This document shows, in pieces, positions 1 to 64,000 of a stretch of DNA of 64,000 nucleotides. The notes beneath the pieces were generated by a model. The model saw only the letters and a list, made by a program, of their open reading frames with translations. It was not told the DNA's origin and did not search any database. The stretch spans positions 37,510,001-37,574,000 of the forward strand of contig CM060731.1 of assembly GCA_030704615.1 (NCBI GenBank), read 5' to 3'. How positions within the stretch are numbered: position 1 is the first letter of the stretch; the number at the start of each line of letters is the position of its first letter. This DNA comes from Takakia lepidozioides (Eukaryota; Plantae; Bryophyta). A program made the translations under genes and the position numbers.

Positions 1-210
1 CACACTACCACTGGCACCATATCCGTAACACCCACAGAACCTTGCTGTAATCTTCACTCTTTCACACCGTGCAATCCCCACAATTCGACCACCCAACAGC
101 CAATGCGATTACCTTTCGCTCCCAGCACAATGTACTTCGCCAAGTATCCTCCACACAAGCTCTGCTACCACCTCCTGATCGTTCACGCCAACCCTTGCTT
201 TGTAAACTCC

Positions 211-211
211 C

Positions 212-250
<39 letters not shown>
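211..250. repeat. (GTCT)n/(CT)n microsatellite
   Basis: Direct reading: ctgtctgtct... followed by ctctctct. Confidence 0.9.
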
Positions 251-1604
251 TCTCGCACAATCCTGCAGCACAGCTCTTGCTGATCTCCTCGCATTCCATA
301 TCCACAAGCCCAAAAAATCCGGAACAGGCTCGGCACTGAGGCTGCGGAGAGCCACGCAGCCACAAAGAGCAAAAATATCGGCTAAGCCTTAGCCTCGTTC
401 TTGGCTCGGCAATGCTCTAATAGCCACTATTCTGGCTCAGAATACAGGTTCGGGGCAATCTTAGACTGCCCACCCTTCCGAACCTACCGCCGAACCGAGA
501 TTTGAGGATTTGCTTTCTGGCTGTTTTGAGATTTCACAAAGCTTCTGACAGGTAAGAGCTTTCCATAATCTTGGCCATAGTCAGAAAGAGAAGTTCATAT
601 TGGAGATGATTCAGGCAATCAGCCGCATCACTGGTCCAGTTTGATCACAATGTCTTGCTGCTGAGATGCTTGGGGGAGAAAATCCTGAGGGTGATCCAAC
701 ACATCTCTCAGGACACAACAAAATGCTTCTTGTCCTGCACCCAAGATTTTCCAGGATCTCTACTCTGGAAGCTCGAACAACTCCGAGGACTCTGCGCTGT
801 GTTACGCACTAGGTGAGCATCATAGTTGGCATGGTGCATTTGAAGTTTCAAGTACATTACTGCAGGCTGCAAATGTTGATACCAAATATGGTAAAGAAAG
901 AGAGAGTGGAATTGTTGCATTCATATCATACTGAGTAGAGACTAGAGACGCCCGGCCAGCTGGGCCTATATTGCCCTGTCACGCTTGAATCCACTTCAGG
1001 AAAGTTGCCATGATGTTTCTGCTTCTCATGACCTGACGCATTGTGGTACTGGAACTTTGACTGAAGATCCACTTATCATATTAGATATATTAGTGCTCCC
1101 ACACCACTGATAGTCCCACAAGTTTACCTGAAAATCCCAGATAGGGAAATGGCATACTCAGGTTTACATGCACTCCCACATATCATCCTTGGCTTAAACA
1201 CAGAATGTTGTGGAATCTGCATGACTTTTGCCCATTGAAAGATTTAGACCAACTTTGTGAGATTACATGCCCAATACTCGCACAACAACAGCTCCATGCC
1301 TGTAATCTCAGAGTGTTGAAGTAAGCTCTGTTTTGTGCCTTCTCAACTTCCATCTTCTGGGTCATTGTGGACACCGTCCCAAGGCAACTCATTCATCCTA
1401 CCACGGAGGCCTAGTAGCTTTCCTGTAACTACTGTTCAGCAGACTCCTCACACTTCACCATGCTTTTGACTCTTTCTGCATGGTTGACCTGTTCCTCTTT
1501 CCAGAAAGCAGATACTGGGTAGGAGAAGAAATGGGCTTTATATGAGAGTGAGTTAGAAACAGAGAAAGAGAAAGAACATATAAGAATGCTAAGATACTTT
1601 TCTC

Positions 1605-3462
1605 TCATGATGGTTGTGCTGCAGGCTTGTCACCCTCAGCCTCCTCAGCTTCTTTTCCTTGTGGCTCAGGAGCACCCGCAGGTTCATCATCCTCAGGGAG
1701 TTGAGGGGGCGGGGGCAGTGTCCCTTCGACCATGCCCAAAAATTGATCTACAAGTGAGCCTGACAGCCGCTCATCACAGTCTTCCACTATCTGTCACTCA
1801 TGGCAACATGATCTTCTGTAAGCTCTTTGGGGTTTCTGTGGATGTTATCCAGTTTCTTTCTTTCTTTTGTCCCCCCATCTGCTCCGTGCAAACTGGCAAC
1901 TAGGTCTATGAATACAAAGGTGCAACAATAAAAATCTCATGAACGCCTGAGAATCATTCTCACCCCCTTTCTCTTGCCCCGGCTCTGCCCAAATTGAAAT
2001 TTGTCACAAAGTAGCTAATGCTACTTCAAGAATGCAAGATCAGACTACCACAAACAATCTCTAGTACAATCTCATACACATTCTTAGAAGGGGAATAACG
2101 AAATTAGGCAGAGCACATGCAACTAAGTAAGGCAGGGATCAGAAAACCCATACTGGGCCTGTTCAGTTGCCTGATTCTTCTCCCAATGACTCAAAGGAGC
2201 CCTGAGTACCGAACTGCAAAGTGATGCCGCAGGCACAGGTAGAGCAAGCAGTATGACCTCCACCAACAGCAGATGTGGATAAGAACCCAGAAATCCAAGT
2301 ATATTTCTGAAGACCACATATGTAGGACAGCTAAAGAACATTACCAAGTGAACTTCAACAGCAGTAGAAGGTCGCAAGTTGCTGGCCTGAAGGCGCTCAG
2401 CCTTAGTAAGCTTGTACTGCTCTGCCTCATTTATGAAATTTTCTAAGTCTTTTCGTGTCTGTGACGCTGCTGAAGACGTCATCAAGTACTCATAAGCCTG
2501 TAGGCCACAGTATCCTTCACCTCATCAAAAGTCTATTATCCACCTTCCCTCCCTCCAACCCTTCATGGTAGTGGCAAATTGGAACAGAGATGAAAGAAGC
2601 AGAGACGTTTGCATCATGTAGGGACCTTCATTTTGACCGGGATGAGAAAAGACAATATACATCTCTAGAGTGCGGATGAGGAGTAGAAAAATGAACTAAA
2701 ATACAAGTAGGAAGTAGGGTTCAGGGTTTGGGTGCAATTGAACAGTTGGCAGGTCTTGCCGGCGGGGGCTACTAAACTCAGGTGAGCAGAACACATGATT
2801 TTGGCGTAATTTCCACACAACTGTCCACGCACTAGTCTTTGAGAAGATTAACCTCGAAAGGCAAATCTCCCAGAAATTGGCCAACTTCGAATGTGGAAAC
2901 AGCGCGCAAGCCTCTGATTTGAAGAGTAATGACTGATAATGTCACTCTCTACGGTAGGGTCATTTGAAAGTGACAGAATTTCTTTGGCATTCGAACCTTA
3001 CACAATTCGAATATCAGGCCCACCAAATGAAGAGGGAAAGGAGAAGTGAAGGAAATTTAACGTCGCTCTACTATCGGGCCACAGGGCCAATGGAAGGATG
3101 TGTATGTGGGAGAGATTGTGAGAGAAAGAGAAGATCTACCTTGAATTCAGGAGCAGAGAGATAGCCTCCACCCAAGCCTTTATCAGCTCCGCGGGATTTC
3201 AACAAATCCAGCACTTCGAAATTGGACAAAAGACCCGCGTTTGTCTCCAGGCTTCATCCCCACAAAAATTTAGTTCCAAAGATCAGTACAAATCTTTCAA
3301 ATCATAAACAGAACTAATGCGGCCTCCTGCCCACCCCACACCTTCTTTCCCTCTCTCAAAATGCAACAACACGCCCAGAAATACCATCACTAGTCCTTGA
3401 CATGAAAAGAGCCCAAGCCTACCCTCACATACAACAGCAGCGAAGAGGGCGTACACTTTCAT
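1605..3462 (-). CDS. RPC17: DNA-directed RNA polymerase III subunit RPC9/RPC17 (CRCP/Rpb4 family), 4 exons: 3462-3455, 3251-3140, 2497-2345, 1790-1605
   Basis: Spliced translation MKVLETNAGLLSNFEVLDLLKSRG...EFK/AYEYL...YKLTKAERLQASNLRPSTAVEVHL/IVEDCDERL matches plant RPC17 motifs. GT-AG junctions keep the frame. Acidic/Pro-rich tail. Confidence 0.85.
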
Positions 3463-3495
3463 GGCAGCGATGGTGCGTCTCTCCTCTCTCCTTCA

Positions 3496-3721
3496 CAGTG
3501 CACTCCCACGACGAGCAAACGAACAAAGTACCGGATCAGCGAGCGACAGCGTGATTTTCTGAACGAACGAAAACATCCAGATGAACGAAGAGAACGAGCA
3601 AAGATTGACTGAACGAAACAAATAACTGGACGAACAGATGGTTACGTGCACGGATATCATATGTAAGTGGATGACAAACACTCCGAGGTTTAGGGTTCGG
3701 GTTCAGCGCGTTTGTGCACTG
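3496..3721. mobile_element. Possible MITE (CAGTGCAC...GTGCACTG) in the RPC17/helicase divergent promoter
   Basis: 8-9 bp terminal inverted repeat, right flank TA but left flank CA. Internal GAACGAA repeats and telomere-like GGTTTAGGGTT. Confidence 0.3.
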
Positions 3722-3967
3722 TATCAGGGTTTTAGGGTTCAGCTAACTGCTGGTTGTGGCTAGGGCTTGGACGATATTCCTCGGATTCTCTGGAGAAATT
3801 TGCAGTAGAGATTGAGAGAGAGAGACGGTGCTCGAGTTCGGGTCGAGATGAAGAAGATGTGAATGGAGTTTTAAGACTGAGAAACTGAGTCGGCAACGTG
3901 CGAAGAAGAGAAGGTTTGGAAAGAGAGAGAACGTCCTCATAAGACATTGTTGGCTGTACCGTTTGGA

Positions 3968-3969
<2 letters not shown>

Positions 3970-4000
<31 letters not shown>
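3970..4000. repeat. (GA)n microsatellite upstream of the helicase
   Basis: Direct reading. Confidence 0.9.
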
Positions 4001-4005
<5 letters not shown>

Positions 4006-4178
4006 GGGATATTTAAGGATTGAAGAGGGTGCTACAATGCGTTCTCTTTGTTTGGTGTGTATGGTGTGCCCAGATTGCAGAAGGCCAGCAGGTCCTGTAG
4101 TGGATCCATGATAGAGCGGCGGGGCACCAGCAGCATCGAATGCAACTGTGTTTTTCTCAAACCCTCTAGTATCGTGCA

Positions 4179-7100
4179 ATGCTGCAAGTGTGCCGCTTTC
4201 AATCACAAAGGCGGGTTCTTCGATGGCCATACAATTGTTATGGCGACCAATTCAAAAGTTTGGAGGTCTTTCCGCAGCTCTCTGAGTTCCCATCACAGAG
4301 GTGTGGAGATAAGATGCGACCACGGTTCTCAATGTTGGGTTGTTTTTCAAAATCCAAGGGCTGCAAACCACTCGGGTTGCCCGCATTCTTTAAGTATAAT
4401 CCTGCGACACTTTCCTCACTTGGCGAGGCCCCGGTTAGCAGGTTGTATTCATTGGGAAGAAGTGATCGAATTCGAGCAGTAAGCCTCAATGACCACCAGA
4501 GGATACTTAATGACGTAGCTCTCAGGCCGGCGACGCAGGTCCGAGAGCTTGCGTATTACTCCCCCGCGCAATTCTCAGATGACGAAGAAGGAGGAAGATT
4601 TGACAGTGACGTTACTTATTCTGTAGACTTAGATGGATGGAGGTGGCGATTGAACCGATTTATGCAGAGAAAGGATGAGCAGGAAATGCTTTCCAAGGAT
4701 AAGAAGGATCGGCAAGATTACGTTCATATCCTACCCTTGGTGAAGCAGATGGGCCTCCATTGCCAGTTGTATGGGAAGGCAATAGTCATTAGCAGATTTC
4801 CCTTGCCAAATTACAGACCTGACTTGGACGATCGGCGGCCACAGCGGGAGGTAAACATATTTATGTCTGACGCATTCTTATGTTTGATCTAAAGTCTCCT
4901 CGACGACCAACAACATTCCATGTTGTGTAACAGTCAGCAATAGATATGAATTGGGCTGTTTTTTGAATTCAAGCATGGCTAGGATATTCTCTGTCGGTTA
5001 TGGCCTTTAAATTGGGGACAGTTTGAAGAGGTTGACAGACCCTAACCTGTCCACAATCACTCTCACTTGCTCTCTCTGGTATAGCATCAACCAACATGAT
5101 TAGAAAGCCATAAGCCACATGCACTAACACACACAGAGACAGAGGTGCGAGCACGTCAGTGGGTAGAACGCAATCCCCTATTAGTACTAAGAAAAGTTCT
5201 CACATGGACTGCAGGTAGTATTCCCGAGCAAAACACAAAAAACAGTTGATATCCTTCTTAAAGAGCACACAGCGCGCAAAATGCTTTACTCATTGGCAAG
5301 GCTAGAGGATGAGTTATCAGAGAAGGGTTCCACCAGTGGTCTATCAGAGGAGGAAATGAAAAGAGATCAACTTGAAGAGGGCCTGAAGCAAGGCGAAGGA
5401 CATGTGGTGATACCCAGCATGGTCTCAGCAGAAGAGGAGGTGCTGAGAAGAAGGAACAGACAGATACGTAACAAGCAGAAAAGCTGGCATGAGTCTGAGG
5501 AGGGGGAGAAAATGCGGGCCTTCCGCAAGACACTGCCTGCCTACAAAGAGAGAGAGGGATTATTGGCGGCCATCTCAAAGAATCAGGTTTTTGTCTGCTT
5601 GCTTGGATTTTCCGTTCTGTATCCTCATCAGCATCACCCTTTTTGCAATCCACTTACACCAACCCATTGTGACTTACATGTATGATTGCAGGTAGTGGTG
5701 GTGTCTGGGGAGACAGGCTGCGGTAAAACCACACAATTGCCACAGTACATATTGGAGTCAGAGATTGAAGCTGGGCGTGGAGCCACTTGTAATATAATTT
5801 GCACTCAGCCACGAAGAATCTCGGCTGTCTCTGTGGCTGAGAGAGTGGCGGCAGAGAGAGGGGAAGAGATTGGAGAGTCTGTTGGCTATAAGGTTCGGTT
5901 GGAGGGCATGAGGGGTAGGAACACACAACTTTTGTTTTGTACTACAGGTATATTGCTACGAAAATTGATGGGGGATCCTGAGCTAAAAGGCGTGAGCCAT
6001 GTGATTGTGGATGAGATACATGAGAGAGGAATGAATGAAGATTTCTTGTTGATTGTGTTGAAGGATCTTCTTTACCGACGGCCTGACCTCCGGTTGATAC
6101 TTATGAGCGCAACCCTCAATGCAGAGCTTTTTTCTTCCTTCTTCAATGAAGCCCCCATGTTTCATATTCCAGGATTCACTCACCCTGTTCAGGCATATTA
6201 CTTGGAAGATGTTTTAGAGATAACTGGGCACCGGCTCACTGCATCAAACCAAATTGATGACTATGGCCAAGACAAGATGTGGAGGATGAAGAAACAGTAC
6301 CTTACAAGTCGAAGAAAAACTGACTTGAATAGTTTAGCTGATGAGGCTATGGCGAAGCGCGATCACGACGACTATAGCCCCTTCACCCAGGATTCATTGG
6401 CATGTTGGAACCCAGACACCCTAGGCTTTAATCTGATAGAGAGAGTGTTGTGTCACATCACAAGAGAAGAGAGAGAGGGCGCAGTGTTGGTCTTCATGAC
6501 AGGGTTGGAAGACATCTCTGCTTTGATGGAGAAGCTTCAATCTCACCCACTGTTAGGGAAGACGGAACGTGTTCAACTCATTGCTTGCCATGGGTCAATG
6601 GGGACAGCTGAACAGAAGCTTATCTTTGGGCTCCCACCATCAGGGGTGCGGAAGATTGTACTGGCAACCAACATGGCAGAAACAAGTATTACAATCAATG
6701 ATGTAGTCTTTGTTGTTGACTGTGGAAAAGCCAAAGAAACTTCTTATGATGCTTTGAACAATACTCCATGTCTGTTACCTACATGGATTTCACAGGCCTC
6801 TGCCCGACAACGCCGTGGGCGGGCGGGCCGGGTTAAGCCTGGGGTGTGCTACCATTTATACCCAAGATCCGTGTATGATGCTTTTGCAGAGTTTCAACGA
6901 CCTGAGCTTCTTCGCACACCCCTCCACTCTTTGTGCCTCCAAATCAAGAGCTTGAAATTGGGCAGCATCAGCCAATTCCTGTCACGGGCTCTGCAGCCAC
7001 CAGAGGGCCGGGCAGTCCAAAATTCCATAGAGTTGCTGAAGACCATGGGGGCACTGGATGACAAAGAAGATCTCACAAACCTTGGCCATCATTTATCACT

Positions 7101-8772
7101 TCTCCCGGTCGAACCCAAGATAGGGAAAATGCTGATTATGGGCTCCATTTGTGGATGCCTGGATCCAGTGCTTACAATTGCAGCTGGCCTTGCTGTTCGT
7201 GACCCTTTCCTGATGCCCATGGACAAGAAGGTGCCTGCTGAGTTAGCAAAGTCCAGTTTGGCTGGAAGTGATTTTAGTGACCACATAGCATTAGTTCGTG
7301 CATATGATGGCTGGCAAAATGCGATGACAGAAGGAAACGGGTTTGATTACTGCTGGAAGAACTTCCTCTCCTTTCAGACCTTGCAGGGCATGAGCTCCCT
7401 CCGGCGACAGTTTGCCAACCTTTTGACAGAGGCTGGGTTCCTGGACAGTGACATAGCACATTTCAATCAGCATAGCAGGAATTGGGACCTCGTGAGGGGT
7501 GTTATTTGTGCTGGCATGTTCCCTGGGGTTGTATCTGTGGTTCCGAAGACTAGGTTGCTGCACTTCTCCCATTAATAATCTTTTATCTTTGTATTTGGCT
7601 GTAGTCAATGAGTTCTTTTCTTTGGAAGCAGCTACTTCGATGTAGTGGGTAGTTAAATTTCCACGCTCAGACCAAAAGGTCTATATATCCTCCATCATTT
7701 TGAAAGGCAGCAATTCCTTTTCTCAGAAATTATTGTTTTGATTCAGGTCAACATTATTCAAGACGATCGAGGATGGTCAGGTGCTGCTACATTCAAATTC
7801 TGTGAATGCCAAGGATCTGATGATTTCGTATCCTTGGCTGGTTTTCAATGAGAAAGTAAAGACGTCGAGTGTGATGGTTCGGGATACTACAGGGGTTTCT
7901 GATTCCATGCTACTTTTATTTGGTGGTCAGGTAGGCACCAACAACTTCAAATGTTTTCACAATGCAGTGTCATACCTGTTTGGTTGCTGCAGTGTGGGAG
8001 CTGTTTCATAGGTGTGGGAGGTAGAAGCAGTGCTCAATCTAAATCAAATAGTATTAGCACTCGATCAATTCTGTAATGTGATTGTTTGTCAACCTCTTGG
8101 TGAGCACTTCAGCCTTAAGGCATAAGTTCCATAGGCTGGTTGGTCAAAACCCATCCACAAACAGCCAATGTGAGTCTTCCACTCTATGTGTGTAGTGTTT
8201 TGCTAGTTGTTGCATCTGTCCTTACAAAACTTGCTATGCAGGTGAGTCCTGGTGGGGAACCTGGCCATTTGGTCATGCAGGGTGGCTACCTAGAATTTTT
8301 CATGCAACCTGAAGTGGCCACTATGTATTTAAGAGTGCAGAAAGAGCTGGATGATCTACTGCACAAGAAATTGGCAACCCCAGAAATGGATATTTATGAT
8401 GAAGGGAAGCTGCTGATGAGAGCTGTTTTTGACGTATTGCATGCTGACTGCTGTGAGGGGGCTTTTACTTTTGGACGCAAAGTCAAAAGCCCTCCTGTAG
8501 TCAAAAGCCCTCCTGCGGTGACCAGGCAGATGGATGAGACAGATGTCAAGGGGATGCTGCAAACTTTGTTGACACGGGCTGGAAAGAAAATCCCTCAATA
8601 TAAGACACGTATGCTTAAGGGCCAGCAGTACCAGTCTTCTGTTGAAGTGAAAGGTAGGACATTTACTGGGAATCCTGCACGCACCAAGAAAGAAGCCGAG
8701 AAGAGTGCGAGTGCAATTGCCCTAGAGTGGATGACTGGTGTCTCAAAGACAAGGAAAGAGCGGATGGCTTAG
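4179..8772 (+). CDS. DExH-box ATP-dependent RNA helicase (DExH3/DExH5-like, DHX36/57 family) with C-terminal dsRBD; exons 4179-4850, 5215-5586, 5692-7553, 7747-7930, 8242-8772
   Basis: [13 protein letters not shown] (Walker A), [36 protein letters not shown]2 region, dsRBD-like [13 protein letters not shown]. All introns GT-AG and frame-consistent. Start codon less certain. Confidence 0.92.
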
Positions 8773-10371
8773 AGGCAAGCCTTGGCTGGTATCTCGGGGA
8801 GCTACAGTGCTTTGGACTTCCAAAAGCAAGCACAGAAGATATTTGGTTCTGAAAGTCATTGGACAAGCATGGGAAGTGAAAATTGCAAGACGAGAAAGTT
8901 GTAGCACAGCTACCTTTGCAGTACAAAGTGAAGAGAGACAAGTGCTTCACAGGTCTGTCTTGACAAAGGATCTGACTCATAAAAGCAACAGCTTGCATTC
9001 ACTGCGCGATCTTAATTTTTCTCCTTCACAGGTCTTCGAATAAATCCTGAGTATAAGTTTGTCGAACCAGGGAGATTCTTCCATGTAAGGACTGCTTGCA
9101 GGCACAACTTAAGATGAAGTATTTCCATCAAATCTTTTTGGGAAGGTCTAATCTGTGGTATATGTTCTGGCTTAAAGCTGGCTGGGAGTATGTCCTCACG
9201 GAGGTCATCAAATTGGTATAGCATGATCTAGAGCTGGTGCATTCTTGGGAAAAGGCAAGAAATTCTGAGCCACTTTTCCCTCGACAGTGTAGCTCTCAGT
9301 ACGTGTGGAAACGAATGATAGCAGCATCCAGCGCAAAGCAGCAAGAAACGACTTGAAGTCACCTGCCATGTTACAGGTATGGGCTGTCCTCTCCTGTTCT
9401 TCAATTGTTCCAAGTTCAGGGGTTTGTTGTTCTGTGACCTGTATGTTTTAGTCAGTGACAGGACTCGAATATTGTTGGCTTCTTACTCAGGTCTCGCACA
9501 GTGATGAACTGATTGCTGGTGAATCCGGCTTCGCACATAACATGGAGAGGGTTACAATGAGGCACAGGCTACATTTAAACCAATGAAAGCTCAACTCATG
9601 ACAAATTGTCACAGCTTGATGGGCTCTTATGGAGGATTCTACAGTGGTTGGATCAGTTGCAGATACAATTGGAACATAAAGGCTAATATGTTTAGCAGAG
9701 TAGTGGTGAGTTGATTGCCTCATCTGCTATTTTCTGTTGTGTTGTCTTCCTTTACTCATCACCATTGGGTTGGTCCTTCACGTTGAACTGTAGAAAGTCG
9801 TTTGCTCTGCTGTTTCAATTTATTACTTCTGAGACCAGTTCTTGGTGCAGGTTTCCTTTGTATTTGTGTCTGAATAGACACTGTGGCTCCATTACTCCCT
9901 CAGTTTTGCCTGGAATTTCTTAGCCACCTAGAATAACAACATTCCAAATAGACATTACAGGTGGACAACTTGGGTCTCTGCATTAGAAAGGGTTAACTGC
10001 TGGGGCAAATTAGAAACGGCAGAAAAAACAGCTCCGATCGTCAAGGATCTTCAAGGTAAATAGTTTCTTCTGATGACTGCAAAAGTATATGGGAAACTTC
10101 TAACTTGCACTTTTTGGGGAGCTACTGTGGAAAATTACAACTCATTTCACATGTAAGAGCTGACCATTGGGTTGTCCTTGCACCCCTTCCCCAATATAAA
10201 TGTTCCATTTCCAGGAGCATTCCACAAAAACTGGGTTGGTCAAATTCACTAGACGTTAAACAAACTGCCCCTTATTTTTTATTTTATTTTTAAAAGAGAA
10301 AGGGGACAGAGGCCCTTTTAATCAAATTAAATGGAGTGAAGATTCACATAGGGTGGAAAAATAACCACCAG

Positions 10372-10440
10372 GGATGGATGGCATGAAGCCAAACAGCAAC
10401 ACCTTTATATCTCTTCTCTCAGCATGTAGCCATGCAGGCC
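10372..10440 (+). pseudogene. PLS-class PPR gene fragment
   Basis: Translates to MDGMKPNSNTFISLLSACSHAG, a typical PLS-PPR motif. No surrounding ORF. Confidence 0.65.
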
Positions 10441-10888
10441 GTAGAGGGCTCACTGAGGGGGAACTTCCCCGTGACCAAGCATACTAGCTAAGAGCAAAGA
10501 AGATGGAGAAGCAGGATAGAAAAGACTGCAGCCAGTGCATGAGGAGAGACAAAGCAAGTGAGCCTAAAGAGCAAAGCTGGTAAGCAGCCAAGGAAGATGA
10601 TAACAAGTAGAACAGCTGCCTGGTGGCAATTGTAGTACCCAAGTTTGAGAATAGAAACATGAGCTACATGCTACATTCAGCTGGGTCCTAAACTTGGCAA
10701 CGCGAGGTTTTTTGTGCAGCATGAATTAAGATAAGCTGAAAAAAATTCATCTTTTCTTAGATAAAGACTTTTTCAGCTAAAAGATACTTTTTAGTTATCC
10801 ACTTTTCTTATGCTCTTTTTGAGACAACACTTATTTAGTAGTATACAAGTTGGGGGTGAGGCTCATTGCACTTCACTCCATTTCTTTC

Positions 10889-10931
10889 TTCTCACTGATG
10901 AGCTCAGATTTTGAGCGAAAGTAGTCTGGGG
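10889..10931 (+). ncRNA. Minimal type I hammerhead-ribozyme-like motif (probably Penelope-like/retrozyme derived, degenerate)
   Basis: ctca-CTGATGA-gctca(gattt)tgagc-GAAA-gta-GTC-tggg: catalytic core boxes, 5-bp stem II and stem I with G-U pairs. Stem III is imperfect (GAAAGTAGTC vs expected GAAACTAGTC). Confidence 0.55.
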
Positions 10932-11859
10932 CTTATAAAGATTTGCATATAAGTGTTTTTTGTCTCGCTTTCTCATTTGTACCTTATAGTTGTATACTTT
11001 AGACTTTTTGTCTAGTGTTGCACATGCTGCTAGGTTTCTCTAATGTGTGTTTTCTCTTCTATAAGAGAGAGATTATTGTTCTCCTGTTTTTACAGTGAAA
11101 CAGTTTCAATCATACACTTTCGTCATTTGCATATCTTTGCAGTTGTGCTTTAGAAAATCTAAGAAATGGATGAGAGAATGGGGATGAATGCAAACAATAT
11201 GAGGATTAGATAATGGGATTGTGACTATAAGTAGGAACATAGAAGGGGATCCAAGAAGCTGGAAAAACCTATCTTTAAAATACAATTGAAACATTAATGT
11301 GACATGATCACTACATGTCATAAAATTTGATTAGTGTCCGTCATTGTACCACTCCAAAATCATCTTAATTACTTATGCAAATCAGCTAAGTGTGCTGCTA
11401 AACAAACACCAAAAAGAGACAAATATAGCATAGTGGCGGCCCAATCCATTAAGTGCTAGGGAGCCACCGTTTCGGCCCACCGCTATCTGAATAAAAACCA
11501 TGATGAGAGGTGGATAACTAATAGGATGGTTGGGTGTTATACCCTCTACCTCCATAAAAAACTACTCGTCACTTCATCCATCAAGATCACTTTTAGTTTT
11601 CATGCATTCACCTACTTACTAAAAACGTCTACTCTAAGTGCATGCCTCACATCATGTGCTACCACTAGTCAGACATCGTTACATGCACCTTGGGCCCTTG
11701 ATCCCCCACTTGAGTGAAAGTCTATAATTTGTTTTCATCCTGACCACCTTCCATCCTTTGTGACTATTTCCATTGAAGCTAATTCACACAACATCTAGCT
11801 AGATTTGGTCTATTATATTATTTTTCACTTCTGGATCTAGATATCACATGGTTCACAAC

Positions 11860-13616
11860 CTACCAAGACCAATTTGATCGACAGTTTTCCTTGTCATTAC
11901 CATGATAATAACCAGCACCGTTGCTACCAATAACCCAAGTAATTGATAATCCTTCGTACCATACTCCAGCGGCTTGCCATGAGTGAGTGTGATAGAGCCC
12001 TGCTAAATCGGTATATGTAGCCGTACAAGTAATCGTCGATGCGGCCGTCCCCCAGTTGATATTTACGTTCTTTTCCATGGATGGAAGAAGAATCTGCAAT
12101 GCTCGTGATTAAAATTATCACGAGGAAAAATGCAGCAAGATGTGATTTTTCGTGTACAATAGCTACAAACTACAAGGTTTATAATATCTAGCTTACAATG
12201 TATCACACATTTGAATTTTTATTTTTATTCTTAAGAGAGGGGAAAAAGACAATGTGATCCGAAATGAATTAGAAAACATGCTTAGGAGAAAATAATAATA
12301 ATAATAATAATAATAAACCGTGTAAAGTCAAAAACTATATCTCATGAAAATATGGTAGTTTCTCAAATCTAGCCACCACCAAGAAAAACCTGTAAGTGCC
12401 TAGTAGTCATTTGTTTTTCTTTCAAAAATCCAATCCTTAAACTGAAAAAACCTTTTAATTTTGTTGAAAAGAAACACAATTTTAAAATTCTGACCGCACA
12501 TTAGGTGCATATCATACCTACCTGCTAAATGGATCTGCCAATTTGTAAGGCATTCAAGTAAAAATTGAGAAAAAACCCACCTTTGCAAAGTAGACCCATT
12601 TTTGGGCCGCACACCCCTGATGGAACGGCTAATGCTTCCTACCCCAGTGCTTAAAATAATTTGTTTTAGCAAAGGAGTGGCCAAAATACCTATCATAATC
12701 CAATAGGTTCACTATCAATAAGTTCAATCAGTTTAATAAACGCCCTTCAGGCTATAACTTGCACCACGTGCATCTATCATATTTAAGCAATTTCGCACAT
12801 CAGAAATGCTGGAAAATAAAAGAAATTAAGAAAATCCGGAAATTACAAATGGGACTTCATATTCTGAAGATTTGGGTGATGAGATGATTTCCAAATCAAT
12901 TGAATCTGCTCTCAAACTATCCTTGGTGGGATCTTGCATCCAATCCAAAAAATAAAATGCAATCCGAGCAGAAGGTGGGATAATAACACTTGGTCATAGC
13001 AGACTAGGTAAATATTGTGGAAGACGTTTTCTCATGTATGAAGAGAGTTTTCTCACATGCCAGGGGATGCTAAATTCTTACACCACAAAACTAGACTTCT
13101 CTTCCTTTGATTTGGAAAATTGAAATGCTCAACGAAAAATCCTACAAATCATGCATTGGATTCTTATCCGTCAGGTGATGGCATCAGCAGCTCAAAATTT
13201 TGGATCATTTCATTCAAATATGAGAAAACCACACCAGAAAAACAAACAACAAAGACCCAAAACAAGCCGAATGGCTACTTAAGGGTTAAAATAGAGTATG
13301 CATTATTCTGAAAAAATTACAAGTCAAGAATTGACACTCATGTTCAACTTGTTAAACAATGAACAAGAAAAATTATAAGGTGATATTCAGGAATGGGATA
13401 GAAAATTCTTACAAATGATGAGGTCGTACGTGCAGGATTATCTAATATGCAAGTAACACTCAACGTGTAACTCATAGAATTAGTGATGTAGAGCGTGTAA
13501 TCGATTGCTGATACCAAGGAAAAACATCCAATAATGATGATTGGTAGAACAAAAGTGAACAATAATCTATCATTCTTATGTCCTGGTATAGGAGATAAAC
13601 CTTGCATTCTCGTCAT
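11860..13616 (-). CDS. Small secreted S-protein-homologue (SPH / Self-incomp_S1)-like protein, 2 exons (13616 or 13607-13413; 12093-11860)
   Basis: Hydrophobic signal peptide LLFTFVLPIIIIGCFSLVSA, then YTLYITNSMSYTLSVTC...SSF/ILLP...INWG...TITCTATY...ITWVIGSNGAGYY...NWSW*. Phase-0 GTAAG...TTGCAG intron joins the two ORFs in frame. The pattern IxN..LxVxC, T..C, WxI..xG.Y and terminal W resembles SPH. Confidence 0.65.
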
Positions 13617-14022
13617 TAGTATACACACATACACACTAAGAAGAAGATGATTTAATATATTAGAATTAATACTTAGATTTAATTCTGCACTCGTGTGCTC
13701 GTAGTGGGAGGAGGAAGAGAGAAGGACTCTTGCCGAAGCAAGCGTAACTCCACCGCAAAGGGCTTTTGCCTAATTGGGTTTGGAAGGTGCTTGCAGTAGT
13801 GGTTGAGCTTAGAGATATAATTCCAACCAAAATCTCTATAAATAACATCATCATCATCTTCTTCTTCTTCTTCTTCTTTTATTAGAGCATACAACTCACT
13901 TTTGACTTGGACTTTTTGGTCGAAATCGGGACCAAACTAGAAGTACGACAATATCACATGTTATTGAATAAATAAATAAATCATATTAAAATAATATATA
14001 TACAGTCTATTCAATCGTTTCA

Positions 14023-16393
14023 CTAGAACAAGCGGCTCGTCGCGCAATGGCTCATCTTTATGGTGACTACCTGTTAGAGTATTATGATGATGATATATTG
14101 GTAGCAAGGAATGTAATTAGGTTATTTAAAAGCAATAAATACATGACGTTTATGGTCCGTGCAATATGCTTCTGTAATGCTACATGCAGTGTTGATGATG
14201 TGCATTTGTCCAAACATGGTCTAGTTGAGATCCATAAATAGTAGTACTAATGGAAATTGGAGTTGCATATGAAAAGAAAAACATAAATTTTTGCAATTGA
14301 TTTATTGTTGAAGTATTATTTTATAAAATATCTACATTAAAAATCCCATATTATTATCATTGGGCATGTATGTGGGATATTATCAATGAGCTTTTTGGAA
14401 GAAGATAAGAAAATAATAAATTGTAGTGTTGGAGGTTTATAGACCGCAATAATATGAATTGTTTTTTTGGTATTCAAATTAAATGTTGCAGCTATATATT
14501 TCAGATTCCCGCTTAGCGTTTTTTTTAAGAAATTTGGAAAATAGCACGAGTGACTACAGAGTTTTGCAAAAACTAGCCGTACATTCTGTTCATCCACTGA
14601 CATTCATCCAGATCACTAATGTAATAAATTTATATCATTCATATTTGGCGAATACATCTATAATTTATCTTTTATTTGGAGAAGTTTGGTGATTTGATCC
14701 ATGAAAAAATAGGGAATTTGCGAAAGAATATTCCATTTTATTTTTTGACGTCAAAATTTGAACATCTCGATTACATATAGATTTAGAACAATTGAAGAAA
14801 AATTGGAGATTGCTAAATATGAGTAATTTTTATAGAATAAATATATTGACTAATTATAGTAATTTTTCAAATGATATGCAATAATTTCAAGAAGATAACA
14901 ACAATCCAACAACAAAATTGTATTAATATCTATACAATAAAGACTTAATCAATTGAGATTAAATTATTTAAAAAAACAAAATTAGTGCTTAATCTACAAC
15001 TCAATTGTTTTATGAAAATTAATTTTTCATTTGTATATAAATTGATGGATCTAAAGGGACCTGAAGGGATCTGAGATCTGAAAAAAACTAAAGGTTTTGA
15101 AAAAACTGTGGGTGTTATTGAATAAAATAAATCCTTTAATGATTAGATATCTAAAATAAAAACATTACCTACATTCATCTTAAAATATATGTATTATAAA
15201 TTTTGAAAAAAACTAAATATTGTTAAATATGAGTACTTTATTTTATGGAATAAATTTAATTTCAGTTTTTTTCTATGATATCTAATAACTTCAAAAATAT
15301 AACAACAAACCAACAACAAAACAAATTTATATTATAAAACATATCTTCATTTGCAATCGACATTTAAACTTTTAAAAATGACAATTAAAATATTTCGAAA
15401 TGTGATAGTGAACCACCAACAATGTCAAATTAATGTTGTGATTCAATGGTAGCAACTAAAATAGATGAAACTAATTTGAATCAAACTATCTAAACTGCAT
15501 CATAACGTATAATTTCAGGGTTGAGACTAAGTGCAAATGTGCCTCTCAATCGAATTTTCGAGAGCCGACCAAGTAAATGAAAATTCAGATTTTATATTCA
15601 TGAAACCAAACTTTTATCATTGTGAATCGGAATGAAGCTAACTAAAAGTACAACTTTAAAATCGTAATATCAAATCTGCATTTTCAAATCTGTCATTTTG
15701 TAAAATAAAAAATATAGGTTTAGAACTTATAATCAGGATGTCATCATGACCGATGCTGTCGACAACTTTCAGCTGACGCTACCAACCTCTTTTGACCTCA
15801 CTCTCGTGGTGGTTGTGATTTTGTCTAAGGCAGATTGACAGCAAGCATTATATTATCTGAGAAGACAAGATTACCTAAAAACAATGAAAACAAGGGAAAG
15901 AAATAGTAGCTAAAAAACTTGTGCTTGAGACCTTCTCTACTCACATAATGAGGAATGTGTCGTTGACAACAAAGTGTCAACTCCCTATTATAGTGTTATA
16001 CCTTCCCTAGATAACACCTTCTCTAAATGAACCTCTCCATAGTAGATACTTAAAGGTTATTAATAAATAATTGAATGAAGGGTCTTCCCCAAATAACACT
16101 TGCTCTAAATAAACCCCTCATAGATATTTGAAGGTTATTAATAAATAACTGAATATATATATATATATAAATAAAGGGCAATATTTCAGGATATGAGTCA
16201 TTCCCCAAATAACACATGCTCTAAATGAACCTCTCATAGATGATAGATACTTGAGGTTATTAATAAATAACTGAATATATATATATATAGAAGGGCCTTC
16301 CCCAAATAACACCTACTCTAAATGAACCTCTCATTTGATAATAGATACTTGAGGTTATTAATAAATAACTGAATATATATATATTTTAAAGGG
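14023..16393 (-). mobile_element. Helitron-like remnant carrying an APE-type endonuclease fragment (3' end CTAG at 14023-14026; 5' limit uncertain)
   Basis: Minus strand ends ...CTAG|T after a degenerate GC hairpin. Upstream frames give IIAVYKPP, IIIWDFNVD and TDHK (EEP/APE motifs). AT-rich body with a minisatellite. Confidence 0.55.
16000..16393. repeat. Degenerate AT-rich minisatellite (CTCTAAATGAACCTCTC...ATAGATACTTGAGGTTATTAATAAATAACTGAATATA)
   Basis: About four units here and further units at ~22870-23443. An inverted unit occurs at ~24300-24340. Confidence 0.85.
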
Positions 16394-17559
16394 CTTAGTG
16401 AGGTTTAGTGAGGTCGCGGCGACGCCACGCTAATTCGTCTGCGAGTTGCCTGTGCAGTTTGATTATTGATGTATTTCATATCATGCATCTTGCAGCCCCG
16501 TCTTGATGTCCAAGCTCGCAATCTTTTTGTTCAAGAGGCATACCGATGCGGGTTTTTTCTTTCTTACAAGGCCCATCATGTTCCGGATGTAACAATTTTT
16601 TTCTCGCAACATGACATAGATGCAGTGTGTGAGGTAATAAGGTACGATGCGTGTTTCTCTATTTTTGGGCACCGGGTCATGCGCTTGCCACCTGTGCACA
16701 TACATTCGTCATCCTCGACATCGCCACCCCCATCATCACCATCATTCCCATCTTCCATTCCTCATGTTGTGCATGTTCTTTCCTCATCACTATCGTCATC
16801 ACGGCCATCTCGGCCGGTACTACCTTCACGTGAGATTATTTTTTAGCTCATAGTTGATCAGAGAGATATATTTTAGAGTACATGCTGGTTCCAATGCTTG
16901 AGAAAAACGTTGTGACTACTGAGGCTACATCATTCTGAGCCACTCCACAGTTGTTAGCAATGTAGAAGCTGTTACTTTGGACACTTGTGTATGGAGGCTC
17001 AACATTGTATACAAGGTGTTGTACGTATTATTCCATTTAAATGTAATACACTCTAGTTCATCATGGCTGTCTTGGACTATACAACAGTTTCTTTCTATTG
17101 TATCCCTTCATTATTTAGAGAACCCCTCACTATGATAATTAGATTCACGGCCAAGAAGACTATAGGGCATCCATGGTTTTTTTCATGATCTCAACCATAG
17201 AAGTCACCACTGCATGTTGATTGTCTATAGCAGCAACAATATTGGCTTCATTGTCGAGAAGCTAATAAAACATCTCTACAATTTTATCATTCTTAATGCA
17301 CTCGAAGAATATGAGACCACCGAAGCCTATCACCTCCCACGCCTATCTGTCCTTTCGCAGCTTTGGCATCAAATAACTCATCAAGCGTGTTGTCACTAAG
17401 GCTCGTATTTTATTATTATTATTATTATTTTTAATGGCTAAACGACATGTGAAGTTATGGAGTGCGATGATTGCAAGAGGAGAAGATGCGAAGACTTATT
17501 ACAACCAGGTCACATTCGTTTTTTTTTAAGGCAAGCGTGGTAGCTTTTGAAAGTAAAAA

Positions 17560-17900
17560 AAACGTACATTTGGACATTATGAAAGCTGAAATTGTGCAAG
17601 ATATCATTCTGAACTATACACTGATGGACATGTCTGCCAAATGCTGGAGCATCGAGGATGTAAGACGAGTGTTCGACAGGATGGGTGATTGAACTAAGGT
17701 GTCATGGAGTGCAACAATTGTAGGTATGCCCACTGTGGTTGTCGTAAGGATGCCCTGCACCTATTCGACGGGATGCAAAAGAAAAATTTAAAGTCGAATA
17801 CTATCATATTTACATGTAGCAAAATGAAGGCGTTGCTATCGAACAAGTATGCTGCAGCTGGCAGGTTGGGTGAGACTGCAATCTTGAGAAGTCTGCAAGG
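17560..17900 (+). pseudogene. Degenerate PLS/E-class PPR fragment
   Basis: TLMDMSAKCWSIEDVRRVFDRM, YAHCGCRKDALHLFDGMQKKNLKSNTIIF and LLSNKYAAAGR, with stops and frameshifts. Confidence 0.7.
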
Positions 17901-18945
17901 AGGCAATGCAAGCTTAAGGTCGGTAACGGAGTTCACACAACCGCCAGTTTCAACGATGCATAGGCGATGGAGCCACCTATTTCTGCCCCCATGAGCGAAA
18001 ATAGTCTGGGGCTTATAAAGATTTGCATATAAGTGTTTTTTGTCTCACTTTCTCATTTTTGTTGTTGTACCTTATAGTTGTATACTTTAGACTCTTTATC
18101 TAGTATTACACATACTGCTAGGTTTCTCTAATGTATGTTTTCTCTTCTATAAGAGATAGATTATTGTTCTTATTTTTTACGGTGAAACATTCTCAATCAT
18201 ACACTTTCGTCATTTGCATATCTTTGCAGTTGTGCTTTAGAACGTCTAAGAAAGGGATGAAAGAATGGGGATGAATGCAAACAATATGAGGATTAGATAA
18301 TGGGATTGTGACTATAAGTAGGAACATAGAAGGGGATCCAAGAAGCTGGAAGAACCTATCTTTAAAATACAATTGAAACATTAATGTATATGATCACTAC
18401 ATGTCATAAAATTTAATTAGTGTCCGTCATTGTACCACTCCAAAATCATTTTAATTACTTATGCACATCAGTAAGTGTGCTGCTAAACAAACACAAAAAA
18501 GAGACAAAGATAACATAGTGGCGGCCCAATCCATTAAGTAGTAGAGAGCCACCATTTCTGCCCACCGCTATCTAAATAAAAACCATGATGAGAGGTGGAT
18601 AACAAATATGATGGTTGGGTGTTATACCCTCTACCTCCATAATACTTGTCACTCCATCCATCAAGATCACTTTTAGTTTTTATGCAATCACCTACTTACT
18701 AAAAACGTCTACTCTAAGTGCATGCCTCATATCATATGCTAACACTAGTCAGACATTGTTACATGCACCTTGGGCCCCTTGATCCCCCACTTGAGTGAAA
18801 GTCTATAATTTGTTTTCATCATCACCACCTTCCATCCTTTGTGACCATTTCCATTGAAGTTGATTCACAATTCACAACATCAAGCTAAATTTGGTCTATC
18901 ACATTATTTTTCACTTTTGAACCTAGATATCACATGGTTCACAAC

Positions 18946-20730
18946 CTACCAAGACCAATTTGATCGACAATTTTCCTTGTCATTACCATGATAATAACCA
19001 GCACCGTTGGTATCAATTTCCCAAGTAATTGATAATCCTTGGTACCATACTCCAGCGGCTTGTCATGTGTGAGTGTGATAGAACCCTATTGAATCGGTAT
19101 ATGTAGCCGTACAAGTAATCGTCGATGCGGCCATTCCCCAGTTGATATTTACGTTGTTTTGCATGGATGGATGAAGAATCTGCAATGCTCGTGATTGAAA
19201 TTGTCATGAGGAAAAATGCAGCAAAGATGTGATTTTTCGTGTACAAGAGCTACAAACTACAAGGTTTATAATATCTAGCTTACAATGTATCACACATTTG
19301 AATTTTGATTTTTATTCTTAGGAGAGGGGAAAAAGACAATGTGATCCGAAATGAATTAGAAAACATGTTTATGAGAAAATAATAATAATAATAATAATAA
19401 TAATAAACCATGTAAAGTCAATGAAGATATGGTAGTTTCTCAAAACTAGCCACCACCAAGAAAAACCTGTTAGTGCCTAGTAGTCATTTGTTTTTCTTTC
19501 AAAAATCCAAATCCTTAAACTGAAAAAACCTTCTAATTTTGTGAAAAAAATAACACAATTTTAAAATTCTGACCGCACATTAGGTGCATACCATACATAC
19601 CTCCTAAATGGATCTGCCAATTTGTAAGGCATTCAAGTAAAAATTGAGAAAAACCCCACCCTTGCAAAGTAGGCCCATTTTTGGGCCGCATACCCCTGAT
19701 GGAACCGCCAACCCTTCCTACCCCAGTGCTTAAAATAATTTGTTTTAGCAAAGGAGTGGCCAAAATACCTATCATAATCCAATAGATTCACTAAGTTCAA
19801 TAATGTGGGTCTAAGCCCCTTAAATCAATAAGTTCAATCAGTTTAATAAACGCCCTTCAGGCTATAACTTGCACCACGTGCATCTATCATATTTAAACAA
19901 TTTCGCACATCAGAAATGCTGGAAAATAAAAGAAACTAAAACAATCCGGAAATTACAAATAGGACTTCTTAATCTGAAGATTTGGGTGATGAGATGATTT
20001 CCAAATGAATTGAATCTGCTCTCAATCTATCCTTGGTAGGATCTTGCATCCAATCCAAAAAACAAAATGCATTCCGAGCACAAGATAGCATAATAACACT
20101 TGGTCATAGCAGCCTGGGTAAATATTGTGGAAGACGTTTTCTCATGTAGGAAGAGAATTTTCTCACATGCCAGGGGATGCTAAATTCTTACACCACAAAA
20201 CTAGACTTCTCCTCCTTTGATTTGGAAAATTGAAATGCTCAACGAAAAATCCTACAAATCACGCATTGGATTCTTATCCGTCAGGTGGATGGCATCAGCA
20301 GCTCAAAATTTTGGATCATTTGATTGAAATATGAGAAAACCACACCAGAAAAACAAACAACAAAGACCCAAAACAAGCCGAAATGACCACTTAAGGGTTA
20401 AAATAGAGTATGCATTATTCTGATAAAATTACAAGTCGTGAATTGGCCTAAATGCACTCATGTTCAACTTGTTAAATAATGAACAAGAAAAATTATGAGG
20501 TGATATTCAGGAATGGGATAGATAATTCTTACAAATGATGAGGTCGTACGTGCAGAATATCTGCAAGTAACACTCAATGTGTAATTCATAGTATTAGTGA
20601 TGTAGAGCGTGTAATCGACTGTTGATACTAAGGAGAGACATCCAATAGTGATGATTGGTAGAACAAAAGTGAACAATAATCTATCATTCTTATGTCCTGG
20701 TATAGGAGATAAACCTTGCATTCTCGTCAT
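18946..20730 (-). pseudogene. Second SPH-like gene copy with premature TGA (TGG>TGA at 19063-19065); exons 20730-20533, 19179-18946
   Basis: Same splice sites as copy 1. Exon 2 reads ...YHTHT*QAAGVWYQG...NWSW*. Confidence 0.7.
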
Positions 20731-21141
20731 TAGTACACACACATACACACTAAGAAGAAGATGATTTAATATATTAGAATTAATATTTAGATTCAATTCT
20801 GCACTCGTGTGCTCGTAGTGGGAGGAGGAAGAGAGAAGGACTCTTGCCGAAGTAAGCGTAACTCCACCGCAAAGGGCTTTTGCCTAATTGGGTTTGGAAG
20901 GCGTTTACAGTAGTGCATATGTTGAGCTTACAGATATAATTCCAACCAAAATCTCTATAAATAACATCATCATCATCATTTTCATCTTCTTCTTCTTTTA
21001 TTACAGCACACAACTCACTTTTGACTTGGACTTTTTGGTCGAAATCGGGACCAAACTTGAAGTACGACAATATCAAATGTTATTGAATAAATAAATAAAT
21101 CATATTAAAATAATATATATACAGTCTATTCAATCGTTTCA

Positions 21142-23443
21142 CTAGAAACAAGCGGCTCGTCGTACAATGGCTCATCTTTATGGTGACTACCTATTAGAGT
21201 ATTATGATGATGATATATATTGGTAGCAAGGAATGTAATTAGGTTATTTAAAAACAATAAATACAAGATGCAATATGCTTATGTAATGCTACATGCAGTG
21301 TTGATGATGTGCATTTGTCCAAACATGGTCTAGTTGAGATCCATAAATAGTAGTACTAATTGGAAATTGGAGTTGCATGTGAAAAGGAAAACATGAATTT
21401 TTGCAATTGATTTATTGTTACGGGTTAAAATAACGATGTTCCCGATGGTATATAAATTGATGAATCTAAAGGGACCTGAAGGGATCTAAGATCTTAATAA
21501 AAACTACAAGTTTTGAAAAGTTGAAAAATATGGATAATACTAGACTGAAAAATTTCTTTAATAAATAAATATCTAAATTAAAATAAACACTTACATCTCG
21601 ATTACATATAGATTTAGAACAATTGAAGAAAAATTGGAGATTGCTAAATATGAGTATTTTTTATAGAATAAATATATTGACTAATTATAGTAATTTTTCA
21701 AATGATATGCAATAATTTCAAGAAGATAACAACAATTCAACAACAAAATTGTATTAATTTCAAAAGATTGAAAATATCTATACAATAAAGACTTAATATA
21801 TTGAGATTAAATTATTTAAAAATAAAACAAAATTAGTGCTTAATCTACAACTCCATTGTTTTTATGAAAATTAATTTTTCATTTGTATATAAATTGATGG
21901 ATCTAAAGGGACCTGAAGGGATCTGAGATCTGAAAAAAACTAAAGATTTTGAAAAAAATGTGGGTATTATTGAACAAAATAAATCCTTTAATGATTAGAT
22001 ATCTAAAGTAAAAACATTACCTACATTCATCTTAAAATGTATGTATTATAAATTAAAAACATTAAATACTGTTAGATATGAGTACTTTATTTTATGGAAT
22101 AAATTTAATTACAGTTTTTTATAAATGATATCTAATAACTTCAAAAATATAACAACAAATGAACAACGAAATGAATTTATAATATAAAACAGATCTTCAT
22201 TTGCAATCGACATTTAAACTTAAAAAAACGACAATTAAAATATTTTGAAATGTGATAGTGAACCACTAACAATGTCAAAGTTAATTTTATGTTTAATGTT
22301 GTGATTCAATGGTAGCAACTAAAATAGATGAAACTAATTTGAATCAAATTATCTAAATTGCATCATAAGGTATAATTTCAGGGACGAGATTAAGTGCAAA
22401 TGTGCCTCTCAATTGAATTTTCGAGAGCCGACCAAGTAAATGAAAATTCAGACTTTATATTCATGAACCAAACTTTTATTATTGTGAATCGGAAGGAAGC
22501 TTACTAAAAGTACAACTTTAAAATCGCAATCTCAAATCCGCATTTTCAAATCTGTCATTTTGTAAAATCAAAAACATAGGTTTAGAACTTACAATCAGGA
22601 TGTCATCAGGACCGATGCTGTCGACAACTTTCAGCTCATACTTGCTGTCAATCTGCCCTCAGAAAAAATCACAACCATCGCGAGAGTGAGGTCAAAAGAG
22701 GTTGGTAGCGTCGCACAACCATCATATTATCTGAGAAGACAAGATAAAAACACAATGAAAACAAGATAAAAGAAATAGTAGCTAAACAACATGTGCTTGA
22801 GACCTTCTCTACTCACATAATGAGGAATGTGTCACTGACAACAAAGTGTCAACTCCCTATTATAGTGTTATACCTTCCCTTAGATAACCTTCTCTAAATG
22901 AACCTCTCCTAGGATAGTAGATACTTAAAAGGTTATTAATAAATAACTGAATATATATATTTTAAAGGTAATATTTCACGATGTGAGTATAATGTAGTGG
23001 TATGTCAACTCCCTATAACACCTACCCTAGATAACACCTACTTCCTGGGATAATAGATACTTGAACGTTATTAATAAATAACCATATATATATATTTTAA
23101 AGGGTAATGTTTCAAGAGGTGAGTATACTGTAGTGATCTTTTCCGGATTGCACCAGCTCTAAATGAACCTCTCCTCGGATAATATATACTTGAACGTTAT
23201 TAATAAATAATTGAATACATATAAAGGGCCTTCCCCAGATAACTTGCTCTAAATGAACCTCCTTGGATAACAGATACTTGAAGGTTATTAATAAATAACT
23301 GAATATATATATATATATATATATAAGTGTAATATTTCAGGATGTGCTGTAGCGGCATTCCCCAGATAACACCTGCTCTAAATGAGATAATAGATACTTG
23401 AAGGTTATTAATAAATAGCTGAATATATGTATATTTTAAAGGG
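21142..23443 (-). mobile_element. Duplicated Helitron-like remnant (internally deleted)
   Basis: CTAG terminus at 21142-21145, homologous to 14023-16393. Confidence 0.5.
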
Positions 23444-24489
23444 TTTTTGAAAAATAAAAAACCAAACACTGAAATTACACATAAAGAACGGCTGCCAACC
23501 TCAAACCAACAGTTAAAACTAGTTTTTTAATTTTTTTACTAGAAAGGACGAAATATTTTTATTTTATTTTTTTGAAAAGGGAAGGTAGCCCTTTAGCTTA
23601 GCCAGTGATCTGCATCCTACGAATTAATTTCCATATTTGATGCCTACATTTGTGATAAACTATTAAGACTCCCATGTTGCAAAAGATAATAATAAATAAG
23701 AAGTATCGAGTCTCGAGTTATTAAGCCTTTCTATGAATGCTCCCTGGACATAATAAGTATATACTCAATCATGCATTGACATATGGCTGCCAGGATATTG
23801 CACTGCCATGTTTAATGTGGTTCATATTGACGCTTTTTATCCACATCCTTGTTTCATCCGTCATTATAGTGTTGTCTAGGATTGCTTTCCATCCCTGGCA
23901 AGACCGTTTTCCATCCCTAAAAAAAGAGGGTTAAACTCATCCACTTTGAAACTGCAGAGAGTCGAGACACAGAATAACCTGAAGGGATGTAGTTCCGTCA
24001 CATGTCCGGAAGGACCTTTGACTTCATCCAATGAGAGCCGATGAGTAGAGGAAGTGTAAGGCCCTACATAAAGTGTGCATTACACGATGGTGGGTCTGCA
24101 ACCGACCATGCCTTCACTGTCCGACTGACCCACATCCCCCATTATTTCAATCCACTATCAACATTTTGCCTCAAATAACCATATAAATTACCTCCATCCA
24201 GGTAATTTTGTATCACCCATTTTTAAATAGTTCTGACTTATTTTGATGGCAGTCGTCCCTAGTTCTTTCATAATTTGCAAGTTTCCCGGGTGTCATATGA
24301 GGAGAGGTTCATTTAGGGCAGGTGTTATCTGGGGAAGGTGTAATAGGAAGTTGTGATGTTAATGTTGACAAGTTTATTCACTTTAATTTGGTAATAGTCA
24401 AGCTGCTCAAATCACTCATCATCCGATATCTTTTTTATAAAAAAAATATTAAATTGGAGATCACTTTAAATTTGCTCAATGAAAGAGTA

Positions 24490-25068
24490 TCTTGTTGTTT
24501 TTGTAGCTAATTAACACATAACTGTCTACACCTCTTTGATAGACAAAATTATTGACAACACACGATTAGCAATGCTATAAGACCTTTACAAAATAACAAT
24601 TAACGCCTAAGGCCTAAACACTTAATTGTGTGTTCTTCATAGAGATTGCCAACACATGCAAACTTACAAAATTTGATACTAAACCTGCACAGAATGACCA
24701 ACTGAATATGCCCAATAATAGGCTATCTTGATGTAACATCTGTAAAATTTAATTAACATATGAGTGTGTTTTTGACATTATTAGCACACATGTCAACTAA
24801 CTTAAGAAAAACTCTACTACCAAACCTATAAATATTCCTAATAAAATAGATTCTTGTTGTTCTTGTATTTGATTATTTAATACAGTACGTGAGTGTGTTT
24901 TGATAGACATTGTCAACATCCCTAGAAACCTAACCCGCTGACAATGACCAGCTAAAAATACCCTATAATAAGCTAATAGATTTTTGTTGTTCCCGCAACT
25001 AATTAATTTATACACCTAAGAGTATTCTTGTGAGCATGTTCTTTATAGACATTGTCAACACACACTTA
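24490..25068. repeat. Degenerate tandem repeat that was the retrotransposon target (last unit continues at 36836-36860)
   Basis: Recurrent GTGTGTT...ATAGACATTGTCAACA.C.. units. Unit at 24903 reads ATAGACATTGTCAACATCCCTAGAAACCTAA, and the rejoined flanks read ATAGACATTGTCAACACACACTTAGAAACCTAA. Confidence 0.65.
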
Positions 25069-25420
25069 TGTCAAGTTAAATAAGCACAGTGTGAAAACAG
25101 CTAGAATAAAACTAGTTATTTGTATTTAACACTTGGATTTAGGTCAAGTGTTAAATCAGGTGTCAAGTTTAGTTTGACACCTGGTCTGTCTTATCTTCAC
25201 GAGAGCGGCAGTCGCGCGGCTCATCTCTCTCGAGTTGAGCCTGCGCGACCGAGCTCCTTCCTGCGTTTAGAAGCTGTGTGTGTTTATGATGGGAGTGTAG
25301 GTTGTTGTGGGGTGGAGTCCCCATAGCTTGGGGTGCCCTTGGCTCGACTTCTATTTCAAAGAGTGATGATTTTGGTTTCCATGTTTTGTGTCAACAGTGT
25401 GTTAAAGAGTCTTTCTATCA
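25069..25420 (+). repeat. Repeat A1 (5' partial LTR, 352 bp)
   Basis: Matches 36400-36749 except for four small indels, with no substitutions seen. Confidence 0.95.
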
Positions 25421-25432
25421 CTCGAGAGAGAT
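25421..25432 (+). promoter_or_regulatory. Self-priming primer binding site CTCGAGAGAGAT
   Basis: Immediately follows the LTR end ...TATCA. Exact reverse complement of LTR-internal ATCTCTCTCGAG (25223-25234). No TGG tRNA-type PBS. Confidence 0.8.
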
Positions 25433-26459
25433 CACCTCTTACCTGTGAGTGCAAGGTAGGAGTTGAGGGTTAGCACTTGTATGATTACCTGTGTGAGAGT
25501 AGTGCTTAGTTTAAGAAGCTTTAAAAAAATATATATATATATATATGCAGGTTTCGATCAGCGTTGGTTCTGGCATAAGGCCGCCGGGCAGGACGGAGCT
25601 ACACTGCATGGAAGCAGCCTTCGTTTTGGTCAGTGAGGAGATATCATGGTGGAGCAGCAGGATGATGCGCAAATGTAAGGAAAACTGTGTCTGTTGGTAG
25701 CTGCTGACAACCGCAACTCTGTCCCTGGACTTCTTCTCCGGAGGTGGAAGCCTGTGTGCAGCGTGCATGCAAGAGTGTGGTTGTGACAGGGGAACAAGCG
25801 CTTGCGGTTGCATTACTACTGCAAGTTGGGCACTCGGTGCGTCGCTATAACTGCAATTGTACAGGAGCACTGTGAGAGGCAGATTGTTCTGCAGCCTTGC
25901 TATACCTGGTCAGTCCAATGGTGACACATCCATACCTTGTTAAAGCAATATGGACAGTTGTCGATGAGGACGGCTCTATGAAGGACACTGCGAGCTAAGA
26001 AGGGCTCGGGTACAAAAGCACACATTGGAGCGTTTAAGCAAGTTAGGGCGGGAAAAAGAAAAACAGGCCCAAATAGCCAAGCACATGAAGTAGTGAATGT
26101 TGATGGAAGAAACCTGTGACACTCCCATTTTGCTGGAGGAGATCGTTGATTAATTGATGTCCCCGGAGCTTCAGGTGCAGGCCCTACAATCGCTGGCTAA
26201 CAAGACTGATTTACAAGCAAAACCTGCAGGGCAATCTGCCGAGAGCCTCATCTGCTTCTCGGAGGGGTTTCCGTAAATGCCCAGCTTGTGCCCTGCCTGG
26301 GCAATAGGGGGAATCCCGCCTTCAGAACTTGGCTTTGGTGTACCAGAGAACTCTGCAACCTTTGGCGTTCCTTCTTTCCCAGGCCCTTGTGCCGACCTTC
26401 TCCAATGTGTCCTTGTCTCTCTCACCATCTGCTGCCTCGGCAAGCTCGCAGTGGAGACC

Positions 26460-26797
26460 TGCTTGCGGCTGTTTTCTGGATTTAGAGTGGGTTTGAAGTA
26501 TAGAAAAGAACTTGGAGATTACAGTGGGCAGGTCGCAGCCGGTGCGTCCTTGACGTGGAAGGCCACAACGGAGAGGAATGTGGTAGCCAGGGCTGCTGGA
26601 GATGCCCCAGAGTCAGAGGTCGAGATTGTTCCTGAGGTCACCATCCCAGCCATAGTTTCCCTCAAGTCAAAAGCATAATTGTTAAAGAAGAAGGCTAAAC
26701 GATTGGAGCTTCGAAGGAAGAGGCTGGTGCGCAAGCGCAAGTTAAGGAAGAAAGGCCAATGGCCTCCTTCCAAAATGGCCAAATCAAGAATGTATAG
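26460..26797 (+). pseudogene. PSRP5: Captured, intronless plastid-specific ribosomal protein PSRP5 (cL37) fragment inside the retrotransposon
   Basis: VVARAAGDAPESE...*LLKKKAKRLELRRKRLVRKRKLRKKGQWPPSKMAK[frameshift]KNV* matches the PSRP5 C-terminus. In-frame TAA at 26676-26678. 5' limit approximate. Confidence 0.85.
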
Positions 26798-27413
26798 GGC
26801 CTCAGGAGGGTTCAAGGATAAGAAGAAAAGAAAGTTATCACGTCTGCGGGAGGTCCAACAGGTCCAAGGAGCACACGTACAACACCACAGTAGAACCACA
26901 GACATCAAAAAAAAAAAAGGGCAGCTCAATTCTCAAACTTCACACACAACAGGTGTCGCAATCAACGGCCAAGCTCTTGTATGCTCTGCTCTGCTCCTGT
27001 TGTGCTGAATGTTGGTGAAGTGAAGCTGTGGTTTCGATGTGGCAGATGTGTTGTGCAAGTCCAGCAACCATCCACGAATCGTTCGATTGCAGGCCGCCTG
27101 TCCATAAGCCATGAGGGTGTTGCGCAGTGCATCTCTTGATCTGCTCTTGAAATCGCCCCTACCTGGACGAACTACCTGGATGTGTTGGAACTCGTAGGTG
27201 ACTTGGGAGCAGTTATAATGACAAAAGCGTTTTGGTGTTAAAAAAAAAAAAAACAAAGCCTTTTTGATCTAATTTAAATGTTAAAGAGCCTGGTTGGTCA
27301 TATCTTTGTCAAATGGACTCTGTTTGACTCAGTTTTTGGGGGGAATAGCTGCAGAAAGGGGAAATCTACCTACCTAGACCTGGTTTCTGTTTTTGGGACT
27401 CTGCTAAGATCTA

Positions 27414-28263
27414 TGGAATTTTTAGAGTGGGAGTGTGCCATAAAATATCCACAATCTTGTTTCTAGAACCTGTGCTGGCCTATATGAGAGACAAACCTGT
27501 GGATGTACTCCCTGTATGGCTGGGGGAAATGAGGACGTAATTGAAGGGCAGGTCTCTCTCTTAGCCTGTGCACACAAGGGGACAGGATCTATGTTTCCCA
27601 AGGAACTCAGACTGATTTGAGTGGAGAACAGTTGGACGAGTTGATTGCATACTGGGAGTCAGGCATTAGCAGTAGACAACAGACTGCTGCAGTTGGCATT
27701 GAGGGCCTCAATATCGCCTTGGACAGTCAGAACTCTGTTGGAGCCAGCAGTTCTGCAGCTGTAGGTGAAATACCAAAGTGGGTGGAAGCTAGGCTTGGAA
27801 CACAGCCAAAGACAGCCCCGGGGACCAAGTGTTCAGCCACAAGGCCGTGGTGTACTGGAGCAGAGGAGCAGGAGCTACACAAGTTTGTGCAATCAGACAT
27901 GGTTGCAGCCGGATACGCTCTGCACAGGGCAACCACGAGCGGGGGTTCATCAGCAATGACATGTTTGTTGTGCGTGAAGGAGATGCAGTCATTCGCAATG
28001 AGGACACCCGCAACCGTCTCAAAGCTTTCGAGTTGAGAGACTATCAGACCCTACCTTTGTTTTCTTTAGTGTTCAGTGAGCGGGAGATAGGGGAGTATTG
28101 CTTTGTCTCTACCTGGCAAAAAGAGGAGGAGGGTTGGTTAGAGCGAGCTACTGTAGCTTGGGACAAGGTTAGTGGCAGGTTTCTGGACATAGATATACCT
28201 CCTACACCTTACCATCATGCAGAGCGAGGCACTTTGAGAGAAGTCTGGCAGTTGATAGCATAG
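27414..28263 (+). pseudogene. Frameshifted accessory ORF of unknown function upstream of gag
   Basis: Overlapping open frames 27617-28036 and 27829-28263 with protein-like composition (EQLDELIAYWE, FISNDMFVVREGD, WLERATVAWDKVSGRFLDID). Confidence 0.4.
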
Positions 28264-28995
28264 ATCAGGATTAGATCTTGCTTGGTCGGGCTTCTATTCT
28301 TCCCCTCCATCTCTGTACTATTTTCATTACCTTATACTTGTAGTTGCCAAAGCCTCTCTTGGTGGAGGCCAGTCAGTCCGGGGTTTTGGGCTGGGATATT
28401 CTGCAGGATCAGCGTTGCTGCTGGATTTTGGTGTGGGGGTGTTGATGTTTTGATTCTTGTGTTTGGATCCCCCCCAACACCTGCATGCTTGACTGTGCGC
28501 CATGTTGGTTTTGTGTGGGCGCTTGCTTTCATAGGGATTAGGCCGGATTTGATCACCGGTCAATCCTAGAGTATGCTGTTGGTGGTGAGGCTGGAGTGAT
28601 GACCAGCAAGACCACCAGTGTTTCTTCTATGGTGAGGCTGGGTGATGACCAGCCAACCATAGGAGTTCTTGCGGTGGATGCAGGTGCAGGTGCCCTGAGC
28701 CATTGGGATATGACCCTTAGACTGCAACAGGTGCCCACCCGTGTCACTATTAGATTAGTACTAGAGCCTTATAGTGTCCCTGGAGGAGGTGCACATTGTG
28801 AGTGTCATTACGGAGTTACCCAGGGTTTTGAGGGGAGTACGGCTACAGGCAGTAACAGTGAGAGTGGGTTCACAAGACGAGGTATTCGGTTTAGACCACC
28901 TTCACCGCCACCCTCAATTACTGTAGAGTCAGACACAGGCTCGGAGGCTTCATCAACAGGTGGTGCACTTTCATTCGCCATTGTTGTGGGACGAC

Positions 28996-30300
28996 ATGGA
29001 GGAGATGTATGGAGCTAACCAAGGGGCCTCGTAGGTACTCTGGAGCTGTGGGCACAATCGAGTTGGCTTGACTTATCCAGGAGTTCGACAGCTGGTGTGA
29101 TTTGCAGCAGATGCGCACAATCCACATCTATTCACCCCATTCATGGCGTGGAAGGGACTGTTCCAGCATTTGGAAGGCCCTCCTATGGACGATTACCACG
29201 AGCAGGCAGAGGGAGGACATGAAGCAGAGATTGAGGAGTGGAGGATGTATTGGTCAATGACTACATCTCCATTACTCGAGGCATGACGCGACCAGTAGCT
29301 GCATCAGTACCAATAGCTCCCACTGCCAGCACTAGTAGTGGAGCAGGGTAGTGCTGGGTACTTCTGCAGGGGATACCAGTTCAGAAGGTGCTACTACTAC
29401 TCCTGCCACAGCTACAACACATGTGCCTAGATTCAAACCGGGTGGTGGAGTTCTTCCAGGAGTTGCGGAGGAACTACCAAGGTGTACGGACAAGAGAAGC
29501 TGCGAAGTTGCAAGACTTCCAGCGAAACCCAGTGAGAGCCTGCGAGAGGAGTACACTCGTATGAGAGGCGCTGATAAGTGTGACCCAAGGGGTTACTGAA
29601 GCTCAGGCAATCCAGTTTTGGTATGAATTCTGGAAAGGAGCTCAAGAGAAGGGTGCGAGATGCAAACCTGTTACAAGCAGCCCAACCACATTAGCAGATG
29701 TGTTTCTGCTGGCTGAGCGGATTGAGCTCAACATGGTGGAGGAAGCGAGTTGTTAACAATTGGATTTGGTAAAGGACATGCCTGTACGGGGCACAGTGTG
29801 TCAAGCCCACAAGCACAAGGGACTGCCCAACAGCTGCCCACAAGGGCAGGGGGGTGCATGGAGTTGAGAGGCCCGTGGCATCTTTTGCAGGCCAACAGCA
29901 ACCAGGGGTGATGTTGGACATGTGGAGGACCCCATGTCAAGAGAGATTGCCCAGAGAGTGGCAGAAGGCCGGCACAAGCAAAGCCTGACAGTTGCAGTGT
30001 GGGCATTGTGGCAAGTATGGGCATGGAGATGCCAGTGTTATGACTTGCATCCTGAGTTGCGCCCAGGCCAGTTCCAAGGGAAACAATGGTGGCCGGGGGC
30101 GAGGTGTAACCAGCCCAAAGAGGACGGGTGGTCGGGCACGAGGGCAGGCCAAGGGCAACCTCCACATGGCCAAGGACGCGGAGGTCAGGGTGTGACCAAG
30201 GCATGGCCAATCGGCTTCAGCAGTAGAGCAGAGGCTCGCTGCCATGGCTATAGCTCAGGCGGTACCGGCTCCCAGGCGGGGAGGCCCCATCCTGCCTCCT
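28996..30300 (+). pseudogene. gag: gag (frameshifted) with CCHC zinc knuckle
   Basis: LIQEFDSWCDLQQ, EAQAIQFWY, and CGHCGKYGHGDASC (CX2CX4HX4C) near 29998-30040 followed by a Gly/Arg-rich tail. Confidence 0.7.
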
Positions 30301-30942
30301 GAGGGAGGAGATATGGGAGGAATGGGAATTCATGTGCGGAGCAGCACTACATTAGAGCAGGGGTGGAGTCGCTGCAGCCGTGACTCGAGGAGCAACACGA
30401 GTTCCTGAGCCACGAGGTGCAGAGGTGGAGTGGATCCACAACGTGGGGAGGCAAGCCGTCAGGCAAGGCTTTGCCTCAGTCATTCACCTGGCGGAGACAG
30501 TGTCAACGCCATCCATGGCACCTAGTTCTCGCCCGACTGTTACCGAGGCGGAGGTTACTATGCCATTGGGAAGAGCTACCCGTGCGCACTGACACCTACT
30601 ACCAAGGCTAGTGCAGCCGGTGTGGTTATTGGGAGCAGCCACCTCGTGTGTCAAGCCCCACTGTTCTCGGCGACCATGATTGCGACCGGGAGTGAGACCA
30701 GCTGCAGTGTTCAGACTAGCAGCAACACTCTGCGAGAGTGGAGAGGTCACTTCATCTTCTGCGGAGTTAGTAGTAAAAGGTGTAGTGACAGAGGGATCCT
30801 CGATTTGAGGGTCAAGACTGCCACGGCAGCGCCCTGGCAAGCTGCAGCTGCCAGATTGACGGAGCTGCCAGCTAGGCCAGCCTTTGAGCGCGCCATGTGA
30901 CACTGGAGTTGTCTTGTTAGACAACCAGGGAGGCATTTTCAC

Positions 30943-31300
30943 TTGAGTGGACCGGCAGGCAAGCAGTACCGGCCACTGCGGGTCTTGTTGGACTCAGGAG
31001 CTCAGCCACTGATGTGGGCAGAGCTGCTATGCAGGTTTGGGCCTCATGGAGGCGGATATGGAGCCTTGTCCTTTCCAGATACAGACATCTCTGGGAGGAT
31101 CAGAGCAGGCTGCCGGCATGACCCGGCATCAGTTGGCTATTAGACTGCAGCCGGATCATCCTGTAGATGGCTCAGTGATGCGAGCCAAGGCCATTGTGAC
31201 AGACGCGGTCTCTTACGATGTGTCCTCGTTGGTGGGTAGTGTTTAACCCCATGGGCTCACCCTGGATTCTGGGAGGAGTCAGCATCTACAGGCCTGGATG
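30943..31300 (+). pseudogene. Retropepsin aspartic protease domain
   Basis: RVLLDSGAQPLM active-site motif, followed by ...VTDAVSYDV.LG-like C-terminal motif. Confidence 0.8.
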
Positions 31301-31699
31301 GCAGTCAGGGGATGGTCGCCGTGCAAGCTCCCTGTGGACATTCCTGGGGGGTATTGCAGCTGCTCAGCGGGGCAAGATGCAACACTAGCCGCCTTCACAG
31401 CTGCAGAGAGTCAGCTGGCCTGGAGAGTTGCTGGAAGGCAATGCCATGCAGAGGATGTGCCACATCCAGCAGAGCAGGATGACATGCATGGAACGGCGGA
31501 GTTGCCTGCCATGGTTGCTCACACTCCGTTGTGGGGTACGAGCAAGGATTTGCAGCACGCTGCTGATGGAGGGTGTGCAACAAGCTTGGGTAGAAGCTTT
31601 TGTACCGTCAGGAGAGGAGGAGAGTGCGGTGATTGCACCAGGGCCACCTCAGTTGTCGCCATTGGACACCACACCTCTTGTGTGGCAGCGACCGGATGA

Positions 31700-32665
31700 A
31701 GGCATTGCCTTCTGGACTTATTTGGCGGGATCAGCACTGGATTGGCTGCAGTGCTGCAGGCAGGTGTACGAGTTCGACGTTACCTGTATGTGGAGAGGGA
31801 TGAGACTGCACGACGCGTCTCACTGCGCCATGTTGCTCAGATGGTGCAGCAGCACCTGAGTTGTTGCCGTGTCTGCAGTTCGTGGATATCAGCAAGCCTT
31901 GCCAGCAGACATTGCGTTGCTGGGGGCGCAGGATTTGGAGCGGGTTGGCTCCATTGATCTGGTAGTGGCAGGTTGGCCCTGCCAAGGGCATTCATCAGCC
32001 GGGCATGGCAATGGATTGCGAGACTCGAGGACGGGTCTGTTTTGGGAGATGGTGCGGATTTTGCGCCACTTGCAGCTTCATCAAGCTGTATCTCCGGCAT
32101 ACATCTTGGAGAATGTGCCACTGATGGGTGATTCTCGGGCCAGGGTGATGGCCAGTGTGCATCAAGTCCGGTCGTGGCTTGGGTCAGCAGTATTGCTGGA
32201 TGCAGCTGCAGTGGGGTCACGGGCTCATCGTCCACGACTATGGTGGACTAACTTGATGCCACCCGCACTGCTCAAGCGTGCATTTGATGGGGTGCAGCGG
32301 CCAGCACACCTCACCGTGGATGGCATTTTGGACACAGGAAGGCAGTCTCAACGTGTGAGACACGATGACCGTTCGCCTTTGGCAGTGGTCAACAGGTGGG
32401 TCAACCACGAGCAGCATTACCTACACTGCTCAGCTTCCCAGGATCCCATGCTTTTCGGGATGGTGGACCTGGCCTCCTGTGGGATGCTCAGTTGCAACAG
32501 TTAGTGGAGCCTAATGCCGACGAGCGAGAGCGGGCTATGGGGTTTCCACTGGGACCACGGCGGTGCCTTCTCTTTCTGAGGCATCACGTCGTCAGGTGTT
32601 GGGGCAAGCAATGGATCTCAATTGCTTGACCTGGATTGTCAGCTTGGCTATGGCTGAGCAACGTA
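31700..32665 (+). pseudogene. C5-cytosine DNA methyltransferase domain (DNMT3-like) within pol
   Basis: Motif I LDLFGGISTG, motif IV DLVVAGWPCQGHS, motif VI YILENV, motif VIII AHRPRLWWTN, motif IX ERERAMGFP, motif X RRQVLGQAMD, spread over several frames. Confidence 0.92.
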
Positions 32666-33099
32666 GAGTGCGGAGTGCACTTCCCTTGATGGTCTCTCTG
32701 CCTACCGAGACGGTACAGGCAGCGAGTGGGGGCGAGCCGGTGAGGACCACGAGGTGTAGACATCCATGGCACATGTGGGAGGTGCTCGAGGTTCAGAGGG
32801 AGTTGGCAGCGAAGGCAGCTGTGATGGATGAGGTTGGGGATTCTTCTCGGGATGAGGAGGTTCTCAATGATGAGATGATGGGGCAGGATGAGGCCTTGTC
32901 ATTGACTGAGCAGGAAGGGGGTACTGCTCAAGAGGTTGCAGCATAGCAACCACCGGGACGCGTCCTCTACCTCTAAGCCCACTGGACTTAAGGTTGCAGT
33001 TACGGAGGACAATTGGGAGCCTGATATGGACCCATTGTCACCGGAGGAGAGAGACGACGTATACGGCGGTTCCTGAGGGCTTACAGGAATTGCTTTGCC

Positions 33100-34440
33100 T
33101 TCAGTTTGAAGGACTTGGGAGCACTGAAGGGTCAAGAGATCCGTATTGAGTTGGCCACTGACACGCCAATCTTTCGGAGACCCTATAGATACAGTGACAT
33201 GGAGAGGTCTTTGATTCAGATGAGGACTCAAGATCTCTGGGAGGCAGGTTTGGTGGAGCTCTCTGGTGGAGAGTATGCTTCAGCCACAGTGATGCCAGCT
33301 AAGAAGGATGTCTATGGCAATTGGACGGAGAGACGTATGTGCGGTGATTACCGGCCTGTAAATCGTCAGACCAAGTCCGATAGGTATGCCATGCCAACAC
33401 CAGAGGAGATCTTTGATGCCATTGGGCATTCCAAGTCTTTAGCACGTTGGATTTACGATCCGGATATCACCAGTTGCCGATCAAGGAGGCGGATAAGCAA
33501 AAGACGGCATTCTGGGGGATCAATGAGCACGGGAAGGATTGCCTATACCAGTGGCGGTTCTTACCATTTGGGCTTAAAAACGCTCCCGCTGAGTTTCAAA
33601 GAGTCATGGACAGGATTCTAGCAGGGGTGGAGTTTGCTCGGTGCTACATAGATGACATCATCATCTTAGTGCTACGGTGGAGGAGCATGAGAGACACCTT
33701 CAGGGGGTATTTGAGCGCTTGAGGACGCACGGATTGAAGTTACATCCGGGCAAGTGCAAGTTTTTCCACAACCAGATTGAGTATCTGGGTCACATGATAT
33801 ATCCTGGAGGATTGGGGGTACAGCAGACTAAGGTAGAGTCCATTGCACAGGTTCCACGCCCCACGGATGTGAGCCGAGTTCGAGCTTTCATGGGGTTAGC
33901 AAACTATTACAGACGGTTTGTTAAGGGATTTAGTGCCATTGCAAAGGCTCTAACCAAGCTGACCAAGGTGGACCAGGAGTGGCAGTGGGAAGATGAGCAA
34001 GAACAAGCTTTTCAAGAGCTCAAGGCGAGGTTGACCTCGGCGCCCATCTTGAGACGACCTATCAGGGGGCGTCCTTTTCAGCTGCATACAGATTGGAGCA
34101 TGCTGGGGCTTGGAGCGGTGCTCACACAGGTGGATGATGAGGGAAGAGAGTTCGTAGTGGCTTATGCTAGCCGCTCGAACAATGCTGCAGAGTCTAAGTA
34201 TAGCTCATATGAGGGAGAATGCTTAGCTGCAGTGTGGGCCGTGGCACACTTCAGGTGCTATCTATACGGCAATCTCTTCACCCTTGTCACGGATCACCAA
34301 CCACTCAAGTGGTTGATGGAGTCAGACAAGCTTACGGGGAAGCTTGCACGGTGGGCACTCATCCTTCAGAGTATGACTTTCAGGTGGTGCATCGACCGGG
34401 TTTGGTCAATCGAAATGCAGATGGGTTGAGTCGCAATCCA
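33100..34440 (+). pseudogene. pol: Ty3/gypsy reverse transcriptase and RNase H
   Basis: RMCGDYRPVN, DLRSGYHQ, PFGLKNAPAEFQR, YIDDII, YLGH, LHTDWS, VAYASR, ECLAAVWAV, TDHQPL. Confidence 0.95.
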
Positions 34441-34779
34441 TGCACGAGCCAGCAGGATGACACTGGAGCTCGGTGGCATGGTGAGACGGACGAGGAGATG
34501 GTGCCCGGATGGCATGCATCTGCATTTCTGTGTATTTGGCAGCGGAAGGCCAGGTTGGACCTACAACAGGGATGACTGTAGATCAAGTGTCTGAGGACCC
34601 TGAGGCCAGCAATGAGCAGGGTGGCGCCAAAGATATACATGAGGATTCAGTTGTGTTGGAACCTCCGCAGTGGAGACACGGCAGCCACTATGACTGCCAA
34701 GGAGAGGGATCGGATCCTACAACGAGCCAAGAGGTTCAGTGGGAGGGGACACACCTGCTCCGAGTGTGGGAGGATGGTC

Positions 34780-35860
34780 GAGTGAGGATTGTGCCTCACC
34801 CAACACAGCGGGCACGGTTAGTGCGGCATGCCCATGAGGAGTTGGGGCATTTTGGGGTGCGACGCACTCATAGTCTACTGCAGGGGCAGTATTGGTGGCG
34901 TGGTATGCACACAGAGGTGCAACACTTTGTGGCTAGGTGCATGGTGTGTGACATTCAACGCCCCTACTCCACAATTGCACCCTCTTCCGATCATGGGATT
35001 GGGCTACAGGTGGAGTCTTGACTTCGCAGGGCCGTTGCCACTGACCATGCGCCACAACAAGTACGTGTTGGTGATGGTGGAGCACTTCTCCAAGTGGATT
35101 TGAATTGGTTCCATTGCCTGATAAGGCTAGTGAGGGAGCTGCGTATGCATTCCTGGATTGTGTGCTTAGCCGATTCGGTGCTCCAGCTGAGGTACTCACG
35201 GACCAAGGGAGAGAGTTCTTGGGGGAGTTTCAGGCTTTGTGTGACAAGCCTTGATAGACCACCGCACCACTTCTCGGGATCATCCTGAAGCCGATGGCTT
35301 GGCAGAGAGAGTTGTTCAGACAGTAAAGAGGGGTTTGCGCAAGTATGGCTTGCAGAAGGGACACCTAGGAGATTGGGACCTTCAGTTACCCTGGTTAGCC
35401 ATGGGCTACAGGTTCAGCAAGCAAGCATCACTTGCCTCCTTCTCACCATACTTTCTTCTCTTTGGCCGAGAGCCGGATTTGCCTACATCCATTCGCAGAG
35501 AAGCTGCTACAGTTCTTAACCTTGACGATCCGGACGTGTGGGCACGTGCATGTGAGCAGCGTGCAGAGTTGTTCAAGAGAGTCATGCCATGGCTTTCGAG
35601 AACCTTGCCATTGCACAACACCGTGATACGTTGAGGTATGCTACCATACGTGGTGGGGGCTATCGTCCTGGGGTTCGGAGATTCAACCCTGGTGACTATG
35701 TCTATCTGCAGCAGACTGCTCCTACGACCCTGGATGTGACTGCAGGACGTGTTATTTTGAGGGTTCGAGAGGTCTTGCCCTCAGGCGTCTTGGTCTTGGA
35801 GGGTCGGGATGGCATCACTTGGAAGGACCATGTGCGTAATTGTGCGCCATGTCACCTTCC
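34780..35860 (+). pseudogene. DDE integrase (H2C2 zinc finger, rve core, GPY/F-like region)
   Basis: HEELGHFG...CMVC, WSLDFAGPLP, LTDQGREF, HPEADGLAERVVQTVK, SPYFLLFGREP, FNPGDYVYL. Confidence 0.93.
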
Positions 35861-35914
35861 GAATGTCGATGGCAGGATTGACCCAAACCTGGCAGTGGTA
35901 TCTGCAGGTTTGAG

Positions 35915-36059
35915 GTGCATGTTGTGTGGGTCTGCTAAAGGGGCAGCCACCATGCTGGTATGTGATCGGTGCTCTAGAGGTTGGCATATGGGATGCTTGA
36001 CTCCACCTCTTGAGATGGTTCCGGATGGGGATTGGTTATGTCCACATTGCATTGGATAG
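35915..36059 (+). other. PHD finger at the C-terminus of integrase
   Basis: CMLC...MLVCDRCSRGWHMGCLTPPLEMVPDGDWLCPHC = C4HC3 PHD, in frame with the integrase C-terminus. Confidence 0.93.
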
Positions 36060-36302
36060 TGGGAGTGGATACAACCATGGAGGCTAACAAGAAACGCAAG
36101 GCCAGCTACTAGGAGACCTTGAACACACGAGATCTTGGCTCAAGTTCACAGATTGCAAGACGGCGACTAACGATGGGGCTACTCTTGTACCCGGCCTCTT
36201 GGTTGATAGAGTTTGAGCACATAAAGACAGTGATAGAGGACTTAGTACGGCTGTGGCTATTACATCTTGTAGCTATCTGGTAGAGGGACCTATCCACCAG
36301 CT

Positions 36303-36313
36303 AGGGGGGCGAT
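36303..36313 (+). promoter_or_regulatory. Polypurine tract AGGGGGGCGAT
   Basis: Directly precedes TG at 36314, the start of the complete LTR. Confidence 0.75.
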
Positions 36314-36749
36314 TGTGCAGACTACTTTATTGTGCATATATGTGTGGTGTGGTTTGGACAGCGATGTAGTTGTGTAGCGATATGTATGCGCACGACAGCT
36401 GTCAAGTTAAATAAGCACAGTGTGAAAACAGCTAGAATAAAACTAGTTATTTGTATTTAACACTTGGATTTAGGTCAAGTGTTAAATCAGGTGTTTCAAG
36501 TTTAGTTTGACACCTGGTCTGTCTTATCTTCACGAGAGCGGCAGTCGCGCGCTCATCTCTCTCGAGTTGAGCCTGCGCGACCGAGCTCCTTCCTGCGTTT
36601 AGAAGCTGTGTGTGTTTATGATGGGAGTGTAGGTTGTTGTGGGGTGGAGTCCCCATAGCTTGGGGTGCCCTTGGCTCGACTTCTATTTCAAAGAGTGATG
36701 ATTTGGTTTCCATGTTTTGTGTCAAGTGTGTTAAAGAGTCTTTCTATCA
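36314..36749 (+). repeat. Complete LTR (B1 36314-36397 + GC + A2 36400-36749), TG...CA
   Basis: Begins after the PPT and ends in the same ...TATCA that precedes the PBS in A1. Contains the palindrome GACAGCTGTC at 36394-36403. Confidence 0.9.
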
Positions 36750-36750
36750 T

Positions 36751-36835
36751 TGTGCTAGACTACTTTATTGTGCATATATGTGTGGTGTGGTTTGGACAGC
36801 GATGTAGTTGTGTAGCGATATGTATGCGCACGACA
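36751..36835 (+). repeat. Repeat B2 (second copy of the first ~84 bp of the LTR), forming the element's right end
   Basis: Identical to 36314-36397 apart from a 1-nt indel. Followed by TSD CTTA. Confidence 0.95.
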
Positions 36836-38558
36836 CTTAGAAACCTAAAGCATTGTCACTATAGGAAGAAAAAAAAAGGGGGGGGCGACGCCACGCTAAT
36901 TCGTCTGCGACGCTCAAGGGTTGCCTGACCAGTTTTGCATTTGATTTTGAATGTTTTTTCTGGTTTTTTTTTTTTTTTTTGGTTGTTGGGATAATTCACT
37001 CATTGCTATATACATAGTGATTTAGCAGCCTTAAACATTGCGTTTAAAGAATCACCATGAACAACCATAAATTTTGAGGGTGAGGCCGCGCGAAATGAAA
37101 TAAATGAATCCCTGAAATACACTCTGACTCTCACTACTTGGGGTACTAGGCCGTCAACCATCACCTGCTCCCAAAGAGCTCTAATCCAATCCGATGTCAT
37201 CCCCCCCTCATCAACACTAATGTCTTGATCTAGTGCACTCCCCTCTATGACATTCATGAGCCCATGTCGACCATGTTCTTGGTGCACTGGTATTCCACCA
37301 AAGATGACCTCCTCGCAAACTTGCGGACCTACACATGGCATACATCATAATCAGTTCCTCACGATGACGGAGCTAGAAAAAAGACATAACAAAATACATA
37401 GGGAAACACGACTTACAAATCGAGTGACAAAAGACTTAGCTCCGCCAGGGCCCCATTTCTTTGTAGAGTCCGCCTTCTCAAGACGTGCAGTTGTTGCGGA
37501 GCGTGCTTGCTCAAAGCTTTGCCCCTTTGATGCATCATCCTCTCTAGCTATGAGAGCATCCCATGATTTCTATGCACCCCCTCAGTGAATTCTCACACAT
37601 ATGTCGCATTGAATCCACTGCATTGCACATGCAACAAATAGAAGGTGAAATGATTCGGTAACTTGCAAACCCACTAGAAGGAAAACGGAATAGGTAACCA
37701 CTGGCCCATTTGACCACTCATGTCTTTTACCACTCTATAAACCACTCACAGTAATGGTAACCACTGACAAGTGGTTAATCCAGATGAAATGTCACGGTGG
37801 CACTAGATGGAATGGTTCGCAGTGGTTTCAATCACTTATTACTCCATGTGTAATATTGTAATTATTATTTAATAGATTTTAGTTGATAAATGTAATATCC
37901 CACGTGGACTAGAGCAGTCATAAATCGTGAGTGATTAAAAACACATCAGTAATTCACACCACTGTTGTGGTTATGCATAAGTATGCTAGTGGTTTGTATT
38001 GTACACCTGTAACAGATATTGGAAAACATATCAAGTGTTGAATTCATTACATGAGGATGCTATTGAATAGTGGATTTAAGGTAGTCAAACCTATAATGGT
38101 TACCATTCAAAATGTGACCCCTATAATTATTTGTTAAATGGCTCAATTGTGAATTCAAAAACGTCCATGCACACCTGCCGATCCGAATTACATGGCAGTT
38201 CATTATTAGTCTTTGGAAACTACATGCACGGTAAAGATCAGAGGTATTAAAATGGCTGATCTGTTTGACATTTATTGCTGGTTCAAAACAAGGAGGGTGA
38301 CGGTCATATTTGAGAATGCATTAAATCGTTTTGGCAAATGCATACTGTTAGGAAACTGTAGCAAGTGGGCCAGGATTCAAACGAGCCGTCGTTTTATAAT
38401 TGCAACAAAGTGGTTAATTAGTGTGATTAATCATGGACCGATTTGAATCTACAAACAAACTTTTAAACACATAATGGCGGGCCATTTCGAGTATGTATGT
38501 GGTGAGATTTGTGCGGCTAAGTTTTGTAGTGTGGAGTACGCTTTCAGATCAGTAGGAA

Positions 38559-40367
38559 ATGGGATCGTCATTCAGGCATGCAGATGCATTTCGTTTGCTT
38601 CCTGATACGGAATTAGCAGGAGATTATGAGGGAAATCACGTTGAACTTAGTGAGAGTGAGAATGAATCGAGCAGACATGGGCCCACAAATTCACGCTTGA
38701 ATGAAGACGAAAGCTATGACAGTGGGGGAGACGTGCACCCCTATTACGATTGGGCTCAGGATCCGGAGGATCATTCCCAAGTGCACTTCCAATGCGGTCA
38801 AGGAGACGGAGTGTTTGATCAGATCAACTAGCAAAGTCAATCGGTCCCACGAGCTCCAATTAGCAGCGATGAAGGGAATGGTTCAGGAGGTGCATTGCTG
38901 GCAAGAAACGAGGAACCTATTAATATCAATGATCCTCCACCGCACCGGAAGCAACGGAGTCAAGTAGGACCGCAAAGGAAAAATGGGAATTGGACAGATT
39001 TCTCACTCCGAGCTGCGATGAGTGCACATGATCATGGAATGCCGATTCGGACTGCGGCGCAACAGTTTGGGATACCTGTGACGTCTTTGCGTAATCATCT
39101 ATATGGAATCACCACTAGCAGAAAACGTGGAGTCAAAGGGACACTCACCGAGACGGAAGAAACAAAACTAGTAAATTATATTGAAAAAATGCAGTTGATT
39201 GGACATCCTCTTACTTTGACTCAATTAAGATTGAATTGCAGAGATCTGCCAGGAATGTGTAACGCCATTCAAAAACGGCATCCCTGGCTGGGGTTGGCTC
39301 CGTTGGTTCAAACGTAGAAATCCTCAATTGGCATTACGTGTATCACAAGGATTAGAAACTGGCCGGACAAAGGGCTTGTGTCCATCTAATGTGGCAACGT
39401 TTTACAAGAATCTTGCTAAAATTTATGAGCTGAACAAATACACACCGGATAAAATCTGGAATTGTGACGAGTCAGGGGCCCAGGCAGGCCGGAATGGAGG
39501 AGCGTTGGTTCTTGCAAAGAAAGGGTCCCCCACTGTACATTCCATAATGCCAGATGAAAGGGAATGGTTGTCGGTGCTATCACCCATCCTGATCAAGAAG
39601 ATATAAGGACTGCCACTGTTGACTTGCAAGTTGAGGAAATTTTGGGCAATAACATATCCGAGACACATATTGAGGCAGGTACGCACCACTACGTCGTGGA
39701 GGAAGAGGACGAAAATGAGTTGGTCCCGCGAGGTACCGAGCGATTATCCTCGAGCCAATCTAGCCACACTAGATCCTCACCAGAGCTGGAAATAGTTGCA
39801 GGAGCACCCATTCAACGACACTCTATCACTCAATTTTTGAGTCTACCACAAATACCAGTAGCACCTCGACGACGATTGAATGGAGATGGCTCGGAGCCAA
39901 TAATTGACTACAACAAATCCATTCTCATGACCTCAGATGAGTACTTGCTAGCTTTGGAGCAAAAGATTTCCAGGAAAGAAGAAGCCCTGAAAGTGCGGGA
40001 GCAGTGTAAAAAAGAGCGCGAACTGAATAAGCAAAAGCGTACTCTCGATAAGGTGGAAAAAGAGGAGCTGAAGCGCAAAAAGGTGGAGGAGCGGGAGGCC
40101 AGAAAGCAGTTCGATAATCTCTGGTCCGCCAAAAATTATTCATCGATTGGAGAGCGTCTCCATGCTGCCATCCGATCTGATGCTTCCATTCCTACCACAA
40201 CTTACCGAGGAGTTTTCTGTGGATCAGCTCCACCTATTTGTCGCTGTAACATGAAAGTGGCAATTCAAAAGCAGAAAGCGAAGAAGGCGGGTTTGGATAC
40301 ATCAGGGTTCGTCTTTATCGAACCTCCATGGGTTTACAGAAGCGTAAGCAGAGCCGGTGATAGTTGA
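38559..40367 (+). mobile_element. pogo/Fot-like (Tc1-mariner superfamily) transposase remnant, internally deleted
   Basis: HTH-psq (IRTAAQQFGIPVTSLRNHL), CENP-B-type HTH (EETKLVNYI...GHPLT...PGWGWLRWFKRR), first catalytic Asp (IWNCDESG), REWLSVL, then a jump to the C-terminal coiled-coil region. TIRs not identified. Confidence 0.8.
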
Positions 40368-41799
40368 GAAGCCGATCAGTTTTGGGATCAAATGGTTCTC
40401 ATTTTGGACAAGCTGAAGATTTGTTTATTCTCCACTAGCGATTAGTTTTGCAGATCATGACGGTTCGTTTTCAATTAGTCCAGGGACACATCTCGTAGTC
40501 ACCGAGGACGCTTTGATCAGCGTAGTCAGACACGTAAAGTTCAGTAAATAGTCAAGTTCATGTAACTGACTAGTAGTTTAACTAAATGACATGGTCCATA
40601 CTACTCTGCAGCGTAATCAATAAAGTGAATGATGATGCACACCTTTTGGGCCCCATGCGCTCCTGATTCAATGCACTTGCTGTTCAAAATAGTACCCTCT
40701 ACTGGTCCATTCAAGGATTATTATGTGTTTTCAGCTTGAAAATTCACCAATATTATGTATAACTTTGGATATATTTTTTTGTTTTTTTTCAATAAATTTC
40801 ATTTTCTTGTGCCTACATGGGAAAAATATATATAAGGACACTGCACAGCTGAAATTGCCTGCATTTCTTAAAGGAGCCATTATAGGTTTGTCTACCTTAG
40901 TCAACTTTATTCCAAATTAGGATCAGAGTATTCGCTCTCTTAAGCACTTTCCTCCACTAGAACATCACCGTGCCGCTGGAGCCTGGAATGCAGCGGAAGA
41001 GAATTAAGCCACCATATCACAACGCTTCCTAATTTATTAAAGACACTTATCACCACAGAGGAAGAATGTCGATATGCCCACCTTTGTCCTATACCAGACA
41101 AGAAAGCTCCTGTCACTTACAGCAAGAAGCCCATTTCATGGTGACCCCCTTGTTAGTACCGGCAAGTACTAATGAGCCTAACATAGGAAATGTCTGCCAG
41201 CTTCGAATATGTTGTTGTTCGTTGAGGCATATGCTGCCCACATTGATCATCGTTTGCAGTGTGCCACTATGCCCAAAGTTCCCACCACGTTCAGATTTCC
41301 CATCATGGCAGACCTGGTCCCCCAAATTGTTGTAAGACACCCACAACAGACAATTGGAATCCCACAATACAGTACACAAGTTACACTTAACCATTTTGCT
41401 TTACTTCACCCAGTTGGCTGTCCGCTCACATATACCATCGACTGCGACTTCACTTCACGTCAAGCCTATGTGTCACAGCTCGGCATTTCGCTACACTGGA
41501 CCACAGTGTTCACTAGCTGCAGTTTATAGAGGCGTTGCCTACGTCACCTTCAACATCAACTCAATGCTCTCTTCTGATCTTGCTTCCCTTCCCTTTTGGA
41601 TTTCCCGATGCACCTTCTCACGACTGCTCTCTACTTCAACTTCACTCACAAACTAAACTGTTGTGACTACTCAACATGCTCTCTCTCTCCACAAAATAAG
41701 CAACTCCGTCACTTCCTTCCATTAGGGCCCAAACTTGCTACATGTGAGCTGTGAATCCCAAGATTTCTTTGAGAGAGAGAAAATTATCAGAAGCGCACA

Positions 41800-42270
41800 A
41801 GGCGATCCTGCTTCCAAGTCAATTAACTTAGGATATCTAGTATCAGTCATACGTTGCAGCTGACCCCACTCTGACCTTGAATTCATCGCGTCGGGAGCTT
41901 AAGGGAGGAATGCCAAACTCACCCCGAACAGCCACATTAGCTGTTTTGGAGCATGCACTCCTTGAGCACCCCCCACTTGAATGGATTCTAGAGACAGCCT
42001 GGTTGGAGTTATCAACCCACACAGCAGATGCGTACTCCAAGGTAGGCCTAATAACGCGGCAAAGCATGGTTTTTATAACTTCAGAGATGATCCCTCTGCA
42101 GTCGAAAATTTTGGCGAGACCCAACGCTTTGCGCTTGCAGATTGAATCGCTTTTTGTGTATACGCTTCCCAATTACAGTTGGAGGTAATCTCAACGCCAA
42201 GGTATGTGTAGGAAGGGAGGACAGGAATCTCTTGGCTTCCCCACTGCCACTTGAGATCGCCTTCATGAGA
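41800..42270 (-). mobile_element. LINE fragment (same family as 52060-56400)
   Basis: LCRVIRPTLEYASAVW...ACSKTANVAVRGEFGIP closely matches ORF 52249-53517. Confidence 0.85.
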
Positions 42271-43286
42271 AATGCCCTCTAGCCCTCCTCTAGCAGACCA
42301 TGCAGAGGGCGCGTCTTTGCATGGTATTGTCTTGATAAATGACGACTGTGATTTTTAAGCCTTGGGTCTTAAGGTTCTGGGGTACCAAGGTGATCTGAGG
42401 AGTCCACAAGCAAGTGAATCATACAAGTAGTAGTGTACAAAGGAGAGGAGCTAACTCAGATGCCAAAAAAGATGAGGAAGCTATTCTTGCGTCTCTCGGT
42501 TGATGAGACTCACAAGTTTGCACTACAAATGGCCTTAGCAGATTGCAGAGGCAATAACACTTAGGTTACCCACATGATTCTTGTTGCCAGAGTCAAAGAA
42601 AGTGGATTCCCTCTTCTCAATACTCCCTTCAACCCTCCTCTACCAAGCAAACTGTGAGTGTCTACTGCAAAACTGGATGCTGACACTACTCCAGGTTTAG
42701 CAGGCCAGAAGAAGGGAAGATAGTGCATGTACATGTGCAGCATACACCTGCTATAGGATAAACCTATCCTACTGGAATGATTTCAATCACATCAGTTCTT
42801 GGAGGGCTGCAACTAAAACCAAAACCTGCAATTGGCGGGAAGGTTTGATGCGGAAGCACGAGCCATGTGCAAGCCTTAAAATCTTTGTTGCCAAACGGCT
42901 AAGAGCATCTGTCTATAATGGTCCAAGCAAACATTCGAGGGAACGGCACAAGTACCTTCTATGATGGTCCATGTAGCACCACTGCACTTTAATTATAGCA
43001 AAGAGCTGGGAACTTTCCAAGTTTTTATGTGGATCTGGCAAATTCCCATCTCTAGCATAGTGGCACATTTTCATTTTGAGAAAAACAGATGCTGTCAAAT
43101 GGCACCATTCACTGAACCATGTTGCACTCACAAGCCACCATGATCAAATGCAAGATATAATCACTATCATCCTGTCTTACCCAGACATTGGTCTTCTTAC
43201 TTAACAAGTAAATCCAAGTGCTTGTCCACATTGTCAAGTCATCAATTCATCGATTCCTGCTCCCACTTAACATGAAGTAGGGAGTT

Positions 43287-46727
<3,441 letters not shown>

Positions 46728-47472
46728 TCTGCTTCGTCCAAATGCTGCCGGGCCACTTTAGAACTACGGACCAAGACCAAAGAAACCTCTGGACCAATTT
46801 GCTTCAAATTGATAATCCCCACTAAGCATAAGACCCCGACCTCTCTCTCTCTCCCTCTCCTACCCACACGGAGAGGCTTACAGTGGTCGTTTCTGTCTCT
46901 TAAATTCGGTTATGTGGACTAAAACTTTCAGTTTTGTTTTGTGGAGTTGCAACGTGGTCAGAATCCAGGCTTAGAATTGTCAGTTCGAATTGCAAAACGA
47001 TGCTGAACTGAAGACAGATGGGAGAACAGCAGATTATTGCTGAGGTAGGTAAAGTGTAATTCAGGGTCTTGCTCCTTACCGAGAGAGAGAGAAATAACTT
47101 GGTAGAGTGGATAGCGACGGCCTGGCTGACTCAAGGCTCCTTCTGCTGCCTGTGTAGGGGCGAGGGAGAGACGCCTCTCCCTCGGTGTGGAGCCCTAGCG
47201 CATTCCAAATTCAACGACTGAAACTAGTCAACTTGATGTAATTCGGGACACAGAATCCTGCAAGCAACCCAAACGGTCTGCCGCTCTCAAAATCTGTCCG
47301 CCAGAAAAGCTGGGCTCAAACGCGGGACATGGAATGAACCGATTTTTAGAGCAGACTCGATGACGTGGCGTGTTTCTACTGGATTTGAGGAGGGGTGATA
47401 TATGTGGTATTCTACGACCTACTAGATTTTAACTACTTACCTACCTGCTGCGGGGATGAAAACGTACTAGAG

Positions 47473-47566
47473 AACGGGCCGTGTTTGGCCGATTCTGCCC
47501 TGGAAGCGGCCTTTGGGCGAGCCCTATGGCCGCGCACAGGGCTGAGTCGGCCAAACACGGCCCGTT
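47473..47566. repeat. 94-bp GC-rich near-perfect hairpin
   Basis: AACGGGCCGTGTTTGGCCGATTCTGCCCTG pairs with CAGGGCTGAGTCGGCCAAACACGGCCCGTT (28/30). Inner GCGGCC/GGCCGC and GGGC/GCCC also pair. Confidence 0.85.
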
Positions 47567-48074
47567 TACTGGCGTTAAAAGCAGGTGTGGCGGATTCTCG
47601 CCGCTACGTGGCGCAATATGATTGCGGTTCGATTATCCCATATCGATTGCCCAGATTCAGAGCCCTGGAGAGGATATAAAGGGGGCGAGCCTCAAGTGCA
47701 TGCGGATGGGTTGATGGCTGATGACATGGGCCACGGTGGTAGGTCTGCCGTCCTCTGTGCATAATCGGCCATCCCTGCCGATTCTGCCCTGGTTGGCCGA
47801 TTAGGCTGAAAAAGTGGCAGAATCTGCCACACCTGCTTTTAACGTACGTACAAGGGTAAACTGACTGGCTCGCTGCCATAAAAACCTGTTATGTCCGGTA
47901 GCGCTCGAGAGGAGCCCGTGCTACCGGATAATCAGGCTCGGTAGGTCCTGGCTCCCTGATATATCCGGGTAGCAGGGGCTCCTCTCGAATGCTACCTAGT
48001 CCATTTTGTTCCACTACACAAGTACATGAGCAGGGTACACCAGCAGGGTCACCGGCAAGTGTTGGGCACTTAAA

Positions 48075-48255
48075 AAGGTAGCCCAGTGGTTGGGTGTTTG
48101 TGCCTTGCCTGTGCATAACCTAGGTGATCCTGGGTTCAATCCTTCAACATGTGCCTTCAGACTGTCCATTGGGCCCACGATGGCCTGTGTGTTGAGCAGT
48201 AGGCTCTGTAAAGTCACTGGACGTTAAAGACTCTTTATCTTTATCTTTTATCTTC
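48075..48255 (+). mobile_element. tRNA-derived SINE
   Basis: A box TAGCCCAGTGG, B box GGTTCAATCC, 3' GGACGTTAAA and a (TTTATC)n tail. Confidence 0.65.
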
Positions 48256-49253
48256 CAATGTCAACTTACCATGGGGTCCGAGTGAAAAACAAGCTATCTG
48301 ATTATGTTTTTGGGCATATATAAATATAAAACAATGCCATAATTTATCCTTTAGGGACCATACTACCTCAGAAGTGGTTGTGAGTTCAATCCACCAATTG
48401 GTGCGACAAGGTCTCCAATCTCCACTTTCCTGCAGGAAGGCAAGAGACGCCATAATTTAGGCTTCCTCTTGGTCATTAAACCTTTGAGGATATGGATAAA
48501 ATCAACTTTTCGCATGAATAGCCGCAATTCCTTCTAAAGATTAACCCCCACTATTTCTTCTTATAGTAACCTTTCTCCGTTCCCGCGCACTTCGTGCGCA
48601 TGGTGTATCTCAATCTTCGAATCCTCGCAGTCCTTGACTGCACATCTGCCCATCATCAGCCGACTCCGAGATCGACCGGACACATTGTGATATACTGGGG
48701 CAGTTTTACCTTGGGTTTTCATTTAGTAATAGACTATATATATACATGATATATATGACTATTTGCAAAACTGCTATGTTTCTTTCGTAGTAAAGATGTG
48801 GTTGGGCACTTAACTACTTGACACTAAGACTTGGCAGTCCTCCCTGAAACTTCAGCCCGATGTATCTAGGATCTACCTTGGCAATCTAACTCAGGAAGCC
48901 TAAAAACTCAATCGTTTCATCATCAGACTGCACCTGCAATGTGGCTGAGTGCCCCGCCCCAACCACAGAACACTGAACTGAAGCTCTTGCTTCAATTAAA
49001 AGTTTTCAAAACCAGTTTTGAGGGTACAATTTTGAGGCATTCTCTGAATTAGCGGAAGGATTCTACTGTTGCAGGCAAATCCTTGTGTGTCAAAATAAAA
49101 CAAGTAGTCAGAAGACTGCCATGTTTGGGTATGTATTTCCAATTCGAATGATCTCATCATTCAAACTGGAATGCAGCAAAAAGAATGGGTAGCTCGCTCA
49201 GGGTGAAGCTAGACCTCAACTTTTAAAACTCGTAACTACGACCTAAACAGGGT

Positions 49254-52200
49254 TCAGCTTAGATAGCGGAGAAGCACTCCATCGTTGCCCAGCACAAAAC
49301 CTTTGTCATTTATAAACCTGCGAAAGCAACCCACAGCTCAGTGGTGAGGAAACGAGATCAGAATAAGAATGTTTCATCCACCTGCACTTTGTTTTCCCTT
49401 CTCTCAATAATACCAATGCAAGCGGCTTTCTGCATATTTTTCCTAGAATGCAAATAACAATGCTATTGCTTCGTCATGGGGAAGTCAAATTTTTCTGGGG
49501 TAATCCTCATTCCCAGGTCCTCCCACATCCTGCTAGGTCTTGTCACCTCCAAAGGCTAATCATTTGAGGTGCCCAGGCCATTAAGTGAGTAATTATCACA
49601 CAAACCCTGGCAACTGAGATGACGACATACCGTAATGTCCATGTCCGATGAGAATCCACCAGGGAAGCCCCATGCAAACACATAGGGATAAAGAGAGGGT
49701 TAGAGGAGCACTTACTTTACAGAGTACAAGTTAGCAGCAATGCTATCAGCCACTTTATCCCGCGCCCAGGTCTTGCCTCCATCAGTTGTTCTTAACAATA
49801 TTCCACTGCCTCCAGCTGCCCAAGCCTCATCCTGACACACCCAATGGGAAATCACAGTTGCCCCTCAGGACCAAACTTTATGAAACTTCTTAACTCGAAC
49901 CACTGAAACTGACATCACTAGGGCTGTAAGAAGACCCTCTTTAGCATGCAATCAATTTACTAGAGTCATACCTCTCTGAGGATCACAATTTCAAGTCCAG
50001 TTTCATACTCCAGTGGCCGAAAACCACACAACTGGCTCAGCAAGGTGGGTAATGTGTTTTGTCATGGCAAAGTTCACGAGTAGTGTCGATGAGCAAAAAT
50101 CCTGCGGTGACAAAACAGCCTCTTGTAGACATTAATGGGTAAAGATGGGCACCTTGGAGCGATACCCAACATCCAGAATGCCAAATCCTCGACTTGAGAT
50201 ACGTGCCTCCTCAAATTCCTCAGAGACCTGTATGCCCAACACATGCCAACAACTGTTTGTGCATGAGAGGGAGAATGGAGTGGGGAAAGAGATGTACCTA
50301 GTGACTGCCATTTGGCATGCCAGCAGATGCCCAAGGTTCTGCTCTATCTGAGTTGAATGACGGTATAATTGAAATTTTGATAGCTCTCATAGCCACTACC
50401 AACATTTGCAAAATAATCGATCCAGGGAAAGAGAGAAGAGGGCATACACCAGTGCCTTTACTGAGGTAGAGACCTCCTCCACGAACAACCAGCCACAGCC
50501 CGCCATCTGCCCGCCATCCCATGCTTTGAATTCGGCGTGCGCTTGACCGATTGTGGGGCTGCCAGTATGGCTGCATTTACATGGAAGAGATCAAAGAATG
50601 TACTCATGAGACGTTGTTTGCCCTAGCCTTGCGGCCATAGACCCCACGCCCAGTTTGGGTGGAACACCAGAGAGAGAGAGAGGTGCCGTTAGCCAATCAT
50701 CCTAACTAGCTTGACCGTGATATCCAACCCTTTACATCAAAGGTCAATAGTTGCGGATAAGCATGGTTCATGAACACCCAGAAGTAAATTTTGCAATACG
50801 GGAATACCCAGCAAATATAAAGCCTACACAAGAATTGTGGAAGGAAAAAAGAAGCCTAAAGGATTTCCAGCTTGGCTGATTATCCAAGCCTGATGGCACA
50901 GCAGAAAGTGAACAACATAGTGCAGTGAGAAAAGTGGTTACCTGCCCAGGCTCCCAGGTAAGGTAAAAGTTACCACGGCTGGAAACCGCCACATAATCGC
51001 CATCGGGAGAGCGATTGACTGTGTTGAAAGTGCCAGTATAGTAACTGGCCCCACTAATTCCACTTGACACCGTGCTACACCCAAGACAATAATTCACAAT
51101 TGTGAGATCCTCTCGGAAAGGATGAGAGAGTAAAGTAAAAACCTGTACACTGGAGGCTCAGAGAGCCTATGTAGAACAACAACCCCAAATGTTGCAGTGT
51201 GATGGAGTGCAAAGTTTTTGGTTTGCGAGAGAGAGAGTACCGATTCAAGGTGGCAGAAACAGTTTTCTCTACAGCAGCCTTCCAGTTATAGCCTCCATTA
51301 GATGTCACATAGATTGCTCCCTCATCCGTCACCAGTTCGGCACCCTTGTTCCCAGTCGCTTTGATTACCACCTGCAGAGTCAAATGGTGAAATGATTGAA
51401 TTAGGTGAGGACATGATTATGATGTACCCTTCAGCATATAGTGCCAGTCAAATGCTAACCGGCCATAGCTGGTCATTGCATTATATCTTACCCAGGGTAG
51501 GACACTCAGCTCCACATTGCTTGTTGTACTTGTGTACAGAGGATGACAATCAGGTCACCAAAGAATATACTCATAGGACGTTGTTTGCCATAGCCTTGTG
51601 GCCATACCCCACACCCAATTTGGGCAGAACAAGAGGGAACAGACACTAGCTTTGTGAAGGGCTCAGTACAGTAGCGGGACTTACCTTCACAAAAACAATT
51701 AGTCCCGGATTTCCGGATTTCCTCTAGAAAGCCCTTCACAAAAGCATCAATCTGCTGTGTGTAACTGCCCAGCAATTAGATCCCAACAGGGCCAAGGCTT
51801 TAGGCTCAACCTTGAGATTTTGAAAGTTGGAGAATAGAGGTGCAGGGACTATGTGCTTGATGGTCCTGAGGAGGGTCACTCTGATGAGAATACCTCAGGC
51901 ATAGTATCAGAAAATGGGTTATGTCTTCAGGCTGCCCGCACATCAGGCTTTCCTCTCTGCATCTGTTTATGTTCAAAGGTAGACTCCCTTCCCCCATTTT
52001 ATATTCAGTCTACTGCCAAAGGTAGGTAGGCCTTCAGGTCACCAGAGAGAGAGAAAGAGTCAGAATGTACTCATAAGACGTTGTTTGCCGTAGCCTTGTG
52101 GCCATTGACCCCGCGCCCAGTTTGAGCGGAAACCAAAGGGACAGAACCTACCTCCGTCAGGGGCTGACATTGGTAGTAAGACTTACCTTTATAAATAGAA

Positions 52201-55200
52201 TTAATTCGGGTTTTCCAGATATCGTCTAGAAATCCCTTCACAGAAACATCAATCTGCTGTGTGTGATTTGCCCCAAAAACTAGGCCTCAGAAGGGCCTGG
52301 GCTTTTGGCTCAGCCTCGAGACTTTCAAAGTTGGTAAACAGAGGTACAGGCACAATTCTCTTGATAGATTGGAGGAGAGCTTCTCTCTGGTGAGAGTACC
52401 CCGGACAGTGAATCAGAAAATGAATATTGTCTTCAGGTTGCCCACACAACGGGCAATTGCACTCTCCCTTTCCTCTCTGCTTCTGTTTACTGTTCAAAGG
52501 TAGGCTTCCTGCCCTGAGTTTAAATTTCAGTCTGGTGCCGAGAGTGGGTAGAGCCTTGAGGTCATCCATGATATCCTCCCCCATGTCACAGACTGGAAAC
52601 AGGTTCAGGGAAGTTTTCTGCCTAACTTCAGACAATTTGCTGGTAACAGACATGGCTTTGGACACTACAGTCTCTAAGTCAGATTTATCCAGCAAGGTCA
52701 AGACTTGCGGGTCCAGATTCAGATCCTTGAGAATCTCTTCTACTCTCTTCTGCCAGGACTTAGCCTGTTTGACAGGGCGGCCCTGTTTCCAAGATATAGA
52801 GTCGATTAACTTAGGGTATCTGGTGTTGGACATGTGTTGCAACTGACCCCACCATCCGACCTTGAATTCATCTCGTCGGGAGCTTAAGGAAGGGATGCCA
52901 AACTCACCCCGAACAGCCACATTGGCTGTTTTGGAGCATGCTGACATGCACTCCTTAAGCACCCCCACTTGAATGGATTCTAGAGACTTAGCCTGGTTGG
53001 AGTTATCAACCCATATAGCAGATCCGTACTCCAAGGCAGGTCTAATAACGCGGCAAAGTAAGGTTTTCTTGACCTCAGAGTTAATCCCTCTGCAGTGAAA
53101 AAATTTAGTGAGACTCAGCGCTTTGCCCTTGCCAGTTTGAACAACTTTCTGGATGTGTGCATCCCAGTTACAGTTGTAGGAAAACTCAATGCCCAGGTAT
53201 GTGTAGGAAGGGAGGACTGGGATCTCTTGGCTACCCCACTGCCACTTAAGATCACTTCCTCCCTCTCCTCTGTCGTTGAATGCCACCACTGCACATTTAC
53301 TGACATTAGCCTCTAGCCCCCAAAGATCAAAGTATCTCTTCGCGCAATCAATCAATTCCTGGAGGTTGGAAGGAGTCTCCCCTATGCCTGCAAAGTCATC
53401 CGCAAACATAAGGGCTGGAATGTTGGCATCACCCACCCTTAACCCAAATCCCTCACGTTCCACATCTCGAGGAGTTGATTGATGAAAACATTGAAGAGCA
53501 GAGGGGAGAGCGTACATCCTTGAGCTACACCTTGGTCTATGTCACAGAAGTTAGACTTCTGTCCATTAACAGTGACACAGCTTTTGGTGTGGGCGTACAA
53601 GTTATGGACAACTCTCCACATTTTTCCCTTGATTCCGCAAGACCAGAGGCGGAGCCATAGACCATCTCTCCACACTGTGTCATAAGCCTTTTTGACATCC
53701 AAGAAAAAAACATAAGTGGGTTTCCCTTCTTTTTTCCTTCCCTGGATAATCTGGCTTAGAGTGAAGATATGGTCCACACAGCCCCTGTTTCGCCGAAAGC
53801 CAGCTTGGCCTTCGTGAAAACAACCTCTAGATTCCAGATCAACCTCGAGACGAGTACTTATAACTCTGCAAAATATCTTGCCAACAGCATTGAGGAGCGT
53901 GATGCCACGATAGTTCCCCGGGTCTTCTCTGTCACCCTTCTTATATAGATTGACAATGACCCCCTGTCGCCAGCGAAAGGGGATCATTTCAGTCTTCCAG
54001 ATAAGGTTAAAGAGGAGAACTAGGGCCTCTATCATGGGATCGCCACACTGCTTGATAAGCTCGTTGACTATGCCATCAGGACCACCTGCTTTATATCCAT
54101 TTAGATGTTCAATTGCTTCCACAATCTCAGAAGAACTAATGGGAGCAGTGAAATAAACTCAAACCACCATGGTGGTAATGACAAGAGATTCTGGTTGGCC
54201 CTTCAACGCTTGTACAAGCCGAAAAGCTGTCAGCAAGTACAAGCGCTGAAGACTACTAAGGGTGCAGTGGTAACTTCATCGGTTGACATTGTCAAAACCT
54301 TTGAAACCCACTACAGTATCCTTGGCAGAACTTCTAGGTCTAACAGTGAGGGGTCCTCTGATGAATGGAAGGACACAGTTGGTAAAACTGTTCCTATGAT
54401 TCAAAACAGCTCTGATGAACTGGAGTATATTTCAAAAGCCTACAACTTGTCCCAGTATAATTTCTTCTGAGCCCTTACAAGCAGATTGATATCTTTACGG
54501 ATCTGGTAGTACCTCGCCCACAATTCTTTGTTGGTTTTCAAATTGCAGCACTCTTTATAAAGGACTCGTCTCTCAGCTATCTTGAGTTTAATCTCATTGG
54601 TCCACCAATTAACAGCTCTACCGCAGACAATTAGTTTCCTCCCAATGATCTTGTCAGCCGCAGAGGAGACGAAACTCTCCCAAGAATCCACTGCTCTTTC
54701 AACTTCATTTCTTGCATTGTCTGTGCAAGACTGAAGGTCTTGGAGCGAATGGACAAAATGAGGAAGAGCCTCTTGCAAGGCCTGGACATACTCAGCCTTG
54801 ACCTCTTCATTATGGAACTTTTCTATGCGCCACTTCTGAATCGAACGTTTCACAGATCTCTTGGTGTTGGGAAAACACCTTTTGATCTCAGTCCAAACCA
54901 GGAAGTGGTCAGAGGTACCAATATCAGTTCTGTCGATCAACACATTGGCACTCTGGGGAAACAAATTTTTGTCCATTATGATATAATCCACAATGGAACG
55001 TTCCCCAGTTTGGGCTTTCTCACGAGTCCACTGCACTTGGTCACCTTTTGCCCTATTGTTCAAGGCCAGAAGCTGAAGCTCTTCCAGACAGTTAATTAAC
55101 CGTCTGCCATTAGAGTTCAGCTCGTCCTCACCAAAAGGCCCAATGATATCATCCGGATGGAGACCTTTACCCACCTGGGCATTGAAGTCACCCAATAAAA

Positions 55201-58200
55201 TCACCTGACCTTTGGCAAGGAACGAAGCACAGGACACGAAGCACTAAGTCTAGCTTTACATCTTCGAAGGCTTTGTCTGCGTCAGCACTAAGGGTCCCCT
55301 CTGTGGGACTGTAAACACAACCCACAAAGAGGTCACAAAGAATCCAACCCCTTTTTGACCGCGTTTGGCAGAGGCTGCCTTGAGAGTACACATCTTACCT
55401 GCCCATTTATAACCAATGACATCTCCAACCAGTTTATCCAACGTTTCCCAAGTTTCTTGCCCAGCACAGATATGAATATCATTAGTCCGAAGAACTTGTC
55501 CCACTTCGAGTTGTTTCCTTTGGTTAGTCAGCCCTGAGAAGTTGAAAGTGCCCAGCCGCAAGCCAGCCCTTTGCATGTGAATTGTTTGTCGTCTAGGTAG
55601 CTGAAGATTGCTCCTGGACGGCCAACCGTTCTGCAAAGGGGGGACAGTTACCCCGTGTGTAGATTTTGCTCGTCTTGTGTAAACTTTGAGAATTGGTAAA
55701 CCATTCAGAGTACCAAATCCTTCAGTTACACGACGTTCAGACTCCGCACACTTAGGGACAAGTTGTCCGTCTGACTGCTTAGTGACGATTACCCCATGGA
55801 TAGATTTTGCATGTCTTGTGTAAACTTTGAGGATTGGTAAACCGTTCAGAGTACCAAATCCTTCAGATACACGACGTTCAGATTCCGTACACTTATGGGC
55901 AGATTGTCCGTCAGGCTGCTTGGATTCAACCTCGTCCAGAGCATCAAACCGATTAGAAACTCTCAAGTTGAAGTCCCTGCCCTTGGTTGGCTTCCTAGAG
56001 CGCCCCATTGAATCACCAATGTCTAAAACCGCCCTCCAGCCAGTCAAGGGACGAGCTTCTTTGAGATTGAGTTGATGTGAGACTGTATTAGAAGCATTTT
56101 TGGGCATTGCAACCTTCAAAGTACCCCTGTTATCAAGTCTCGAGATGGAGCCATTGGCCATGAAATCCAAGCCTAAGCTAGAGCAAGTAGTTTTAAAGGA
56201 CACATCGTCCATCCTGGGATTCACCCCAAAAACTACACATGAAGCCCTAGATTCGGCATAAGTAACCAATTCCCAGGAATCACCCTGGGGAGTGTTGCTG
56301 TTGACAGTAGGTAATCTAATGATTGTTTTCGTAGGCCATAAGCTTAAGCACAAGGACCAACCCTAGCCCAAGTGCCGAGTATGCTAGACAGAGCATACGA
56401 CTGCCCAATTTGGGCGGAGGGGCTGCCCCCAAGCGGTAGGGGTCCGCTTGTTACCATTCAGAGATCACACTCCAGGGAGTTGCAGGGAATGGCCCGTGTA
56501 GGCATATTCTAAAGAGGGAAAGGCCCCAAGCTTTCCAACTAAATCCAATGCACTACCTTACCTGGAGCAAAGCACTTCAGGTCGAAACAAACAAAGACAC
56601 GAGGTCATAAGGCTGGCATTTAGTCACAGAGACATTAATGTACTCCCGTATCAAGTCCACCCAATGGCAATAGGCTTCCTAGAGGACAGGGAGACAGAGA
56701 AAGAGTCAGAGAGAGAGAGAGAGAGAGTCAGAGAGAGAGCAGCTCACAGGGTTGCCAGGTAGGCGGGAGCTGAGTGGGACGCGCTCCCAACTCTCACCAG
56801 AGTTCGACGTGTGTAGCAAAATGGCTGGTTTCCCAATGATCCAGCCCTCCTTGCCATCAAAGCTTATGCTGTTGAACCTGCAAATGTCCAAACCATTCAT
56901 GTACCATTCATGTACCTTTCAACAGCAAACAGACGCAGAGAGGAAAGGGGGATTGTAAGTGCCCGTTGTGTGGGCAACCTGAAGACAATATCCACTTTCT
57001 GATTCATTGTCCTGGCTACTCTCACCAGAGAGACACCCCCTTCAATTCCATCAAGGGAATTGTTCCTAACCTCTGTTTACCAACTTTGAAAATCTCGAGG
57101 CTAAGCCCAGAGCCCAGGCCCTTTTGGGGCCTAGTTACTGGCAATCACACAAAGCAGATTGATGTCTGTGTGAAGGGATTTCTGGAGGATATCTGGAAAA
57201 CTCGGATCAATTGATGTTTCAAGGTCAGTCATACTACCGGCGTCCCTGACAGAGGTAGTTTCTGTCCCTTTGTGTTCCGCTCAAACTGGGCGCGGGATCA
57301 ATGGCCACAAGGCTACAGCAAACAATGTCTTATGAGTACATTTTATATGCATGGGTGGTGGCCTCCAATGGACATAGGGCAGTGAAGAGATCCCTGTGCT
57401 CCCTTCCTACACATATATTGGTGTGGAGTTTTCCTCCAGTTAGAACTGGGATGCACACATACAAAAAGTGGTTCAAACTAAGCGCAAAGCTCTGGGTCTC
57501 ACTCAATTTTTCCACAGCAGAGGGATTAATACTGAAGTAAAAAGGACCATGCTTTGACACGTTATTATGCCTACCTTGGAGTACGCATCTGCTGTGTGGA
57601 TTGGGACTCCATTCAGCTTTCAGTGCTCAAAGAGAGCATGTCAGCATGATCTAGAACAGCAAACGTGGCTGTTCAGGGCAAGTTTGGCATACCACCCATG
57701 AACTCTCAACATGAGTTGATGCCTAAGACCAGATACCCTAAGACGATCAAATCTTGTTCTTGGAAGAAAGGGCATCCTGTTAAACGGGCTGTTAAGTCCT
57801 GGCAGAAAAAGGTAGAGGAGATTCTGCTGTGTGTGAGCTGCCCAGCAATTAGACCCTGGCTTTAGTGTCAGCCTCAAGATTTGGAAAGTTGGTGGACAGT
57901 GGTGCAGGGGCATTCCCTGTGGTTGTAAGTTTTAGTCCCCCATGTGTGGACTTCCGGGAACTTTCCCTTGTTAGGTCATTTTGTTCGGACATTCTTCGTA
58001 TTTCCAACATGGCCTTCGACACTTTGGCCTCCAAGTCTAGCAGGGTCAGTGTTTTGAGTCCCACTCACCCCACCTCCCTCCTCTATCTTCTCTCTCCCCA
58101 GTGTAAGATGCCAAAGTGTAGACAGAAACTTCGACTCGTGATCCTTGGTGCAAAACAGTCCTCAATACTGTGCAATGATTACTTCAAGATATGCGAGCAT

Positions 58201-60169
58201 GGTTGTAGAGGACAGAATACAGGTTTAAGTGCATAGGCCATTTGCAATCAGGAATGCACTTTCCCAGTTAAGCTGTGGAAAGGCCAATGTGATTCCCCCA
58301 CAGTACCCCAAATATGATCTTCTGGTATCTGGAGAAGAGAATGCACTCATAAGACTTTGTTTGCCGTAGCCTTGTGGCCATTGACCCCGCGCCCAGTTTG
58401 AGCGGAAACCTATCTGGAGAAGAGAGAAAAGACAGAACTTCGTATGTCCACAGGAGGTTCTGGAGACCTATGGAGCATAGTTACATAAGAAGAGAGGAGG
58501 AAAAGTGCGTATGAAGAAACCCAAATGTCACTTGGGAATAGAGTGCCTCTACGAAGCACTTTGGGTCTGCCTAGCTGAAAGCCTCAAAGTAGCTAGGGCA
58601 TGAGAAAATGAAAGATGTTTCTCTCCCCACTTCTTGGGTGCCATGCTGGACAGATGCTAGCTTCAGGAGGTACATTGCCTCCATAGGGTATGAGAAAAAC
58701 CTCTGAAGCTGTCCAAAGCTCTTGTGGCAACTTAGCACAGACCGGAACTCATTATGCTGCAGTTAGCTCGATGATAAGGAAGGTGATTTTGTAGATTAGG
58801 AGATCCATATGAGCCTGGTTGTTTGTTCCATGTCTGTTGCACAATCAAGAAAGAGTTGAAATGATCAGAATGGGAAAAATACCTGTAGTTGAAATCTTCG
58901 TCTTCAGCTGATGGAATGCTGCGGGGTGTCCAAGAGCGCCCTCCATCCTTGGTCTCCAACAGTGTCTGCCTGGTTCCTAGCAAAAACCCTGGCCAAACAG
59001 AGAAGCATTGAGAGAGTGAGAAGGAGGACAAAGGGCACTAGGCACCCACCAAAATTTGAACTTGGAAAGAAAGTGGAAGCATACCATAGTCAGATTAGAC
59101 CAAACTATCTGATTGGTGAGATGAGGAGGTCAGATCATGCGCTCATTGTGGATGGAGCAGAAAATGAGGGAGGATTGTGGAGTGGGAAAAGGGGGAGAGG
59201 AGCTCTGTGGGATTATACCAGACACAATCTAGTTTGAGATCCACGCAATGCCTAACTGTACACAGAAATCAGAGTATTTCTGTGTACATACTGAAAATGT
59301 TTTCGGTGCACATTACACCAGGGACTGCATGCTTGAATATACCAATTCCCCTTAGTTCAGCAGTACAACCCACCATTTGAGATGCTGTCACCATTCGAGA
59401 TGACTTTCTAGAATGAAGTCACTATGCGTCTGTTTGCCTCAATTCAGAGAGAACCCAGTTCATACCTAGCCTATACCAGCAGCATCATTGTAAGCTGAAT
59501 AAGTCGCGAAATTGGAGAGGTACAGAAAGGATACTGTAAATGCAATCCTAGAAATTAGAAGAGTTGTGCATTCTTTCATATCTCATACGTCCGCTGCCCA
59601 TCCTGCTCTTCCCTTTGCTTCACTGTCCAAACCGGCCCAGGTCTATGGCCACATGCCTCTGATAAGCAGAGAATTCTCTAGAAGACATTCATTTGTATGC
59701 CCTGTATTTTGGCCAAAAGAAAATTTAAACATCCAGAGCCATCATGCAAATAAAGTTGAGAAGACCCACCACGGTCAGGCTCTTCTGGCACAAAGGCGAG
59801 GTCCAACAAGACTACACCGGGGTCAATGGGTAGAGGAATTTTCTCCCAATCCGATAGCGACTCCTCAGCTCTGGCTGGGCCTCCTAACAAAGACGACGCC
59901 GCGATGCACAGTGCCAGGGAAGACCCCGCGGCGAGCACCTTTCTCCTACCCACTTCTTCGTCCTCCAACAATGCTACAGGGGACAGGGAAGGCCGAGGAA
60001 GACATTGGCTATGGTGGAATCCAGGCTTTGGGCGAGCTTCATGAGAGATTATGTCTGCGGTGGGGCGAAGACCCGTGAAAGAGGGAAGAGGAGAGATGGA
60101 TGGTCCGTGTGTAATTGTATGGGGAGCTGCATTGAGGAGAGTGAAGGCTTGCATCCCTCTTAGCGCCAT
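49254..60169 (-). CDS. HCF136: Photosystem II stability/assembly factor HCF136 (Ycf48), 9 exons: 60169-59770, 58988-58883, 56877-56748, 51371-51241, 51074-50942, 50570-50448, 50227-50153, 49831-49716, 49317-49254
   Basis: Transit peptide plus twin-Arg RRKVL...PARA, LPIDPGVVLLDLAFVP, GFLLGTRQTLLETKDGG, AVSSRGNFYLTWEPGQ, GFVLGNDGVLLRYL. All splice sites GT-AG and in frame. Confidence 0.96.
51565..52045 (-). mobile_element. Older 3' fragment of the same LINE family
   Basis: GSLPLNIN...CGQPEDITHFLILC plus the family 3' tail. Confidence 0.75.
52060..56400 (-). mobile_element. Near full-length non-LTR retrotransposon (APE + RT + C-terminal CCHC) in HCF136 intron 3, frameshifted, with an internal inversion
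   Basis: GTFNFSG, QETW, LLGDFNA, SIVDYI, SDH (APE). KAGGPDG, NYRGITL, QAGFR, FLDVKKAYD, GVAQG, FADD (RT). CPLC...HFLIHC. 5' limit approximate, clade not determined. Confidence 0.9.
56925..57830 (+). mobile_element. Rearranged LINE fragments (3' end 56925-57342 followed by a post-RT piece) in HCF136 intron 2
   Basis: CGQPEDNIHFLIHCPGYSHQR and the tail GGCTACAGCAAACAATGTCTTATGAGTACATT, then a segment homologous to 52780-53240. Confidence 0.8.
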
Positions 60170-60176
60170 CTTCTCC

Positions 60177-60212
<36 letters not shown>

Positions 60213-61304
60213 TCTCTCCTGCAAAGACTCTCATTATCCACAGTATCCGAATTTGGGTCCCATTTTTTGGTCCTTTTCTTTTCTCTTATCCCAATGCTCC
60301 TTCCTTTTTTTTTTTCAAAAGAAAAGGAAACCTGGGAGATCAGGGAGACCAGGCAGAGAGGTTCCTTTTCTTTGCCTGAAAATATTGAAGGACAACCTTC
60401 CTGGTTGGGTTTTTAAGGAACATTACAGGTAATCAAAATTCTGCACAGCAATTGGGTAATGTATGGGACCTGAAAATTCCACAAGTCGTTGATCAGAAAG
60501 TTGATCCTGTGGTGTGTGAAGCTCATCCATCAGGACAAGGGTCATCCTTGGGTGATGAATATGTAAATGGATGAAACATCCAGAAGGCAATTCACAATCT
60601 GAGACTAGAGAAGTAGCCTAGTCAGTGTGACCTCCCCCAAGTGAGCATGGCAGACAACCCTCTTCCACCCTACTTTTTCTCTTAAAACTGTAGTATGTAC
60701 TTAACATAAAATCCCTGAGAGGAAAAACTAACCCTTTTCCAACTAACACTCGCCATGAGGGAGCCACCGACCACTTTTGTTTTGCATAAATTCGTGAATG
60801 CTCTCATTTAAGCAACTAGTTGGTAGCTCCTGCATTAACTGCCACCCACTCCCTCTAATCTCTTGGGCTTCGTCCCTTTAAAAACAAAATAGTGTTGGGC
60901 ATGGAGGTGGGTGTTGGTAATGGCACACAGAGATGAACAGAGCACACCACAATGTGTACAACAAGTGGGATGTAGTGGGTGGAACTGGGCAGGCACTTCC
61001 TCCAAATAAAGCCCCTGCTCTCTATGTGTTTTGGTTATGAGGGTGATGTCGTCATAACAGCATGTAAGTACTGAATGCTGGCTTTGGTCCCCCACTGGGA
61101 ATGCTTTGCTCAGACCCAATGCCCAATGTCTGCATGACAACGGGTCACTGTGATGGAGAGAGAAGCGGCGACTAGTCCAGCAGAGTAGGGGTGTACTTGA
61201 CAGTACGGCTGCTCTCACAATGGACTAACAGCAGATGGGCAGGCTTGTGGGTCTTGTGGAGGGAGGTGTTTGCTAAGTTGAGTGGAGGGAGAAGAGAGAG
61301 AGTG

Positions 61305-63248
61305 ATGAAAATGCAGTCAGGGTGCAGGGTGCAGGAGAGGAGGCTGCAGCTGTTTGCAGCATGTGGGCTTCTCTTGGTTGCTCTTCTGCCATGCTCCGCG
61401 CAGGCTCTCCAATCTCAGAGTGGAATCATCACCACAGACTTTTTGAAGTCCAGCGAGGGTGTGCTACAGGGGCGAAACTCTGGACAAGAGATGAAGAAAA
61501 ATGTAGCGACGGGAGTGCAGCTCAAGGCGAGCGGGAGCAGTAACCGGGGCAATGAAGCAGGTCCATATTGGAACACCCACAGTTCAAGTGCAGAAGAGTG
61601 TGAGGAGATCTATGGAATCATGCCATGTTCCTTGACCATTGGTGGCAATCTGTTTCTGCTGGTGGTGTACGGATACATGCTGCTCAAATCTGCACGGTTT
61701 TTGTCCGACGGTAGTGAGCTTCTGTTGGAAGTGATGAGCCCGGGCATAATCGGCGGTCTTGTGCTCCCCATCCTTGGTGCATTGCCGGATGCTATTCTTA
61801 TCCTTGGTGGGTGCTTGAGTCTCCTTTTTCGCAATTTTTCAGTTCTGCATTTATGTTTCGCCCCTAAATTGCAATGTATTCTAGCCAGTTGTTTCACAAG
61901 TAGTCCATGCATACAATTTTCAGAGTACTCTGAAAAGTTTTGTCTGTGAACTCCTTGGATGTTTGATGTGTTATAATGAATACAGATTCCAATCTCTCTC
62001 TTTGATCACCCCATCAATAAGTATTTGATGTAGAGTCTGAAACCAAGGCAAGATTCTGATAGTTGTATTGGTCAAGCTACAGCAGAGGGCTCCTTCTTCT
62101 CTGCTCCGAATGTTTTATGTAACGTCTGCTTTTGCAATGTTTTTTAGTTAGTTGTATTAAAAGTAGTTCATCCATACGTTTTCCGGTGGAAATCTTTTGC
62201 TGTGGTATGATTAAGGCAGATTGTAATCTCTCTCTGCGGTCACCCGGCCACTGAGAATTATTTTGTAAAGTCTGAAAACCAAGGCTAGGTTCTACTGGTA
62301 GGCAAGCTGGAGCAAAGGGCAGTTATTGTGACCTTCAAGTTTTGAACTCATGGTACGTCTTGATTACATGGTTGGCCAAGAATTGGTCCTGTTGGTCTGC
62401 AGAGTTGTGAACAATTCAAGCTGATCTTGTGTTCCTCCTGTGATTTTGATGGTAGAAAACAATTTTCTTCAACATGTGAAAGGGTTGGGGATGCAGTGTC
62501 GGGACTGGGGGCGAATCAGGCAGAAGCACAATCTGAGGTGCTGGTGGGAATGGGTTTGGTAGCTGGTTCATCGGTGATGCTGCTCACACTTTTGTGGGGC
62601 TCATGCCTCATTGTGGGCCGTTGTGACCTGGTGCCCTCAAACAACCGACTGGTGGCCAAGGATCGAACCCTCACTAAAGGCTTCAGTTTAACTGGTTGAC
62701 TCCCGGGCTTCCATGTTGTTTGGCTGGAAATGTGATTATTGGCTTTTTGTATTTTTGTAGCTCTTGTTATGTAAAGGAGATACTGGATGGTTCTCATTAC
62801 CAAGGCTCAACTGTACCTTGAAACTTCTCATATCATTTCACCTCGCTCTAGTGTTAGGGTCTCATCAAAGGACAGGCTCTCTTTTCTTCTGTCATACTGG
62901 GTTCACTAAAGTGCTACTTGGACTGCATTTCTACTGGATGCTGAGTACCGGCACTCATTCTCAGAAAATCATTGCACCATAAAATCCTGGACAGAGCTAG
63001 TATTCCAGCATGATAGGTAATCAGCCCAATTGGTAACTAGTTCCAAACGTTGGATCCTGTGGAAAGGTACGGGAGTGACAACAGACACGCAGACTAAGTG
63101 GGCATCATGGATCATGATGGCTACTCTCCTGCCTTACGTGGTGGCACAGCTGCCTCGCCTGCTAGGCTTGCCCACAGAAAATCAATTGGCCGTGGCCGTG
63201 GCTGGTTGCATTTCATTTTTGAGCCTTCTCGCTTATTGTGCATACCAG
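61305..63248 (+). CDS. NCL: Sodium/calcium exchanger NCL (EF-hand CAX-like), first three exons 61305-61806, 62497-62694, 63067-63248; continues beyond the window
   Basis: CEEIYGIMPCSLTIGGNLFLLVVYGYML...LSDGSELLLEV...GGLVLPILGALPDAILIL/VSGL...VGMGLVAGSSVMLLTLLWGSCLIVGRCD. Signal peptide present. Confidence 0.9.
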
Positions 63249-64000
63249 GTACATCTAGAAGTTTTCTTACCATCAGAGTGTGCTCCTGCCTTGTACAGAC
63301 TTTTGGGGATTGAATGTTGGTTGTTTATCTGGAATACTGTTTTCTGTTGGCATGGATAGTGTACGTCTAATGTAGAATGAGTGTGTCTTGCGCATATGTA
63401 TGCAATTGACAAAGGATGTTTGTAGGCTGAGTAATTTGCATGGTGACTTCTCCCTGGGGTTGGAAGTCAGTAGGTCTCAGGTTGCTTCGATCAAATTGTA
63501 ATCTTGGTCAGCAAGCCTGCAGGTAACAGTGCAAGGCTCTGGACAAGTGGATGCCTGCTTGGAGACCCTTGCATGTCATTGATCACCCAGTGGACATCTG
63601 TGTGATCAGGAATATTTTTTATGTTAACAGCCCGAGGAATTATGGGGAATTTATTTTTAGAATTTGATGTTATTCCATTGTCAACTTCTGGGGCCTGTTT
63701 CAAATGTTTATCTGAGAGACCTGGTGACAATGCTTGATAACCACCACAGAAAGATCTTTTAATGGTTTCTCAATCTGCATCAATCCATTTGAGTTAGTGC
63801 TATCTGGGTTGTTGGTTGCAGATCTTAACACCATGGATTCAGGAGAAACGTGTACGTTGGGCCCAATACCGCTACCGGCGAACCCACGCTCTTCAGAGGG
63901 TTTCTCTCATGACACAAAAGGAGAACTGGGGAAGTCTATTTTCGGATGATGGAACTCCAAACAATGAAGTCCTCATCAGGTTTTCCAGCTTCACTCCTGA

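Follow-up and report, generated by a model that had tools for sequence, protein, structure and literature searches.

A DNMT3-like cytosine methyltransferase domain conserved in a bryophyte Ty3/gypsy retrotransposon family and followed by a predicted readthrough stop codon

Why a retrotransposon should carry a cytosine methyltransferase, and whether such a domain is a lasting part of the element or a chance passenger in one copy of it, is the question raised by a locus of Takakia lepidozioides that lies within a 64,000-nucleotide stretch of genomic DNA (the window; contig CM060731.1 of GCA_030704615.1, positions 37,510,001 to 37,574,000 of the forward strand). Coordinates below are those of the window, and features are on its plus strand unless noted. 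A DNMT3-like C5 cytosine methyltransferase domain (DNMT) spanning motifs I-X occupies 31706..32664 in four frame pieces, all without stop codons; the frame is broken near 31860, 32395 and 32543, and once more just upstream of motif I. The original prediction held that the motifs of such an enzyme follow one another in canonical order, and all six can indeed be placed at 31715-32616: motif I (DLFGG, 31715-31729), motif IV (GWPCQ, 31971-31985), motif VI (ILENV, 32103-32117), motif VIII (RAHRPRLWWTN, 32220-32252), motif IX (ERERAMG, 32522-32542) and motif X (GQAMD, from 32602). The largest frame piece matches Pfam PF00145 with E=1.1e-13. The domain lies downstream of the protease motif LLDSG (30985-30999) and upstream of the reverse transcriptase (RT, from about 33030).

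When a profile built from relatives of the domain was used to rank PDB structures, DNMT3A (E=1.5e-17) came ahead of DRM (5e-10), DNMT2 (5e-7) and HhaI (1.5e-5). An AlphaFold2 model was made of a natural relative, P0045 (pLDDT 74, pTM 0.74); in a Foldseek search with this model all matches listed are DNMT3A/B (E 3.6e-18), and comparison with isolated DNMT3A/B catalytic domains gives TM scores of 0.77-0.81 by target length. The motif order of the element domain is unpermuted, unlike that of DRM. Among solved methyltransferases the domain is nearest to DNMT3 in both sequence and fold, so that calling it DNMT3-like was justified as a statement of similarity, not of phylogeny; the FastTree tree discussed below is made of element-borne domains only. 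The likeness to host DNMT3 (animal DNMT3A/B, and the moss and liverwort DNMT3 as described in PMC6453930) concerns the sequence and fold of the catalytic domain; the element enzyme differs in being without PWWP, ADD and introns and in being embedded in a Gag polyprotein, and its identity to human DNMT3A/B is only 19-22%.

The element that carries the domain spans 25069-36835, has TG...CA ends and is flanked, in this one copy, by a 4-bp target duplication (CTTA, 25065..25068 on the left, with the same four bases at 36836..36839 on the right). From the 5' end it consists of repeat A1 (25069..25420, TG...CA), a 3.6-kb region upstream of gag (25421..29020), a frameshifted gag region (29021..30900, located by tblastn with P0008, P0029 and P0047), a frameshifted aspartic protease (30910..31320, including LLDSG; the proteases of relatives match Asp_protease_2 / gag-asp_proteas weakly), the DNMT, a frameshifted RT (33031..33800; Pfam RVT_1, E=5.3e-16 and 2e-7), RNase H (33986..34372; Pfam RT_RNaseH, E=9.4e-36), a frameshifted integrase with H2C2 zinc finger, core and C-terminal part (34737..35870; Integrase_H2C2, E=9.5e-16, and tblastn with P0051) and, at the end of pol, a PHD finger (35916..36050; Pfam PHD, E=2.3e-11) whose best solved matches are CHD4, PHF12 and KDM5. 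The order protease, RT, RNase H, integrase is that of Ty3/gypsy, and TG...CA ends with a short target duplication are those of integrase-type insertion. A tyrosine-recombinase element of the DIRS/Ngaro type was considered and rejected, the integrase H2C2 finger and core being present and the 17 ORFs scanned giving no recombinase match. The pre-gag region is unusually long and contains Lys/Arg-rich and Cys-containing ORF fragments; it may harbour an extra gene, and the five of its ORFs that were tested gave no Pfam match.

The repeats are not arranged as two full terminal LTRs. Downstream of pol come a polypurine tract (36303..36309; AGGGGGG, present also in loci L024, L058 and L062), repeat B1 (36314..36397, TG...CA), the dinucleotide GC, repeat A2 (36400..36749) and, at the 3' end, repeat B2 (36751..36835), giving the split layout A1, coding region, B1, GC, A2, B2. 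A1 is 98.3% identical to A2, differing by gaps only and by no substitutions, and B1 is 98.9% identical to B2. The B1/A2 junction (CA-GC-TG) forms a 10-bp palindrome, GACAGCTGTC (36394..36403, either strand), which is identical in L004 and L062 and is the predicted integrase cut site. Among the 22 loci with enough downstream DNA both split repeats were found in three and the A repeat only in two more. These ends are best read as one RT-defined B+A LTR that was joined end to end (A2-T-B2) and opened at the internal palindrome. A 13-nt stretch in A1 (25223..25235), paired in the fold, is complementary to sequence just past A1 and would be the partner of a predicted self-priming-type primer-binding site at 25420..25432. 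The test for such a complement was positive in two of six elements, the window element (13 nt) and L062 (17 nt of different sequence, with segments at 1842 and 2017); the BLAST-derived A1 ends of the other four are short or decayed. That complementary segments of differing sequence occur in two lineages suggests self-primed reverse transcription, presumably of the kind used by Tf1. The 5' region folds no more stably than shuffled sequences (z -1.27, not significant), and the window contains no tRNA genes.

Elsewhere in the window lie a host gene for a DEAH-box helicase that also has HA2 and dsRNA-binding domains (4024-8772), a tandem duplication of about 7.1 kb (11087-15830 and 18174-22712, the copies 87-97% identical and the ends carrying short AT-rich repeats), a remnant with a weak Psq-type HTH match that is probably a DNA transposon (38832-40367) and, on the minus strand, a LINE-like RT with endonuclease (52249-56362), bordered by two copies of another repeat in inverted orientation (52064-53255 and 56913-57790).

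The window copy is young, and it is heavily frameshifted, which would be expected if a copy now dead had, in a single event, taken up the methyltransferase gene of a host or bacterium, or if the assembly were chimeric here. The frameshifts are, however, likely to be errors of long-read assembly, since in all 11 single-base differences tested the base repeats its neighbour, where 44% would be expected (p about 1e-4); these 11 were drawn from the differences listed (12 of 42 in one table), and four of them fall in runs of two or more. None of the 13 alignments with P0051, which cover DNMT and pol, is interrupted by a stop, three of 16 alignments with P0008 contain one stop each, in gag and protease, and over 32572-33700 a 2,173-nt contig of a different study shows four gaps but no substitutions.

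Against a single capture or a chimera stands the occurrence of the same arrangement in related loci. Searches with the window DNMT piece returned 27 longer relatives at 37-75% identity, the named ones being from Marchantia polymorpha, Calypogeia fissa and Sphagnum troendelagicum and most lying at 64-75%; intact natural proteins exist in three named genera. Eighty metagenome loci were fetched as relatives, most of which represent one Sphagnum-type lineage, some in duplicate, because the seed protein clusters with Sphagnum proteins; two weak and unrelated IMG/VR loci were excluded from the counts. The order protease, DNMT, RT is found in 47 of the 47 loci that match all three. DNA runs of the host organism yielded 27,706 and 29,995 contigs on 30600-33700, and in runs X1, X3 and X6, which come from two studies, cover is even, the depth over the DNMT being about that over the RT (summed contig depth, a rough measure). 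Estimates of dN/dS are 0.07-0.14 for the DNMT (window pieces against six loci) and 0.06-0.09 for RT/RNase H (five pairs, the sixth being saturated), values that are rough because dS is near saturation. Two dead Sphagnum-type copies, L004 and L012, give 0.99 when compared with each other, which reflects decay after insertion and is no test of the family; among the window-versus-majority differences listed in the DNMT, at least seven are substitutions (four synonymous, three not), too few for a dN/dS within the genome.

Of 159 domain-complete proteins, near-duplicates counted, 158 retain the catalytic Cys, all 159 the Glu of motif VI (ENV), and 155 and 158 the Arg residues of motif VIII. PC occurs in 72 and ENV in 73 of the 80 loci, figures biased by the use of both motifs as search patterns. 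By these sequence measures the DNMT domain is a conserved trait of the family, under purifying selection and with its catalytic residues kept. The outcomes that had been named as fatal to the original prediction (a one-off insertion, loss of catalytic residues, neutral dN/dS) were each looked for, and none was found; the chance that the domain is a solitary capture or a chimera is negligible. A separate feature of motif IV is that Glu replaces the Pro before the catalytic Cys in 74 of the 159 domains.

A profile search widened the family to 496 clusters (50% identity) at E<=1e-30. Among the best 150 representatives the DNMT lies inside Pol in 82 (RT, RNase H, DNMT, integrase), nine proteins end after protease-DNMT, seven continue into RT, and 52 could be assigned to none of these three forms. 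In the FastTree tree (146 domains, 318 columns, midpoint root, near-identical cluster members left out by a hand list of 17 ids) the protease-side and Pol-internal forms separate with support 0.979, and the window DNMT falls in a clade (0.998) with sequences from Marchantia, Calypogeia and Sphagnum. The Pol-internal sister group (P0024-P0026 and P0056 among the 82) has its DNMT between RNase H and integrase. Related proteins of DNMT-bearing retroelements are also present in the zygnematophyte alga Closterium (P0097, P0224, P0212 and others); they fall in the protease-side group, and their presence in this alga agrees with descent of the family from streptophyte algae.

How the domain is expressed relative to the RT is a separate matter. 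It had been proposed to lie inside the pol polyprotein, between protease and RT. The order stands, but a TAG at 32944 closes a Gag-PR-DNMT reading frame before the RT is reached, and the single open PR-DNMT-RT frame looked for does not exist in this lineage, a stop between DNMT and RT being kept across related loci. In the window this stop (32944-32946) ends the frame 114 codons past motif X, after a poorly conserved C-terminal tail (32665..32943), and is followed directly by CAA CCA (TAG CAA CCA, 32944..32952). This is the leaky CAR-YYA context, given as the consensus for readthrough in TMV, where an in-frame UAG is likewise followed by CAA-CCA (PMC2194720), and the site is predicted to allow readthrough into pol. 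Full-length natural proteins (P0008 of Marchantia, P0029, P0047, P0022 and P0027) have the same composition, Gag-CCHC-protease-DNMT, and end 20-136 residues past motif X.

A stop followed by CAR-CY is present in 55 of the 57 loci with both anchors (TAG in 37, TAA in 18) and is in frame with the RT in 51, although these loci are mostly of one Sphagnum-type lineage with duplicates; the exceptions are L079, with TAG-TAG-CCA, and L074, without a stop. The hexamer is CAA-CCC in 51 of the 55, which agrees with five of the six CAR-YYA positions, and CAA-CCA in two of the 55 as well as in the window; the perfect context is found in the window, in contigs of four runs and in L056. The nine nucleotides of the stop motif are 89-100% identical (8-9 of 9 bases) among three lineages, represented by the window, L056 and L012, with flanks, compared ungapped, that are only 29-44% identical. 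Across four runs, each of a different study and one of them from a second organism represented by a single contig, 32942-32952 shows no substitution at or above 3%, with 32940 and 32941 variable, and the contigs of these runs keep the stop in frame with the RT. Between gag and DNMT there is no recurrent stop, the most widely shared position having one in at most 6 of 17 loci. Because the stop and its context are conserved and no recurrent stop precedes them, the first ORF is taken to be Gag-PR-DNMT, with Pol as its likely readthrough extension. On this comparative evidence production of Pol by readthrough at TAG-CAA-CCA is a prediction in which we place considerable confidence.

The same role for the DNMT could be combined with another route to Pol, through a spliced mRNA, through reinitiation or from an internal promoter. 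Four Marchantia gene models (P0004, P0005, P0021 and P0075) do link DNMT to RT across the gap, but they look like predicted introns placed so as to skip the stop, and a contig of run X5, whose status as RNA is a guess, spans the DNMT-RT junction unspliced. Reinitiation would be permitted in the Sphagnum-type lineage by an ATG two codons past the stop; this ATG is missing in the window and in L056, where TAG-CAA-CC and the reading frame are nonetheless kept. The gag-pol stop of C. albicans Tca2 is a precedent of another kind, in that it need not act by simple readthrough (PMC2194720). Nothing can be concluded from the gap in the cover of run X5 at 31952-32471, and none of the RNA runs on record contains the window stretch. 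A route other than readthrough is rather unlikely. Readthrough is also not the only arrangement in the wider family, the DNMT being in one ORF with RT in other lineages, for example in P0051.

With Pol made by readthrough, a course of events can be proposed. RNA would start in A1, likely prime itself through the 13-nt complement and be copied into DNA with B+A repeats, with plus-strand synthesis beginning at the polypurine tract upstream of B1; the junction of A2 with B2, together with the palindrome at B1/A2, suggests that the product is an end-joined circle which integrase then opens. Most of the product would be Gag-PR-DNMT, so that in each particle the methyltransferase would be plentiful and RT and integrase, which would come from readthrough together with RNase H and the PHD finger, scarce. 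Within the particle the protease would presumably free the DNMT, whose simplest use would be to methylate the new DNA and so let the incoming copy arrive with marks like those of host heterochromatin, an idea offered by de Mendoza et al. (PMC5890265), and the PHD finger borne by the integrase would steer insertion according to histone state. The parts of this proposal differ in strength. That the domain is catalytically active on DNA is quite probable; if it is active, the element's own cDNA or end-joined circle is the probable substrate, though this is held with less assurance; and the whole, in which the DNMT closes the Gag-PR-DNMT frame before a leaky stop, is packaged at the level of Gag and likely methylates the element's new DNA before integration, is the reading that we favour by a modest preference. 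A Gag-level dose is not required throughout the family, since 82 of 150 DNMTs lie inside Pol and seven are continuous with RT, with nine ending after the DNMT. No footprint of self-methylation is seen beyond background, because the CpG depletion of the element is no stronger than that of its neighbours (0.50, against 0.41 in the neighbouring LINE and 0.40 in the host gene), and CpG/CHG depletion does not discriminate.

This missing CpG footprint is also what would be expected if the domain acted on RNA, or if its function within Gag were structural or one of binding nucleic acid and any methylation of DNA were a side effect. The position of the domain at the end of the Gag ORF, the Glu in place of Pro before the catalytic Cys in 74 of 159 members and the inactivity of KnitGypsy-Dnmt3 in yeast (PMC5890265) point the same way. 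Yet the catalytic and SAM-binding residues are all kept, and the similarity to DNMT3 (E 1.5e-17) far exceeds that to DNMT2, which acts on tRNA (5e-7), so that an RNA-directed or purely structural role appears doubtful.

An active enzyme might instead work in the nucleus or at integration, on the target site, on resident copies or on the second, uncut B/A palindrome, and so limit re-cutting or copy number. The inserted element does keep one palindrome intact (GACAGCTGTC, whose CAG/CTG sites are symmetric), a PHD reader sits on the integrase, free enzyme is to be expected from Gag-level expression, and de Mendoza et al. list a host benefit or slowing down of the element among the options (PMC5890265). 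The DNMT itself, however, is without a targeting domain and would end on a cleavage product separate from that of the PHD finger, and retention of the domain at two different polyprotein positions fits a role in cis within the particle. Action in the nucleus or at integration is possible but improbable, and methylation of the element's own new DNA remains the preferred reading. A broader scheme, advanced as speculation and with little confidence, would have a large and ancient Gypsy radiation of the green lineage with DNMT3 as an obligatory replication enzyme, moved in the streptophyte branch from Pol to the Gag side of a leaky stop; at capsid level the DNMT would methylate a self-primed, end-joined circular cDNA and so control which of two internal palindromes integrase cuts, the PHD finger picking the chromatin target. 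Under this scheme the epigenome of seed-free land plants might also receive de novo methylation encoded by elements whose copies are young and abundant.

Comparison with retrotransposon-borne DNMTs of algae (de Mendoza et al. 2018) had been suggested at the outset and is apt, the Gypsy plus Dnmt3 layout being known from Klebsormidium nitens. KnitGypsy-Dnmt3 is described as having Gypsy domains, an intronless and unpermuted Dnmt3-like domain with key residues kept and under purifying selection, and DIRS-type split repeats A1...B1-A2-B2, all as here (PMC5890265). It differs in that its DNMT is described in one ORF with RT and RNase H, where the window element has a leaky-type stop, and in its host, K. 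nitens being an alga and the named close relatives of the window element being from liverworts and Sphagnum. The window element probably works like KnitGypsy-Dnmt3 and belongs to the same radiation, a likeness drawn from the description and not from K. nitens sequence; no named Klebsormidium protein is among the matches of the relative searches. In yeast KnitGypsy-Dnmt3 gave no methylation, a result its authors call inconclusive, and SymbioDIRS-Dnmt3 of Symbiodinium methylates CG de novo (PMC5890265). The latter also has a DNMT3-type domain within a retrotransposon polyprotein, but with a DIRS RT and tyrosine recombinase in place of the DDE-type integrase and 4-bp target duplication of the window element, and is regarded by the same authors as an independent capture. 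EpiLTRs/DAM-LTRs (bioRxiv 10.64898/2026.05.21.726589) similarly combine, in LTR elements, a DNA methyltransferase with a chromatin reader, but the enzymes there are an adenine methyltransferase and a DNMT4-sister DNMT, a chromodomain is present, and the hosts are algae and protists; the accessible text of that preprint refers once to 'streptophytes (Gypsy-DNMT3)' and there does not mention Marchantia, bryophytes or land plants. The in-frame stops of SIRE1 and MuLV lie directly after gag or before env (PMC2194720), unlike the window stop, a predicted readthrough site, which follows Gag-PR-DNMT.

According to a 2019 review (PMC6338049), land plants such as tracheophytes lack transposons that encode a methylase, and in their accessible parts papers of 2025 and 2026 name just 'streptophytes' for such elements. 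No account of such elements in bryophytes, or of their stop, was found in the literature within reach, in which the name KnitGypsy occurs in a single paper and which did not include most subscription papers, Repbase reports, figures and the bioRxiv supplements, so that an earlier description is possible. The family of the window element is a land-plant variant of the known DNMT-bearing retrotransposons, and the stop between DNMT and RT sets it apart from KnitGypsy-Dnmt3 as described; its layout predicts enzyme in Gag-level amounts, a stoichiometry unlike that of the Pol-fused cases. The role of retrotransposon DNMTs was left open by de Mendoza et al. (PMC5890265). Marchantia polymorpha has an intact Gag-PR-DNMT ORF (Mp4g09160, P0008). 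It is also a genetic model with methylation mutants, and because it offers both, the purpose of a retrotransposon DNMT is directly testable there. Gag-PR-DNMT ORFs of this kind will lead to overcounting of DNMT3 in annotations of bryophyte genomes.
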